A program made the translations under genes and the position numbers. Below, piece after piece: positions 1 through 64,000 of a stretch of 64,000 bases of DNA (positions are counted from its first letter, which is position 1; each line of letters begins with the position of its first letter). Below the pieces are notes generated by a model that was given only the letters and a program-made list of their open reading frames with translations, was not told the DNA's origin and ran no database searches. The stretch is from Bacilli bacterium (GTDB lineage Bacteria > Bacillota_I > Bacilli_A > RF39 > UBA660). Location: contig JAEEMF010000040.1 in the NCBI GenBank assembly GCA_016283075.1, positions 470 to 64,469 of the forward strand, given 5' to 3'.

Positions 1-199
1 GTAGTCCTGCTCTTGCAATTTCTTTAGTATCTAGTCTTAACTTTTTACCTACTAAGAAAGAATTATATGCTACCTTTATACAGTGTTCTTTTCTAGTAGT
101 ACCATGATGTTCTATTAAATCTAATTTATTAAAATGTTCATTACTTAAAATGTCTTCAACTAATGAACAGAATTTTTCATAATTATTCATCTTGTTCAT
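1..199 (-). CDS. HD-domain phosphohydrolase (N-terminal part only; gene runs off the window)
   Basis: Reverse-strand ORF with ATG at 199 behind a GAGGT RBS. My translation is MNKMNNYEKFCSLVEDILSNEHFNKLDLIEHHGTTRKEHCIKVAYNSFLVGKKL..., which has the HHG..R..H..V opening typical of HD/HDIG hydrolases. Confidence 0.5.
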   Translation of the reverse strand, partial: MNKMNNYEKFCSLVEDILSNEHFNKLDLIEHHGTTRKEHCIKVAYNSFLVGKKLRLDTKEIARAGL

Positions 200-349
200 A
201 TTTTACCTCGCATGCTCATTATAGCATGCAAGCACTATATAAAAATAGTAATTTTTAAAAACTTTACATTTTTATTAGGTTAATTATTCTTTATATTTTA
301 CACTTTGTATGTTATAATTTTGTTAGTGAAAAAGATTAGGAGAGTATTT

Positions 350-823
350 ATGGAAGATAGTAGTATTGGAAGTAATATTAGAGAAACAATTAGTGAAAAT
401 AAAGGAAAACTAATATTTCTATTAGTATGTATAATTCTATCGATTGTAATAGGAATGTTTACTAATACAAATAAGAGTAGTAGTAATAATGAAGTAAAGA
501 AAGTTGATTTAGAAGAAGCAACTATTCAGCTTGCTAAACAATATTATGAAAAAGCGCTTTATCCTTATTTAGAAAAGGAAGTATCTGATTATGACGTTTA
601 TTTAAAAAGTCATTCGGAAGATGGAATAGAAATCACTTTAAGACAACTAGTATCTACTGTTGAAGACGTAAATATGGACATGTATAACAATGATAAATAT
701 AGTTGTAGTTTTGTTGGAACAACTATTAAGTTTTATCCAAAAGCTGAATATTCATCAACTGATTATGATGTTAAGGTAAATCTTAGTTGCGAAGATATAA
801 CTACTGATGGGGGGAATAATTAA
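350..823 (+). CDS. membrane-anchored hypothetical protein
   Basis: ATG at 350 follows an AGGAGAG RBS and lies downstream of an extended -10 (TGTTATAAT, 310-318). The track start at 305 would therefore be upstream of the transcript. There is one TM helix (LIFLLVCIILSIVIGMF). The stop overlaps the next start (TAATG). Confidence 0.6.
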   Translation: MEDSSIGSNIRETISENKGKLIFLLVCIILSIVIGMFTNTNKSSSNNEVKKVDLEEATIQLAKQYYEKALYPYLEKEVSDYDVYLKSHSEDGIEITLRQLVSTVEDVNMDMYNNDKYSCSFVGTTIKFYPKAEYSSTDYDVKVNLSCEDITTDGGNN

Positions 824-2610
824 TGAAAAAGTATTTTAATATGCTTTTTGCCGTACTGGTTTTAGCATTTGTTCCAAAAATTGCTTTTGCCAAAAATGTT
901 GTTGCATATGGACAATGTTCATATGATGTAGAATTTGGCAAAGAAAAGTCAAATGGTAAATCAGTTTATGAAACATATGTTGATAATAATATTATTGAAT
1001 TTGATAATTATGATTTTACGTTTGTTTTTTCAGAATCACTTTTACGTAATGGATATGCTAGATCTTTATTTGTTGGGTCTACATTTAATTCAAATACGTG
1101 GGATATAGTTAGTGAAAAAGGAAAAAATCAATTTTCTGGAAAAAATTTTGGTAATACTGGTGAAGACTTAGCAAAATCTTTATATAATGCTTTAAATACA
1201 AATAATGGTGCATGTCCTAATTATTTGTTATTTGTTAATAGTGGTGGAAAGATGTACTCTGAATTTTCCAATAGCGATAAAAAGTGTGACTCAGAAAATT
1301 GTGCTTTAATAGCAAAAGTTAGTGGTAAAGGCGATATTGTTTCTTTACCTATTAATGAGTTTTATTGGAGAGCATCTACCGTTGATAATAATAAAATTTA
1401 TATTAGATTAGATGAAAATGGTCATTTGAGATCTTCAATTTGTACTGGAAATGCAAATCCTTTCAAAACCCGAGTTTCAGGTGGTGGTGGAAGAGGTACA
1501 TCAGGTGATTGTAAAGATGTTACTGCTCTAAAAGTTCTTACAACTGATTCGCCACAGGAACATTTAAAATCATTAGTTTCAAGTAATTATGTAAAAAGAA
1601 TAGCAGTTATTAATGGAAATGATGTTCAACTAGGTGGAGACAAACCAGATACAAATAGTTGCGCAAATTATGTTGTTGGTCAGGGTTGTGTTTCAAGCAA
1701 AACTAATAATCTTTTCTATGAGAGTTTATCGTTTGAGAAAAACTATTTATGTGAACAGTTTAGCGATGTCAAAGCACAATTAAGTAGTTTTACAGATACT
1801 ATTTGGCAAAGATGGCAATTATACTCAACTAAAAAGAATAAATTAAAAGATATTTTTGAATTTGATGGTAATAGAGTTGTTGGTGTTAAAGACTTTACTT
1901 TGGATACAAAAGAAGTACTTAACAATAAACTTGATTTACTAAAAACTAATACAATAGTTGATGACAAATTTGAAAAGGATTCACTTGAATATATTAGATT
2001 ATTGAAATTATATGCTGAAAATAAAGATGGTAGTTATTGCAGCAGTATTGGCTCTGAAGTTCAAAAATATGATGAAACAAATGGATATAGCAAAAAAGTT
2101 GAAGATTTACAAGTTTATATTGAATTTGTTAAAAAAGCAACTAGTGAAATAAGCAGAATTGCAGGAGAAAAAGGATTCAAAGATGTAAAAGAAAAATCTG
2201 ATCAGTTAGGTGCAGAAGCTGATGAATCACTTGAAAAAATTAACAATATATCTTATAAATTGAGGGAAGGATATATTTCACTTCTTGATCCTGAATCAGC
2301 TATGTTTGATTTCTCTGGTGGTTATAAAACTGGATGTGAGGCAATTGCAAGTTTAAATAACTTATTACAAACAATATTAAACTATATCAGAATTATTGGT
2401 ATTGCTCTTGCGGTAATATTCCAAGTTCTTGATTATATTAAGGTAATATTTGGTAGTGGTGATGATTCAATGGTAAAAGCTAATAAGCACTTATCTGTAA
2501 GAATTATTGCTGTAGCATTATTATTCTTAGCACCAGCTTTAATTACATTTGTACTACAGTTCTTTAACTTAAATGGTACAGGTATTGCTGGAACATGTAA
2601 TATTAAATAG
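823..2610 (+). CDS. secreted/membrane hypothetical protein, 595 aa, with a C-terminal double-TM hairpin
   Basis: Sec-type signal peptide (MKKYFNMLFAVLVLAFVPKIAFA). The large Cys-containing ectodomain has no motif I recognise. The C-terminus has two hydrophobic helices separated by GSGDDSMVKANKH. Confidence 0.6.
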   Translation: MKKYFNMLFAVLVLAFVPKIAFAKNVVAYGQCSYDVEFGKEKSNGKSVYETYVDNNIIEFDNYDFTFVFSESLLRNGYARSLFVGSTFNSNTWDIVSEKGKNQFSGKNFGNTGEDLAKSLYNALNTNNGACPNYLLFVNSGGKMYSEFSNSDKKCDSENCALIAKVSGKGDIVSLPINEFYWRASTVDNNKIYIRLDENGHLRSSICTGNANPFKTRVSGGGGRGTSGDCKDVTALKVLTTDSPQEHLKSLVSSNYVKRIAVINGNDVQLGGDKPDTNSCANYVVGQGCVSSKTNNLFYESLSFEKNYLCEQFSDVKAQLSSFTDTIWQRWQLYSTKKNKLKDIFEFDGNRVVGVKDFTLDTKEVLNNKLDLLKTNTIVDDKFEKDSLEYIRLLKLYAENKDGSYCSSIGSEVQKYDETNGYSKKVEDLQVYIEFVKKATSEISRIAGEKGFKDVKEKSDQLGAEADESLEKINNISYKLREGYISLLDPESAMFDFSGGYKTGCEAIASLNNLLQTILNYIRIIGIALAVIFQVLDYIKVIFGSGDDSMVKANKHLSVRIIAVALLFLAPALITFVLQFFNLNGTGIAGTCNIK

Positions 2611-2696
2611 GTAATTATTTACCTATTTTTTATTTTTCACATATATTTCATACAATATATTGATATTTGATGCTATAATTGTACTAGGTGATTTAT

Positions 2697-3821
2697 ATGA
2701 TATATTTAGATTATTCTGCTACTACACCTGTTAATGAAGAGGTGTTAGATAGTTTTAATAAAGCTTGCTTAGAATTTCCAGGAAATGCTAATTCACTTCA
2801 TACTCTTGGAGTAAGAGCAAATAAACTTGTTGAAAGTGCTACTAAGCAAATTGCTGATATCTTAAAAGTGGACCCTTCTGAAATAATTTATACTAGTGGT
2901 TCTAGTGAATCAAATAACTTAGCTATTAAGGGTATTTGTGATAAATATTCTAATCGTGGTAAACATATTATTACTACTCATTATGACCATTCATCTGTAT
3001 ATGGACCTATTGGATATTTACAAAAACATGGATATGAAGTTGATTTTGTAGAATCAGATGAAAATGGGGTAGTATCTTTAGATAGTCTTAAAAAACTTCT
3101 TAGAGATGATACTATACTTGTTATTATTAATGCTATTAATAGTGAAATAGGTATAAGACAACCTGTTGAAGAAATAGGTAAAGTTGTTCATGAAAATAGT
3201 AATGCTTTCTTACATGTTGATTTAACTCAAATGATAAGTAAAGTAGATGTAGATTTAACTAATATTGATTTAGCAAGTTTTTCTGCTCATAAGTTCTTTG
3301 GACTTAAAGGAATAGGAGTACTTGTTAAAAAAGGTAAAATTAATCTTGAACCTATTATTCATGGTGGAAAGAGTACCACAATATTTAGAAGTGGAACTCC
3401 AGCTCATCCTTTAATAGTTTCAATATCTAAAGCTCTTAGACTTGCAACTACTGATTTAGATAAGAAATATAAATATGTTAAAGAGTTAAATGATTATTTG
3501 AAGGGTGAACTAAGTAAATATGAAGATGTATTTATTAATAGTAATGATAAATGTATTCCTCATGTACTTAATATAAGTATTACTTCTATTAAACCTGAGA
3601 CATTCTTACATGCGCTTGAAAAGTATGAAGTATATATTTCTACTCAAACAGCATGTGCATCTTCAAATACTATTTCTCAAAGTGTATTTGATTTAACTAA
3701 AGATGAAAAGAGAGCTAAAAGTAGTTTAAGAATTAGTTTATCTTATAAGACTACTAAAGAAGAATTAGAAGAGTTTGTTAAAATATTTGATAAATGTTAT
3801 AAAGAATTAAAATTAAAATAG
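2697..3821 (+). CDS. cysteine desulfurase (NifS/IscS-like class V aminotransferase)
   Basis: PLP-lysine motif SFSAHKFFG. Catalytic-Cys region STQTACASS. N-terminus LDYSATTP. The ATG at 2697 is preferred over the GTG at 2688 because of AGGTGA RBS spacing. Confidence 0.85.
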   Translation: MIYLDYSATTPVNEEVLDSFNKACLEFPGNANSLHTLGVRANKLVESATKQIADILKVDPSEIIYTSGSSESNNLAIKGICDKYSNRGKHIITTHYDHSSVYGPIGYLQKHGYEVDFVESDENGVVSLDSLKKLLRDDTILVIINAINSEIGIRQPVEEIGKVVHENSNAFLHVDLTQMISKVDVDLTNIDLASFSAHKFFGLKGIGVLVKKGKINLEPIIHGGKSTTIFRSGTPAHPLIVSISKALRLATTDLDKKYKYVKELNDYLKGELSKYEDVFINSNDKCIPHVLNISITSIKPETFLHALEKYEVYISTQTACASSNTISQSVFDLTKDEKRAKSSLRISLSYKTTKEELEEFVKIFDKCYKELKLK

Positions 3822-3829
3822 GTGATAAT

Positions 3830-4093
3830 ATGAAAATTATAAAGATAGGGGCTTTATGGTGTCCTGGATGTCTTGTGATTCGTAAATCTATTGATAAGAT
3901 TAAAGAAAACTATAGTGATATAGAAATAAAAGAATTAGATTTAGATTTTGATGAAGAAGAAGTTAAAGCATATAATGTTGGTGATGTTCTTCCTGTATTA
4001 ATTTTTTATAAAGATGGAGAAGAATATAAAAGACTTACTGGAGAGAGTACTTATGAAGAGATTGAGAGTGTTATAAATGAAATTAAAGATTAA
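3830..4093 (+). CDS. small thioredoxin-family protein (WCPGC)
   Basis: 87 aa with a GALWCPGC active site and thioredoxin-fold length. No signal peptide, so predicted cytoplasmic. Confidence 0.8.
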   Translation: MKIIKIGALWCPGCLVIRKSIDKIKENYSDIEIKELDLDFDEEEVKAYNVGDVLPVLIFYKDGEEYKRLTGESTYEEIESVINEIKD

Positions 4094-5297
4094 GTTATTA
4101 TTTCTAACACTTTTAACTATTTTATTTATTCCAGTAGGTGCTTTAGCTTTTGAAGAGTATGATGATAAAATTTATGATATTGTAGGAGAAAAGAAAAGTG
4201 ATGTTGTTACAGTATATTTCTTCTATAGTAGTGCTTGTCCGCACTGTAAGAAAGAAAACCAATTCTTAGATACTCTTGAAGAAGAAAGAAAAGATATTGT
4301 TATAAAAAGATATGAAGTTACTTCTAGTAGTACTAATTCTGAATACTTAAGAAAAGCAAAAGAAAGATTAGGTATTACTTCACAAGGAGTTCCTTTTACA
4401 GTAATAGGAGATCACTATTATCAAGGATATAGTGATGGTATAGGAACTAGGATAAAAAGAACTACTTATGATTATCTTGGTATTGATATAGATGAAAACT
4501 ATTTTAATGATGATGATAATAACAAGAATAAAGAGACTGAAAAAGATAATTCTTTTGAACTTCCTTTGTTTGGTAAAGTAGATGCTAAAAAAATTAGTAT
4601 TCCACTAGTTGCAGTAGTACTTGGTTTAATAGATGGATTTAATCCTTGTGCTATGTGGGTTCTTTTATTCTTAATTAGTATGCTTTTAAATATGAAGGAT
4701 AGAAAGAAGATGTGGATACTAGGATTTACTTTCTTATTTACATCTGCCTTTATATATTTCTTAGCTATGCTTGGTATATCAATTGTAGTTGGTATGGATA
4801 AGATTCCTTGGATAAGACTTCTTATTGCTGTAGTTGCTATAGTTGGAGGACTTTTAAATTTAAGAAGTTATATAAATACTCCTAAAGATGGTTGCCAGGT
4901 AGTAGATGAAAAGAAAAGAAAGAAATATTTAACAAAGATAAAAGCCTTTACTAGTGAAGCTAATTTAGCTTTAGCATTAGTAGGTGTTATAGGACTTGCT
5001 GCGAGTGTTAATTTAGTAGAACTTGCTTGCTCTGCAGGATTCCCTACAATCTTTGTAGAAATACTTACTATTAATAATATAACAAGCGTTATGAAAATAC
5101 TTTATATTCTTTTATATATAGTATTCTTCTTACTTGATGATATGGTTGTATTTATTGTAGCAATGACTTCTTTAAAAGTAACAGGTATTACTACTAAATA
5201 TAATCGTTTATCACATTTAGTAGGTGGTATTTTAATGATATTAATAGGTATTTTATTAGTATTTAAACCTGAATGGATAATGTTTAACTTTAGTTAA
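4077..5297 (+). CDS. membrane thiol-disulfide oxidoreductase: exported Trx/Grx-like domain (CPHC) fused to a CcdA/DsbD-like transmembrane domain
   Basis: Signal peptide, then YFFYSSACPHCKKE. A polytopic domain follows, with conserved Cys motifs GFNPCAMW and ELACSAGFP as in the DsbD/CcdA electron-transfer cores. The gene overlaps the upstream trx gene by 17 nt. Confidence 0.7.
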   Translation: MKLKIKLLFLTLLTILFIPVGALAFEEYDDKIYDIVGEKKSDVVTVYFFYSSACPHCKKENQFLDTLEEERKDIVIKRYEVTSSSTNSEYLRKAKERLGITSQGVPFTVIGDHYYQGYSDGIGTRIKRTTYDYLGIDIDENYFNDDDNNKNKETEKDNSFELPLFGKVDAKKISIPLVAVVLGLIDGFNPCAMWVLLFLISMLLNMKDRKKMWILGFTFLFTSAFIYFLAMLGISIVVGMDKIPWIRLLIAVVAIVGGLLNLRSYINTPKDGCQVVDEKKRKKYLTKIKAFTSEANLALALVGVIGLAASVNLVELACSAGFPTIFVEILTINNITSVMKILYILLYIVFFLLDDMVVFIVAMTSLKVTGITTKYNRLSHLVGGILMILIGILLVFKPEWIMFNFS

Positions 5298-5341
5298 ACA
5301 TTTTTTCTTTGTAATATGATATAATGATAGTAGGTGAAAAT

Positions 5342-6187
5342 ATGAAAAATAAAGGTTTTACATTAATAGAACTACTAGCAGTAATATTAATACTAGGTGT
5401 TATTGCTTTAATAGCTATACCTCAAGTTTCAAAAGTAATAGAGCAGTCTAAAAAAGGTTCTATTGAAACATCTAATAATAATTACATAAGAGCAGTAAAT
5501 AATAAAGTAATTTCTTCTAGAATGGATTCTGATAAAGATAATGATATCGTAGATGGAGTATATGATATTAGTACTTTAGAAGGAATTGAAATAACTGGTA
5601 AAGCTCCTACTAGCGGAAGAGTAGTTGTTAAAAATGGAAGAGTAGATTCAGCAGATTTAATTACTGATGATTATACTTCTTTATGTAACTCAGATGGTAA
5701 GTGTACTTCAGAAAAAGGATCATATGTATATTATATAAAAGTATGGCCGGAGATAACTGATACTTTAAATGGTGCTAGTACTTTAAGTGAAAGACCACTT
5801 GATAAGATGGTATACATTAAAATAAAGGTAGAAGGCTCTACTATCAAAGAAAAAACTGTATGTGTATATGATAACGGAGAAATATGTTTAGGAATGGATA
5901 CATTCGAAAAAACATCAAAAAAATTATTAGATATATTTGAATATGATGAACATACATGGATAAGGGAAAACCCATCAGGTGCAAAATGGTATAAAAGCCA
6001 GTCTGATAATAAAATTATATGTTATATAAGTAGTGGTAATACAAAGTGTATCAATGAAAAGTATTCTATAAGTATTGTGCCGGATGATGATAATAATGGG
6101 GAGATATATATGAGAGAATTAAGTACAAACTTTACTTGTGGATATAAAATGAATAATCGAAATAATTGCTGGACTGAGGAAGGATAA
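5342..6187 (+). CDS. type IV pilin-like protein (prepilin N-terminal methylation motif), Cys-rich unique C-terminal domain
   Basis: MKNKG|FTLIELLAVILILGVIALIAIP class III signal with Glu at +5. It shares a middle domain with the next two ORFs (NNYIRAVNNKV..SRMDSD.DNDI.DG). The C-terminal half has 4 possible Cys pairs. Confidence 0.8.
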   Translation: MKNKGFTLIELLAVILILGVIALIAIPQVSKVIEQSKKGSIETSNNNYIRAVNNKVISSRMDSDKDNDIVDGVYDISTLEGIEITGKAPTSGRVVVKNGRVDSADLITDDYTSLCNSDGKCTSEKGSYVYYIKVWPEITDTLNGASTLSERPLDKMVYIKIKVEGSTIKEKTVCVYDNGEICLGMDTFEKTSKKLLDIFEYDEHTWIRENPSGAKWYKSQSDNKIICYISSGNTKCINEKYSISIVPDDDNNGEIYMRELSTNFTCGYKMNNRNNCWTEEG

Positions 6188-6189
6188 AT

Positions 6190-7023
6190 ATGAAAAAGAT
6201 AAATAAAAGAAAACGTAATGGATTTACATTACTTGAATTACTTGCTGTAATACTTGTTCTTAGTATTATAGGATTAATAGCATTTGCGGCCGTTAATAAT
6301 TCAGTTAAATATGCTAGAAAGAAATCTGCTGAAACTTCAGCACATGGATATATATATGCTGTTAATAATCAAGTAGGGCTTTCTAGATTAGATAGTGATA
6401 CAGAAAATGATATATTAGATGGTACTAAGTTAGTGTCATCTTTAGAAGTTAAAATGGAAGGTAAAGCTCCTAATAGTGGACATGTTGTTATAACTAATGG
6501 TACTGTTTCTAAAGCGGAACTTATTATAGGAGAATACAAGATTACTTGTATTGAAGGTGAATGTACTACTAAGAAAGCTACATTCTTAGAATCAGTTGAA
6601 CCTGGTTTAATTGATTTAGAAAATGAGAAATTATTAGTATCATGGGATGATTTAGTTAATAAATATGGAATGAGTTTAACAGTAGGATATGGAGGAGCTA
6701 AAGCCCTTGCTGCTACTGGTTTAACTGGATTTGTTAAATTTCCACCAACTGCAACAGAAATATGGGGTACATGTTTTAGAAATAATAATAATATAACTGG
6801 TGCATATATTCCTTCTTCTGTTAAGAGAATAGGTGCAGAAGCATTTAATAAATCTCCGCTTAAAGTACTATATTTTGAAGATACATCTAATTGGTATGCT
6901 AAGTTATCTTCTGGTGATACTTTAGTAACAATTAAATCTCCAGAACATGTAGCTGATAAAATTAGTAGAAGAACAAGTAAGAATAGTTACCCAATGGTAG
7001 AGTGGTATAACACTTCTAAATAG
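6190..7023 (+). CDS. type IV pilin-like protein fused to BspA-type leucine-rich-repeat (LRR_5-like) module
   Basis: RNG|FTLLELLAVILVLSIIGLIAF prepilin motif. C-terminal YIPSSVKRIGAEAFNKSPLKVLYFED matches the IPxSVxxIGxxAF repeat signature. The protein ends YPMVEWYNTSK. Confidence 0.75.
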   Translation: MKKINKRKRNGFTLLELLAVILVLSIIGLIAFAAVNNSVKYARKKSAETSAHGYIYAVNNQVGLSRLDSDTENDILDGTKLVSSLEVKMEGKAPNSGHVVITNGTVSKAELIIGEYKITCIEGECTTKKATFLESVEPGLIDLENEKLLVSWDDLVNKYGMSLTVGYGGAKALAATGLTGFVKFPPTATEIWGTCFRNNNNITGAYIPSSVKRIGAEAFNKSPLKVLYFEDTSNWYAKLSSGDTLVTIKSPEHVADKISRRTSKNSYPMVEWYNTSK

Positions 7024-7033
7024 GAGGAATAAT

Positions 7034-7855
7034 ATGAAGAAGAATGGCTTTACTTTAATAGAATTATTAGCAGTTATTTTAGTACTTAGTATTATTGCTT
7101 TAATAGCCGTTTCAGAGGTTAATAAGATAATTGAAGAGTCTAGAAAACAAGCTAAAGTAGCAAGCGCCACTAATTATTTAAAAGCTGTAAATAATACAGT
7201 AAGTGCTTCTAGATTAGATAATGATTCTAGTAATGATATATTAGATGGTCTATATGTAGTAAATGATTTAGAAGTAGATGTTGAAGGAGAACTTCCTACT
7301 AAAGGAACTGTTACTATTTTAAATGGTATAGTTTCTGCATCAGATTTACTTTATTCTAAATATAGAATAACATGTTATAAAGAAGATAGATGTGAAGGAG
7401 CTAAAGCAAGTTTTCTTTACTCAGCTGAACCTGGTTTATATGATTATGATAATAAAAGACTTCTTGTATCATGGAATGATTTAGTAAATAAATATGGTCT
7501 TAATATAGAAGCGGGCGGAGTTTCTACAGGATGTAATAAACTAACAAGTAATAATTTAGAAGGAAGTTTACTTCTTCCACAAACTGTTAAAAAAATAGGT
7601 AGTTCTAAGTTTAGAAAATGTTCTGCTTTAAAAGGAATATATATTCCTGCTTCAGTAAAAAAGATAGAATCAGAAGCACTTCGTCAGTCAGGTATAACTT
7701 TTATAAAATTTGAAAATGAAAGTAACTGGTACGTTAAACTTGCAGATGGAGACATAAAAGTTGATGTAACTGCAAAGAATATTGTAGATAGAATTAGAAG
7801 AGATTCAGCTGGTAATCAATATCCACTTGCTGAGTGGTATAATAGTACTAAATAA
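7034..7855 (+). CDS. type IV pilin-like protein fused to BspA-type LRR module (paralog of 6190-7023)
   Basis: KNG|FTLIELLAVILVLSIIALIAV. C-terminal LPQTVKKIGSSKFRKCSALKGIYIPASVKKIESEALRQS. The protein ends YPLAEWYNSTK. Confidence 0.75.
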   Translation: MKKNGFTLIELLAVILVLSIIALIAVSEVNKIIEESRKQAKVASATNYLKAVNNTVSASRLDNDSSNDILDGLYVVNDLEVDVEGELPTKGTVTILNGIVSASDLLYSKYRITCYKEDRCEGAKASFLYSAEPGLYDYDNKRLLVSWNDLVNKYGLNIEAGGVSTGCNKLTSNNLEGSLLLPQTVKKIGSSKFRKCSALKGIYIPASVKKIESEALRQSGITFIKFENESNWYVKLADGDIKVDVTAKNIVDRIRRDSAGNQYPLAEWYNSTK

Positions 7856-7867
7856 TAGGAGGATTAT

Positions 7868-8266
7868 ATGAAAAGAAATGGTTTTACTTTAGTTGAACTT
7901 CTTGCAGTTATAATTATTATTGGAGTACTTTCTTTAATAACAGTACCAGTAGTAGATAATGTTATTAAATCTAGTAAACAGTCTGCTCATGATGAACAGT
8001 TAGAACTTATATTAAGTGCTGCAAAAGAATGGGGTTCTAAACATATGATGTCTCTTCCTGCTGATGAAGGAGATACTACTACTGTTACTATATCTGTACT
8101 TAAAACAAGCGGACTTCTTGACGTTAATTTAAAGAGTCCTGTTAATGATAAGTGTTTTAGTAATGATACAGTAATTGTTATTACTAGAAAGAATAATAAT
8201 TATGTATATAATTTTGATGGTGATATAGAATATAGTGATACTTGCGAGGTTGAAGATGGCGAATAA
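7868..8266 (+). CDS. small type IV pilin / pseudopilin
   Basis: RNG|FTLVELLAVIIIIGVLSLITVP motif, 132 aa, with a C-terminal Cys pair. Confidence 0.8.
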   Translation: MKRNGFTLVELLAVIIIIGVLSLITVPVVDNVIKSSKQSAHDEQLELILSAAKEWGSKHMMSLPADEGDTTTVTISVLKTSGLLDVNLKSPVNDKCFSNDTVIVITRKNNNYVYNFDGDIEYSDTCEVEDGE

Positions 8267-8798
8267 GTTTAAAAAATTAATTAAGAATAAAAAAGTATTA
8301 TATATAGTATGCCCTTTAGTTTTAGTAATGGTTATTACTATTACATATTTACTTGTTATAAAGTTTTCTGATTATAAATTTAGTATGACTTTAAATGGAG
8401 AGTCTTATAAGTTCTTTGTAGGAGAAACTTTATATTATAAAGATGATGTAAAAATAGCAAGTGATCTTAATGGATATAAGGTATACATTAATAAGAAAAA
8501 AAGTAGTGGTAATGTTACATTAAAAGAGGGTACTTATCATATAGAATATAAGAAACACTTAAAGAAATTAAGTTTTGATTTAGAAATAGATAAAACTCCT
8601 AGTATTTATGTAGAAGACTATGAGGGTAATGAAATACATAATTATTTATCTAATACAAAGAGTTTTAAAATAATACATGATGAAGAAATAAAAATAGATT
8701 ATTCAGTGTATGATGATAGTACTATTTCAGAACCTGGTAACTACTTAGTTAGAACTTCTGATAGAGAATATAATATAAATATTTTAGAAGCATTTTAA
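8256..8798 (+). CDS. membrane-anchored hypothetical protein, last gene of the pilin cluster
   Basis: ATG at 8256 follows a GAGG RBS and overlaps the pilin stop. One N-terminal TM helix (VLYIVCPLVLVMVITITYLLVI). A hairpin terminator follows at about 8786-8812. Confidence 0.55.
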   Translation: MANKFKKLIKNKKVLYIVCPLVLVMVITITYLLVIKFSDYKFSMTLNGESYKFFVGETLYYKDDVKIASDLNGYKVYINKKKSSGNVTLKEGTYHIEYKKHLKKLSFDLEIDKTPSIYVEDYEGNEIHNYLSNTKSFKIIHDEEIKIDYSVYDDSTISEPGNYLVRTSDREYNINILEAF

Positions 8799-8887
8799 TG
8801 CTTCTTTTTTAGTCTAATAAGTGTAAATAACCTTTAATTAAAAGATAATACATGTTATAATTGTTTTAGTGAAAGTAGGTAATTACT

Positions 8888-11107
8888 ATGGCTAAAAAAA
8901 GAAGAAAAAAGAAAGAAGAAACAGTAGATAATTCTAAGTATAGTGAAATAATTATAGGTATTATTCTTATACTTCTAGGAATTATTGGAATATTTAATTT
9001 AGGAGTAGTAGGTAAATACGTAGGGTATGGATCTATATTCTTAGTAGGAAGATGGTATAATTTCTTTTTAGGATTAATATCTTTAATAGGATTATATATG
9101 TTGTTTAAAGGAGAAAAACCTAGATATTTCTCTCCTAAGTTTATAGGACTATGTTTAGTTGTAATATCTATTCTAGTATTAAGTCATTTAAGTTATAGTC
9201 AGTATACTATGAAAGACTGCGTTATAAATACATATAATGATGTATTAGGTTATATAAAGAACCCTAGTATAGAAAAAACTAATGGTGGTATTATAGGAGG
9301 ATTATTTGGTTCAGTATCATTCTATTTATTTGATAAAAAAGGAACTGTAATAATTGATTCTATATTAATTGCCTTAGGACTTAGTTTATTTACTGGAGTA
9401 TCTATTTATGACATAATTACTAAGGCTAGAGAAAAAGCTTCTAAAGTAGTACATCGTAAGAGTGATAAAGAAGAAAAACTTGCTATTACAAAAGTAGAAG
9501 ATGATTATGAAGATGAAACTACTAGTGATAAGATGGTTATTACTAATGTAAATGAACTTACTAAATTAGGTAAAAATGATAGTAAGAAAGAAGAAGTTAA
9601 AGAAGAAAATATTACTATAGAAGATAAAGAAGAAAGTGAAATTGATAAAGTATATTATTTTCCTCCAACAACTTTACTTAATAAACCAGTAAGAACTAAT
9701 AGTAATGAAAATAATGAAGCAATAAAAGCTACTGCGCCACTACTTGAAGACGTATTAAGACAATTTGAAATAGAAAGTAAAGTAGTTGCAGCACATGTTG
9801 GTCCTACTGTTACTCAGTATGAACTTGAAGTTAAAACCGGTACTAAACTTGCTAGAATCTTAGCTGTTAATAGAGAAATAGCACTTGCTCTTGCTGCTAA
9901 AGAAGTAAGAATTCAAGCGCCAATTCCTGGTAGACGTACAGTAGGTATAGAAATACCTAATAAGAAAAGTACTATGGTTACTGTAAGAGAAGTACTTGAA
10001 AGAATGCCAGATAAATTAAAAGAAAATAAACTTGCTGTTACTCTTGGTAGAGATATCATGGGTAATCCACAGTTCTGTGAAATTAATAAGACACCACACC
10101 TTTTAGTAGCTGGTTCTACTGGATCAGGTAAATCTGTATGTATTAATAGTATTATTATTTCAATTTTAATGCGTACTAGACCTGATGAAGTTAAACTAGT
10201 ACTTGTGGACCCTAAGAAGGTAGAGTTTTCTATGTATAATGGTGTACCACACTTACTTGCACCAGTTGTATCTGATGCTAAGAAAGCAAATATTGCTCTT
10301 AAGAAAATGGTATCTGAAATGGAAAGAAGATATGATTTATTTGAAGAGAGTGGTACTAAAAATATAGCAGGATATAATGCTTATATTGATAAGAAAAATG
10401 AAAAACTTCCTGAGGGAGAAAAACTTAATAGATTACCATTTATCGTAATAATAATCGATGAACTTGCTGACCTTATGATGGTTGCTGCAAAAGAAGTTCA
10501 AGATTCAATTATGCGTATTACACAAATGGCTCGTGCTGCTGGTATGCATTTAATAGTAGCAACACAAAGACCATCTACAAATGTAATTACAGGTGTAATT
10601 AAAGCTAATATTCCATCAAGAATATCATTTGCTGTATCAAGTGGAATTGATTCTCGTACAATTCTAGATATGATAGGAGCAGAAAAACTTCTTGGTCATG
10701 GTGATATGCTTTACTTACCACAAGGTGAGAATACACCAATACGTATTCAAGGTACATTTATTAGTGATGATGAAATTAAAAATGTTGTTAACTATACTGT
10801 TAAACAACAAAAAGCACGTTATGATGAAACACTTACAATGAGTGAAGAAGAAATGGGAGCAACTGATGGTATAAAAGAGGTTGAAGGTCAAGATTATGAT
10901 CCAGGAGAAGATCCTTTATATAATCAGGTTGTTGAATTTGTAGTTCAAACTAAAAAAGCTAGTACATCTTTAGTACAAAGAAGATTTAGAATTGGATACA
11001 ATAGAGCCGCTAACTTAATTGATAAGTTAGAGGAAAGAGGAATAGTTGGACCACAAAATGGTTCTAAACCTCGTGAAGTTCTAGTTGAACTTAAAAATGA
11101 AGAATAA
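8888..11107 (+). CDS. ftsK: DNA translocase FtsK/SpoIIIE
   Basis: N-terminal polytopic domain, linker, then a motor domain with Walker A GSTGSGKSV and Walker B IIIDELADLMM. C-terminal gamma winged helix (SLVQRRFRIGYNRAANLIDKLE). Confidence 0.95.
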   Translation: MAKKRRKKKEETVDNSKYSEIIIGIILILLGIIGIFNLGVVGKYVGYGSIFLVGRWYNFFLGLISLIGLYMLFKGEKPRYFSPKFIGLCLVVISILVLSHLSYSQYTMKDCVINTYNDVLGYIKNPSIEKTNGGIIGGLFGSVSFYLFDKKGTVIIDSILIALGLSLFTGVSIYDIITKAREKASKVVHRKSDKEEKLAITKVEDDYEDETTSDKMVITNVNELTKLGKNDSKKEEVKEENITIEDKEESEIDKVYYFPPTTLLNKPVRTNSNENNEAIKATAPLLEDVLRQFEIESKVVAAHVGPTVTQYELEVKTGTKLARILAVNREIALALAAKEVRIQAPIPGRRTVGIEIPNKKSTMVTVREVLERMPDKLKENKLAVTLGRDIMGNPQFCEINKTPHLLVAGSTGSGKSVCINSIIISILMRTRPDEVKLVLVDPKKVEFSMYNGVPHLLAPVVSDAKKANIALKKMVSEMERRYDLFEESGTKNIAGYNAYIDKKNEKLPEGEKLNRLPFIVIIIDELADLMMVAAKEVQDSIMRITQMARAAGMHLIVATQRPSTNVITGVIKANIPSRISFAVSSGIDSRTILDMIGAEKLLGHGDMLYLPQGENTPIRIQGTFISDDEIKNVVNYTVKQQKARYDETLTMSEEEMGATDGIKEVEGQDYDPGEDPLYNQVVEFVVQTKKASTSLVQRRFRIGYNRAANLIDKLEERGIVGPQNGSKPREVLVELKNEE

Positions 11108-11189
11108 AAAAGTGGGAGAAAACCTTTAAAATAAAAGGTTTTCTTTGCTTTTTATAAGAAAAAATGATATAATTATTAAGGTGATTAAG

Positions 11190-13109
11190 ATGGTAAACAA
11201 AATAGAAAAGTACGATGAAAGTTCCATTAAGATCTTAGAAGGTTTAGATGCGGTTCGTAAAAGACCTGGTATGTATATTGGGTCTACTGATAAAAGAGGT
11301 TTGCATCACCTTGTATGGGAGATAGTTGATAACTCAATTGATGAAGTTATCAATGGTTTTGGTAAAAAAATAAAAATAACACTTCATAAAGATGGATCGA
11401 TTTCTGTTCAAGATGAAGGACGTGGTGTACCAGTAGGTAAACATGCATCAGGTAAATCAACACCAGAAGTTGTTTATACAGTACTTCATGCTGGTGGTAA
11501 ATTTGAAGCAGGTGGATACAAAGTATCTGGTGGTCTTCATGGTGTAGGTGCATCTGTCGTAAACGCTTTATCTAAATGGATGGAAGTTACTATAAAGAAA
11601 GATGGATATGAACACTATATTCGTTTTGAAAATGGTGGACATACAGTAGTTCCTTTAAAGAAACTTGATAAAACAAGTAAGACTGGAACAACAGTAAGAT
11701 TCTTACCAGATCCAGCTATATTTCCTATAACTACATTCTCTTATTCAACTATTACTGAAAGAATGCAAGAAAGTGCATTCCTTCTAAAAGATTTAACTAT
11801 TGAAGTAATAGATGAAATAGAACAAAGAAGTGAAACTTATCATTATGAAGACGGGTTATCTGCTTTTGTAGATTATATTAATGATGATAAAAAAGGACTT
11901 CACAATGTAGTAAACTTTAGTGGATCTAAAAATGATATAAATGTAGATTTAGCATTTCAATATACTGATAGTTATGCCGAAAACATTATTTCATTTGTTA
12001 ATAATGTTAAAACAAATGATGGTGGTTCTCATGAAGTAGGACTTAAAACTGCTATAACAAGAGTATTTAATGATTATGCTAAAAATAATGGATTTATTAA
12101 AAATAAAGATAAGACTTTAGAAGGACCTGATACAAGAGAAGGTTTAACAGCAATTATTTCTCTTCAAATACCTGAAAGTTTACTTCAGTTTGAAGGACAA
12201 ACTAAAGGTAAACTTGGTACTCCTATAGCTAAGAATGTTGTAGAAGCAGTTGTATCTGAAAAGTTATCATTCTACTTAGAAGAAAATAAAGCTATTGCTA
12301 CTGAACTAGTTAATAAAATGCTTAAAAGTAGAATGGTTAGAGAAGCTGCAAGAAAAGCTCGTGATGAAGCAAGAGCTGGTAAAAAAGATAAGAAGGAAGC
12401 TTCTGTATCTGGAAAACTTGCTCCAGCACAATCTAAGAATCCTAAAAAGAATGAGTTATTCTTAGTCGAAGGAGATTCTGCCGGTGGTTCTGCTAAAGGT
12501 GGTAGAGATCGTAAATTCCAAGCAATACTTCCACTTCGTGGTAAAGTTTTAAATACTGAAAAAACACGTATGGAAGAAATCTTTAAAAATGAAGAAATTA
12601 ATACAATGATTCATACAATTGGTGCAGGAGTTGGAACTGATTTTGATGTAGAAGATTCTAACTATGATAAAGTAATTATCATGACCGATGCTGATGATGA
12701 TGGAGCACATATTCAAATACTATTAATTACTTTCTTCTATAGATATATGAAACCTTTAATAGAGGCAGGAAAACTTTATATAGCACTTCCTCCTTTATAT
12801 AAAATAGATTATGGTAAAAAACATTTCTATGCATGGACAGACGAGGAACTTGAGCAAATTAAAAAGGATAATGGTGGAAAACCAGGAGTTCAAAGATATA
12901 AAGGACTTGGTGAAATGAACGCTGATCAACTTTGGGAAACAACAATGAGTCCTGATACAAGAATGCTTATTAGAGTTACTATTACTGATGGAGCACTTGC
13001 TGAAAAACGTGTTAGTGTTCTAATGGGTGATAAAGTAGAACCTCGTAAAGAGTGGATAGAAGAAAATGTTGTCTTCACACTTGAAGATAACTATAAGATA
13101 GAGAAATAG
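11190..13109 (+). CDS. parE: DNA topoisomerase IV subunit B (type IIA topoisomerase ATPase subunit)
   Basis: GLDAVRKRPGMYIG, EGDSAGG, PLRGKVLNTEK and DADDDGAHI motifs. Called ParE rather than GyrB because the partner subunit lacks a GyrA box. Start at 11190 follows an AAGGTGA RBS. Confidence 0.8.
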   Translation: MVNKIEKYDESSIKILEGLDAVRKRPGMYIGSTDKRGLHHLVWEIVDNSIDEVINGFGKKIKITLHKDGSISVQDEGRGVPVGKHASGKSTPEVVYTVLHAGGKFEAGGYKVSGGLHGVGASVVNALSKWMEVTIKKDGYEHYIRFENGGHTVVPLKKLDKTSKTGTTVRFLPDPAIFPITTFSYSTITERMQESAFLLKDLTIEVIDEIEQRSETYHYEDGLSAFVDYINDDKKGLHNVVNFSGSKNDINVDLAFQYTDSYAENIISFVNNVKTNDGGSHEVGLKTAITRVFNDYAKNNGFIKNKDKTLEGPDTREGLTAIISLQIPESLLQFEGQTKGKLGTPIAKNVVEAVVSEKLSFYLEENKAIATELVNKMLKSRMVREAARKARDEARAGKKDKKEASVSGKLAPAQSKNPKKNELFLVEGDSAGGSAKGGRDRKFQAILPLRGKVLNTEKTRMEEIFKNEEINTMIHTIGAGVGTDFDVEDSNYDKVIIMTDADDDGAHIQILLITFFYRYMKPLIEAGKLYIALPPLYKIDYGKKHFYAWTDEELEQIKKDNGGKPGVQRYKGLGEMNADQLWETTMSPDTRMLIRVTITDGALAEKRVSVLMGDKVEPRKEWIEENVVFTLEDNYKIEK

Positions 13110-13120
13110 AGGTGTATATT

Positions 13121-15643
13121 ATGACAGATACTAAAGAAGCTTTACAAAGAATTCAAGAATATACACTTGAAGAAATAATGGGTGATAGATTTGGTAGATA
13201 TGCCAAAGCTATTATTCAAGATCGTGCTATCCCAGATGTTAGAGATGGTTTAAAACCAGTTCAAAGAAGAATTTTATATGGTATGTATAAAGATCATAAT
13301 ACATTTGATAAACCATACCGTAAGAGTGCTAAAACAGTAGGGTATATAATGGGTAATTACCATCCACATGGTGATTCTAGTATATATGAAGCAATGGTAC
13401 GTATGTCACAGTGGTGGAAACAAAATACTATGTATGTTGATATGCAAGGTAATAATGGTTCCATGGATGGTGATGGCGCTGCCGCAATGCGTTATACTGA
13501 AGCAAGACTTGCTAAAATTAGTAATGAGCTATTAAAAGATATAGATAAAAATACAGTAATGTGGGCACCTAACTTTGATGATACAGAGCTTGAGCCTACT
13601 GTACTTCCAGCCAAGTTTCCGAACCTTTTAGTTAATGGTTCAACTGGTATCTCAGCAGGATATGCAACTAATATTCCTCCACATAATTTAGGAGAAATAA
13701 TAGATGCAACTATTAAAAGAATCGAAAGCCCTAACTGCAGGTTAGATACTATTCTTGATATAGTTAAAGGACCAGACTTCCCTACAGGTGGTGTTGCATG
13801 TGGTAAACAAGGTATTATTGATGCATTTACAACTGGTAAAGGAAAAGTAGTAGTAAAATCTAAAATAGAATTTGCTAAAGATAAAAATAAAGAACAAATT
13901 ATTATTACAGAAATACCATTTGAAGTTAACAAAGCTTTGCTTGTTAAAAAGATTGATGATATTCGTATTGATAAAAAAATAGATGGTATTGCTGAAGTAA
14001 GAGATGAATCTGATAGAGAAGGACTTAGAATTGCAATTGATTTAAAACAAGGTGCTCCTAAGGATTTAGTACTCAACTATTTACTTAAGAATACTGATCT
14101 ACAAATATCATATGCTTATAATATGGTAGCAATTGTTAATCGCCGTCCTATGACACTTGGTATACTTCCTATACTAGATGCTTATATAGCACATCAAAAA
14201 GAAGTAGTAACTAAACGTACTAAGTTTGATTTAGATTATGCTGAAGCTAGAATGCATATAGTAGAAGGTTTAATAAAAGCCTTAAGTATATTAGATGATG
14301 TAATTCTTACTATTAGACAAAGTAAGAATAAAGCTGATGCTAAAGAAAACTTAGTAAAGAAATTTGGTTTTACTGAAAAACAAGCAGAAGCAATCTTAGT
14401 ATTACAACTATATAGATTAACAAATATGGATGTTATTGAACTTCAAACTGAATTTGGTAATCTAGAAAGAGTAATAGCCGGATTAAAAGCTATACTTGCT
14501 GATGAAGAAAAACTTAAATATGTTATGAAAGAAGAACTTAAAGCAGTTAAGAAAGAGTATGCTACTCCACGTAAAACAGAAATTGTTGATGAAGTAGAAG
14601 AAATTAAGATAGATACTACTGAAATGATTGCAAAAGAAGATTGCATGGTAGTAGTAACTAGTGATGGATATGTTAAGAGAACTTCACTTAGAAGTTATAA
14701 TAAAGAAGAACTTCCTTTAGTAAAAGAAGGAGACTTTGTAACTGGAACATATCAAATGAATACTCTAGATACATTACTTTTATTTACTGATTTAGGTAAC
14801 TATTTATATATTCCAGTATATGAACTTCCTGAAGCTAAATGGAAGGAAATGGGTAAACATGTAAGTAATGTTATTAAAATAGGTGAAGATGAAAATATTA
14901 TTGATAGTCTTCCGGTATATGACTTTAATGATGGAAGTTATATTACTATGTTTACTAGAGATGGTATGGTTAAACGTACAAGTTTATCTGAATTTAAAGT
15001 TAGTAGATATTCTAAACCAATTATTTGCATGAAACTTAAAGACGATGATAAAGTTGTAACAGTAACAAATGATCCTGGTAAAGAAGTATTTATTACTACA
15101 AAAAATGGATATGGTCTAAGATATAATGTAGATGAAATATCTGAAGTAGGACTTCGTGCTAGTGGTGTTAAAGCTATATCTCTTAAAAATGATGAAGTAG
15201 TATGTGCATCTATATTTGATGAACTTGATTACTTATCAGTAATTACTGATAAAGGAACAGGTAAACGTATTAAACTTACTGAATTTGAAACAATTAGTAG
15301 AGCTAAAAAAGGTGTACTAATGGTAAGAGATGTTAAGACAAATCCATATCATATTTTAAGAACATTTATAGTACCATCTAAAAATGTTATTAGTATTAAG
15401 ATAGGAAATGACTTTAAACAAGTTAAATTAACTGAACTGCCTATAACAGATAGATATTCAACTGGAACAGTTATTTCTAAGAGTACCATAGATAAAGTAT
15501 TCTTAAATAAAGATGTAGTAACATCTTCATCTAAGAATGAAAAACCAGTAGAGGATATTAAAGAAGAAGTTAATTTAAAAACAATAGATGAAAAGATTTT
15601 AACTATTGATGACTTCTTAGATGATTTTAAAATAAAGGGTTAA
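13121..15643 (+). CDS. parC: DNA topoisomerase IV subunit A
   Basis: DGLKPVQRRILY, catalytic region AAMRYTEARL. I see no QRRGGKG-type GyrA box at the start of the C-terminal domain. Confidence 0.8.
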   Translation: MTDTKEALQRIQEYTLEEIMGDRFGRYAKAIIQDRAIPDVRDGLKPVQRRILYGMYKDHNTFDKPYRKSAKTVGYIMGNYHPHGDSSIYEAMVRMSQWWKQNTMYVDMQGNNGSMDGDGAAAMRYTEARLAKISNELLKDIDKNTVMWAPNFDDTELEPTVLPAKFPNLLVNGSTGISAGYATNIPPHNLGEIIDATIKRIESPNCRLDTILDIVKGPDFPTGGVACGKQGIIDAFTTGKGKVVVKSKIEFAKDKNKEQIIITEIPFEVNKALLVKKIDDIRIDKKIDGIAEVRDESDREGLRIAIDLKQGAPKDLVLNYLLKNTDLQISYAYNMVAIVNRRPMTLGILPILDAYIAHQKEVVTKRTKFDLDYAEARMHIVEGLIKALSILDDVILTIRQSKNKADAKENLVKKFGFTEKQAEAILVLQLYRLTNMDVIELQTEFGNLERVIAGLKAILADEEKLKYVMKEELKAVKKEYATPRKTEIVDEVEEIKIDTTEMIAKEDCMVVVTSDGYVKRTSLRSYNKEELPLVKEGDFVTGTYQMNTLDTLLLFTDLGNYLYIPVYELPEAKWKEMGKHVSNVIKIGEDENIIDSLPVYDFNDGSYITMFTRDGMVKRTSLSEFKVSRYSKPIICMKLKDDDKVVTVTNDPGKEVFITTKNGYGLRYNVDEISEVGLRASGVKAISLKNDEVVCASIFDELDYLSVITDKGTGKRIKLTEFETISRAKKGVLMVRDVKTNPYHILRTFIVPSKNVISIKIGNDFKQVKLTELPITDRYSTGTVISKSTIDKVFLNKDVVTSSSKNEKPVEDIKEEVNLKTIDEKILTIDDFLDDFKIKG

Positions 15644-15716
15644 TATAACCCTTTTTTCTTTTATTGACTAAGTATCTTATTTAATTATATAATTATATTA
15701 GAGAGTAGATGATTAG

Positions 15717-16079
15717 ATGAATAGAAATGGGTTTACTTTAGTAGAATTAATAGCAATTATAATAATAATTGCTATAGTATCACTTTTATCTTTTACTAGT
15801 TTAACTAATATGTTAAAAGATAGTAATGATAAAGAATTATCAACTTTTGAAGAGTCAGTTAAGACTGCAGCAAAAGTATATGTAGAAACAAATATAGCTG
15901 ATTTTCCAGGATTAAATACTACTGGAACAGTAAAACTTACTGCTAGTACATTAGTAGAAAAAGGTTACTTAAAACCTAATATTAATAATCCTTCAGGATA
16001 TGAACTTACTAAAGTACAAGTAGTAATTACAAAAGAAGCAGATAAGACTTTATCATATAGTATTGTTTATAAGTCATAA
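15717..16079 (+). CDS. small type IV pilin / ComGC-like pseudopilin (candidate major subunit), monocistronic
   Basis: RNG|FTLVELIAIIIIIAIVSLLSF motif, 120 aa. It has its own TTGACT-18-TATAAT promoter (about 15666-15695) and a strong bidirectional terminator. Confidence 0.8.
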   Translation: MNRNGFTLVELIAIIIIIAIVSLLSFTSLTNMLKDSNDKELSTFEESVKTAAKVYVETNIADFPGLNTTGTVKLTASTLVEKGYLKPNINNPSGYELTKVQVVITKEADKTLSYSIVYKS

Positions 16080-16083
16080 AAAA

Positions 16084-16106
16084 AGGTTAGGAATTATTCC
16101 TAACCT
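16084..16106. terminator. bidirectional intrinsic terminator shared by the pilin gene and lexA
   Basis: AGGTTAGGAA-tta-TTCCTAACCT hairpin, flanked by an A-run upstream and a T-run downstream. Confidence 0.8.
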
Positions 16107-16109
16107 TTT

Positions 16110-16727
16110 TTAAAACTTTCTATATAGTCCTATTGCTTTACCTAGTATTGTTACATTATCTAAAATAATAGGGTCCATTGTATCATTTTCTGGTTGTAAT
16201 CTAAAATATCCATCTTCTTTATAAAATGTTTTAAGTGTTACTTCATTTTCATCTGTCATTGCTACTACTATTTCACCATTTCTTGCTACATTTTGTCTTT
16301 GTACTATAACAATATCTCCATCTAATATACCAGCATTTATCATACTAGTACCACTTACTTTTAATGTAAATACATCTTTATTATTAGGTACTAAATATGC
16401 TGGAAGTGAAAAGTATTCATCTGGCATTTCAATAGCTTCAATAGGTGATCCAGCAGTAATTTTTCCAAGTAATGGTACTTCTATAATATCTGGATCTTTA
16501 TTTTCAAATTCATTTTCTACAAGAAGTTCAATAGCTCTATTTTTAGAACCATCTTTCTTTATAAATCCTTTTTCAACTAATTTATTTAAATGTGTATGTA
16601 TTGTAGCAGGGGATGATACACCTAAGTCTCTACCGATTTCTCTAACTGTAGGTGGATATCCATGAGAAACAATATACTCTTTAACATATGTAAGAATTTC
16701 ATCTTGACGTTTTGTTAAACTTTCCAT
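16110..16727 (-). CDS. lexA: LexA repressor
   Basis: N-terminal winged HTH (LTKRQDEILTYV..GYPPTVREIG). Autocleavage module with GTSMINAGILDGD (Ser) and VTLKTF (Lys). Confidence 0.95.
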   Translation of the reverse strand: MESLTKRQDEILTYVKEYIVSHGYPPTVREIGRDLGVSSPATIHTHLNKLVEKGFIKKDGSKNRAIELLVENEFENKDPDIIEVPLLGKITAGSPIEAIEMPDEYFSLPAYLVPNNKDVFTLKVSGTSMINAGILDGDIVIVQRQNVARNGEIVVAMTDENEVTLKTFYKEDGYFRLQPENDTMDPIILDNVTILGKAIGLYRKF

Positions 16728-16781
16728 TTTAATCCTCCTTTTATATTACAAGATAATTTTAACATAGTTTACAGTAGATGT

Positions 16782-16795
16782 CAAACATTTGTTTG
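16782..16795. promoter_or_regulatory. degenerate LexA (Cheo-type) box in the lexA upstream region
   Basis: CAAACATTTGTTTG, a palindrome matching CGAACnnnnGTTCG at 10 of 10 arm positions if A/T replaces G/C at one position per arm. It lies 55 nt upstream of the lexA start. Confidence 0.5.
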
Positions 16796-16804
16796 ATTTT
16801 TATA

Positions 16805-16833
16805 TTGACACGAACAAGTGTTCGTAGTAGAAT
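16805..16833 (+). promoter_or_regulatory. SOS promoter: TTGACA -17- TAGAAT with a perfect LexA box (CGAACAAGTGTTCG, 16811-16824) filling the spacer
   Basis: Read directly: -35 at 16805-16810, box at 16811-16824, -10 at 16828-16833. The box matches the Firmicute LexA consensus CGAACnnnnGTTCG exactly. Confidence 0.85.
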
Positions 16834-16855
16834 GATAATAGAAGGAGAGATAAGT

Positions 16856-16993
16856 ATGGTAGAAACTTTAAAAAACAAATATTTTTATATTACAATTATA
16901 TTCTTACTAATGTTATTTTTTGTAGGAGGATTACTTACAAGAAATATGGAATATAATAATTGTTATAAGGAAACTACATTATCTTCGATGTAG
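16856..16993 (+). CDS. 45-aa SOS-controlled small membrane protein (candidate YneA/SosA-type division inhibitor)
   Basis: ATG at 16856 follows an AGGAGAGA RBS and lies 23 nt downstream of the -10. Sequence MVETLKNKYFYITIIFLLMLFFVGGLLTRNMEYNNCYKETTLSSM has one TM helix plus an 18-aa tail. It sits divergent from lexA and upstream of tkt, as yneA does in B. subtilis. Confidence 0.6.
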   Translation: MVETLKNKYFYITIIFLLMLFFVGGLLTRNMEYNNCYKETTLSSM

Positions 16994-17059
16994 TTATTTT
17001 TTTACTTTATTATACTTATTAGTTTTGATATAATGTAAGTATAATGAAGTGGTGATTTT

Positions 17060-19045
17060 ATGGATAACAAACTAGTGTCAATGATAAAAATGTTAGGTAT
17101 AGATATGATAGATGTAGCAGGATCTGGACATCCTGGAATTGTGCTTTCTTCAGCACCTATTATTTATACTATTTATTCAAGACACATGAATATAAATACA
17201 ACTGATTCAAACTGGATTTCTAGAGATAGATTTGTGCTTAGTGCAGGACATGGTTCAGCACTTCTTTATAGTACATTATTTTTAGCTGGATATGATATTG
17301 GTTCAGAAGATATTAAAAAATTTAGAAGATTAGGATATAAAACTCCAGGTCATCCTGAGTACGGAGTAACTCCAGGTGTAGATATGTCAACTGGCCCTCT
17401 TGGTCAAGGTTTTGCATCTAGTGTTGGTATGGCTATTGGAGAAAAAATGCTTGAATCAAAATTTGTTATTCCTGAATCTAGTAAATCACTTGCAGGTAAA
17501 TCACTTATTAATTTTGATGTATACTGCTTAGTTGGTGATGGAGATTTAATGGAAGGAATAAGTTATGAGGCAGCAAGTTTAGCCGGAACTCTTAACTTAG
17601 ATAATTTAATTGTATTATATGATTCAAATAATATTAGTTTAGATGGTGATACTTCTAATACTTTTACTGAAAATGTTCTTGATAGATTTAAAGCTATGGG
17701 ATGGTTTACTAAAAAAGTAATGGATGGTACTAATATTGAAGAAATAGATAAAGCTATATCAGATGGTAAAAAGTCAGGAAGACCTTCATTTATTGAAGTT
17801 AAAACTATTATTGGAAATGGTAGTGTTAATGCTGGTACTAGTAAAGTTCATGGTTCACCATTATCTAAAGATGATATTAAATCCTTAAAAGAAAGTTTAG
17901 GCTTTTCTAATACTCCATTCTATGTAGATATGGATGCTGTAAAAGCATTTAGAGAAAAGATAAATGATAGAAGTGGTCGCAAATATGAAATGTGGGCTAG
18001 ACTTTATAATGAATATAAGAATACTTTGGATATAAGAAATAGTGATAACTTAACTAAATTATTAAAAGGTGAGCAAATAGATTTATTAAAAGATAGATGG
18101 GTATTTAATAAAGAAGAAAAGAAAAGTGCTCGTGATATAAATGAAGAAATCATGCAAGAAATTGAAAAACAAGTATTTAACTTTGTTGGAGGAAGTGCTG
18201 ATTTATCATCATCAACTAAGACAAGACTTAAAAATGCTAAAGATGTTAAAGATGAACATTTTGATGGAAAAAATATTTGGTTTGGTGTAAGAGAACATGC
18301 TATGGGGGCAATCCTAAATGGTCTTGCTTTAGTAGGATTTAAACCATTTGGTTCTACATTCTTATCATTCTCTGATTATATGAAACCAGCTATTAGAATG
18401 TCTGCACTTATGAATTTACCAGTAAATTATATATTTACTCATGATTCTATTTTAATAGGACCTGATGGTCCAACACATCAACCTATAGAACAGTTAGTAT
18501 CTCTTCGTAGTACTCCAAATCTAAATGTATTTAGACCTGCGGATGCTAATGAAATACTTGGATCTTGGAATATGATGCTTAATAGTACTTGTCCTAATGC
18601 ACTTGTACTTTATAGACAAGATGGAATGCTTCTTGACAAAACTAATCCAGGTTTTGTTAAATTTGGAGCATACCCAGTAAGAAAAGAAAGAGAAAACTTA
18701 CATGGTATTATAATTGCAACTGGTAGTGAAGTTAAAACTGCTGTTATGATAGCAGAACAACTTTATAATGAATATAGACTTGATCTTAGAGTAGTAAGTA
18801 TGCCTTGTATGGAACTATTTGAAAAACAAGATGAAAAATATAAAGCAATGCTTTTACCTCAAGGATATAAGACTATTGTTATAGAAGCAGGATCTTCATT
18901 CTCTTGGTATAAATATGTCTATAATGAAAAGTACTTAATTACTCTTGATAGATTCGGAGTAAGCGGTACTAAAAATGAAGTAGAAAAAGAAATGAATTTC
19001 TCTTTTGAACAAATAAAAGAAAGAATAATGGGACTATTTAGATAA
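17060..19045 (+). CDS. tkt: transketolase
   Basis: GSGHPG, the GDGDLMEG TPP-binding motif, and 661 aa length. Confidence 0.95.
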   Translation: MDNKLVSMIKMLGIDMIDVAGSGHPGIVLSSAPIIYTIYSRHMNINTTDSNWISRDRFVLSAGHGSALLYSTLFLAGYDIGSEDIKKFRRLGYKTPGHPEYGVTPGVDMSTGPLGQGFASSVGMAIGEKMLESKFVIPESSKSLAGKSLINFDVYCLVGDGDLMEGISYEAASLAGTLNLDNLIVLYDSNNISLDGDTSNTFTENVLDRFKAMGWFTKKVMDGTNIEEIDKAISDGKKSGRPSFIEVKTIIGNGSVNAGTSKVHGSPLSKDDIKSLKESLGFSNTPFYVDMDAVKAFREKINDRSGRKYEMWARLYNEYKNTLDIRNSDNLTKLLKGEQIDLLKDRWVFNKEEKKSARDINEEIMQEIEKQVFNFVGGSADLSSSTKTRLKNAKDVKDEHFDGKNIWFGVREHAMGAILNGLALVGFKPFGSTFLSFSDYMKPAIRMSALMNLPVNYIFTHDSILIGPDGPTHQPIEQLVSLRSTPNLNVFRPADANEILGSWNMMLNSTCPNALVLYRQDGMLLDKTNPGFVKFGAYPVRKERENLHGIIIATGSEVKTAVMIAEQLYNEYRLDLRVVSMPCMELFEKQDEKYKAMLLPQGYKTIVIEAGSSFSWYKYVYNEKYLITLDRFGVSGTKNEVEKEMNFSFEQIKERIMGLFR

Positions 19046-19106
19046 TCTAAATAGTTTTTTTCTTTATTTAAAATATGGTATAATTAATACAGTAGGAGGA
19101 AACGTT

Positions 19107-20003
19107 ATGGGATTATTTAATTTTAAGAAAAAAAAGATTGAAGAACCTATTAAAGTAGAAGTAACTAGTAAAGAATCTACTAATGAAGATAAGTTTTCTT
19201 TCTTATGCATTAATCTTGATAATGATGAATACTCTTTTATAGTTAAATTAAATACAGAAGGCAAAATAACTGTTACTAAAGATTTAAATAAAGAAGAAAT
19301 AGATGATTTATCTAAAGTAAGTGAAATAAAAGAATTAGTTAATAAGAACTTATCTAAACTAAAAGATTTAGTTACAAGAGTAAGTCCTAGTGCTAAAAAA
19401 GATAATATGATACAAGTAGAAATATCTAAAAATAAATATGTACTTTTTAAAAATGATGATAATAGTGATTTAGATTTATTTTATGATATGATTATTCATG
19501 ATTTAACAAAGATACTTGATATAAATAAGAGTTATTCTAATATAAAAAATAATATATCTTTTGAATATCCTAATAAATATGAAAAAATACCTACTGATGA
19601 TTTAAGTAGGTATTGTTTACTAGGCAACTCTGATCCGCTACTTATGCTAAATGATTCAAATGGTAATATATTAACATTTGAAATACTTGATAATAAAGAA
19701 GGATTTGTAGATAAATTAATAAAAGAAATATCAGAGTATCCAGAATATAAAAAATTAACTACTATGGATTTATCCAGTACTAATTTTGAAATAAGTAGTG
19801 TTATAGTAAACCATGTTAAAACTTCTAAAGTAGAAGCTATAAACTTTATTACTTATGATAATAAATGTATTATTTTTACATTTATGGTTGGTGGTGTTAA
19901 TGAAGTAGATATAGATAATCTACTTAAAGATAAGAAAATTATGGAAATGATGGCAATATTAAGTAGTTTTAAAATATTAGATGAAGATGCCATAAATGCT
20001 TGA
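19107..20003 (+). CDS. hypothetical protein (298 aa)
   Basis: Long ORF with a GGAGGAAAC RBS and normal codon usage. No recognisable motif. Confidence 0.5.
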   Translation: MGLFNFKKKKIEEPIKVEVTSKESTNEDKFSFLCINLDNDEYSFIVKLNTEGKITVTKDLNKEEIDDLSKVSEIKELVNKNLSKLKDLVTRVSPSAKKDNMIQVEISKNKYVLFKNDDNSDLDLFYDMIIHDLTKILDINKSYSNIKNNISFEYPNKYEKIPTDDLSRYCLLGNSDPLLMLNDSNGNILTFEILDNKEGFVDKLIKEISEYPEYKKLTTMDLSSTNFEISSVIVNHVKTSKVEAINFITYDNKCIIFTFMVGGVNEVDIDNLLKDKKIMEMMAILSSFKILDEDAINA

Positions 20004-20051
20004 TAAATAAAGCAAAATCTAGTACAATTAGTTTTAGAGAGGAATGATATT

Positions 20052-20273
20052 ATGCCAGGCTGGCTATCAGATGTATTATATATATTATTTGGACTTGTAG
20101 TTGGAGCTTTAGCTGGTTTCTTTGGAGCAAGAGCATATATGAAAAAATATATGAAAAAGAATCCTCCAATTAATGAACAAATGATTAAAGCAATGATGAC
20201 TCAAATGGGAAGAACTCCTAGTCAAAAACAAGTAAATCAAATGATGAAAGCAATGAATAAGTATATGGATTAA
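20052..20273 (+). CDS. yneF: UPF0154 / YneF-family small membrane protein
   Basis: N-terminal TM helix, then the [32 protein letters not shown] signature of the YneF family. Conserved position downstream of tkt. Confidence 0.8.
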
Positions 20274-20297
20274 TTCATTGCTTTTTTTGTTGATTAA

Positions 20298-22197
<1,900 letters not shown>

Positions 22198-22381
22198 ATA
22201 TTTTCCCTCCGTAAGTAGTATTTTATTTTACTAATAATTATTTGTCAAATTATTGCTATTATTTATTTAAAAGATTATACTTAATATATAATATAGCACT
22301 ATAAAAATATATTTTGCGTTATTAAATATATTGTGCTATAATTATCTAGGCTTTTTTAATTAATAAAAAGAAAGGAGAAAT

Positions 22382-24028
22382 ATGAGTAAAATAAAAATAT
22401 TTGCTATGGGCGGATTAAATGACCTTGGTAAGAATATGTATGTCGTAGAAGTAGATAAAGACATATTTGTATTTGATGCCGGACTTAAATACGCAGATGA
22501 TAAGATGTTAGGTGTTGATTATATTATTCCTAACTTTGATTATTTAAAAGATAATGTTAATCGTATTAAAGGTATATTTATCACTCATGGACATGAATTA
22601 CAAATGGGAGCAGTTGCTGATATATTATCGGAAATTCCAAATTTAAAAATTTACGGTACTGCTTTCACACTTGATATATTAAAAGAAGAATTAAAACTTG
22701 AGGGAATAAGTACGGATAACTTAATAGAATTAAAACCTCATGTAAAAGTAAATTTTGGAGAAAATAGTATTTTCCCAATTAGTTTAACACACTCGGTACC
22801 AGATGCAGTTGGATATGTATTATATACAAATGATGGAGCAATTTTCTATACTGGAAACTTTGCTTTTGATCCAACTATGATGGGTCCTTATAAAACAGAT
22901 ATCGGAAAACTTGCTTATGTAGGAAAACAAGGAGTACTATGTTTACTTAGTGAATCTGTATATGCTGAAAAGAAAGGATATACTTCACCACAACATAGAT
23001 GTACTGAAGCATTCCGTGAAATAATAAGTAAAACTGATAAAAGAATATTATTTAATATCTTTGAATCACAACTATATCGTATTCAAGAATTATTTGATGT
23101 TCTAGAAAATACTGATAGAAGAGTTGTAATAATGGGTAAAACTTTAGAAACTCTTATTCAGTCTTGTTTGGAAAAAGGATACTTAAAATTTGATAAAAAT
23201 AAAATTGGTACTATAAGAGATGTTAATGTAGATAACGTAATAGTTATTATTTCAGATGAAAGAGAAAAACCATTTTCTAACATTAAAAGAATTATTAGAG
23301 GTACAGATAAGTTTATTAAAATAAATAAGGAAGATACAGTAGTATTTGCTACTCAAGTATATGATGGTATGGAAAAAACTGCTGCAGATACTTATGATAG
23401 TTTAGCTAAACTTGGATGTAATATAAAAATACTTTCTACTAAAAACTATTTATCACTACATGCTTCACAAGAAGACTTAATGCTTATGATTGACTTAATG
23501 AGACCTAAGTATTATTACCCTGTTATAGGAGAATATCGTCATCAAGTTAATAATGCTGAAGTAGCTAAAAAAGTTGGAATGAAAGAAGAAAATATTTTAT
23601 TAAAACTTAATGGTGAAGTAGTAACTTTTGAAAATGGTAATTTAGTAGAAACAGATGAAAAAATAAAAATAGATGATATCTTAATAGATGGTAAAACAGT
23701 AGGAGATATAGGTGAAGCTGTTATTAAAGATAGAGAAGCTTTATCAGATAATGGTATTGTTGTTGTAACAGCAACACTTGATAAAGCAACTAAGAAAGTC
23801 TTAGCAGGACCTGAAATTCTTACAAGAGGTTTTATCTATGTTAAAGATAATATAGATATTATTAAAGAAGCTGAAAAGATTTCTTTAGAAGTTATAAGTG
23901 AATATACTAAAGAAAACTATGTAGATTATAGTAAAGTAAAAAATGGTATACGTGATAAAGTAGGTAAATATTTATATGACCAAACTGAATGTAAACCAAT
24001 GATTTTACTAGTTATTCAAGAGGTTTAA
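22382..24028 (+). CDS. rnj: RNase J family protein with a degenerate metallo-beta-lactamase motif (J2-like)
   Basis: Collinear with RNase J over its whole length (FAMGGLNDLGKNMY..., LTHSVPDA, C-terminal PMILLVIQEV). However, HxHxDH reads HGHELQ, TGDF reads TGNF and PIHGE reads PVIGE. Confidence 0.8.
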   Translation: MSKIKIFAMGGLNDLGKNMYVVEVDKDIFVFDAGLKYADDKMLGVDYIIPNFDYLKDNVNRIKGIFITHGHELQMGAVADILSEIPNLKIYGTAFTLDILKEELKLEGISTDNLIELKPHVKVNFGENSIFPISLTHSVPDAVGYVLYTNDGAIFYTGNFAFDPTMMGPYKTDIGKLAYVGKQGVLCLLSESVYAEKKGYTSPQHRCTEAFREIISKTDKRILFNIFESQLYRIQELFDVLENTDRRVVIMGKTLETLIQSCLEKGYLKFDKNKIGTIRDVNVDNVIVIISDEREKPFSNIKRIIRGTDKFIKINKEDTVVFATQVYDGMEKTAADTYDSLAKLGCNIKILSTKNYLSLHASQEDLMLMIDLMRPKYYYPVIGEYRHQVNNAEVAKKVGMKEENILLKLNGEVVTFENGNLVETDEKIKIDDILIDGKTVGDIGEAVIKDREALSDNGIVVVTATLDKATKKVLAGPEILTRGFIYVKDNIDIIKEAEKISLEVISEYTKENYVDYSKVKNGIRDKVGKYLYDQTECKPMILLVIQEV

Positions 24029-24073
24029 AAAACCTCTTTTTTGTGTTATACTCTAATTAATAGAGGTGATTAT

Positions 24074-24385
24074 ATGTTAGTAGATCAATTTGGTGGATCA
24101 TGGAGTGTTATAGGAATTGGAATTATTATAATAATACTATTTGTTGTGTTAGGATTCTTTAAAACAATATTTTCTATGGCATTTATTGGATTTTTAGTAA
24201 GTGCATACTCTTATTTTGTAAAAGACTGGTTAATAGGAGATTTAGTCCCTATATTAGCAGTAGTAGGATTTGTACTAAGTGTATCTGGATTTAGTAAATC
24301 TAGTGGTATTATTAGAAGAGTATTTGCAACTATTGGTATAATTCTATCAATATGTTCGTTTCTTACTGTAATAGGAGTTATCTAA
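24074..24385 (+). CDS. small polytopic membrane protein
   Basis: ATG at 24074 follows an AGAGGTGA RBS. Three or four hydrophobic helices and no motif. Confidence 0.5.
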   Translation: MLVDQFGGSWSVIGIGIIIIILFVVLGFFKTIFSMAFIGFLVSAYSYFVKDWLIGDLVPILAVVGFVLSVSGFSKSSGIIRRVFATIGIILSICSFLTVIGVI

Positions 24386-24450
24386 CTCCTTTTTTTATTG
24401 AATTATATTTATATATATGTTATTATCATTAAGTGAAAAAAGGTGATATT

Positions 24451-25860
24451 ATGAAAAATTTACCAAATATGAAGGATGCAAGAAAAAGAACTAGCGAAAC
24501 TAGTAAAGAAATTTTCTTATCTAATAATAAATCTAATAAATATAAAGGTAATAAATATTATATAAGAACTTATGGATGTCAGATGAATGTTCATGATAGT
24601 GAGGAAATAAGTGCTAGACTTGAAAATCTAGGATTTATTAAAGTTGAAACTATAGAAGAAGCTGATATAGTAATACTAAATACTTGCGCAATAAGAGAAA
24701 ACGCTCATGATAAACTATATGGATTCTTAGGTAGATGTAAACATGAAAAAGAAGCAAATAATCCAAATTTAATAATAGGTATTTGCGGATGTATGGCACA
24801 AGAAGAATCAGTCGTAAATGAGCTTATGAAACATCATCCTTATGTAGATATAGTTTTTGGAACACATAATATGTTTGAACTAGAAGATATGCTTCTAAAT
24901 AAGATGGATGAACAAGATATACGTGTTTATTCTAAAGAAGGAGAAGTATATGAAAATATAGAGTATAAAAGAGACTCTAATATTAAAGCATGGGTTAATA
25001 TTCAGTATGGATGTGATAAATTCTGTACTTACTGTATAGTTCCATATACAAGAGGTAAACAAAGAAGTAGACATTCTAAAGAAATACTTAAAGAAGTAGA
25101 ATGTTTAGTAAAAAATGGTTATAAAGAAGTAACACTTTTAGGACAAAATGTTAATGCTTATGGTAAAGATATAGATGATATAAGTTTTGCTAATCTTTTA
25201 GAAGAAGTAGCAAAAACAGGTATTCCTAGAGTTAGATTTGTTACTAGTCATCCATGGGATTTTTCAGATGATATGATTAGTACTATTGCTAAATATGATA
25301 ATATAATGCCTTATATACATTTACCACTTCAATCTGGATCTTCTAGAATACTTAAATTAATGGGTAGAAGATATACTAAAGAAGAATATATTACTTTATT
25401 TAATAAGATAAAAAATACTATTAAAAACGTTGCAATTACTACTGATATTATTGTAGGTTTCCCTGGTGAAACTGAAGAAGACTTTAATGAAACCTTAGAA
25501 GTAGTAAATACTTGTAAGTATGATGGAGCATTCACATTTATATATTCTCCGAGAGAAAACACTCCTGCTGCAAAAATGGAAGATGATACTCCTTTAAAAG
25601 TTAAAGAAGATAGACTTCATAAATTAAATGAACTTGTTAATAAATATTCTAAAGAAGCTAATTTAAAATATGATAATAAAGTAGTACCAGTACTTCTTGA
25701 GGGAGTAAGTGAAAAAGATGAAAATATGTTAATGGGTTATACTGATACAATGAAACTTGTTAACGTAAAAGCAGATAAAAAATATATTGGTGAAATAGTA
25801 AATGTTAAAATTACTTCAGTAAAAAGCTGGAGTATGGACGGGGAAATGGTTAATGAATAA
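24451..25860 (+). CDS. miaB: tRNA-2-methylthio-N6-dimethylallyladenosine synthase
   Basis: UPF0004 N-domain Cys residues (GCQMN..NTCAIRE..GCMAQ), radical SAM motif CDKFCTYC, and a C-terminal TRAM domain. Confidence 0.9.
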   Translation: MKNLPNMKDARKRTSETSKEIFLSNNKSNKYKGNKYYIRTYGCQMNVHDSEEISARLENLGFIKVETIEEADIVILNTCAIRENAHDKLYGFLGRCKHEKEANNPNLIIGICGCMAQEESVVNELMKHHPYVDIVFGTHNMFELEDMLLNKMDEQDIRVYSKEGEVYENIEYKRDSNIKAWVNIQYGCDKFCTYCIVPYTRGKQRSRHSKEILKEVECLVKNGYKEVTLLGQNVNAYGKDIDDISFANLLEEVAKTGIPRVRFVTSHPWDFSDDMISTIAKYDNIMPYIHLPLQSGSSRILKLMGRRYTKEEYITLFNKIKNTIKNVAITTDIIVGFPGETEEDFNETLEVVNTCKYDGAFTFIYSPRENTPAAKMEDDTPLKVKEDRLHKLNELVNKYSKEANLKYDNKVVPVLLEGVSEKDENMLMGYTDTMKLVNVKADKKYIGEIVNVKITSVKSWSMDGEMVNE

Positions 25861-26464
25861 AATATCTGATAAAGAAAAAGTAGAAACATTTAGAAACTAT
25901 GCACTTAATATGCCAGGTGAAAGTTTATCATTTGGTGATAAAGGTGAAATTGAGTTTATTTATTCTGAACCACAAGAATATAAATTATTTAATCCTGGTT
26001 TGAATATTTTAGTCTCAAGAAATTTTACTGATATATCAAGTTATTCTATTACTAAAGATGACGAAACTATTTCAGTACAAGGTTCAGAAGAATTAATGGA
26101 TTCTCTTCTATTTGATTTACTTTTAGAAATGTATAATAAATTAGATGAATACAATTTAAAAGATTCGTGCATTAAAACTGAGTTTGGTTTAATGGAAAGA
26201 AAAGATTTTGGTTCATTTAAAAAAGATTTATCACAAATTGATTTTTTCATTGAAAGTAATAGTGAAAAGTTATTAAACTTATCTATAAAAATATATGGTT
26301 CTCCTATTTATATAGCTAGAACTTTTACAAATATTTGCTTACTTTATAAGAGAGTTGCAATAGAAACAGGAAGAAATAAATTAGATGAACTTTTAGAAAG
26401 TGAATCATTTGATTCTAAAGTAAAATTAAAAGCAAGACCAAAAAATGATAAAAAGGAAGATTAA
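25853..26464 (+). CDS. hypothetical protein (203 aa)
   Basis: ORF overlapping the miaB stop by 8 nt. No motif recognised. Confidence 0.45.
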   Translation: MNKISDKEKVETFRNYALNMPGESLSFGDKGEIEFIYSEPQEYKLFNPGLNILVSRNFTDISSYSITKDDETISVQGSEELMDSLLFDLLLEMYNKLDEYNLKDSCIKTEFGLMERKDFGSFKKDLSQIDFFIESNSEKLLNLSIKIYGSPIYIARTFTNICLLYKRVAIETGRNKLDELLESESFDSKVKLKARPKNDKKED

Positions 26465-26548
26465 ATCTTCCTTTTTTGTTAAAAATGCTTTAAAAACCTT
26501 AATATTTAATATATAATATATCTAGGCATTAATCATGGAGGAACTATT

Positions 26549-26827
26549 ATGGATGTTGAGTTTAATTCTTTAAAAGAACTATATGAGAGAATAAAACCAG
26601 CTTTAAAAGCAAAACTTGCTGATTTTAAACGTATAGGTCTTACATATATTAAAGAAGAAGATATTTGGAACTATTTAAAGGAAAACAAATGGACTAAATC
26701 AACAGATTTAAATTTATATCAAATGGTTGATGATGTTTTAAATATTAATGAATATCTTGTAGATGATTATCTTAAAAGTAAATTAACATCAAGTAATAGA
26801 ACCGTCTATTTATCAGAGGAGGAATAA
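26549..26827 (+). CDS. ComN-like post-transcriptional regulator family protein
   Basis: 92 aa with KPALKAKLADFKRIGLTYIKEEDIWNYLKENKWTK..L..MVDDVL. Length, pattern and position immediately upstream of secDF match B. subtilis comN/yrzD. Confidence 0.55.
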   Translation: MDVEFNSLKELYERIKPALKAKLADFKRIGLTYIKEEDIWNYLKENKWTKSTDLNLYQMVDDVLNINEYLVDDYLKSKLTSSNRTVYLSEEE

Positions 26828-26828
26828 C

Positions 26829-29087
26829 ATGAATAAAAAAATAGATGTTGCCAAGAATAATGAAAAAGGGATTATAGGACTTATTAGAAGTTGTATTATT
26901 ATACTACTAATTGGTTTAGTAGTAGGATTATCAACTCCTAAACTACTTAAAGATTTAAAATTTGGTCTAGATCTTCAAGGTGGATTTGAAATTTTATATC
27001 AAGTACAAAGTCTAGATGGTAGTGAAGTAACAAAAGATATGGTTACTAATACATATAAGACTATTTCTAAAAGAATAGATGCTTTAGGTGTTAGTGAACC
27101 AGAAATTATTGTTGAAGGAAATGATAGAATTCGTGTTCAATTAGCTGGTGTAACTGATGCTAAATCAGCTCGTAAAACATTAAGTTCTGTTGCAAGTTTA
27201 TCATTTAGAGATTCATCAGATAATCTACTTATGAGTAGTGATGTATTAAGAGCTGGTGGAGCTAAAATAGGTCAAGATAATAATGGTAGACCTGCTGTTG
27301 CTTTAACAATTGCTGATAACGAAACATTCTATAGAGTTACAGAAAGTATTAGTAATTCTGAAGATAAATTAATCGTTATTTGGTTAGATTATGAACCTGG
27401 TAAAAAGTATAGTAATGAAGCAGGTAAATGTGGTGGCGATAACTTAAATGGATGTTTAAGTGCTGCTACTGTAGGACAAGCTTTCTCAGGTGATGTTATT
27501 ATCCAAGGTAACTTTACTCAAGAAGAAGTTGCTGAACTTGTTAGTTTAATTAACTCTGGTTCTCTTCCAACTAAATTAAACGAAATTTCATCAAAGACTG
27601 TATCTGCATCATTTGGTGAAAACTCACTTGAACTTACTGCTAAAGCAGGATTAGTTGGTGTAGGATTAATTATGCTTGTTATGATTGTTTTATACCGTTT
27701 CTCAGGACTAGTTGCTAGTATTGGTATTGGTATTTATGCATTCTTAACATTCTTAACATTCTGGTTATTTGGTGGAGTTCTTACTTTACCTGGTATCGCA
27801 GCTTTAGTTATTGGTATAGGTATGGCTGTTGACTCAACAATTATTACATTTGCAAGAGTTAGAGATGAACTAGATAATGGTTCTAAACTTACAAATGCTT
27901 GTAAAAATGGTAATAAAAATTCATTTATGGCAATCTTTGATTCAAACTTTACAACACTTTTAGTAGCAGTAATTCTATTTACATTTGGTGAAAGTACTGT
28001 TAAAGGATTTGCAACAATGCTTATTATAAGTACTATTGTTACAATGCTTGTTATGGTTCTTTTAACAAGAATACTTTTAGGATTATTTGTTAAAACTGGA
28101 TTATTTGATAATCATTTAAATTTATTTATTGGTTATAAGAAGAAAAAAGTTAAAAAACAAATTAATTTTGTTAAAGTTAGTAAAATTGCAATTATCTATT
28201 TAGTAGTACTTACTATAGTAGGTGTTACATCATTATTTACTAATAAATTAACACTTGGTATTGATTTTAAAGGTGGTTCATCTATAAGTGTTACAAGTAC
28301 TGAAGCTTTACAATTAAGTGATATTGAAAAAGATATTAAAGACTTAGGTTATAAAGTATATGACACTGAAAAGATTGATGAAAGTAATGTTATTATTAAA
28401 GTAGAAGAATCATTTAGTGAAGATGAAGTTCTTAAAGTTGAAAAACTTTTTGAAGAAGAATATAATGCTAAAACTGAAATTGGTGTAGTATCTAACTTAG
28501 TTAAAAAAGATTTAGTTAGAAATGCTATTTATTCAGTAATCTTTGCTGCAATTGGTATTATTTTATATGTATCAGTAAGATTTAGATTTAGTTATGCAGT
28601 ATCTGCAATTATAGCGCTTCTACATGATGTATTTGCAATTGTTATTCTATTTAGTATTTGTAAGATTGAAGTTACAAGTATCTTTATAGCAGCACTTCTA
28701 TCTATTATAGGATACTCTATTAATGATACTATTGTTTCATTCGATCGTATTAGAGAAAACTTACTAAAGAAAGAAAAAATTAAATCAGAAGATGATTTAA
28801 AAGAAGTAGTAAATACAAGTTTAAATCAAACTCTTGGCAGATCAATAGTTACTACTATTACTACTTTATGTCCAGTTGTATGTTTAATACTTCTTGGTTC
28901 TCATGATATTATTAACTTTAATATTGCCTTACTAGTTGGTTTAGTAATGGGTACTTTATCATCTATCTTTATAGCATGCCAAATTTGGTTCTTAATTGAT
29001 AAAAGAAATATCGGTAAACCAATTAAGAAAAAATGGTATGAAGAAGAAGATACTAAAAAAGTAAAAAAGGTTAAAAAAAGTAAATAA
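26829..29087 (+). CDS. secDF: protein translocase subunit SecDF (fused)
   Basis: 752 aa with two 6-TM halves separated by a periplasmic-type domain. The LKFGLDLQGG and LGIDFKGG starts are typical of SecD and SecF. Confidence 0.9.
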   Translation: MNKKIDVAKNNEKGIIGLIRSCIIILLIGLVVGLSTPKLLKDLKFGLDLQGGFEILYQVQSLDGSEVTKDMVTNTYKTISKRIDALGVSEPEIIVEGNDRIRVQLAGVTDAKSARKTLSSVASLSFRDSSDNLLMSSDVLRAGGAKIGQDNNGRPAVALTIADNETFYRVTESISNSEDKLIVIWLDYEPGKKYSNEAGKCGGDNLNGCLSAATVGQAFSGDVIIQGNFTQEEVAELVSLINSGSLPTKLNEISSKTVSASFGENSLELTAKAGLVGVGLIMLVMIVLYRFSGLVASIGIGIYAFLTFLTFWLFGGVLTLPGIAALVIGIGMAVDSTIITFARVRDELDNGSKLTNACKNGNKNSFMAIFDSNFTTLLVAVILFTFGESTVKGFATMLIISTIVTMLVMVLLTRILLGLFVKTGLFDNHLNLFIGYKKKKVKKQINFVKVSKIAIIYLVVLTIVGVTSLFTNKLTLGIDFKGGSSISVTSTEALQLSDIEKDIKDLGYKVYDTEKIDESNVIIKVEESFSEDEVLKVEKLFEEEYNAKTEIGVVSNLVKKDLVRNAIYSVIFAAIGIILYVSVRFRFSYAVSAIIALLHDVFAIVILFSICKIEVTSIFIAALLSIIGYSINDTIVSFDRIRENLLKKEKIKSEDDLKEVVNTSLNQTLGRSIVTTITTLCPVVCLILLGSHDIINFNIALLVGLVMGTLSSIFIACQIWFLIDKRNIGKPIKKKWYEEEDTKKVKKVKKSK

Positions 29088-29180
29088 AATATTGGACTTA
29101 TTCAGTAAAGAATAAGTCTTTTTTATTGATATAGTTTACTATTAGGTATATAATTAAAATATGTTTTAGAAGGTGATAAC

Positions 29181-31352
29181 ATGAGGAAAGATAAACCAAA
29201 TATTACTTTTGATGAGTTAAGAGAAAAACTTCTTACTTATATTACTGATGAAAAAGAACTTGACCTTATTAGAAGTGCATATATGTTTGCGTTTGAAAAA
29301 CATTTTGGTGTAAAAAGACTTACTGGAGAAGATTATATAATCCATCCTTTAAACGTTGCGTATATTTTAACTGAAATAAAAGCTGATGCTCCTAGTATTT
29401 GTGCTGCACTTATGCATGATGTAATAGAGGACTGTGATGTTACTAAAGAAGAAATAGCAGAGAAGTTTTCTAGTGAAATAGCTCTTCTTGTTGATGGGGT
29501 TACTAAGATTAATAGATTAAACTTTAGTGGTGATAATGAAGCTATGATAGCAAATCATCGTAAGATCTTAGTAGGACTTTCTGAAGATGTTCGTGTTATT
29601 ATCATTAAACTAGCTGATAGACTTCATAATATGAGAACTCTTTGGGTACTACCTGAAAAGAAACAAAAACTTAAAGCTAAAGAGACACTCGAAATACTTA
29701 CACCAATTGCTCACCGTTTAGGTATAGGTGGTATTAAAAGTGAACTAGAAGATTTATCACTTAGATACTATAAACCTGATATTTATTTTGAAATTGTTGA
29801 AAAATTAAATCAAAGTAAAGCAGAAAGAGAATCACTTGTTAGTTCTATGATGAGTGCTGTATCAGAAACACTTAATGAACATGGTATAGTACATGAAATT
29901 AAGGGTAGAGCTAAAAGTATCTATAGTATTTATAAAAAACTTGATAAAGGTAAGAAATTTAATGAAATATATGATTTACTTGCTATGAGAGTATTTGTTA
30001 ATACGGAAAATGAATGTTATCAAGCACTTGGTATAATTCATTCTAAATATAAACCTATTCCTCGTAGATTTAAGGATTATATAGCTATGCCTAAAACAAA
30101 TATGTATCAGTCTTTACATACGACTGTATTTGGTGAAGGTGGACAGCTTTATGAAATACAAATTAGAACTTATGAGATGGACCAAGTAGCAGAACTAGGT
30201 ATTGCTTCTCACTGGTCATATAAAGAAAAAGGTTCTAATGTTAAAGCTAATATGCAAAATGCTATGGAACAAAAACTTCAGTTTTTTAGAAATATTATGG
30301 ATTTAAAAGCTGAAGAAACTAATGATGAAGATTTCGTTAATGCTGCTGTAGAAGAAGTATTAAATGAAAATATTTATGTATTTACTCCTAAGGGAGATGT
30401 AATAGAACTTCCTGATGGATCTACTCCAATAGATTTTGCTTATAGAGTTCACTCTGGCGTAGGAGATAAGATGGTAGGAGCAATTGTTAATAATAATATT
30501 GTTCCACTAGATTATAAACTTCAAAATAACGATATTGTAAAAATTAATACTAATAAAAATAGTGCTGGTCCTTCAAGAGAATGGATTAATATGGCATTTA
30601 CTTCATCTGCTAAAAATAAGATAAGAGGATTCTTTAATAAAATAGATAAAGAAGATTATCAAAAGAAGGGTGAAGAAAAACTTAAAGAAGAACTTAGAAA
30701 GAAGAAAATTCCTTTTGATGAATTCTTAAGTAGTAATAATTTAGATAATATTTTAAAAGAATTTAAACTTGCTAGTATAGAAGAATTCTATATTAGTATA
30801 GGTAATGGTAAATATACTCCTGGAGCAATAATTAACTTTATAAATGGAGATAATGAATCTAAAGCTGATTTAATCTTAAAGAAAGCTACTAATAGTAGTG
30901 TTTCAAGTGTACAAAGTAAAAATGATATTATTGTAGAAGGAATAGATAAGATTAAAGTAAATATTGCTTCTTGTTGTAAACCAGTTAAAGGAGATAGAAT
31001 TGTCGGATATATTACAAAAGGTAATGGTATTACTGTTCATAGAATGGTATGTCCTAATATATCTGATTTAGATGAAAGACTAGTTGAAGTTAAATGGAAT
31101 GAAAGTTTAAATAAGAAATATCCAACTTCAATATTAGTAAGATCTGAAGATAATAAGAATGTACTTCTTGATATTATTAGTAAAACCGCTAATACAGATA
31201 TTACTGTTCAAAGTATTAACTCTTTAAATAGTAAGGGAGACTTCTTATTTGAAATAACTATCTTAGTAGATTCTAAAGAAAAACTTGTTAAATTTATGAA
31301 TGACCTACATATGATACCTAGTGTTATTGAAGTAGAAAGATTTATTAAATAA
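29181..31352 (+). CDS. rel: bifunctional (p)ppGpp synthetase/hydrolase Rel
   Basis: HD hydrolase domain (HPLNVA...MHDVIED), synthetase domain (GRAKSIYSIYKKL, YQSLHTTV), and TGS and ACT regions. Confidence 0.95.
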   Translation: MRKDKPNITFDELREKLLTYITDEKELDLIRSAYMFAFEKHFGVKRLTGEDYIIHPLNVAYILTEIKADAPSICAALMHDVIEDCDVTKEEIAEKFSSEIALLVDGVTKINRLNFSGDNEAMIANHRKILVGLSEDVRVIIIKLADRLHNMRTLWVLPEKKQKLKAKETLEILTPIAHRLGIGGIKSELEDLSLRYYKPDIYFEIVEKLNQSKAERESLVSSMMSAVSETLNEHGIVHEIKGRAKSIYSIYKKLDKGKKFNEIYDLLAMRVFVNTENECYQALGIIHSKYKPIPRRFKDYIAMPKTNMYQSLHTTVFGEGGQLYEIQIRTYEMDQVAELGIASHWSYKEKGSNVKANMQNAMEQKLQFFRNIMDLKAEETNDEDFVNAAVEEVLNENIYVFTPKGDVIELPDGSTPIDFAYRVHSGVGDKMVGAIVNNNIVPLDYKLQNNDIVKINTNKNSAGPSREWINMAFTSSAKNKIRGFFNKIDKEDYQKKGEEKLKEELRKKKIPFDEFLSSNNLDNILKEFKLASIEEFYISIGNGKYTPGAIINFINGDNESKADLILKKATNSSVSSVQSKNDIIVEGIDKIKVNIASCCKPVKGDRIVGYITKGNGITVHRMVCPNISDLDERLVEVKWNESLNKKYPTSILVRSEDNKNVLLDIISKTANTDITVQSINSLNSKGDFLFEITILVDSKEKLVKFMNDLHMIPSVIEVERFIK

Positions 31353-31798
31353 TGAGAGTAATACTTCAAAGAAGTAGAAAATCTAGTGTATCAGTAGATG
31401 ATAAGGTAGTAGGTAAAATAGATTCAGGTTTAGTAGTTTTAGTAGGTTTTACTTTTAATGATAATGAAGAAATAATTGATAAAATGATTAATAAAGTAAT
31501 AAACCTAAGAATCTTTAATGATGAAAATGGTGTTATGAATAAATCTCTTCTAGATGTAAATGGAGAAATACTTTCTATATCTCAGTTTACTTTATATGCG
31601 GATACTAGAAAAGGTAGAAGACCTAGTTATGTAAATGCACTAGGAGGAGAAGAAGCTACTAAATTATATGATATCTTTAATGATAAATTAAGAAGTTTAG
31701 GATTGCATGTTGAGACTGGAATATTTGGAGCGGATATGCAGGTATCCATCCATAATGATGGTCCAACTACAATTGCAATTGATAGTGAAAATTTATAA
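31352..31798 (+). CDS. dtd: D-aminoacyl-tRNA deacylase
   Basis: MRVILQR..., SQFTLYADTRKGRRPSY, NDGPTT. 148 aa. Confidence 0.95.
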   Translation: MRVILQRSRKSSVSVDDKVVGKIDSGLVVLVGFTFNDNEEIIDKMINKVINLRIFNDENGVMNKSLLDVNGEILSISQFTLYADTRKGRRPSYVNALGGEEATKLYDIFNDKLRSLGLHVETGIFGADMQVSIHNDGPTTIAIDSENL

Positions 31799-31800
31799 AA

Positions 31801-31829
31801 TTAGTCAAATATTATTGACTAATTTTTTT
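31801..31829 (+). terminator. dtd intrinsic terminator
   Basis: TTAGTCAA-atatta-TTGACTAA hairpin followed by T7. Confidence 0.8.
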
Positions 31830-31849
31830 ATATACTTTATACTACTATT

Positions 31850-32044
31850 TAATATTTAGTAGTTTAAAAAGTTATTTATTAGGCATAGAGATAATGTGGC
31901 TGGTGTAAACATAACTAATGGTAGCTGTATATGGATCTACATAAAAAAATAATCGTATTTCTGCGTTAAAGAATAGAGTTAGATAAAATCTATAAAGTAA
32001 GGTGGTACCGCGTTCTAGGACGCCCTTATGCTATAGATTTTTTG
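31850..32044 (+). promoter_or_regulatory. T-box leader (tRNA-sensing riboswitch)
   Basis: Promoter TTGACT(31815)-17-TATACT(31838). Stem I elements AGAGA and GGUGUAA (GNUGNRA). T-box core AAGGUGGUACCGCG at 31999-32012 forms the canonical antiterminator TAAGG[UGGUACC]GCG-loop-CGCCCUUA. The outer helix AUCUAUA/UAUAGAU is followed by U6. Confidence 0.8.
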
Positions 32045-32063
32045 CGTTTTAAGGAGGGTAATC

Positions 32064-34046
32064 ATGGAAGAAGAATATGTTGGAACTTTATTTCAAAGAA
32101 TTAGATTAAGTGAAACATTATTTGTATATAAGCCAGTTAGTGCTTTAGATGGTTTTTTAATGACTATTTCTACTGATGATGCTAATATTCCAGATGACCC
32201 TAATGAAGATGAAAATGGATATTACTTTTTTACAGCAAATGGTTATTCTTATACACTACTTAGTAATGCTAATCAGTTTGATGAAGAATATGTAGTAGGT
32301 AACTTAAAACCAATAACTGAATTTGTAGATACAAGTGATGAAGTAGATTTAGATGAAGCATTAAATATATATTCAAATGAAACAGATAATGAAGTATACT
32401 TTGGTTCTACTGAAGATAATGCTAAATTAAAAATATTTAAAATAGAAAAAGACGAACTTATAGATGGTAATATGAGTTTTATTTCTTTTAATACTAGAAG
32501 TATATTTGATAATATCTTTAAAGAATTAGATACTAATAAAGAGAAAAAAATAGATGTAAAACTTGTTAAAGAGTTATTTCATATAGCAGAAAGTAATGTC
32601 TGCGCTTCAAAAGAATTAATTGGGTTAACAGCAACTACTCATGATTTTGAAGGAATACTTTCTTTCCTACATGATAAAGCAGAAGTTCTTACTAAATCAT
32701 TTTCAAATGATGAAGATATTAAAAACACATATGAATTCTTCGAAAACTATCTTACATCTTTTAGAAATATAAAAGATAATACATCTAAAGAAGTAGTAGC
32801 TCTTTATATAGAATTAATTAAACACTGTATTGATACTCATAAAGAAGATATAGATAAGCATATTGAGAATATTTGTAGATATTCTAACTATGAAAAGATA
32901 AAAGATGCTTTTGATGAATTAGAAGAATTTATTAGAAGTCATGAAAAGAGAACATATTCAGGTTTATATGAAAGATTAAATGAAGTTGTAATAGGACAAG
33001 AAGATGCTAAAAGAAATGTACTTGTATCTATCTTTAAAAGTGATAATGATGTTATAAATAAAAACAACTTATTACTAGTTGGTCCTTCTGGATCAGGTAA
33101 AACTTTAATAGCAGAAACATGTGCTGAATATTTAGACATTCCTTCTATAGTAGTTGATTCAACAACACTTTCTACTCCTGGTTATGTAGGACAAGATGTT
33201 GATCAGCAACTAGTTAGGCTTTTAGAAGCAGCAGGAGGAGACTTAGAAAAAGCCCAGAGGGGTATTATTATCTTTGATGAAATAGATAAAAAAGGATCAA
33301 AAGATAATGATGATGTATCTGGTAGAGGAGTTTTAAACTGCTTATTAGGATTTATAGAAGGAAGAAAATATCAACTTGTCTATAGAAATAGACTTGTTGA
33401 ATTTGATACTTCTAAACTTAAAATAATTATGACAGGTGCTTTTGCTAAAGTAGCAGAAGAACTAGTACTTGAAAATAAAAAAACTCATTATGGATTTATA
33501 TCAATAGATTCAAAAAATGAAGAAGTAAAAGTATCTTTATCTGATAAAGATATTACTACTAAAGGTGATATGCCTCCTGAATTTATTGGAAGAGTATTAA
33601 TAGTAAACTTAAGTAAATTAACTAAAGATAATGCTAAAGAATTAATGTATTATTCAGAAAGAAGTATTTTAAAAGATATATTTAATCTTTATATAAAATA
33701 TGATACAAAAGTATATTTTACTGAAGAATTTGTTGATGGTTTTATAAATTCTCTTTTTGATAATAAAGAAGATGAATTTGGTGCAAGAACTATTAATAAA
33801 AAAATATCTGAAGTACTTCTTTCAGCAGAATTCGAATTAATACTATCTTTAGATAAAGAAAATGGATACAAAGAAGTAGTAGTAGGAATAGAAGCACTTA
33901 CAGATCATAATAAAATATTATTTATATATGAAGATGGTACTTCAAAAGAACTTGGAGATATTATAAAAGAAGAGGAAGAAAAGAAGGCTAAAGCAAAAGC
34001 TATGAGAGATATACCAGAATTTATAAAAAGGAAGGTGAACCAGTAG
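32064..34046 (+). CDS. ClpX-family AAA+ ATPase paralog A, with a novel ~300-aa N-terminal region and no zinc-binding domain
   Basis: VIGQEDAKRNV; Walker A LLLVGPSGSGKTLIAE; pore-1 loop TPGYVGQDV; Walker B GIIIFDEIDK; DVSGRGVLNCLLGFIEG; DTSKLKIIMTGAFA; PPEFIGRV; GARTINK. All are collinear with E. coli ClpX motifs. Confidence 0.85.
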   Translation: MEEEYVGTLFQRIRLSETLFVYKPVSALDGFLMTISTDDANIPDDPNEDENGYYFFTANGYSYTLLSNANQFDEEYVVGNLKPITEFVDTSDEVDLDEALNIYSNETDNEVYFGSTEDNAKLKIFKIEKDELIDGNMSFISFNTRSIFDNIFKELDTNKEKKIDVKLVKELFHIAESNVCASKELIGLTATTHDFEGILSFLHDKAEVLTKSFSNDEDIKNTYEFFENYLTSFRNIKDNTSKEVVALYIELIKHCIDTHKEDIDKHIENICRYSNYEKIKDAFDELEEFIRSHEKRTYSGLYERLNEVVIGQEDAKRNVLVSIFKSDNDVINKNNLLLVGPSGSGKTLIAETCAEYLDIPSIVVDSTTLSTPGYVGQDVDQQLVRLLEAAGGDLEKAQRGIIIFDEIDKKGSKDNDDVSGRGVLNCLLGFIEGRKYQLVYRNRLVEFDTSKLKIIMTGAFAKVAEELVLENKKTHYGFISIDSKNEEVKVSLSDKDITTKGDMPPEFIGRVLIVNLSKLTKDNAKELMYYSERSILKDIFNLYIKYDTKVYFTEEFVDGFINSLFDNKEDEFGARTINKKISEVLLSAEFELILSLDKENGYKEVVVGIEALTDHNKILFIYEDGTSKELGDIIKEEEEKKAKAKAMRDIPEFIKRKVNQ

Positions 34047-36040
34047 TGGCAAAAAAAGAAGAAAGATATGCAATCCTTTATGATATAAATGCTGATGATG
34101 AATTCTATAGATATACACCAGTAGATGCTATAGAAGGTGAAATTATAAAAGAAGTAAGGAATGTATTTATAGATGGAGAGTGGGTTGATAAAGAAGTAGA
34201 TGTATTTGTTGCGTATGATAAAGATTTACATATTTATGAAAGATACGTAACTATGAAACACTCTGCAGAGCAAGATATGTGTGTAGGTAATATTATCACA
34301 CGTAAAGAACTTATCGAAAAATATCCTGATGTTAAAATACCACCAGGTGGCATTGGTCTTCAAGCGGAACTTCTTCATGCATTCTTCGAGGATTATAGAG
34401 ACTGTACTATTTGTAAACAAAGAGATTATTTTGATGATGAAGATGATTATGAAGAATCAACTTTTAAGTCTGACTGGTTACTTCAAGATCCTGAAAAGAT
34501 AACTTTAATTCGTTTACAAACTGCATGGGAATGTTCTTTTGATACAATTTCTGCATGTGAAGATGATGAAAAAATTTCTGAAGTATATGATTATCTAGTA
34601 GATATTTTAGATAGTATGTGTACTTATATTATGTGTTGTAAAGAACTTAGTGCAGTAGATAGAGAAAGTTATACAAATGCTTGCGATAATATAGCAAAAA
34701 GAATTATATATGCTAGTGATTTAACAGGGGTTCTTGAACAGGATAAAAAAATTGCTATGGAATTAAATAAAGAATTTAGAGCGTTATTTGATGATATAGC
34801 TGTTAAAACAGTAGAAGCTGCATCTTATATATTAAAAGAACCTAAGAAAGAAACAGCTACTGTTAAACCTTATAAAGATATAAATACTCTTTTAGGAAAT
34901 AGTAAGAAAACAAGACAAGAAATACTTGATGAACTTGATAAAACTGTTATTGGTCATGATGATGCTAAAATAAGATTACTTTCAGTAATTGAAAGTAACT
35001 CGACTATAGAACAAAAGAATAATATTGATGCAGTACTTTTAATAGGACCTTCTGGATGTGGTAAAACTCTTTTAGTAGAAACATTATCTAAGGTAATGGA
35101 TAAACCATTTGCATTAATTGATACTTTAGCTTTAACACCTGCTGGATATAAAGGTGTTGATCTTGAAAATGTATTAGCATTACAACTTTTAAGAAGTGCT
35201 AAAGGTGATGTTAAGAAAGCTGAAAGAGGAGTAGTATTCTTTGATGAATTTGATAAGAAAGCATCTACATCTGATAAAGAGTCAAATTTTGATAAAAGAA
35301 CTATTGATCAACTTTTAACATATATGTCTGGAACTAAATGTACTGTTGAGTATAATGGTAGAGATACTGAAGTAGATACAAGTTTTATTACATTTGTATT
35401 TGGTGGTTCATTTGCTGATATGATTAAGGCTATGATGGATAATAAAGAGAATGATGAATCATATAAAAGAACTACTATTGGTTTTATAAAAGATACTGCT
35501 AAAGAGATAAAAGATATTAATGAATATGATTTAAAATATCCAGAAAAAATTGAAGACGAGGATTTAGCAGTTCATGGTCATATGCGACCTGAAATGATTA
35601 ATAGAATTCCAACTAAGATAGTTATGCAAGGTGAAAATAGAATATCACTTAAAGATATTTTATTATATTCAACTGTTAGTCCTTTAGTATTTGAAGAAAA
35701 ACGTATTAACGCTAAGGGAGCTAATCTTGCTGTACTAGAAGAATTTATAGATCCTTTTGTAGAATCTGCATTTGGTAGAAAACAGTGTGGAAGATCTTTA
35801 AAAAATGGATTATTTCAAATAACAAGTCTTATTAATGATGTACTTGATGAATATCCAAGTAGATTTAAATATGCTGTACTTAATAAAGAATGCGTAAGTA
35901 ATCCTAGAGATGCTTTATTAATAGATTATGAAAATAATCGCTATACAGTAGGAGAACTTAAAGATGAAATTAAGAAAGCTAAAGAAGCTAAACCAAAAGA
36001 AAGTGTAATTAAAACTTATGCTTTTATACCTGAAAATTAG
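34046..36040 (+). CDS. ClpX-family AAA+ ATPase paralog B, more divergent, with a novel N-terminal region homologous to that of paralog A
   Basis: GTG start overlaps the upstream TAG (TAGTG) behind a GGAAGGTGA RBS. VIGHDDAKIRL; Walker A VLLIGPSGCGKTLLVE; pore loop PAGYKGVDL; Walker B GVVFFDEFDK; ITFVFGGSFA; TTIGF; RPEMINRIP; CGRSLKN. Confidence 0.85.
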   Translation: MAKKEERYAILYDINADDEFYRYTPVDAIEGEIIKEVRNVFIDGEWVDKEVDVFVAYDKDLHIYERYVTMKHSAEQDMCVGNIITRKELIEKYPDVKIPPGGIGLQAELLHAFFEDYRDCTICKQRDYFDDEDDYEESTFKSDWLLQDPEKITLIRLQTAWECSFDTISACEDDEKISEVYDYLVDILDSMCTYIMCCKELSAVDRESYTNACDNIAKRIIYASDLTGVLEQDKKIAMELNKEFRALFDDIAVKTVEAASYILKEPKKETATVKPYKDINTLLGNSKKTRQEILDELDKTVIGHDDAKIRLLSVIESNSTIEQKNNIDAVLLIGPSGCGKTLLVETLSKVMDKPFALIDTLALTPAGYKGVDLENVLALQLLRSAKGDVKKAERGVVFFDEFDKKASTSDKESNFDKRTIDQLLTYMSGTKCTVEYNGRDTEVDTSFITFVFGGSFADMIKAMMDNKENDESYKRTTIGFIKDTAKEIKDINEYDLKYPEKIEDEDLAVHGHMRPEMINRIPTKIVMQGENRISLKDILLYSTVSPLVFEEKRINAKGANLAVLEEFIDPFVESAFGRKQCGRSLKNGLFQITSLINDVLDEYPSRFKYAVLNKECVSNPRDALLIDYENNRYTVGELKDEIKKAKEAKPKESVIKTYAFIPEN

Positions 36041-36041
36041 G

Positions 36042-36070
36042 TTGACTTAATTAAAAAAAATAACTATAAT
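36042..36070 (+). promoter_or_regulatory. consensus-like sigma-A promoter between the ATPase pair and hisS
   Basis: TTGACT (36042-36047), an exact 17-nt spacer, then TATAAT (36065-36070). Confidence 0.6.
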
Positions 36071-36104
36071 TTATATGTAAATTATGTTATATAATTATTA
36101 CTTT

Positions 36105-36152
36105 AGTCTATGAAGTAAGGCTATATACCTTAGTTTATAGACTTTTGTTTTT
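36105..36152 (+). terminator. strong hairpin plus U-tract immediately upstream of hisS; a partial copy of the T-box terminator region
   Basis: AGTCTATGAAGTAAGG-ctatata-CCTTAGTTTATAGACT forms a 16-position stem with one mismatch, followed by TTTTGTTTTT. Both arms match the arms flanking the T-box core at 31987-32038. Confidence 0.75.
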
Positions 36153-36168
36153 AGAAAGAAGGAATATT

Positions 36169-37446
36169 ATGCAAAAACCTAAGGGAACATATGATGTATT
36201 TGGTGAAAGAGGAAAGAAAGAATTATATATTAGAGGATTAATGGAAACATTAATGAATAAATATAATTATGAGTATGTAGATACTCCTATCTTTGAAGCA
36301 AGTGAATTATTCCATAGAGGTGTAGGGGAAACTACTGATATCGTTACTAAAGAAACATATGACTTTGTAGATCGTGGAGAAAGAAACATGACTTTAAGAC
36401 CAGAAGGTACTGCTGGTGTAGTAAGAAGTTTTGTAGAAAACAAAATGTATGCTAGAGAATCTATGCCTGTTAAAGTATGGTACTTTGGACCAATGTTTAG
36501 ATACGAAAGACCACAATCTGGTAGATATAGACAATTCAAACAATTTGGTGTTGAAGTGTTTGGATCAGAAGATGCTTTAGTAGATGCAGAAGTAATTAGT
36601 ATTCCTGTAAATTTATATAAAATACTTGGTTTAAAAGGAATTAAAGTAAATATAAATTCACTAGGAGATAAAGAATCTAGAGAAAACTATAGAGAAGCTT
36701 TAATTAAACACTTTGAACCAGTAATCGATACATTATGTGAAGATTGTAAAGAAAGATTTAAAAAGAATCCTTTAAGAATCTTAGATTGTAAGATAGATGC
36801 AGATAAAGAAATAATGAAAACTGCACCTACTACAATTGATTACTTAAATGACGAAAGTAGAACACATTTTGAAAATGTTAAAAAATACTTAGAAGCACTT
36901 GGCATTGATTATGTAGTAAATCCAAGAGTTGTAAGAGGACTTGATTATTACACTCACACAGTATTTGAAGTAGAAGCAGATATTCCATCATTTGGAGCAC
37001 AAAATGTACTTTGTGGTGGAGGAAGATATAATGGTCTTGTTGAACAAGTAGGTGGGCCTAGTACAAATGGTGTAGGTTTTGCTCTTGGTTTTGAAAGATT
37101 AATTAATGCTTTAGAAGCTGAAAATATTGAACTACCATATGAAAAAGAAATAGATGCTTATGTAATACCAATGAGTGATAATGAAAAAGCATATGGATTT
37201 GATGTACTTCAAACACTTAGAATGTCAGGATTTAATGCTGATATAGATTACATGAGTCGTAAGATAGGCGGAAACTTTAAACAAGCTGATAGATTAAATT
37301 CTAAGTTTGTAATTATTATCGGTGAAGAAGAAACTAAATCTAATATTTTAACAATTAAAAATAATCGTACTAAAGAAGAATATAAAGTAAGCAAAGAACT
37401 TGTTATTGATTTCTTTGATGATAATTTAGAAAAAGAAGAACACTAA
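36169..37446 (+). CDS. hisS: histidine--tRNA ligase
   Basis: Class II aaRS motifs (MTLRPEGTAGVVR, FRYERPQSGRYRQFKQFG, GGGRYNGL). Start at 36169 follows a GAAGGAA RBS. Confidence 0.95.
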   Translation: MQKPKGTYDVFGERGKKELYIRGLMETLMNKYNYEYVDTPIFEASELFHRGVGETTDIVTKETYDFVDRGERNMTLRPEGTAGVVRSFVENKMYARESMPVKVWYFGPMFRYERPQSGRYRQFKQFGVEVFGSEDALVDAEVISIPVNLYKILGLKGIKVNINSLGDKESRENYREALIKHFEPVIDTLCEDCKERFKKNPLRILDCKIDADKEIMKTAPTTIDYLNDESRTHFENVKKYLEALGIDYVVNPRVVRGLDYYTHTVFEVEADIPSFGAQNVLCGGGRYNGLVEQVGGPSTNGVGFALGFERLINALEAENIELPYEKEIDAYVIPMSDNEKAYGFDVLQTLRMSGFNADIDYMSRKIGGNFKQADRLNSKFVIIIGEEETKSNILTIKNNRTKEEYKVSKELVIDFFDDNLEKEEH

Positions 37447-37468
37447 GAGATACCTAGTATCTCTTTTT
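37447..37468 (+). terminator. hisS intrinsic terminator
   Basis: GAGATAC-cta-GTATCTC followed by T5, directly after the stop codon. Confidence 0.8.
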
Positions 37469-37529
37469 CTTTACACTCATACTTGTAAAGTCTCTTGGAA
37501 TAGATATATACATATGTTATAATATAATT

Positions 37530-37706
37530 GACTAAAAGATATGGTTGGAATTATTTGAAAAACCTACTAAAATAACGTATAGGGAATCTAATTTATATAT
37601 GGTGTTGAAAGCTTAACTTCGATTAAGAATCCTAAAGTATATAATGTGATACCCACCTGGGAGATCAGGTTTTATCGTTATGCCGCCGATTTTTTGGTCT
37701 TTTTTT
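37530..37706 (+). ncRNA. candidate 6S RNA (SsrS-like), about 177 nt
   Basis: Own promoter TTGGAA(37495)-17 nt containing TG-TATAAT(37518). The 5' end GACTAAAAGAT pairs with the 3' end ATTTTTTGGTC (11 bp). Further pairs are GGTTGG/CCGCC and AAAACCT/AGGTTTT, with an asymmetric central loop and a terminal arm TATAGGGAATCTAAT/ATTAAGAATCCTAAAGTATA, followed by a U-run. Its position between hisS and tcdA corresponds to B. subtilis 6S-1 (aspS-yrvM intergenic region). Confidence 0.4.
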
Positions 37707-37749
37707 TGTGTTAAAAACAAAGTATGTTATAATACCCTTAGGTGATGTT

Positions 37750-38448
37750 ATGTTAGAAAGATTAGAGTTATTAATAGGTGATAAAATAAATGATGTAAAA
37801 ACTAAAACCATCTTAATAGTAGGTGTTGGTGGAGTGGGCGGATATGCTTTAGAAGCTCTAGTTAGATCAGGTATTTCTAACATCATAATAGTTGATAACG
37901 ATAAAGTAGATATCACTAATCTTAATCGACAAATAATATCACTTAGATCCAATATTGGTGAATATAAAGTAGATGTTGCAGAAAAACGTATTAAAGATAT
38001 TAATCCTGATTGTAAGGTTACTAAATATAATTTATTTTTAAATAAAGATAATACATATGATTTATTTAAAGATAACAAAATAGATTATATAGTAGATGCT
38101 TGTGATACAATGGAAGTAAAGAAAGAATTAATAAGAATTGCAACTACCAGTGGTATTAAACTTATTTCTTCAATGGGTACTGGTAATAAACTTGATCCAT
38201 CTAAATTACAAATAATGGATTTAAGAAAGACTAGTTATGACCCAATAGCAAAAATACTTCGTAAATATGTTAAAGATATGCACATTAATAAAAAGGTAAT
38301 GGTTGTTTGTAGTACAGAAGCTGGAGTAAAAGAAAAGATTACAACTATTCCAAGTAATTCTTTTGTACCAGCAACTGCTGGATTATTATGTGCTAGTTAT
38401 ATAATAAATGATATAGTAGGTGATGTATGGAAAAATTCGATTTACTAG
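37750..38448 (+). CDS. tcdA: tRNA threonylcarbamoyladenosine dehydratase (ThiF/E1-like)
   Basis: ILIVGVGGVGGYALEALVRSGISNIIIVDNDKVDITNLNRQ nucleotide-binding motif, about 230 aa. ATG at 37750 follows an AGGTGA RBS and a TGTTATAAT extended -10. Confidence 0.8.
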   Translation: MLERLELLIGDKINDVKTKTILIVGVGGVGGYALEALVRSGISNIIIVDNDKVDITNLNRQIISLRSNIGEYKVDVAEKRIKDINPDCKVTKYNLFLNKDNTYDLFKDNKIDYIVDACDTMEVKKELIRIATTSGIKLISSMGTGNKLDPSKLQIMDLRKTSYDPIAKILRKYVKDMHINKKVMVVCSTEAGVKEKITTIPSNSFVPATAGLLCASYIINDIVGDVWKNSIY

Positions 38449-38984
38449 GGAAAAAACTTGATGGTTCTGTTTTAATAATTGGTTATGATGAAGAATCAAG
38501 TTTTTCAAGAACATTCAAAAATAATAAAAGAATAACTGATGTATATTTACTTAATAATACAAGTGAAACATTATTTGGTAAAAATAGTAAAAGAAAAAAA
38601 GCATCAAACAATATTAATCCTAAAAGAAAAAGAATTAGTATTACTAAACTTGCTAAAGAGCTAAAGAAAATAAATATAGATTACTTAGTATGTAAGTTTG
38701 ATACTATTAAACCATTCTTTAGAAGTTTTATTAAAAATAGTATTCTTGTAGGTAAAAAGAAAGTATATTTATTTTTAGATAATGATGATATGGATCCAAA
38801 AGAAATAGAACTAAGATATAAAAGATTTGGATTAAATGTAAATGTTACTAATCATAAAAATGAATACTTATATGAAATAGAAATAAATAACTATAAGTAT
38901 CCATTTATAAAAGGACTTTTATATAATATAAGAGATTTAGGATATGATTTAGTTGAATATATAGCTAATATATTAATAGGATAA
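38427..38984 (+). CDS. hypothetical protein (185 aa)
   Basis: ORF overlapping the tcdA end by 22 nt, with a basic central segment. No motif recognised. Confidence 0.45.
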   Translation: MEKFDLLGKKLDGSVLIIGYDEESSFSRTFKNNKRITDVYLLNNTSETLFGKNSKRKKASNNINPKRKRISITKLAKELKKINIDYLVCKFDTIKPFFRSFIKNSILVGKKKVYLFLDNDDMDPKEIELRYKRFGLNVNVTNHKNEYLYEIEINNYKYPFIKGLLYNIRDLGYDLVEYIANILIG

Positions 38985-38997
38985 AAAACAAGCAATT

Positions 38998-39564
38998 TTA
39001 TTTGCTTGTTTTTTCGTTTGGAATAAGTTCTATTAAATAATTAATAACTTCTTCTTTAGTATATTTATCACTATTATAAAGCCAGTACATACCTACATTT
39101 ATTACTGCTCCGATAAAGAATTTAGAAATAATATCTTTAGGTATAGTAGCATCTAAGTTTTCATCATTTTTTAACTTAGTAATAACATCATTATCAATAA
39201 CATCATTTATCATATCTGTTAAGATACTATTTCTATTATTAATAGCAATTGCTAAATATGTATCTCTTTCTTTTTCAATATGTGTTAAGAATATTTTAAT
39301 AAGTTCAATGTAGTATTCTTTAGAAGTACTATATTTATTTTTTTCTAGTTCACTAGTAAAAGATTTTTTAAGGTTATCAAGTAAATTAGATAATAAACTA
39401 TACTTATCTTCAAAGTGAGCATAGAAAGTAGTTCTATTTACTAAAGCCTTGTTACATATATCAGATACTTTTATTTCTTCAAATGTTTTTTCCTTCATCA
39501 TATTTATTAAAGCATTATATAATGCTTTTTTTGTTTTTACTATTCTTAAATCATCTTTTTCCAT
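38998..39564 (-). CDS. TetR/AcrR-family transcriptional regulator
   Basis: N-terminal HTH (IVKTKKALYNALINMMKEKTFEEIKVSDICNKALVNRTTFYAHFEDKY). Start at 39564 follows an AGAGGAA RBS. Divergent from the MMPL operon. Confidence 0.85.
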   Translation of the reverse strand: MEKDDLRIVKTKKALYNALINMMKEKTFEEIKVSDICNKALVNRTTFYAHFEDKYSLLSNLLDNLKKSFTSELEKNKYSTSKEYYIELIKIFLTHIEKERDTYLAIAINNRNSILTDMINDVIDNDVITKLKNDENLDATIPKDIISKFFIGAVINVGMYWLYNSDKYTKEEVINYLIELIPNEKTSK

Positions 39565-39589
39565 AGTATTCCTCTTTTCGGTATATAAA

Positions 39590-39606
39590 TATAGCACTTT
39601 GCTATA
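39590..39606. promoter_or_regulatory. candidate TetR operator palindrome
   Basis: TATAGCA-ctt-TGCTATA is a perfect 7-3-7 inverted repeat in the tetR/MMPL divergent intergenic region. A related half-conserved AACACTTTGTT lies about 20 nt downstream. Confidence 0.45.
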
Positions 39607-39750
39607 CAAAAGTAAAGTTATTAAACACTTTGTTGGTTATTTATACATACATATTTATAAAATTGTTGTTTATCTAGGCATATATATTATTATGTAGTTC
39701 ATTTTCTTTTTTTAAAAGATTAGAATGATTGCTGTGAAAGGAAGATAAAC

Positions 39751-41817
39751 ATGAAAAAATTAGGTGATTTTATAGTAGGTAAAAGAAAACTAATACTTAT
39801 AATTACATTACTATTAATTATTCCAAGTATAATTGGTTATGCTTTTACAAAAGTAAATTTTGATATATTAACTTATTTACCAAAAGATATTGAAACTTTA
39901 AAAGGCGAAAAAATACTTACCGATGATTTTTCTTCAGGAGCATTTTCAATAATCATAACTAATAATATGAAAGATGAAAAGTTAATAGAACTTGAAAATA
40001 ATATTAGAGATATTGAAACTGTAGAAAAAGTAATAAGTGTAGATGATATAACTGGAATAGGTATTCCAGTATCAGTATTACCAAGTAAAATTACTGATAG
40101 AGTTGCTAAAGAAAATGAAAGATTAATACTTGTTACTTTTAAGAATTCAACAAGTGATGATACTACATTAAACGCTGTAGAAGAAATAAGAAACCTATGT
40201 AAGGAAGAAGCTTTAGTAGGCGGAATGAGTGCTATGGTATTAGATACTAAAGAACTATTTAATAGTGAAATGCTTTTATATGTATTTATAGCAGTAATCT
40301 TTTGTATATTAGTTCTTGAATTATTCTTAGATTCTTATATAGTACCAGTACTATTAATATGTAATATAGGAGTAGCAATTCTCATTAATATGGGATCAAA
40401 TATAATACTAGGAAGTATTTCATATATAACAAAAGCTATAGTAGCAATCTTACAGCTTGGTGTTACAACAGATTTTTCTATCTTCTTATATCATAAGTAT
40501 GAAGCGTTAAAGAAAACTGAAAAGACTAAAGAAGTAGCAATGAGTAAAGCTATCAAAGAAACATTTACTTCTGTAATAGGAAGTAGTCTTACTACTATAG
40601 CAGGATTCTTAGCACTATGTACTATGAAACTAACACTAGGAATGGATATAGGTCTAGTAATGGCTAAAGGAGTTATTCTAGGAGTAGTATGTGTTTTAAC
40701 ATTATTCCCAGCCTTACTTTTAACGTTTGATAAATATATTACTAAAACTAAACATAAAGAATTACTTCCTAAATTTAATAAAGTAAATAAATTTGTTTTA
40801 AAACATTATAAGTTAATATTTATAATCTTTATTATTCTTTTAGTACCATCCTTTTTTGCTCAAAAGAAGGCGCCAGTTTATTATAAATTAGATGAATCTA
40901 TTCCAGAAAGTTACGGATATAGTATGGCTACTAAAAAGTTAAGAGACGACTACGGATTAGTAACAGAAGAAATGATTCTTATAAGTAATAAAGTTCCTTC
41001 TTATGAAATAAATAAGATGACTGATGAAATAAATAATCTTGATGGAATAAGTTTTATTATTAGTCCAGATAGTTTAACTAAATATGGTATTACTGAAAGT
41101 ATGATACCAGAAATGGTAGTAAACATTTATAAAAGCGATAATTATAAAATGATAATACTAGGTTCAGACTACGATATTGCAACAGATGAACTTAATAGTC
41201 AAATAGACGATGTAAATAAAATAATTAAAAAATATGATAAAGATTCTATCTTTGTTGGAGAAGGACCTCTTACAAAAGATTTAGTAAATACAACAGCAAT
41301 AGATTTTGTAAATGTTAACTACTCATCAATAATAGTAATCTTTATTCTTATGGCTATTGTATTAAAATCTATATCACTTCCGGTATTACTTGTTACTGCT
41401 ATAGAGTTTGCAATCTTTATAAATATGGGAGTACCTTATATAACTGGTACAGAAATACCTTTTATAGCAAGTATTGTAATAGGAACAATTCAGTTAGGAG
41501 CAACAATAGATTATGCAATACTTATGACAACTAAATACCTAGAAGAAAGAGAAAATGGTAAAGATAAAATTAGTTCTATAAAAGAATCACTTAATACTTC
41601 AGTACCATCTATATTTGTTTCAGCAATGTGTTTCTTTGCTGCAACAATAGGCGTAGGTATTATTTCTAAAATAGATATGATAGGTTCTTTATGCAGACTA
41701 ATATCTAGAGGAGCAATTATAAGTATGATAGTAGTAATGATGGTAGTCCCATCTATACTAATATTATTTGATAAATTAATAATGAAAACAACAATACTTA
41801 AGAAAGGAAAGTGTTAA
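39751..41817 (+). CDS. MMPL-family (RND superfamily) membrane transporter
   Basis: 688 aa with two repeats of an extracytoplasmic domain plus a 5-6 TM bundle. The pattern resembles B. subtilis YdfJ/YdgH-type MMPL proteins. Confidence 0.75.
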   Translation: MKKLGDFIVGKRKLILIITLLLIIPSIIGYAFTKVNFDILTYLPKDIETLKGEKILTDDFSSGAFSIIITNNMKDEKLIELENNIRDIETVEKVISVDDITGIGIPVSVLPSKITDRVAKENERLILVTFKNSTSDDTTLNAVEEIRNLCKEEALVGGMSAMVLDTKELFNSEMLLYVFIAVIFCILVLELFLDSYIVPVLLICNIGVAILINMGSNIILGSISYITKAIVAILQLGVTTDFSIFLYHKYEALKKTEKTKEVAMSKAIKETFTSVIGSSLTTIAGFLALCTMKLTLGMDIGLVMAKGVILGVVCVLTLFPALLLTFDKYITKTKHKELLPKFNKVNKFVLKHYKLIFIIFIILLVPSFFAQKKAPVYYKLDESIPESYGYSMATKKLRDDYGLVTEEMILISNKVPSYEINKMTDEINNLDGISFIISPDSLTKYGITESMIPEMVVNIYKSDNYKMIILGSDYDIATDELNSQIDDVNKIIKKYDKDSIFVGEGPLTKDLVNTTAIDFVNVNYSSIIVIFILMAIVLKSISLPVLLVTAIEFAIFINMGVPYITGTEIPFIASIVIGTIQLGATIDYAILMTTKYLEERENGKDKISSIKESLNTSVPSIFVSAMCFFAATIGVGIISKIDMIGSLCRLISRGAIISMIVVMMVVPSILILFDKLIMKTTILKKGKC

Positions 41818-41818
41818 T

Positions 41819-43501
41819 ATGAAGAAAGATATAATGAAAAAAGGAGTAATTTCTTTATTAGTACTAAGTATGCTTAGTACTCCGGTAAGTAGCTATGCTT
41901 TAACTAAAGAGGAAACTGTTTATAGTAAATTAAATACAGATGGTTCTTTTAAAAAGACTTTAGTAAATGAACATTACTATAATGAAAATAAAGATAGGAC
42001 TTTAGAAGATTTAACTGATTTAAAAAATATCATTAATATAAATAGTGATAGTAAAGTAACTATAAATAATAATAAAGTAGTAATGAACTCTAATGGAGAA
42101 GATATCTATATTCAAGGAGAGACAGATAAAGAGTTACCTATAAGTGAAATGATTACTTATAAATTAAATGGTAAAGATATAAAACTAGATGATTTACTAG
42201 GTAAAAGTGGTAATGTTGAAATTACAATTAAATATACTAATAATGATAAGAAGTTTACATATATAAATGGTAAAGGAGAAACATTATATACACCTTTTGT
42301 AGTATCAACAGTAACAAGTTTTAAAGGTGATAATAATAGTAATTTAAATATAACAAATGGTAGAGTTATAGATAACGGAATAGGGTATACTATAGTAGCA
42401 CTTTCTACTCCAGGTTTATATGAAAGTTTAAATTTAAAAGAACTAAAAGGTTTAGATGAAGTAAAAATTACTATGGATACTAAAAGCTTTGAACTACCTA
42501 CAATATATTCAGTTGCAACTCCTAAAGTAATTGATAGAGAAGATTTAGATATTTTTAATAAATTAGATTCAGCATACTCTGATATAGATAAACTTGGTAG
42601 TGCTATGAAAGAATTAAAAGAAGGATCTGAAACAATTCTAGAAAACTTAAATAAAGTAAGTGATGGTTCTTCTAAAATATTTGAAAGTTTAACTATAGTA
42701 CTAGATAACTTAGATAAGATTAGTAATGGAGTATTATCTTTAGATGAAGGTCTTACTAAAGTAGTATCTGGTTTAGAAAGTTCTAAAGAAGATTTTGATA
42801 AAATAAGTTCAAAATTAGAAGATATTAAAAAAATAGAAGAAGCCAACTCTCAGTATATAAATGGTTTAAATACCATTAAAACAAGTTATGAAAAATTATC
42901 TTCAATACCATATGAATATTTAAATGAAGAGCAAAAACTTCAGTTAAATACATTAAAATTTACATATGATAGTTTTAATTTAGGAAATGAAAATAGTTTA
43001 ATAAATGTACTATCTTTAAATAATAATGCTTTTGAAGAAATGATATCTGCATTTTCAAAAGTAAGTAATGCTTTAAATACATTAAACACTTATTTACCAG
43101 TATTAAAAGGTGGAGCTGATACATTAAGTGAAGGAACTTTAAAACTTAAAGAAGGAGTATCTATATTAAATAGCAAGATGAGTGAACTTAGTGATGCATC
43201 TTTAAAAATAACTGGTGGTATGGATTCATTTAATAATGGATTAAATGAATTTAATATAAAAGGAATTACTCCTATAATAAATATTAAAAATCAAACTAAA
43301 GATTTAACTAGTAAGTTAAGAAAACTAGAAGAGTTAAGTAATAATTATCAAAGTTTTTCTTTAAAAGATAATAATACTAAATCAAGTACAAAGATTATTT
43401 TAGTATCAGAAGGTAAATCTATACCTAAACAAACTAAGAAAGTTGAAGTATCTAAAAAGAAAGAAAATTTCTTTGAAAGATTATTTGATTTATTTAAATA
43501 A
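41819..43501 (+). CDS. secreted X-X-X-Leu-X-X-Gly heptad-repeat protein (YhgE/Pip N-terminal-like), partner of the MMPL transporter
   Basis: Signal peptide, then repeated LKEGSETILENLNKVSDGSSKIFESL / LDKISNGVLSLDEGLTKVVSGL / LKGGADTLSEGTLKLKEGVSIL heptads. Start codon is 2 nt after the MMPL stop. Confidence 0.55.
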   Translation: MKKDIMKKGVISLLVLSMLSTPVSSYALTKEETVYSKLNTDGSFKKTLVNEHYYNENKDRTLEDLTDLKNIININSDSKVTINNNKVVMNSNGEDIYIQGETDKELPISEMITYKLNGKDIKLDDLLGKSGNVEITIKYTNNDKKFTYINGKGETLYTPFVVSTVTSFKGDNNSNLNITNGRVIDNGIGYTIVALSTPGLYESLNLKELKGLDEVKITMDTKSFELPTIYSVATPKVIDREDLDIFNKLDSAYSDIDKLGSAMKELKEGSETILENLNKVSDGSSKIFESLTIVLDNLDKISNGVLSLDEGLTKVVSGLESSKEDFDKISSKLEDIKKIEEANSQYINGLNTIKTSYEKLSSIPYEYLNEEQKLQLNTLKFTYDSFNLGNENSLINVLSLNNNAFEEMISAFSKVSNALNTLNTYLPVLKGGADTLSEGTLKLKEGVSILNSKMSELSDASLKITGGMDSFNNGLNEFNIKGITPIINIKNQTKDLTSKLRKLEELSNNYQSFSLKDNNTKSSTKIILVSEGKSIPKQTKKVEVSKKKENFFERLFDLFK

Positions 43502-43580
43502 GACCATGCAAATGGTCTTTTATATTGTTTTTTAATAGTAAATTTGATAAAATAATTAATAGTTAGTTTAGGGTGATGAT

Positions 43581-46526
43581 ATGTATTTAAAAGAGATAAT
43601 AACACACGGTTTTAAATCATTTGCTGATAAAATAGAAATTGACTTAGATAAGGGGATTACAGGTATCGTAGGGCCTAATGGATCTGGTAAAAGTAATGTA
43701 GTAGACGCTGTTAGATGGGTACTTGGTGAACAATCTATAAAATCACTTCGTGGTAGTGATAACATGAGTGATGTAATATTCTCTGGATCTAAATCAAGAA
43801 ATCCTTTAAATGTTGCTTCAGTAGCCCTAGTATTTGATAATAGTGATCACTATTTACCTCTAGATTTTAATGAAGTATCTATTAAAAGAAGGGTATATCG
43901 TGATGGTACTAATGAATATTTTATTAATAATGAGAAATGTAGATTAAAAGACGTAACTGATTTACTACTAGATACTGGTATAGCTAAAGAAAGTTTTAAT
44001 ATCATATCTCAAGGTAAGATAGATGAAATACTTTCTAATAAACCACAAGATAGAAGAGTAGTATTTGAAGAAGCAGCAGGAGTTTTAAAATATAAAAAGA
44101 GAAAAGAAGAAGCTTTAAGAAAACTAGATAAAACACACGATAATATGGATCGTGTAGAAGATATAATAGGAGAACTTGAAAAACAAGTAACACCTTTAAA
44201 AGAGCAAAAAGAAAAAGCTTTAGAATATTTAGATGTTAAAGAAAACTTAGAACAAATAGAAGTAGCACTTCTTGCTACAGATATTACTAATATTAATGAA
44301 GAATATAAAAATAAAAAAGCTTTAATAGAAAAACTTAATACTGAGCTTTTATCACTTAATACTTCTAGTAGTGGTAGTGAAGCTAAAATAACTGAATTAA
44401 AAGCTAAAATAGATGTTTTAAATAGTTCATTATCAAATAAACAAAAAGAACTACTTGATGCAACTGCAAATGTTGAAAAAATAAATGGACGTAAAAACAT
44501 TATTTTAGAAAGAAAAAAATATGAAGTAGATAATACTAAACTTCATAACAGTTTAATTGAAAATAAAGAAAAGATTTTAAAATTAGAAACCGATATAGCA
44601 AGTACTACTGATAGTTTAAAATCTAAAAAAGAAGATTTAGAAGAGTTAAAGAAGAAGTGCTTTAAACAAGAAGAAGTATTAAATGAACAAAAGATACTTA
44701 GAAATAAACTTGATAGTGCATTATCAAGTGAGTATAAAAATAGAGGTATTATTAAATCTAAAATAGAAGTACTTAAAGATAATATAGAAAATAATAGTTT
44801 ACTTCCAAGTTCTGTTAAAATGATACTTAATAATCCTAAACTTACAGGAATACATAATGTACTTGGTAATCTAATTGAAATGTATGAATCTTACTCACTA
44901 GTTATTTCAACTATACTAGGAGCATCTTCATCTAATATCGTAGTAGATAATGAAATGTGTGCTAAAGAAGCAATTAATTATTTAAAAAATAATAATTTAG
45001 GAAGAGCAACATTCTTCCCGCTTAATGTAATAAAGGCTAAAGGAGTAGAACAAGAAATGCTTAATATAGCAAGAATTACTCCTGGATTTATTGCTATTGC
45101 TTCATCTTTAGTATCATATGATAAGAAATACTACGGAGTAGTAGAAAATCAACTAGGTAATGTAATAGTTGCTAAAGATATAGATAGTGCTAACTTAATT
45201 AGTAGAAAGATTAACTATAGATATAGAGTAGCAACACTTGATGGTAATATGATTCATGTAGGTGGTTCTATTACCGGAGGAGCAAAACTTCAAACCAAGA
45301 ATACTATTACTTTAAAATATGATTTAGAAAACTTAATAAAAGAAGAAAAAACTTTAGAAGAAAATATATCTAGAATAGAAGATGATATAAATATATCTGA
45401 TAACGCAATAGCATCTGAATCAGACAAATTATATTTATTTACTAAAAATAGAAATATTCTAAATGATGAAATCAATTCTAAAGAAAATGCTATCACAGAG
45501 CTTATTAGTATGTTAGATGATTTAAAACATGAACAAGTAAGTATAAATAATATGCTTGGAGGATCTTTATCTAAAGAAGAAGATGATATCTTAAAAGAAT
45601 ATTATGAAGCAGTTAAATATAGAGACTTAGTTGCAAATGATGTATCATCTATTACAAGTGAAAGAGACACAGTATCTGAAGAACTTGCTGAATTTGAACA
45701 TAACTTAAGAACTGAAAATAGTGCTTATAATGCTAAAGCAAAAGAACTTAATAATTTAGAAATAGAAACTAATCGTATGGATGTTAAACTTGATACAATG
45801 CTTAATACTTTAAATGAAACATATAATATGACATATGAAAAAGCATCTAAAGATTATGTACTTACTTTACCAATAGATGAAGCTAGAACTAAAGTAAATA
45901 GTTTAAGAAGAAAGTTAAGAGATATTGGTATGGTAAACCTTGCTGCTATAGAAGAATATGATGCAGTAAGTACAAGATATGAATTCTTAATAAGTCAAAA
46001 AGAAGATCTTATTAAAGCAGAACAAACTTTAAAAGAAATCATTACTGAAATGGACAATGTAATGAAAGAAGACTTTGTTAAGACATTTGAAATTATTAAA
46101 GAGAACTTTAGTAAAACATTTAAAGATTTATTTGGTGGAGGAGAAGCAATGCTTAGCCTTACTGAACCAGATAATATTCTTGAAACAGGTATTGATATAA
46201 TTGCATCACCTCCAGGAAAGAAGATGACAAAGATATCTTTATTATCAGGTGGAGAAAAAACATTTACGGCAATTAGTTTACTATTTGCAATATTAAAGAG
46301 TAGACCAGTACCTTTCTGCATCCTAGACGAAGTAGAAGCTGCTCTAGATGATGTAAATGTAAATAGTTTTGGTAAATACTTATCAACACTATCTAATATG
46401 ACACAATTCATTTTAATTACACACAAGAAAAAGACTATGGAATTTGTAAATAATCTATATGGAATTACAATGCAAGAATCCGGAGTATCTAAACTTGTAA
46501 GTGTTAAATTAGAAGAACTTAAATGA
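43581..46526 (+). CDS. smc: chromosome partition protein SMC (short, 981 aa)
   Basis: N-terminal FKSFADK...GPNGSGKSNVVDA, a hinge region, and C-terminal LSGGEKTFTAISLLFAI...FCILDEVEAALD. Confidence 0.9.
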   Translation: MYLKEIITHGFKSFADKIEIDLDKGITGIVGPNGSGKSNVVDAVRWVLGEQSIKSLRGSDNMSDVIFSGSKSRNPLNVASVALVFDNSDHYLPLDFNEVSIKRRVYRDGTNEYFINNEKCRLKDVTDLLLDTGIAKESFNIISQGKIDEILSNKPQDRRVVFEEAAGVLKYKKRKEEALRKLDKTHDNMDRVEDIIGELEKQVTPLKEQKEKALEYLDVKENLEQIEVALLATDITNINEEYKNKKALIEKLNTELLSLNTSSSGSEAKITELKAKIDVLNSSLSNKQKELLDATANVEKINGRKNIILERKKYEVDNTKLHNSLIENKEKILKLETDIASTTDSLKSKKEDLEELKKKCFKQEEVLNEQKILRNKLDSALSSEYKNRGIIKSKIEVLKDNIENNSLLPSSVKMILNNPKLTGIHNVLGNLIEMYESYSLVISTILGASSSNIVVDNEMCAKEAINYLKNNNLGRATFFPLNVIKAKGVEQEMLNIARITPGFIAIASSLVSYDKKYYGVVENQLGNVIVAKDIDSANLISRKINYRYRVATLDGNMIHVGGSITGGAKLQTKNTITLKYDLENLIKEEKTLEENISRIEDDINISDNAIASESDKLYLFTKNRNILNDEINSKENAITELISMLDDLKHEQVSINNMLGGSLSKEEDDILKEYYEAVKYRDLVANDVSSITSERDTVSEELAEFEHNLRTENSAYNAKAKELNNLEIETNRMDVKLDTMLNTLNETYNMTYEKASKDYVLTLPIDEARTKVNSLRRKLRDIGMVNLAAIEEYDAVSTRYEFLISQKEDLIKAEQTLKEIITEMDNVMKEDFVKTFEIIKENFSKTFKDLFGGGEAMLSLTEPDNILETGIDIIASPPGKKMTKISLLSGGEKTFTAISLLFAILKSRPVPFCILDEVEAALDDVNVNSFGKYLSTLSNMTQFILITHKKKTMEFVNNLYGITMQESGVSKLVSVKLEELK

Positions 46527-46655
46527 AATGAAGAACCTAAGTAGGGAACCTTAGTAATAATACTGATAAAGGTCCATAAAAATACTGATTTTTTGCAAAA
46601 AAATTCTTGCATAATAATTTCTTATATGGTATATTATAAGAGCAGTGTTAGAAAT

Positions 46656-46732
46656 GGACCTTTAGCTCAGTTGGTTAGAGCATCCGGCTCATAACCGGGC
46701 GGTCGTAGGTTCGAGTCCTACAAGGTCCACCA
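46656..46732 (+). tRNA. tRNA with CAT anticodon (Ile2/lysidine-type or elongator Met)
   Basis: Cloverleaf read by eye: acceptor GGACCTT/AAGGTCC, D-arm AGCTCAGTTGGTTAGAGC, anticodon loop CTCATAA, T-arm GTAGGTTCGAGTCCTAC, encoded CCA. A GGACC... 5' end is typical of Firmicute tRNA-Ile2. Confidence 0.85.
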
Positions 46733-46743
46733 TTTCTATAAGT

Positions 46744-46828
46744 GCGAGTGTGGCGAAATTGGCAGACGCGCTAGACTTAGGATCTAGTGTCTTACGACAT
46801 GGGGGTTCAAGTCCCTTCACTCGCACCA
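46744..46828 (+). tRNA. tRNA-Leu (TAG anticodon)
   Basis: Acceptor GCGAGTG/CACTCGC, anticodon stem-loop CTAGA-CTTAGGA-TCTAG, long variable arm (TGTCTTACGACAT), T-loop GGTTCAAGTCC, encoded CCA. 85 nt. Confidence 0.85.
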
Positions 46829-46839
46829 CTAAGAATTAA

Positions 46840-46862
46840 ACGAACCAATGGTTCGTTTTTTT
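46840..46862 (+). terminator. terminator of the tRNA pair
   Basis: ACGAACC-aat-GGTTCGT followed by a T-run. Confidence 0.75.
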
Positions 46863-46921
46863 GTGCCAAAAAAAGGATATAAGAAAGTTTTACCGTATCA
46901 TATAAATAAGGAGGTAAAACG

Positions 46922-47809
46922 ATGAATTATTATAATGAGATAAAAAATAAAATAATTGATAATGAAATATATTCTAAGGTTAAGGATTATTTAAAAGAAA
47001 GACATAAAGTTGTAACATATTTTGAAATTGGGAAGTTACTTGATGAAGCGGGTGGAAAATATGGTGATAATATAATAGATAATTATTCGAAAAGATTAGT
47101 TGCTGAGTTTGGAAAAAAATATGATGGAAGAACATTACGACGTATTAGGCAATATTATAGAACGTTCAAGGATGAAAAGTGGGCGCCGCTGGCGACCAAA
47201 TTATCTTGGAGTCATTATTCGGAATTATTGTCGTTAAAGGATGAAAATAAAATAATGTATTATATTAATGTTTCTTTAGAAAAAAGATTATCGAAACGCG
47301 AATTGAGGGAAATAATAAGGAGTAATGAATATGAAAGATTATCAATAGAAACAAGAAATAAATTAATAGCTAATGTTAAGACGGATATTAAGGATTTGAT
47401 ACCTAATCCTATTTTAATTAGAAATCATAATAACATAGGAATAGTTACTGAAAAAGCATTACGTCAGTTAATTTTGGAAGAAATCGAACCATTTATGAAA
47501 GAACTAGGTAGTTCATTTAGTTTTATAGGTAGTGAATATAAAATTAAAATAGGAGATAGAAACTATTATATTGATATATTATTATTTAATATTGAATATA
47601 ACTGTTACGTTGTTGTTGAATTAAAAATAACTGAATTCAAAGTTGAATATATTTCACAGGTACAAAAATATATGAATTATGTTGATTGCAATATAAAAAA
47701 ACATTGTAATAATACAATAGGAATATTAATATGTAAAAGAGAAAATAAATTTGTTATGGAGTATTGTTCTGATGAAAGAATTGCAGTTAGAGAGTATAAG
47801 CTTGTGTAA
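46922..47809 (+). CDS. YhcG/DUF1016-family PD-(D/E)xK nuclease-fold protein
   Basis: N-terminal YFEIGKLLDE..GKYGDNIIDNYSKRLVAEFGK..RTLRRIRQYYRTF pattern of YhcG_N. C-terminal IDILLFN...YVVVELKITEF contains the D...ELK nuclease motif. Confidence 0.7.
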   Translation: MNYYNEIKNKIIDNEIYSKVKDYLKERHKVVTYFEIGKLLDEAGGKYGDNIIDNYSKRLVAEFGKKYDGRTLRRIRQYYRTFKDEKWAPLATKLSWSHYSELLSLKDENKIMYYINVSLEKRLSKRELREIIRSNEYERLSIETRNKLIANVKTDIKDLIPNPILIRNHNNIGIVTEKALRQLILEEIEPFMKELGSSFSFIGSEYKIKIGDRNYYIDILLFNIEYNCYVVVELKITEFKVEYISQVQKYMNYVDCNIKKHCNNTIGILICKRENKFVMEYCSDERIAVREYKLV

Positions 47810-47885
47810 CAAAGAATAAAATTTGAAATTCGACTCTTGTTTATAATCAAATAATGTATTATGATTATAATAGAGGAGGATTAGA

Positions 47886-48947
47886 ATGAAGAAATATTTA
47901 AAAGTTATTACACTTTGCTTAATGGCTGTATTATTACTTTCTGGATGTACAATGAAAGCAGAATACGGAATTGTAGTAGAGAAAAACAAAAATGTTAAAT
48001 TTGAAATTATTAGTGCTCAAGATGATGAACTTCTTGATTCATTAATGAACATGGCATCAAGTGATGAGTCTGAAAGTGAATCAGATGAAAGTGAATCAGA
48101 TGAAAGTGATTCAAGCGAAAAAACTTATACAGATGCAGAAAGATGGGCATATCTAGAAAGTCAAAGAGAAAATGATGATAATAAAGATAAGTATAAAGAT
48201 TATACTGTAACAAAATATGAAAAAGATGGATATAAAGGATATGTTTATACTAAGACTTTAGGAAAGATTGATGATTTAGTTTCAGAAGATGGTGCTAAAG
48301 TTGAATTAGATGAAAGTAACACAAGTAAGTTCTTTAAAAAGGACGGAAACAAATATAGTTTAAATATTAAATTAAGTGATGAAGAAAGTGAACAAATGAG
48401 TCAGTATTCATCATCAGTAATGTTTGATATTAAATTAAGAGTTACTTTACCTAAGGAAGCAATTTCTAATAATGCAACTACAGTAGAAGGAACAACTTAT
48501 ATTTGGGATTTAACAAAAACACAAGATATTAATTTGACTTTTGATTTTGGACCAGATTTAACTTTTATAGCTATATGTGCAGGAGCAGGATTATTAGTTG
48601 TAGTTATAATTTTAGTTCTTGTTATTACTTTAAGTAAGAAGAAAAATAAAAATACTACTAATGAAGTAGCAGCTGCTCCAGTAGAAACTCCAGTATCTCC
48701 GGTAACACCTGTTACTCCAGAAACTGTTCCTACTGAGCCAACACCTGTTGCAACAAGTGCTCCAGTTATGCCTGCTGAGCCAGTTCAACCAGTTCAACCG
48801 GTAGTTCCAGAAGTACCAGTAGTACCAGTTGCACCAGTACAAGAACCAGTAGCACCAGCTCCAGTACAACCTGCTACACCAGTAGCTCCAGAAGTACCTG
48901 TAGTACCAGCTACTACTGATGCTAATAATAATCAAGTAAATGAGTAA
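47886..48947 (+). CDS. lipoprotein with an acidic Ser/Glu/Asp repeat, a C-terminal TM helix and a Pro/Val-rich tail
   Basis: Lipobox LLLSGC. SDESESESDESESDESDSSE tract. TM helix FIAICAGAGLLVVVIILVLVITL followed by KKKNKN and about 95 aa of PV-rich repeats. Confidence 0.7.
   Translation: MKKYLKVITLCLMAVLLLSGCTMKAEYGIVVEKNKNVKFEIISAQDDELLDSLMNMASSDESESESDESESDESDSSEKTYTDAERWAYLESQRENDDNKDKYKDYTVTKYEKDGYKGYVYTKTLGKIDDLVSEDGAKVELDESNTSKFFKKDGNKYSLNIKLSDEESEQMSQYSSSVMFDIKLRVTLPKEAISNNATTVEGTTYIWDLTKTQDINLTFDFGPDLTFIAICAGAGLLVVVIILVLVITLSKKKNKNTTNEVAAAPVETPVSPVTPVTPETVPTEPTPVATSAPVMPAEPVQPVQPVVPEVPVVPVAPVQEPVAPAPVQPATPVAPEVPVVPATTDANNNQVNE
48072..48116 (+). repeat. 15-nt tandem repeat (about 3 copies) inside the lipoprotein gene
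   Basis: GAAAGTGAATCAGAT occurs twice, then the diverged GAAAGTGATTCAAGC. These encode ESESD units. Confidence 0.8.
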
Positions 48948-49104
48948 ACTGTTAGTTATCTAACAGTTTTTTATTTTATATATTGACAGGGGGAAAAATC
49001 ATGGTTTATAATGAAGGTGACTTTTGCGAAGACCATATTTTATAATGTTATATTTATAACTACATGAAAATGTGGTTTTTTGCGTTGTTGGAAGGAGGAT
49101 AAAC

Positions 49105-50070
49105 GTGATTGAAGTCAAACATCTGTGTAAGACATTTAGAGTGCTTAAAAGGAAAGGGGGAATTCGGGCAACTCTTAAAACGTTCATCAAAAGAGATTAT
49201 ACATACATAAAAGCTGTTGATGATGTATCTTTCTCCATTAAAAAAGGAGAAATAGTTGGTTATATTGGTCCTAACGGAGCAGGTAAATCAACTACTATTA
49301 AAATGCTTACTGGTATTTTAAATCCTGATAGTGGATCAGTTAGAGTAGGAGGTATTGATCCATTTAAAGACCGAAAAAAATACGTTAAGAATATTGGCGT
49401 AGTATTTGGTCAAAAATCCCAGTTATGGTGGGATATTCCTGTTATAGATTCTTTTAACTTACTTAGAGATATCTATAAAATAGATAAAGAAGAATATGAA
49501 AAGAATTTAAATGAACTAGTTTCTCTTCTTAAACTTGAAAATATTATTAACACCCCTGTAAGACAATTAAGTTTAGGACAAAGAATGAAATGTGAACTAG
49601 TAGCATCACTTCTTCATAGTCCATCTATATTATTCTTAGATGAACCAACAATAGGACTTGATGCTGTATCTAAGGTAGCACTTAGAAAATTTATAAAAGA
49701 TATTAATCAAAGAAAACAAGTAACAATAATACTTACCACTCATGATATGAGTGATATAGAAGCTCTATCTAATAGAGTAATAGTTATAGGTAAAGGTAAA
49801 AAATTATATGATGGTTCTTTATCTAAACTAAAAAAAGATTTTGGAAATTCCAAAATACTCGAAATTATATATAACAAACTAGATAAGATTCCAGAAGGAA
49901 TTGATGTAATTAAGAAAACAAATAATAGTATTCTTATTAATATAGGAGATAACTCTTCTAGTGACATAATAGCTAAGTTTGTTAAAGTATGTGAAGTTAA
50001 AGATATAAATATATATGAAGATAATATAGATAATATAATTCTAAAACTATACAAGGAATATAATCTATGA
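49105..50070 (+). CDS. ABC transporter ATP-binding protein
   Basis: GTG start follows a GGAAGGAGG RBS. Walker A GPNGAGKST, signature LSLGQRM, Walker B LFLDEPTIGLD. The N-terminal extension and about 320 aa length fit the ATPase that pairs with two ABC-2 (DUF990-type) permeases. Confidence 0.85.
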   Translation: MIEVKHLCKTFRVLKRKGGIRATLKTFIKRDYTYIKAVDDVSFSIKKGEIVGYIGPNGAGKSTTIKMLTGILNPDSGSVRVGGIDPFKDRKKYVKNIGVVFGQKSQLWWDIPVIDSFNLLRDIYKIDKEEYEKNLNELVSLLKLENIINTPVRQLSLGQRMKCELVASLLHSPSILFLDEPTIGLDAVSKVALRKFIKDINQRKQVTIILTTHDMSDIEALSNRVIVIGKGKKLYDGSLSKLKKDFGNSKILEIIYNKLDKIPEGIDVIKKTNNSILINIGDNSSSDIIAKFVKVCEVKDINIYEDNIDNIILKLYKEYNL

Positions 50071-50867
50071 TAGGTTATTTATCTTATTTTAAAGTAAGAT
50101 TAATAGCAGGTCTTCAATATAAAGTATCTGCTATTGCAGGACTTGCTACTGCATTTTTCTGGGCTATAATGTTCTGCTGTATATATGGTGCATTTTATAG
50201 TAATGCTACTATACCTGATATGAGTTTTAAAGCTATTATTACTTATACATGGCTTAAACAAGCATTTTTATCACTTACTTATATGAATGATAGAGATAGC
50301 GAAATACTTAATAGTATTACTGATGGTACAGTAGCATATGAACTTGCTAGACCATATAATTTATTTAGCTGGTGGTATATAAAAATACTAGCTCATAAAT
50401 TCTCAGCTGCATTTTTAAAGTTTTTGCCAGTCATTTTAGTAGGACTTATAATGCCTAAACCATATAATTTATCTTTACCAAATAGTTTTCCTAGTTTTAT
50501 ATTATTTGTTATATCTTTAATATTAGGAGCAGTACTTCTATGTGGAATACTTATGATTATTCATTCTATAGCATTCTTTACTATTAACCATAAAGGTATA
50601 TTTAGTATTTCTACTAATGTAATGATGCTACTATCTGGATTTGTTATTCCTATACCACTACTACCTAATATTGTACAAAAACTAACATTTTATTTGCCAT
50701 TTAGACTACTATCTGATTCATCATATCGAATTTATTCTGGTAATATAAATATTCCTGATGCTATATTTGATATTAAACTCCAACTAATATGGATAGTAAT
50801 TATTATTGTTATAGGATACCTTATTATGAATAAAGCTTTAAAGAAAGTATCAGTACAAGGAGGTTAA
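50067..50867 (+). CDS. ABC-2-type permease subunit
   Basis: Six-TM protein, with its start overlapping the ATPase stop by 4 nt. Confidence 0.7.
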   Translation: MIGYLSYFKVRLIAGLQYKVSAIAGLATAFFWAIMFCCIYGAFYSNATIPDMSFKAIITYTWLKQAFLSLTYMNDRDSEILNSITDGTVAYELARPYNLFSWWYIKILAHKFSAAFLKFLPVILVGLIMPKPYNLSLPNSFPSFILFVISLILGAVLLCGILMIIHSIAFFTINHKGIFSISTNVMMLLSGFVIPIPLLPNIVQKLTFYLPFRLLSDSSYRIYSGNINIPDAIFDIKLQLIWIVIIIVIGYLIMNKALKKVSVQGG

Positions 50868-50868
50868 T

Positions 50869-51636
50869 ATGTTTAAATATATAAAAATGCATTTTAAATC
50901 CTCTATAGAATATAAGGTATCATTTATATTATTATCTATATCTCAGTTATTTAATTTAATATTTTCTGTAGTAGTAATTTTATCTTTATATAATAAGTTT
51001 GGAGTACTTAAAAATATCAATATTTATCAGTGCTTATTATCACTATCTCTAATAGATTTAGGATTTTATATCGCCGAATTTACTTTTAGAGGTTTTGATA
51101 CTTTCCATAAAATAATTAAAAAAGGTAATTTTGATATATTATTAATAAGACCTGAAAATTTATATTTACAAATACTAGGTAGTGAATTTGAACCTACAAA
51201 GTTTTCAAGATTATTAACAGGTTTTGGACTTTTAATATATGCTTTTATAAAAAATGGTTTATATACTAATATAGCTAATTACTTTATAACACTTCTATGT
51301 TTAGTATGCTGCGTTATATTATATGCAAGTATTTTAATATTCGGAGCAGCAGTATCATTTTATACAATAGATGGAATAGAATTCATTAATATATTTACTT
51401 ATGGTACTAGAGAAATAGGAGAGTATCCTATGGGAATATTTAGTAAAAGAGTAATATTACTATTTACTTTCTTTATTCCAATAGCATGTATAAATTACTA
51501 TCCACTTTTATATATGTTTAATAAAGAAAGTAATCCTTTATTTATACTTACTCCATTTGCAGTACTAATAGTATCTTTAATATCAATTTTATTCTTTAAT
51601 TTTTCACTTAAACATTACCAAAGTAGTGGATCATAA
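50869..51636 (+). CDS. ABC-2-type permease subunit (second)
   Basis: Six-TM protein immediately after the first permease. Confidence 0.7.
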   Translation: MFKYIKMHFKSSIEYKVSFILLSISQLFNLIFSVVVILSLYNKFGVLKNINIYQCLLSLSLIDLGFYIAEFTFRGFDTFHKIIKKGNFDILLIRPENLYLQILGSEFEPTKFSRLLTGFGLLIYAFIKNGLYTNIANYFITLLCLVCCVILYASILIFGAAVSFYTIDGIEFINIFTYGTREIGEYPMGIFSKRVILLFTFFIPIACINYYPLLYMFNKESNPLFILTPFAVLIVSLISILFFNFSLKHYQSSGS

Positions 51637-51647
51637 AAAAAGAAGCA

Positions 51648-52541
51648 TTAGCTTCTTTTTTTGTGTTTATTCATAAATATAAAAATTACTATAAATAGTA
51701 GGGTAAATCCTGTAACAATTAAGTACATAGAGTTAATAGATACATAATTATTAAGTAGTTTTATCTTACAGTCGAAAGCTTTTTTAAATCCATCTATTAG
51801 TTCTTCTGGTAAGTGTTGATTTCTCATTTCTCTAAATGATGAAGAAAGTGCATGATTTCTTAAAAGGGAAGTACCATATGTTCCTGGAAGGAATGATATT
51901 ACTTTTTGAAGACCTTTACCAAATGAACTAATTGGCATATATGCTCCGCAAATAAAACCATATCCAGCACTTATTATAGTACCAACAGCAGATACTTGTC
52001 CTTGTGTTGATAAATTAAAGTTAATTACTGATGATAATGATGTACCAAATAAAGTAAGTAATAATAAATCAAGTACAATATTTAACATATCATTAATATT
52101 CATATATGTACCAAAGAAATGAGCATATATAAAGCATACTATTGTTACAGTAAAGTTAACAATAAATGTTGAGATAAATGTAGAAACAAAATAACTAAGT
52201 CCAATAGTAAATTTACTTATTGGAGTAATATTTATATCTTTAATAGTTTTTTCTGCTTTATCTTGTACCATTAAAAGGTTTGAAGTAAAGGCTACTGTTA
52301 TACAGCTAACCGCAAGTAAGGAAGAAATAAGTTGTCCTCCTACAAGAGAGTTTAGTAGTTTATCAGTATATTTAAATCCTTCTGGGAATGCATTAATAAA
52401 ACTATCTTTAAATACACCTGATAAGAATGTTACATATAAAACAAGAAGTATTATTGGAGTAATAAGTGAAGTAAAGAACATTTTTTTATCTGAGAAATAT
52501 ACTTTTATATTTCTTTTAGTAAGACTAATTAATTTATTCAT
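51648..52541 (-). CDS. ABC-2 family exporter permease
   Basis: Polytopic protein, with its start overlapping the stop of the upstream ATPase gene (1 nt). Confidence 0.7.
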   Translation of the reverse strand: MNKLISLTKRNIKVYFSDKKMFFTSLITPIILLVLYVTFLSGVFKDSFINAFPEGFKYTDKLLNSLVGGQLISSLLAVSCITVAFTSNLLMVQDKAEKTIKDINITPISKFTIGLSYFVSTFISTFIVNFTVTIVCFIYAHFFGTYMNINDMLNIVLDLLLLTLFGTSLSSVINFNLSTQGQVSAVGTIISAGYGFICGAYMPISSFGKGLQKVISFLPGTYGTSLLRNHALSSSFREMRNQHLPEELIDGFKKAFDCKIKLLNNYVSINSMYLIVTGFTLLFIVIFIFMNKHKKRS

Positions 52542-53446
52542 TATTCATCCTCCAATTCATATCCAGTTGCATTTAAGAATACATCATCCATTTTACCTTT
52601 AATTACTTCATAATCTTTAAATAAATCTTTATTCTTTATTATTAAGTCAGTTGCTTCTTTTAAATCTTTTACTATTATTTTAAAACCATCTCTTACCTTT
52701 TTATAAGATTTATCAAGTTTTTTAATATTCTCTTCATCTACGTTATAAATATATACGGTATCACTAGCATATTTATTTTTAAGTTCAAGAGGTGTTCCTT
52801 CTGCAATAGTAGTACCTTTATCAAGAATAACTATATAATCAGAATCAGCAGCTTCCTCCATATAATGTGTAGTTAAAAAGATAGTTAAGTTCTTTTCCTT
52901 ACGAAGATTATTTAAAACCTTCCAAATACTTTTTCTAGTTCCTGGATCTAGTCCAGTAGTAGGTTCATCTAGAATAAGAATACTAGGATTATGAATAATA
53001 GCTCTTGCTATATCAACTCTTCTTCTTTGACCTCCAGATAATTTAGAAATAGGTTGTTTTTCTATTTCTTTTAAGTTAAATAGTTTAGATAATTCTTCAT
53101 ATCTATCTAAAAAATCTTTACCAGTAATATTATATAAAGAAGCTTTTATTTTTAAATTATCATAAACACTAAGAGATTTATCTAAAAGAGAATCTTGGAA
53201 TACTACACCAATCTTTTCTTTAAGAGAAGTATTATTTCCATCTACTTCTTCACCACATACTTCGATACTTCCAAAGTCTTTAGAAAGCTCCCCACATATC
53301 ATATTAATAGTAGTAGATTTACCAGCACCATTAATACCTAGGAAAGAAAAAAATTCTCCTTCTTTAACAAGAAAACTTAGATTATTAACAGCTTTTAAAC
53401 TACCATAACTTTTACTAACTTTATCAATTTTAATTATGTTATTCAT
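52541..53446 (-). CDS. ABC transporter ATP-binding protein (DrrA/CcmA-like exporter type)
   Basis: Walker A GINGAGKST, signature LSGGQRRR, Walker B LILDEPTTGLD. Confidence 0.85.
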   Translation of the reverse strand: MNNIIKIDKVSKSYGSLKAVNNLSFLVKEGEFFSFLGINGAGKSTTINMICGELSKDFGSIEVCGEEVDGNNTSLKEKIGVVFQDSLLDKSLSVYDNLKIKASLYNITGKDFLDRYEELSKLFNLKEIEKQPISKLSGGQRRRVDIARAIIHNPSILILDEPTTGLDPGTRKSIWKVLNNLRKEKNLTIFLTTHYMEEAADSDYIVILDKGTTIAEGTPLELKNKYASDTVYIYNVDEENIKKLDKSYKKVRDGFKIIVKDLKEATDLIIKNKDLFKDYEVIKGKMDDVFLNATGYELEDE

Positions 53447-53537
53447 ATAATCACCACCACCATTTTATCATATATTGACTAATTATATGTAATAAATATA
53501 TAATTTTGATATAAGGTAGAATACGAGGTGATAGATA

Positions 53538-54170
53538 ATGAAGATCTTTTTAAATAAAAATAAAACACTATTTTTAGTACTTTGGGTTTCTTTATTATCA
53601 GCATCTGTAGCATTTGCATCTAGTATAATTGCCTCAGAAGTAGGGTATACTCCTAGTGATTCTACTTGGTCAGTTACTAATGTTCAACAAGCAACTGATA
53701 GTTTATACTTAAGTGTAACAAGAAAAAATCCTATTGGGGAAATAATTGCATATATGGGAACAATAGTCCCAGAATATTTTTTAGCATGTGATGGTACTGT
53801 TTATAATATTAGTGATTATCCATATCTTGCTGAACAAATAAAAACTAATTTTGGAAGTTACAATAATTTTGGTGGAAATGGTACTACTACCTTTGCAGTG
53901 CCAGATTTAAGAGGAGAATTCCTTCGTGGTACTGGAACAAACTCTCATTTAAACCAAGGTAATGGTCCTTCGGTAGGGGTACATCAAGATGCAACAGGAA
54001 TAAGACAAAGTGTTGACTGGGGATGGGCTATTTATACAACTGATATTGATTCACAATTCAATAATCAAACTGTAAATGTTCTTTCTAATAAATCAACAAC
54101 AGCAAGTAGTTCTTATTTTACCGTAAGACCTACTAACACAGGTGTAATGTATGCAATTAGGTATGAGTAG
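53538..54170 (+). CDS. secreted phage-tail-collar-domain protein, paralog 1
   Basis: Signal peptide ending AFA|SS. Collar-domain core PIGEIIAYMGTIVPEYFLACDGTVYNISDYPYLAEQIKTNFGSYNNFGGNGTTTFAVPDLRGEFLRG. C-terminal RPTNTGVMYAIRYE. Confidence 0.8.
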   Translation: MKIFLNKNKTLFLVLWVSLLSASVAFASSIIASEVGYTPSDSTWSVTNVQQATDSLYLSVTRKNPIGEIIAYMGTIVPEYFLACDGTVYNISDYPYLAEQIKTNFGSYNNFGGNGTTTFAVPDLRGEFLRGTGTNSHLNQGNGPSVGVHQDATGIRQSVDWGWAIYTTDIDSQFNNQTVNVLSNKSTTASSSYFTVRPTNTGVMYAIRYE

Positions 54171-54177
54171 GTGCAAT

Positions 54178-54849
54178 ATGAAGAAGGTTAGTTTTATCAT
54201 ATTACTTATTATTTCTACTATATCAGTTGTATTTGCTTATAGTACACTTGCTTCAGAAATAAGTTATAATTTAAGTGGTTCTAAATGGTCTACTTCAAAT
54301 ATTCAAGAATCAACTGATAGTTTATATTACGATTTTAAAAGAAGACCTTCTATAGGACAAATAGTAGGATATATGGGAACAGTAGTTCCAGATAATTTTT
54401 TAGAGTGTGATGGTTCTATTTTAAATATAAGTGATTATCCTCATTTAGCAGAGCACTTTGAAGATGAATTTGGTAGTAGTAATTATTTTGGCGGAGATGG
54501 ATCTATGACATTTGCTCTTCCTGATTTAAGAGGAGAGTTTTTAAGAGGATCCACTAGTACTGTAAGTCCAGGAACTCATCAAGATGCAAGCTTACCTAAT
54601 ATTAAAGGAAGATTAGTTCCTAACTTAAATGCTACTTCTACAATAAGAATTCTTGGAGGAGGTGGCGGAGCTATTACCATAAGTGGTAGCTCAGGTAAAC
54701 ACGCTTATGTATCTGCTATAAATGGGTCATATAATGTAGCAAATTCTGATCTTGTTTTTGATGCATCTAGATATAGCTCTGTTTATCAAAATGGTGCAGA
54801 AGCGCGTCCTACTAATACTTCAGTTTTATATGTTATTAGATATAAGTAG
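54178..54849 (+). CDS. secreted phage-tail-collar-domain protein, paralog 2
   Basis: ATG at 54178 follows a GTAGGTG RBS. SIGQIVGYMGTVVPDNFLECDGSILNISDYPHLAEHF..FGGDGSMTFALPDLRGEFLRG. C-terminal RPTNTSVLYVIRYK. Confidence 0.8.
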   Translation: MKKVSFIILLIISTISVVFAYSTLASEISYNLSGSKWSTSNIQESTDSLYYDFKRRPSIGQIVGYMGTVVPDNFLECDGSILNISDYPHLAEHFEDEFGSSNYFGGDGSMTFALPDLRGEFLRGSTSTVSPGTHQDASLPNIKGRLVPNLNATSTIRILGGGGGAITISGSSGKHAYVSAINGSYNVANSDLVFDASRYSSVYQNGAEARPTNTSVLYVIRYK

Positions 54850-54871
54850 CAAGGATTCTTCCTTGCTTTTT
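54849..54871 (+). terminator. repeated cassette terminator, copy 1 (after paralog 2)
   Basis: GCAAGGA-ttct-TCCTTGC followed by T5. The same hairpin arms recur at 55610-55631 and 56393-56415. Confidence 0.75.
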
Positions 54872-54920
54872 ATTTTGTATATTTATATAATTAATGTATA
54901 AGATAGAAGGTGATGAAAAA

Positions 54921-55610
54921 ATGAAAAACTTTTTAAAGAAAAATTATTTTGGTTTTTTTATCGGAATCATTTTTTCATCAGTTTTTATAGTATACGCTTC
55001 TAGTTATATAGCAAGTGCTGTAGGATTTACTTCTATAGATAGCTCTTGGAACGTAGATAATGTTAAAGAAGCTACTGATAGCTTGTATTATAAAGCTATA
55101 GAAAATTACCCTGTTGGAGAAATAATAAGTTTTATGGGAGTAAATGCTCCTGAATACTTTCTTGCTTGTGATGGTACTGTTTATAATATAAATGATTATC
55201 CACTTCTTGCTGAGCAAATAAAAACTAATTTTGGTGATTACAACTTTTTTGGCGGAAATGGTACTACTACATTTGCGGTACCTAATTTAAGTGGTGAGTT
55301 TCTAAGAGGAGCAACTAGCACCGTAAGCGCAGGAACTCATCAAGATGCAAGCTTACCTAATATAAAAGGTAAATTAGTTCCTAACTTGCACGCTACTACT
55401 GCTGTAGGTTTGATTGGATCAGGAAATGGTGTTTTTACAATGAGTGGTAGTTCCTGGGAACACTCTCGTACCACTAATATAAATGGTTCGTATGATGTAG
55501 CAAACTCAGATATTACGTTTGATGCATCTAGATCAAATTCTACTTATCAAGATGGAGCAGAGGCAAAACCTGCTAATACCTCAGTTTTATATATTATTAG
55601 ATATGAATAG
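54921..55610 (+). CDS. secreted phage-tail-collar-domain protein, paralog 3
   Basis: ATG at 54921 follows a GAAGGTGA RBS. PVGEIISFMGVNAPEYFLACDGTVYNINDYPLLAEQIKTNFG..FGGNGTTTFAVPNLSGEFLRG. C-terminal KPANTSVLYIIRYE. Confidence 0.8.
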   Translation: MKNFLKKNYFGFFIGIIFSSVFIVYASSYIASAVGFTSIDSSWNVDNVKEATDSLYYKAIENYPVGEIISFMGVNAPEYFLACDGTVYNINDYPLLAEQIKTNFGDYNFFGGNGTTTFAVPNLSGEFLRGATSTVSAGTHQDASLPNIKGKLVPNLHATTAVGLIGSGNGVFTMSGSSWEHSRTTNINGSYDVANSDITFDASRSNSTYQDGAEAKPANTSVLYIIRYE

Positions 55611-55631
55611 CAAGGAGTATCCTTGCTTTTT
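55610..55631 (+). terminator. repeated cassette terminator, copy 2 (after paralog 3)
   Basis: GCAAGGA-gta-TCCTTGC followed by T5, then the same TATATTTATATAATTA promoter-like block as copy 1. Confidence 0.75.
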
Positions 55632-55682
55632 ATTTGGTATATTTATATAATTAGTGTATAAGGTAGAAATTGGGTGATGCAA

Positions 55683-56393
55683 ATGAAAAACTTTTTAAAG
55701 AATAATTTCTTAGGTTTCTTTATAGGAATCATTTTTTCATTTGTCTTTATATTTACTATGTCTATATATATAGCAAGTAATCCTTCCTTTTCTTCTAAAA
55801 AAACATTTTTAATGATTGAAAATAGTAAACTTACAGATGGTTCTTTAGCTTCAGTTACTAAAAAATATCCAGTAGGAGAGATAATAACTTATATGGGAAC
55901 ACATACTCCTAATTATTATTTAGCTTGTGATGGTACTACATATAATATAGTTGATTATCCGCTTTTAGCAAATCACATTGAAACGGAGTTTGGAAGTAAA
56001 AACTTCTTTGGAGGAAATGGTACTACTACATTTGCAGTACCAGATCTTAGAGGAGAGTTTCTTCGTGGTACTGGAACTAACTCTCACACTGGGCAAGGAA
56101 ATGGTTCTAGTGTAGGAACTCATCAAACAGCATCTTTACCTAATTTAAAAGGTAAATTTGTAACTAGTTTACATGCTACTAATACTTCTCCTTTATTTGC
56201 TTCAGGGCATGGTGCATTTTTACTTAGTGGTAGTTCATGGGAGCACTCTAGAATATCTAGTATAAGTGGTGCAACAAATGTTGCTGATTCAGATGCACTT
56301 TTTGATGCATCTAGATCAAGTTCTGTTTATCAAGATGACGCTGAAGTTAGACCAACTAATACTTCAGTACTATATGCAATTAGATATGAATAG
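55683..56393 (+). CDS. secreted phage-tail-collar-domain protein, paralog 4
   Basis: PVGEIITYMGTHTPNYYLACDGTTYNIVDYPLLANHIETEFG..FGGNGTTTFAVPDLRGEFLRG. C-terminal RPTNTSVLYAIRYE. The start could be 55674, 55677 or 55683. Confidence 0.8.
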   Translation: MKNFLKNNFLGFFIGIIFSFVFIFTMSIYIASNPSFSSKKTFLMIENSKLTDGSLASVTKKYPVGEIITYMGTHTPNYYLACDGTTYNIVDYPLLANHIETEFGSKNFFGGNGTTTFAVPDLRGEFLRGTGTNSHTGQGNGSSVGTHQTASLPNLKGKFVTSLHATNTSPLFASGHGAFLLSGSSWEHSRISSISGATNVADSDALFDASRSSSVYQDDAEVRPTNTSVLYAIRYE

Positions 56394-56415
56394 CAAGGAT
56401 GAATCCTTGCTTTTT
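56393..56415 (+). terminator. repeated cassette terminator, copy 3 (after paralog 4)
   Basis: GCAAGGA-tgaa-TCCTTGC followed by T5. Confidence 0.75.
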
Positions 56416-56462
56416 AATTGACAAAAATATATAATATATTTTATAGAGTAGGAGTGTGTAGA

Positions 56463-57140
56463 ATGAAGAAATATTTCAAAAAAGAATATCTTTTTATTAT
56501 ATCTGTAATATTTTTGACTTCTATTACAACTCTTGCATTTAGTTATGACGCTAGGGATGTTGGATACACTCCTAGTGATGTTAATTGGAATGTAGATAAT
56601 GTTAAAGATGCTACTGATAGTTTGTATTATAGTATTAAAGGTAAAAGCCCTATTGGGGAAATAATTGCATATATGGGTACTAATGCTCCAGAGTATTTTT
56701 TAGAGTGTGATGGTACTGTTTATAATATAAGTGAGTATCCATATCTAGCGGAACAAATTAAAAGAGAATTTGGCTCTTATAGTAAGTTTGGTGGAAATGG
56801 TACAACAACATTTGCTGTTCCTGATTTAAGAGGAGAGTTTCTTCGTGGTCGAGGAACAAATAGTCATGCTAATCAAGGTAGTGGCGCAAATGTAGGTATT
56901 CATCAAGATGCAACACTACTTCCATATTATTATAAATTTTATGACAATTCTTTATATGGTGTTCAATTTGATGGACCTACATCAACTACATATATAACAG
57001 ATCCAGATGTAGTAAAGGTTGGTAGTGGTTATTATTCTAATTTTTATCAAGATAGTGGTGGACCATATTCAAATATATCTCTAACTTTTACAACAAGACC
57101 TACAAATACATCTATATTATATGCAATAAGGTATGAATAG
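56463..57140 (+). CDS. secreted phage-tail-collar-domain protein, paralog 5
   Basis: ATG at 56463 follows a GTAGGAG RBS. PIGEIIAYMGTNAPEYFLECDGTVYNISEYPYLAEQIKREFG..FGGNGTTTFAVPDLRGEFLRG. Tyr/Gly-rich distal region. C-terminal RPTNTSILYAIRYE. Confidence 0.8.
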   Translation: MKKYFKKEYLFIISVIFLTSITTLAFSYDARDVGYTPSDVNWNVDNVKDATDSLYYSIKGKSPIGEIIAYMGTNAPEYFLECDGTVYNISEYPYLAEQIKREFGSYSKFGGNGTTTFAVPDLRGEFLRGRGTNSHANQGSGANVGIHQDATLLPYYYKFYDNSLYGVQFDGPTSTTYITDPDVVKVGSGYYSNFYQDSGGPYSNISLTFTTRPTNTSILYAIRYE

Positions 57141-57149
57141 GGGGATACT

Positions 57150-57794
57150 GTGAAGAACTTTAAGAAAATAGTTATTAATACATTTTTAATAATCATTCTT
57201 TCTTTTTTTACAACGTATGCCTTTAACTATGTTGTAGGTAAAAAGAAAGAATCATATGTCTATAATAATAGGAGTTTAATGTCAGGGACATCATATGGTT
57301 TTAGTAGAAGAAGTCCGGTTGGGACAATTATTTCTTATATGGGAGAAAGTGCTCCTGAATCTTTCCTTGAATGTGATGGAAAAGTTTACAATATAAAAGA
57401 TTACCCATACCTTGCTGAGCAAATTAAAAGTGAATTTGGTTCTTATAATAAATTTGGAGGAAATGGTACGACAACCTTTGCTGTACCTGATTTAAGAGGA
57501 GAGTTTTTAAGAGGTAGGGGTACTAATAGTCATACTAAACAGGGTAGTGGCTCTATTGTTGGAACACATCAAGATGCAACGGTATTACCTTATTATGCTG
57601 TATATTCATCTAGTGTTTATATTTATGGACCTTCAGTAACGTATGTGGGAGATAATTTCGATTATCGAAATGTTGGTTCTGGTTATTATTCTAATATTTA
57701 TCATGATTATGGTAATACTTCCTCAAATACAAGTATGTCATTTTCTCTTAGGCCAACAAATACTTCAGTATTATATGCAATTAAATATGAGTAA
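57150..57794 (+). CDS. secreted phage-tail-collar-domain protein, paralog 6
   Basis: GTG start follows a GGGGGA RBS. PVGTIISYMGESAPESFLECDGKVYNIKDYPYLAEQIKSEFG..FGGNGTTTFAVPDLRGEFLRG. C-terminal RPTNTSVLYAIKYE. Confidence 0.75.
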   Translation: MKNFKKIVINTFLIIILSFFTTYAFNYVVGKKKESYVYNNRSLMSGTSYGFSRRSPVGTIISYMGESAPESFLECDGKVYNIKDYPYLAEQIKSEFGSYNKFGGNGTTTFAVPDLRGEFLRGRGTNSHTKQGSGSIVGTHQDATVLPYYAVYSSSVYIYGPSVTYVGDNFDYRNVGSGYYSNIYHDYGNTSSNTSMSFSLRPTNTSVLYAIKYE

Positions 57795-57796
57795 AA

Positions 57797-57826
57797 TAAA
57801 AAATGGTTCATTATTTGAACCATTTT
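57797..57826. terminator. bidirectional terminator closing the collar-domain array
   Basis: AAAATGGTTCA-ttat-TTGAACCATTTT lies between convergent genes. Confidence 0.7.
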
Positions 57827-58410
57827 GTTTTGCCTCTATATGTAATCTCATTTGTATTTGGATTATATAATAAAGAATGACTTCCTTGTAATCTAGCATG
57901 TACTTGATAAATGAGTGTTGAATTAACTTCAAATGTATATTTTTTAGCAAGTGCATCTCTTACATAAGTTAACCATTTTTCACTTGCTACTTTTCTACTT
58001 TCTGGAGTAGCCATATAGTGAATTGTCTGTTTATTCATTACTTTATTTTCTCTTACAAGTTTATTTTCTTCTTCATCAAGTATTTCTTCATTACATTTAA
58101 TAAAACCATATGCATTTGCGGCAGCAAATAGCATATCTACTGTATCAAAGTCATCTTGACTTTCTATTTTAAGCCATGGATTACCTTTAAATGATACTAT
58201 TTCTGGAAGAGTAACTCTTTCACCTTCATTTAATTTATGAAGTTCTGATTCCATTAAAGGTTCAATAACTTTTTCAATTCCAGCATATAATTTAGTTTTA
58301 TCAAATTTATATATATTTTGATGTAAGATACTATATCCATTTACTGTTTGATGTCCTTTTTTAACATCAAGCATATCTAATAAATTGTTTTTTAATACCT
58401 TTTTATCCAT
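57811..58410 (-). CDS. hypothetical protein (199 aa)
   Basis: Clean ORF with a GGGGCG-type RBS region, convergent with the array. No signal peptide or recognisable motif. Confidence 0.5.
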   Translation of the reverse strand: MDKKVLKNNLLDMLDVKKGHQTVNGYSILHQNIYKFDKTKLYAGIEKVIEPLMESELHKLNEGERVTLPEIVSFKGNPWLKIESQDDFDTVDMLFAAANAYGFIKCNEEILDEEENKLVRENKVMNKQTIHYMATPESRKVASEKWLTYVRDALAKKYTFEVNSTLIYQVHARLQGSHSLLYNPNTNEITYRGKTKWFK

Positions 58411-58495
58411 AATATCGCCCCTTTTTTGAAGTTGGGTAATATTATATTATATTTATTATATTTGTCAAATTTGCTATAATAAACATGGTGATTTT

Positions 58496-59212
58496 ATGAG
58501 TTATATATTATTTCATATTCCGCACTCATCACTTAGAGTTCCTAGTAGGTATTATAAGTATAGTTTAGTCTGTAGAAGCTATATTGATGAGACTAAAAGA
58601 GTGCTTGCAGATTTAGATGTAGATAAACTAATACCTAGTAAATGTAATAAGTTAATCTTTAAATATTCTAGAATCTTTTGTGATGTGGAAAAGTTTAAAG
58701 ATGATTCTAAAGAAATAATGAGTAAAAAAGGAATGGGAGTAATATATACTAAGGATTTAGATAGAGATATCTTTAATCCTAGTAAGAAATATAAAAGTAA
58801 CATAATAAAATCATATTATGATAAATATCATGATAAACTTAATAAAGTAGTATCTACTACTTTAAAAAAATATAATAAGTGTTTAATAATAGATTTACAT
58901 AGTTTTAGTGATATTGCTATGGAAAAGTTATTTGGGTATAAGGATACTCCTGATATATGTATAGGAGTAGATCCTAAATATACTAGTAAAGAACTTGCTG
59001 ATATGGTTACAAACTTCTTTATAGATAAAGGTTACTCAGTTAAAATAAATTATCCTTATAGTGGTACTATTATTCCTAATAAGTACTTTTATAAAGAAGA
59101 AAAAAGACTTGAATCTATTATGATTGAAATAAATAAGAGATTATATCTAGAAAATAATTATGAAATAAAGAAAGATATTGATATTTTATATAAAAAATTA
59201 TTAAAAAAATGA
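58496..59212 (+). CDS. N-formylglutamate amidohydrolase-family (FGase-like) protein
   Basis: The FHIPHSSLRVP opening and IIDLHSF match the metal-ligand pattern (HxxH/..D..H) of the FGase family. About 240 aa. Confidence 0.4.
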   Translation: MSYILFHIPHSSLRVPSRYYKYSLVCRSYIDETKRVLADLDVDKLIPSKCNKLIFKYSRIFCDVEKFKDDSKEIMSKKGMGVIYTKDLDRDIFNPSKKYKSNIIKSYYDKYHDKLNKVVSTTLKKYNKCLIIDLHSFSDIAMEKLFGYKDTPDICIGVDPKYTSKELADMVTNFFIDKGYSVKINYPYSGTIIPNKYFYKEEKRLESIMIEINKRLYLENNYEIKKDIDILYKKLLKK

Positions 59213-59244
59213 TATAATTTATAGAAAGAAAAGGACGTGATTAT

Positions 59245-60639
59245 ATGAAAATATATAATACATTAACTAGAAATATAGATGAATTTAAATCAAACAGTGA
59301 AGGTATTGTAAAAATGTATACATGTGGTCCTACTGTATATCATTATGCACATATAGGTAACTTAAGAAGTTATGTTATGGAAGATGTACTTGAAAAGAGT
59401 TTAATGTACTTAGGATATAAAGTAGATAGAGTAATGAATATTACTGATGTAGGGCATTTAACTAGTGATGCTGATGCTGGTGAAGATAAAATGGTTAAAG
59501 GAGCTAAAAGAGAAGGTAAAACTGTTTTAGAAATAGCTAAGTATTATACTGATTGTTTCTTTGAAGATTTTAAAAAGTTAAATATTAAGAAACCAGAAAC
59601 AGTAGTACCAGCAACTTCTTTAATACCAGAATATATACATATGATAACTGTACTTCTTGAAAAAGGGTATGCTTATATAGCAGGTGGAAATGTATATTTT
59701 GATACATCTAAACTTGATGAATATTATAAACTTACTAATCATACAGTAGATGATTTAAAAGAAGCAGTAAGAGAAGATGTAGAAGTAGATGAAAATAAAA
59801 AGAATAAGAATGACTTTGTTCTTTGGTTTACTAAATCTAAATTTGAGGAGCAACAACTTAAATGGGATTCTCCTTGGGGAGTAGGATATCCTGGATGGCA
59901 TATTGAATGCTCTAATATAGCACTTAAATATCTAGGAGAATACCTTGATATTCACTGTGGTGGTGTAGATAATATATTCCCTCATCATACTAATGAAATA
60001 GCTCAAACTGAGTCTTATACTGGTCACAAATGGTGTAATTATTGGTTCCATGTAGAACACTTAAATAATAAAACTGGAAAGATGAGTAAGAGTACTGGTG
60101 AATTCTTAACACTTAGTGTACTTGAAAATAAAGGATATAATCCTTTAGCATACCGTTTATTCTTACTTGGTAGTCATTATCGTAAGGTATTACTATTTAG
60201 TTATGAAGATATGGATTCAGCAGAAAACACATATAATAAACTTAAAAATAAAGTATTAAATCTTAAAAAAGATGGAGAAGTATCTAATACTTCTAAATAT
60301 CAAGAAGAATTTAAAAAAGCTATTGATAATGATTTAAATACTGCATCTATGCTTACAGTACTTTATGATGTATTAAAAGCTGATGATTTAAATGATGCTT
60401 CTAAATTATATTTAGTAGAAGATTTTGATAAAGTATTATCTTTAGATTTAACTAAAGAAGATAAAAAAGAAATTGATTCTGACTTAGAAAAATATATTTT
60501 AGAAAAAATAGAAGAAAGAAAAAATGCAAAAGCTAATAAAGATTTTGCACTTGCTGATTCTATTAGAGAAGAATTACTTTCTAAAGGTATTATTTTAAAA
60601 GATTCTAGAGAAGGTACTACTTACGAAATAGGAAAATAG
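59245..60639 (+). CDS. cysS: cysteine--tRNA ligase
   Basis: HIGH-type motif HYAHIGNLRSY, KMSKS, and CGPTVY. Confidence 0.95.
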   Translation: MKIYNTLTRNIDEFKSNSEGIVKMYTCGPTVYHYAHIGNLRSYVMEDVLEKSLMYLGYKVDRVMNITDVGHLTSDADAGEDKMVKGAKREGKTVLEIAKYYTDCFFEDFKKLNIKKPETVVPATSLIPEYIHMITVLLEKGYAYIAGGNVYFDTSKLDEYYKLTNHTVDDLKEAVREDVEVDENKKNKNDFVLWFTKSKFEEQQLKWDSPWGVGYPGWHIECSNIALKYLGEYLDIHCGGVDNIFPHHTNEIAQTESYTGHKWCNYWFHVEHLNNKTGKMSKSTGEFLTLSVLENKGYNPLAYRLFLLGSHYRKVLLFSYEDMDSAENTYNKLKNKVLNLKKDGEVSNTSKYQEEFKKAIDNDLNTASMLTVLYDVLKADDLNDASKLYLVEDFDKVLSLDLTKEDKKEIDSDLEKYILEKIEERKNAKANKDFALADSIREELLSKGIILKDSREGTTYEIGK

Positions 60640-60640
60640 T

Positions 60641-61510
60641 ATGGACGGAATAATTATTATTGATAAAGAAAAAGGTTTTACTAGTAGAGATATTGTTAAT
60701 AAAGTTGGAAAAGTACTTGGTACTAAGAAAGTAGGACATACTGGTACTCTTGATCCACTTGCAACAGGAGTACTTGTAGTATGCGTAGGTAAAGCTACTA
60801 AATTAGTTGAACTTATTACTAGTTATGATAAAGAGTATATTGCTACCTTTAAGTTTGGAGTACTTACTGATGCTTTAGATATAGAAGGTACTACTATTAA
60901 AGATGAAAAAGTTTCTATTTCTAAAGAAGATATTATAAATGCATGTAATAGTTTAGTAGGAACTTATGATCAAGAAGTACCTATATATTCCGCAGTTAAA
61001 GTTAATGGTATGAAACTATACGAATATGCGCGTAAAGGACTTGATGTAGAACTACCTAAACATAAGGTAACTATTAGTTCTTTAGAACTTATGGATTACT
61101 ATAAAGAAGATGGATATACATATGCTAAAATTAAATGTAATGTTTCTAAAGGAACATATATTAGAAGTTTAGGATATGATATAGCAAAGAAACTTGGTAC
61201 TTATGCTATAATGACTGACTTAAGAAGAACTAGGCAGGGTAAGTATAGTATAGAAGATGCTCTTAAAATAGATAGTCTTACTAAAGATACTAAGTTAATA
61301 AGTATTAGTGAATCATTAAATGATTATTATCACTTTGAAGTAGATGATAATTTAAAAAGTGATATATCTAATGGAAAACTACTTGAAAACAGATATAATA
61401 ATGATAAAATTTTATTTACTTATAAGGGAGATGCTCTTGCTTTATATGAAGTATATGATAAAGATAATAAGTATTTAAAACCATATAAAATGTTTATTAA
61501 TAAAGTGTAA
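60641..61510 (+). CDS. truB: tRNA pseudouridine(55) synthase
   Basis: GHTGTLDPLATGVLVV catalytic Asp motif. 289 aa. Confidence 0.9.
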   Translation: MDGIIIIDKEKGFTSRDIVNKVGKVLGTKKVGHTGTLDPLATGVLVVCVGKATKLVELITSYDKEYIATFKFGVLTDALDIEGTTIKDEKVSISKEDIINACNSLVGTYDQEVPIYSAVKVNGMKLYEYARKGLDVELPKHKVTISSLELMDYYKEDGYTYAKIKCNVSKGTYIRSLGYDIAKKLGTYAIMTDLRRTRQGKYSIEDALKIDSLTKDTKLISISESLNDYYHFEVDDNLKSDISNGKLLENRYNNDKILFTYKGDALALYEVYDKDNKYLKPYKMFINKV

Positions 61511-61607
61511 AGTTACAGTTATTTTGTAACTTTCTTTTATTTTCTTTAAAGTTGACATTTTTTATGATATAATTTATATATCGTAAAGTAGAGTAGAAGG
61601 TGTGTCT

Positions 61608-63596
61608 ATGAAAGATAAGCCAATATATTTATGGCCATTTATTGGTGTCTATAGATTAGTGATGCTTATATTTAAAATCCCTGTAATGCTGGTATATTAC
61701 TTCTTTATGGGAGTATTAACTACTGTTGCATTTATTTCCTTTGCATGGTGGAAATTCCTTAAGTACTTAGCATTTGGATTTTCATTTCCATTTGTTGTGG
61801 CAGGAAGATCTATTAAGGGTGATAATAAACCAAGTAGTAAAAAGACCGCTACTGTTGTAGTAAAACCTTCTAAGAAAAAGAAATCTAACTTTATTGAAGC
61901 AGATATTGCTGAATTATCTAAGACTAATCCACGTCTTGCTAAGAAATTAGCTAAGAAGAAAGCTAAGGAACAAGCAAGAAAAGAAAGATTAGAAGCTAAG
62001 AGAAAGATAAAGAAAGCTAAAGAAGAAGCTAAACTTAGAAAAGCAAATAAGAATTTAGATAAATTAAACGAAGCTGCTGAAGCTAGACGTAAACGTAATG
62101 CTCTTATTCAAGAACAAAATATGGATTTAATGAATAAGAACAGACAAGAGATTGTTTCAAATATGAAAGAATCTGATAAGAAATCTCATGGTAAAGTTGT
62201 TCGTAGAAAGAAAAGTATTGGTGAAGCTATTAACGACTTCCTTGAAGGACTTATCACTAAGACTGCTAGATCTAAAGATAGTGGTATTGCTAAACATAAG
62301 ATTAATAAACAAGAATTACAACGTGAAGCTATACTTCTTGACTTAACAGGAAAAGATGCTGTTAAGAGTGAAAAGAAACAAGTTTATGAATATGTTGCTA
62401 AGAATCCAGATGGAGATGTAGTAACAGGATACTTTGATGCATTCAGTAAAGTTGAAGTACACTCATTCCTTCTTAGTGAAGGTTATGAAGTTTATAGTAT
62501 AAAGACTAATGGATGGATTAGATTTATCCATGGTTCACAAGAAGTTAAAGGTGTTAAGTTTAAGATGAAGGATTTACTATTCTTCTTAACACAATTATCA
62601 ACTTATATTAAAGCTGGTATTCCTCTTGTAGAATCACTTAGAATTTTAAGTAAACAATTTGCTCAAAAAGGATATCAAAAGATATTTAGAGCAATGATAT
62701 ATGACTTAACAATGGGAGATAACTTCTCAACTGCTATGGAAAAGCAGGGTAATGCTTTCCCAAAAATCTTATCAAATATGATTAAGACTTCAGAAATGAC
62801 AGGTGAACTTCCAGAAATACTTGATGACATGCAAAAATACTTTGATGAAACAGATAAGACAAGAAAACAAATGATTACAGCTCTTACTTATCCTACAATC
62901 GTATTTGTACTTGCAATTGCTGCATCTGCATTCATCATGATTTATATCGTACCTAAATTTGTTACAATTTATGCAGGTATGGATAATGCACAGCTTCCAG
63001 CTATTACACAAATCATACTAGCAATATCAGATTTCTTAGTTAAGAAGTGGCCACTTCTACTTGGTGTAATTGCTGGTGTAATTATTATATTTATTTACTT
63101 ATATAAAAATGTTAAAGTTATTAGATACTTTATGCAATATACAATGATGCATGTTCCAGTAATTGGTAGTGTTATCATTTATAACGAAGTAACTATGTTT
63201 ACTAAAACATTTGCTTCTCTACTTAAACATAACGTATTTATTACAGATACAATGGATATTTTAAATAAGATTTCAAATAATGAAGTTTGGAAGGTATTAA
63301 TACTTGATTGTATTGCAAACCTTTCTAAAGGTGAAAAAATATCTCTAGCATTTAAAGGACAATGGGCTGTTCCTATTCCAGCGTACGAAATGATCGTAAC
63401 TGGTGAAAGAACAGGACAACTTCCAGAAATGATGCAAAAAGTATCTGAATATTACCAAGAACTTCATAGAAATGCCGTTGGTCGTATAAAATCATTTATT
63501 GAACCATTCTTAATACTATTCCTAGTTGGTGTAGTAGGTGTAATTGTTCTTTCAATTATTATTCCAATGTTTGATATGTACAACCAATTAACATAG
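61608..63596 (+). CDS. type II secretion / type IV pilus platform protein (GspF/PilC/ComGB family) with a ~250-aa N-terminal extension
   Basis: The C-terminal ~410 aa contain the two T2SS-F repeats (LTQLSTYIKAGIPLVESL..., TKTFASLLKHNVFITDTM...) and 3 TM segments. The N-terminal part adds a TM hairpin and a Lys/Glu/Ala-rich coiled segment. ATG at 61608 follows a GAAGGTG RBS. Confidence 0.75.
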   Translation: MKDKPIYLWPFIGVYRLVMLIFKIPVMLVYYFFMGVLTTVAFISFAWWKFLKYLAFGFSFPFVVAGRSIKGDNKPSSKKTATVVVKPSKKKKSNFIEADIAELSKTNPRLAKKLAKKKAKEQARKERLEAKRKIKKAKEEAKLRKANKNLDKLNEAAEARRKRNALIQEQNMDLMNKNRQEIVSNMKESDKKSHGKVVRRKKSIGEAINDFLEGLITKTARSKDSGIAKHKINKQELQREAILLDLTGKDAVKSEKKQVYEYVAKNPDGDVVTGYFDAFSKVEVHSFLLSEGYEVYSIKTNGWIRFIHGSQEVKGVKFKMKDLLFFLTQLSTYIKAGIPLVESLRILSKQFAQKGYQKIFRAMIYDLTMGDNFSTAMEKQGNAFPKILSNMIKTSEMTGELPEILDDMQKYFDETDKTRKQMITALTYPTIVFVLAIAASAFIMIYIVPKFVTIYAGMDNAQLPAITQIILAISDFLVKKWPLLLGVIAGVIIIFIYLYKNVKVIRYFMQYTMMHVPVIGSVIIYNEVTMFTKTFASLLKHNVFITDTMDILNKISNNEVWKVLILDCIANLSKGEKISLAFKGQWAVPIPAYEMIVTGERTGQLPEMMQKVSEYYQELHRNAVGRIKSFIEPFLILFLVGVVGVIVLSIIIPMFDMYNQLT

Positions 63597-63609
63597 AGGA
63601 GGCGATTTA

Positions 63610-64000
63610 ATGAATCTAAATCCACTATACATGATACTAATATTTGTATATGGAACCATATTTGGTTCCTTTTACAATGTAGTAGGAGATAGATTACCAA
63701 ATAAAAAATCAATTATAAAACCTAGATCTCACTGCCCAGTATGTGGTCATATATTAACTCCACTTGAGTTAATACCAGTACTATCATATGTATTTCAGCT
63801 AGGTAAATGTAAAAACTGTAAGGCTAAGATACCTATATTTCATCCATTATATGAATTATTCGTAGGATTATTATTCTTACTTTGTTACGTTGCATTTGGT
63901 TTTTCTTGGGACTTACTAATTGCTCTTACATTTATATCTATGCTTTCAATACAGCTTGTAAGTGATTTAAATTACTTCATTATTTTAGATGAAATAATAG
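63610..64000 (+). CDS. prepilin peptidase (A24 family; PilD/ComC), 5' part, runs off the window
   Basis: GSFYNVVGDRLP, zinc-knuckle HCPVCGH...GKCKNCKAKI, then TM helices. Confidence 0.85.
   Translation, partial: MNLNPLYMILIFVYGTIFGSFYNVVGDRLPNKKSIIKPRSHCPVCGHILTPLELIPVLSYVFQLGKCKNCKAKIPIFHPLYELFVGLLFLLCYVAFGFSWDLLIALTFISMLSIQLVSDLNYFIILDEII

What the first reader, a model, noticed from the sequence alone, without database searches (positions are those of the whole stretch)
53538..57794. Array of six tandem secreted phage-tail-collar-domain proteins outside any prophage
Six consecutive + strand genes (about 210-240 aa each) share three elements.
1. A Sec signal peptide or signal anchor.
2. 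A strongly conserved core, P(I/V)GEII.YMG...P..(F/Y)L.CDG..YNI.(D/E)YP.LA..I...FG....FGG(N/D)G(T/S).TFA(V/L)P(D/N)L(R/S)GEFLRG. This matches the Phage Tail Collar domain pattern (T4 gp12 / MdpB-type, ...CDG...Y..L......GG.G...F.LPDLRG...).
3. An invariant C-terminal strand, (R/K)P(T/A)NT.(V/I)(L/M)Y.I(R/K)Y(E/K).

No capsid, tail, baseplate, lysis, integrase or repressor gene is nearby. The neighbours are ABC transporters, an orphan 199-aa ORF and an FGase-like gene. A receptor-binding-type fold appears to have been domesticated, given export signals and amplified into a chromosomal family. Possible roles are variable surface or secreted ligands, adhesins, bacteriocin-like effectors, or decoys against phage. 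I am not aware of a described system of this form.
Basis: partly seen in the sequence, partly recalled or inferred. Interest (0 to 1): 0.82.

Follow-up and report, generated by a model that had tools for sequence, protein, structure and literature searches.

The report
Membrane-anchored phage-fibre-tip surface protein array
An uncultured low-GC gut bacterium carries six neighbouring genes, not in any prophage, for membrane-anchored proteins whose outer part is the receptor-binding tip of a phage tail fibre, with a conserved stalk and a fast-changing head, most likely a repertoire of surface adhesins.

Summary
Six tandem + strand genes (53538-57794) each pass Pfam Collar (PF07484, 58-64 bits against a cut-off of 24). 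Each has a K-rich N-terminus followed by a hydrophobic helix, and each ends in RPTNTSVLYAIRYE. The whole ectodomain (neck helix, collar, head, C-strand) is homologous to the T4 gp12-type fibre tip.

No prophage lies within 53 kb upstream or 15 kb downstream. All neighbours are housekeeping genes.

New findings:
- Relatives carry 25-60 charged residues before the hydrophobic helix, so the N-terminus is probably an N-in membrane anchor rather than a cleaved signal.
- The array has four promoter/terminator units.
- There are three unrelated head classes on one conserved stalk.
- In a syntenic strain the flanks are 94-99% identical, but the collar genes drop to 63%, with changes concentrated in the heads.
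- A relative has a seven-gene array.
- The same module is fused to type IV pilins in many related metagenomic proteins.
- Type IV pilus machinery lies 3.8 kb downstream, and five pilin genes are in the window.

Best reading: trimeric surface lectin or adhesin repertoire. The function is inferred.

Small, unanchored tandem Collar genes are widespread, so I rate this a new variant of a known kind. Interest is about 0.55.

The parts
53475..53504 (+). Best sigma-70-like promoter (TTGACT-18-TATAAT) in front of gene 1, in the divergent intergenic region shared with the ABC exporter operon
   Evidence: 11/12 match. It is the first copy of repeat family D4. It is conserved in the orthologous locus L091. 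This is a consensus match only; function is not shown.
53538..54170 (+). Collar gene 1 (210 aa): anchor, neck motif VGYTPSDSTWSVTNVQQATDSLY, collar, short class-C head (46 aa), C-strand
   Evidence: Shine-Dalgarno GAGGTGA is upstream.
54178..54849 (+). Collar gene 2 (223 aa, start MKKVSF): class-A head (74 aa). Only 7 nt after gene 1, so probably co-transcribed with it
   Evidence: (P0003)
54848..54867 (+). Terminator-like hairpin AGCAAGGA-loop-TCCTTGCT plus T-run after gene 2, followed by the promoter-like cassette at 54860-54908
   Evidence: D4. Eleven terminator-like sites were found against 1.6 expected in shuffles.
54921..55610 (+). Collar gene 3 (229 aa, P0002). Domain map: anchor helix aa 1-32 (54921-55016), neck aa 33-62 (55017-55106), collar aa 63-141 (55107-55343), class-A head aa 142-215 (55344-55565), C-strand aa 216-229 (55566-55607)
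   Evidence: The AF2 model gives helix 7-32, helix 48-61, collar pLDDT 90-95, head pLDDT below 50, and C-strand 223-227.
55609..55627 (+). Terminator-like hairpin after gene 3, followed by the promoter-like cassette at 55620-55668 (94% identical to the copy before gene 3)
55683..56393 (+). Collar gene 4 (236 aa from MKNFLKNN): degenerate neck, class-A head
56392..56411 (+). Terminator-like hairpin after gene 4, followed by the promoter-like cassette at 56404-56452
56463..57140 (+). Collar gene 5 (225 aa, P0037): neck motif present, class-B head (63 aa)
57150..57794 (+). Collar gene 6 (214 aa, GTG start): anchor present, neck motif lost, class-B head (59 aa). It is the most divergent between strains (63% aa identity)
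   Evidence: (orthologue P0047 keeps the anchor)
57800..57826 (.). Bidirectional terminator-like hairpin (11 bp stem) between gene 6 and the convergent 199-aa ORF

Best explanation
The six genes encode bitopic surface proteins. Each has a short K-rich cytoplasmic N-terminus and one hydrophobic helix that inserts N-in/C-out through Sec. That helix probably stays as an anchor, although cleavage at the A-x-A-like sites of genes 1-3 cannot be excluded.

The roughly 170-200 residue ectodomain is a complete phage tail-fibre tip. It consists of a neck helix, the Collar domain, a head inserted after the invariant HQ, and a C-terminal strand (RPTNTSVLY.I.Y) that returns to the collar.

By homology with T4 gp12 and gp37, three chains should intertwine. 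The conserved anchor, neck and collar would act as a constant stalk, and the head would be the ligand-binding tip, most likely binding a surface glycan.

The array is a repertoire. It has three unrelated head classes (A: genes 2-4; B: genes 5-6; C: gene 1) on one stalk, expressed from four promoter/terminator units. Heads evolve and are exchanged much faster than the rest of the genome.

The most likely role is adhesion or recognition of glycans on other microbes, feed particles or host mucus by an uncultured, low-GC rumen or gut member of the Bacilli.

Shown: domain identity, the anchor-like N-termini, the non-prophage context, the constant/variable pattern, the transcription-unit signals, and conservation of the array in another strain and in a relative.

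Inferred: trimerisation, surface exposure, ligand type and adhesin role.
For: Domain identity:
- Collar domain in all six genes.
- The family profile aligns positions 57-222 to gp12 335-525, and aligns the neck to another phage short tail fibre.
- Foldseek's top hits are gp12 1ocy, 5iv5 and 1pdi, a cyanophage fibre, and the gp37 tip.
- The AF2 monomer has a confident TM helix, neck helix, collar and C-strand. The head is unmodelled, as expected for an intertwined trimer.

Anchor:
- All 55 family members have a hydrophobic helix.
- Twelve members, including all seven genes of the L087 array, have 25-60 charged residues before it. That argues against a cleaved signal peptide.

Context:
- The window and the downstream contig contain only housekeeping and type IV pilus genes.

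Repertoire behaviour:
- Paralogue stalks are 45-76% identical, whereas heads of different classes are 12-25% identical.
- Allele P0039 has a stalk 87% identical to gene 1 but a head only 16% identical and of different length.
- In the syntenic strain L091 the flanks are 94.5-99.7% identical with dS 0.05-0.20. The collar genes are 63-97% identical with dS up to 0.82.
- Head dN/dS is 0.13-0.55 against 0.03-0.18 for the collar.

Expression signals:
- Conserved terminator and promoter cassettes.
- Good Shine-Dalgarno sites before every gene.

Display precedent:
- The same module is the C-terminal module of at least 75 clusters of type IV pilins in related metagenomic proteins. Modular pilins are documented adhesin carriers (PMC8179133).
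Against: - There are no expression, localisation or binding data. The organism is known only from metagenome assemblies.
- No dedicated signal-peptide or TM predictor was available. Genes 1-3 have plausible A-x-A cleavage sites, so release into the medium is possible.
- Trimerisation could not be modelled because only a monomer tool was available, and the head has pLDDT below 50.
- Head dN/dS is raised but stays below 1. Diversifying selection is therefore suggested, not demonstrated. The high dS points to allele replacement rather than point-mutation selection.
- If the organism has a thick cell wall, a roughly 170-residue ectodomain anchored in the membrane might not reach the surface. The envelope type could not be established.
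- The Zn-binding HxH of the gp12 head is not conserved, so head chemistry differs from the model protein.
Confidence: 0.55

Rival explanations
1. The proteins are type IV pilus accessories. The anchored Collar proteins would work with the neighbouring type IV pilus system, for example as partners of a minor pilin or as a tip or base adhesin complex, rather than as free-standing membrane adhesins.
For: - PilC-like, prepilin peptidase, PilB-like and two pilin genes start 3.8 kb downstream, and this synteny is kept in L091.
- Five more pilin genes are in the window.
- In relative L001 the collar gene starts 2 nt after a 153-aa pilin gene.
- In L087 a pilin gene lies 350 bp after the seven-gene array.
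- Pilin-Collar fusions are abundant.
- Background pilin density is about 0.06 per kb. Two of five independent loci having a pilin within 0.5 kb is only marginally unusual: my rough binomial p is about 0.03.
Against: - None of the six has a class III signal peptide. The G|F-x-x-x-E motif is absent, and only genes 3 and 4 have G-F, without E5.
- CysRS, TruB, FGase and an orphan gene separate the array from the pilus genes.
- L086 and L089 have no adjacent pilin.
- Collar cores of anchored and pilin-fused proteins form separate coherent groups: 43/46 and 31/34 have a nearest neighbour within their own class. The two groups are equally distant from the phage-type forms. That suggests two parallel display solutions, not one system.
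Confidence: 0.15
2. The proteins form heterotrimers. Neighbouring genes with the same head class (2-3-4, and 5-6 with a third chain) would assemble into mixed trimers, as three consecutive Collar proteins do in a virophage, so the array would encode about two complexes rather than six.
For: - Genes 2, 3 and 4 share a 74-aa head class at 54-64% identity, and genes 5 and 6 share another.
- The three consecutive PF07484 proteins of virophage DSLV2 form a 1:1:1 heterotrimer (PMC12724248).
- Triplets of small Collar genes are common in other phyla.
Against: - Terminator and promoter cassettes separate genes 2|3|4. That arrangement suits independent expression poorly matched to fixed stoichiometry.
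- The relative's array has seven genes with seven unrelated heads.
- Single-copy loci exist, so homotrimers must be viable.
- This rival changes the assembly model but not the function.
Confidence: 0.15
3. The proteins defend against phage or act in competition. They would either mask or occupy the cell's own phage receptors (superinfection exclusion or decoy), or act as bacteriocin-like targeting modules against competitors.
For: The fold is a phage receptor-binding domain. Fast head turnover is also what an arms-race locus would show.
Against: - There are no PADLOC defence-family hits.
- No toxin, lysis, immunity or tail-tube/sheath genes are adjacent.
- The proteins have no domain beyond the binding tip.
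Confidence: 0.07
4. The array is the remnant of a decayed prophage or tailocin, and the genes are drifting leftovers without a cellular role.
For: - The closest non-Bacilli relatives are prophage tail fibres in Clostridia.
- In relatives L001 and L089 the single collar gene lies next to Bro-N/KilA-N genes.
Against: - All six ORFs are intact, each with a Shine-Dalgarno site, promoter-like and terminator-like signals.
- Collar and C-strand dN/dS is 0.03-0.18, indicating purifying selection.
- The same six-gene array is kept in another strain, and a seven-gene array sits elsewhere in a relative.
- No phage structural gene occurs within about 68 kb.
- The added anchor and neck architecture is conserved in at least 16 clusters at 50% identity.
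Confidence: 0.03

Closest known systems
Receptor-binding tip of phage tail fibres of the T4 gp12 / gp37 type (PDB 1OCY, 5IV5, 2XGF; also T5 pb1 8HQZ and short tail fibre 9CUY)
   Same: The neck helix, Collar domain, inserted head and C-terminal strand are homologous over the whole ectodomain. The variable head on a conserved collar is the same design.
   Different: - There is no fibre shaft and no baseplate-attachment region.
- The N-terminus is a membrane anchor instead.
- The genes are chromosomal and outside any phage.
- The gp12 Zn-binding HxH is not conserved.
- Trimerisation is not shown here.
Small 'microcystin-dependent protein' (MdpB/COG4675)-type Collar proteins encoded in tandem pairs, triplets and longer arrays in many bacterial phyla
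   Same: Both are stand-alone Collar-plus-head proteins of about 170-240 aa in same-strand tandem arrays outside prophages. Examples are 14 copies in Bacteroidia locus L057, 11 in Ignavibacteria locus L069, and triplets in Proteobacteria. Function is undefined in the literature I could search.
   Different: 110 of 118 of those proteins start directly at the collar and have no hydrophobic N-terminus or neck. The proteins here add an anchor and a phage-type neck, and belong to a distinct subfamily of low-GC Bacilli MAGs.
Modular type IV pilins: S. sanguinis PilB/PilC (PMC8179133), the shufflon PilV-tail-collar fusion (PMC9881135), and the pilin-Collar family found here
   Same: A ligand-binding module is grafted onto a membrane-inserted N-terminal helix for display outside the cell. 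The very same Collar module, ending SRPTNTSVLYCIKY, is used by at least 75 pilin clusters.
   Different: The six proteins lack the class III signal peptide, and their collars form a separate sequence group. They are not pilins.
Three consecutive Collar-domain tail proteins of virophage DSLV2 (PMC12724248)
   Same: These are adjacent small PF07484 genes. Their products form a trimer with a collar and a flexible head, and are reported to bind lipopolysaccharide.
   Different: They are viral capsid-attached heterotrimers with no membrane anchor. They form a fixed triplet rather than a variable array.
Bdellovibrio chimeric fibre adhesins ('mosaic adhesive trimers', PMC10769870)
   Same: Both are chromosomally encoded, phage-fibre-like trimeric adhesin families with diverse tips, used by a bacterium to recognise other cells. 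This rests on the title and abstract seen and on my own knowledge.
   Different: Those are long fibres in a diderm predator, with different tip folds and a different attachment mode. No homology was tested.
Tandem variable surface protein families of Mollicutes (e.g. Vsa/Vlp/Vsp; from my own knowledge, not tested)
   Same: Both are same-strand arrays of surface proteins, each with its own promoter, a conserved N-terminal part and a variable exposed part.
   Different: Those are lipoproteins with repeat-based variation and phase switching. No lipobox, repeats, invertase or obvious switch was found here.

Membership tests
Pfam PF07484 Phage Tail Collar domain | Score above the curated gathering threshold (24 bits) over the full model | tested here: met
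   All six genes score 57.8-64.4 bits with model positions 1-57/57 matched.
T4 gp12-type receptor-binding domain | Homology that extends beyond the collar through the head to the C-terminal strand | tested here: met
   Family profile positions 57-222 align to 1ocy residues 6-196 (gp12 335-525), E 2.6e-7. Foldseek's top hit is 1ocy, E 1.6e-5.
T4 gp12-type receptor-binding domain | Intertwined homotrimer | not testable with these tools
   Only monomer prediction was available. The head is unmodelled (pLDDT below 50), which is compatible with a fold that needs partner chains.
T4 gp12-type receptor-binding domain | Zn site formed by the HxH motif in the head (own knowledge of gp12) | tested here: not met
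   The gp12 segment YHKH aligns to the hypervariable head. No HxH is conserved in the family.
Phage / tailocin tail fibre (as part of a particle) | Adjacent baseplate, tail, capsid or lysis genes | tested here: not met
   A Pfam scan of all large ORFs in the window and the next 15 kb finds only housekeeping, ABC transporter and type IV pilus genes.
Type IV pilins | Class III signal peptide: short basic leader, G at -1, F/M at +1, E at +5, then a hydrophobic helix | tested here: not met
   A regex and Pfam N_methyl scan finds five pilins elsewhere in the window but none among the six. The N-termini are listed.
MdpB/COG4675-type small Collar proteins | About 170-200 aa with the collar starting within the first ~10 residues, no export signal, and tandem paralogues | tested here: not met
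   The tandem arrangement is met. The collar, however, starts at residue 55-65, after an anchor and a neck. 110/118 comparison proteins lack any hydrophobic N-terminus.
Sec-dependent signal-anchored (type II bitopic) membrane proteins | Positive N-terminal flank, one hydrophobic helix of about 20 residues, no signal-peptidase cleavage | tested here: inconclusive
   Each protein has 2-4 K/R before the helix and a mean Kyte-Doolittle score of 2.3-2.9 over 15 residues. AF2 predicts helix 7-32. Relatives have 25-60 residue cytoplasmic extensions. Genes 1-3 also have A-x-A-like sites, and no SignalP or TMHMM was available.
Known anti-phage defence systems (PADLOC-DB) | Match to any defence-system protein model | tested here: not met
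   There were no hits for the six proteins or for the adjacent 199-aa ORF.

The most novel reading that the evidence does not exclude
Reduced-genome, uncultured gut Bacilli have turned the phage receptor-binding tip into a general, exchangeable cell-targeting cassette. They display it in two ways: on a membrane anchor (arrays of 1-7 genes with swappable heads) and on the tips of type IV pili (pilin-Collar fusions). They would use this repertoire to recognise and attach to specific partner bacteria, as an epibiotic or cross-feeding lifestyle, or to target membrane vesicles. Head swapping would set partner range much as it sets host range in phages.
Probability: 0.15. Interest if true: 0.8.

Novelty: new variant of a known kind. 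Interest (0 to 1): 0.55.

Why it matters
Phage tail-fibre tips are the best-understood specificity devices in microbiology. Finding them as intact, membrane-anchored, multi-copy cellular genes, with a constant stalk, swappable heads and strain-to-strain allele replacement, gives a candidate system for how uncultured rumen or gut Bacilli recognise surfaces or partner cells.

The parallel discovery that the same module is a frequent cargo of type IV pilins in related bacteria strengthens the adhesin reading. It also extends the 'modular pilin' concept.

The heads are short (46-74 residues) and sit on a conserved scaffold. That makes them experimentally tractable, through recombinant ectodomains and glycan arrays, and potentially useful as engineerable binders.

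It would also offer a first functional handle on the very large, uncharacterised family of non-phage Collar proteins (39,725 clusters at 50% identity).

Tried and rejected
- Prophage or tailocin context: rejected after a Pfam scan of the whole window and the downstream contig.
- Class III (prepilin) signal in the six proteins: looked for and absent.
- Defence-system membership: no PADLOC hits.
- NCBIfam naming: no family matched.
- The convergent 199-aa ORF as a fibre chaperone or partner: it is found only in the two near-identical strains and next to no other Collar locus, and it has no Pfam, PHROG or NCBIfam family. I do not consider it part of the system.
- Flanking ABC transporters as dedicated exporters: they are syntenic only in the close strain and absent from the other Collar loci.
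- Shufflon-like inversion or repeat-based phase variation: no inverted repeats of note, no recombinase, and no homopolymer length differences between the strains' 5' regions.
- Anchored and pilin-fused collars as sister groups: not supported. The groups are equidistant.
- Literature searches for described anchored or secreted Collar arrays, MdpB and COG4675 returned nothing relevant.
- The organism could not be identified beyond 'Bacilli bacterium' MAG, and the cell-envelope type could not be established.

Full report
**1. Observation**

ORF listing shows six consecutive + strand ORFs between 53538 and 57794. Upstream is a divergent ABC-2 exporter operon. Downstream are a convergent 199-aa ORF, an FGase-family gene, cysS and truB.

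All six match Pfam PF07484 (Collar) across the full model, with E-values of 9e-18 to 1e-15. They also match numerous PHROG tail-fibre families.

Shine-Dalgarno sites and orthologues refine the starts to 53538, 54178, 54921, 55683, 56463 and 57150 (GTG).

**2. What the protein is**

- Sequence searches against solved structures hit the T5 L-shaped fibre, the T4 gp12 receptor-binding domain and another phage short tail fibre.
- A 55-sequence family profile (A2) aligns positions 57-222, the whole ectodomain, to gp12 residues 335-525. It also aligns the pre-collar 'neck' motif to a phage short tail fibre.
- An AlphaFold2 monomer model of gene 3 has an N-terminal helix (residues 7-32), a neck helix (48-61), a very confident collar (pLDDT 90-95) and a confident C-terminal strand. 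The head (143-214) is unmodelled.
- Foldseek returns gp12 (1ocy, 5iv5, 1pdi), a cyanophage fibre and the gp37 tip.
- The gp12 Zn-binding HxH is not conserved.

The architecture is therefore anchor helix, neck, collar, variable head, then C-strand. That is a phage fibre tip without a shaft.

**3. Secreted or anchored?**

Every family member has 2-4 K/R residues followed by a strongly hydrophobic 15-23 residue segment. Genes 1-3 have A-x-A-like motifs. Genes 5 and 6 have F at position -1, which is unfavourable for signal peptidase.

Twelve relatives, including all seven proteins of the array in L087, carry a 25-60 residue charged, coiled-coil-like segment before the same hydrophobic segment and the conserved juxtamembrane motif. 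This is the layout of an N-in/C-out signal anchor, not of a cleaved signal peptide.

I therefore favour membrane anchoring, at about two to one. No dedicated predictor was available.

A 191-aa protein in L086 uses the same anchor and neck with a different C-terminal domain. This suggests the stalk is a general display scaffold.

**4. Context**

The window is identical to part of NCBI MAG contig JAEEGJ010013426.1, with 0 mismatches over 10.8 kb.

Pfam scans of essentially all large ORFs show housekeeping genes only: FtsK, topoisomerase subunits, LexA, transketolase, Tgt, RNase J, MiaB, SecDF, RelA, Dtd, HisRS, SMC, MMPL and ABC transporters. No phage gene is present.

- A PilC-like gene at 61608-63596.
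- Beyond the window: prepilin peptidase, a PilB-like ATPase and two pilin genes. One of these is a 540-aa pilin with an ALK/LTK-type glycine-rich domain.
- In the window: five canonical pilin genes at 5324-8266 and 15717-16079, two of them with BspA-type LRR modules.

**5. Organisation of the array**

Near-identical hairpins (AGCAAGGA-loop-TCCTTGCT plus a T-run) follow genes 2, 3 and 4. Each is followed by a conserved promoter-like cassette. A strong promoter-like site precedes gene 1, and a bidirectional hairpin follows gene 6. In all, 11 terminator-like sites were found against 1.6 expected.

The predicted transcription units are [1-2], [3], [4] and [5-6]. The unit of duplication was gene plus terminator plus promoter.

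**6. Constant stalk, variable head**

Within the array, stalks (neck plus collar) are 45-76% identical. Heads fall into three classes:
- A: genes 2-4, 74 aa, 54-64% identical to each other.
- B: genes 5-6, 59-63 aa, 51% identical.
- C: gene 1, 46 aa.

Heads of different classes are only 12-25% identical.

Metagenomic alleles show head swapping. P0039 has a stalk 87% identical to gene 1, but its head is 16% identical and of different length.

A syntenic locus from another sample (L091) keeps the same six genes between the same neighbours. There:
- Flanking genes are 94.5-99.7% identical, with dS 0.05-0.20.
- Collar genes 1-6 are 91.9, 93.3, 96.9, 96.6, 84.9 and 63.0% identical, with dS up to 0.49 and 0.82 for genes 5 and 6.
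- Head dN/dS is 0.13-0.55 against 0.03-0.18 for the collar.

This is the signature of purifying selection on the scaffold, with accelerated change and allele replacement at the tip. dN/dS stays below 1, so positive selection is not proven.

**7. Relatives**

Homologues of about 210-265 aa with the same architecture come from 'Bacilli bacterium' MAGs of ruminant and other gut samples.
- One relative has seven tandem genes with nearly identical stalks and seven unrelated heads, in a different housekeeping neighbourhood.
- Others have single or double copies.
- The closest non-Bacilli relatives are prophage tail fibres of Clostridia.
- Against 1.84 billion representatives, the module has 39,725 matches at E<=1e-3. 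Only about 16 of the top 150 match from the anchor onward.
- Small tandem Collar genes are common elsewhere, with up to 14 copies. But 110/118 of them lack any hydrophobic N-terminus.

**8. The pilus connection**

P0032 and the L012 gene are canonical type IV pilins (KGFTLIELLAVIVILA) fused to the same Collar module.

A search with P0032 shows at least 75 of the top 120 clusters with PF07963+PF07484. These occur as single genes wedged between tsf and frr, or between rpsR and rpsJ.

Precedent in the literature I could find is thin:
- The 2021 survey of modular pilins lists the Collar InterPro entry only once, in a different architecture.
- A 2023 study reports one shufflon PilV-collar fusion.

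This supports the idea that the module is an externally displayed binding device. A direct link between the six anchored proteins and pili is weak:
- They have no prepilin signal.
- Housekeeping genes lie between them and the pilus genes.
- Pilin adjacency occurs at 2 of 5 independent loci, against a background of about 0.06 pilin genes per kb. My rough p is about 0.03.
- Anchored and pilin-fused collars form separate, equidistant sequence groups.

**9. Mechanism proposed**

Sec inserts the N-terminal helix. Three chains assemble through neck and collar. The head forms the distal ligand-binding surface. Different heads give different specificities, and independent promoters allow differential expression.

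The ligand is unknown. Related phage and virophage tips bind lipopolysaccharide or other surface glycans (gp12 from my own knowledge). Trimerisation, exposure and binding are inferences.

Alternatives are pilus accessory, heterotrimers, defence or competition, and a decayed prophage. They are weighed in the rivals section. The prophage reading is essentially refuted, and the defence reading has no positive evidence.

**10. Novelty and verdict**

Domesticated fibre-tip domains are known, in tailocins, injection systems, Bdellovibrio fibres and a PilV fusion. Unanchored tandem Collar genes are widespread. The finding is therefore not categorically new.

What appears undescribed is the membrane-anchored, neck-bearing architecture, organised as multi-promoter arrays with swappable heads in uncultured gut Bacilli, together with the sister family of pilin-Collar modular pilins.

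I rate it a new variant of a known kind, with interest about 0.55.

Noticed in passing
window 61608-63596, continuing in L005 10386-16422 (L005 coordinate + 53224 = window coordinate): Type IV pilus machinery lies 3.8 kb downstream of the array. It comprises a 662-aa PilC/GspF-like protein with a ~250-residue N-terminal extension, a prepilin peptidase, a 335-aa unknown, a PilB-like ATPase on the opposite strand, and then two pilin genes (323 aa with GFILTE; 540 aa with GFTVVE).
   Followed up: partly
L005 14800-16422 (just outside the window): This is a 540-aa type IV pilin whose C-terminal half is an ALK/LTK-type glycine-rich domain (PF12810, E 3e-32). Glycine-rich proteins also sit next to the Collar tail fibre in prophage locus L013. 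It may be another phage-fibre-like module on a pilin.
   Followed up: partly
window 5324-8266 and 15717-16079: Five canonical type IV pilin genes (GFTL[IV]E) are present. Three are large (273-287 aa), and two of these carry a BspA-type leucine-rich-repeat module. They are modular pilins scattered among housekeeping genes (after an aminotransferase/DsbD-like gene, and after parC next to lexA).
   Followed up: partly
Related loci L012 9539-10462, L092 8001-8954, L094 8001-8957; proteins P0032, P0123-P0195: A large, apparently undescribed family of bimodular type IV pilins carries a Collar receptor-binding module (306-378 aa). At least 75 clusters at 90% identity were found. They occur as single genes between highly expressed translation genes (tsf|frr, rpsR|rpsJ).
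   Followed up: partly
window 57811-58410 (- strand): A 199-aa ORF with no family match in Pfam, PHROGs, NCBIfam or PADLOC. It is 98% identical in the other strain with dN/dS 0.07, so it is a real gene. It has no hydrophobic segment and is not found beside any other Collar locus.
   Followed up: partly
L086 7399-7974: A 191-aa protein has the same N-terminal anchor and NV..A.D.LY-type neck but a non-Collar C-terminal domain. It lies directly upstream of a Collar gene. The anchor-plus-neck stalk may therefore display other heads too.
   Followed up: no
window 46656-47809; L001 10832-13119; L089 8783-9640: tRNA-Met and tRNA-Leu are followed by a DUF1016/YhcG nuclease gene about 6 kb upstream of the array. 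In relatives, the single Collar gene is directly followed by DUF1016 and/or Bro-N and KilA-N genes. This may be a trace of how the module arrived.
   Followed up: no
window 32064-36040: Two adjacent paralogous ~660-aa AAA+ (Cdc48/ClpB-like AAA_2) proteins of unclear function lie between dtd and hisS.
   Followed up: no
window 823-2610: A 595-aa signal-peptide protein has a C-terminal segment that weakly matches the type IV secretion pilin family PF18895 (E 1.3e-5, below threshold).
   Followed up: no
P0230 and other top hits: Very large proteins carry several tandem copies of this exact Collar-head module, up to 3391 aa with six copies. Proteins such as P0004 and P0121 carry two complete modules in one chain.
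   Followed up: no
L091 11590-12069 compared with window 58496-59212: The FGase-family gene next to the array is called as only 159 aa in the other strain, against 238 aa here. It may be truncated or differently started there.
   Followed up: no
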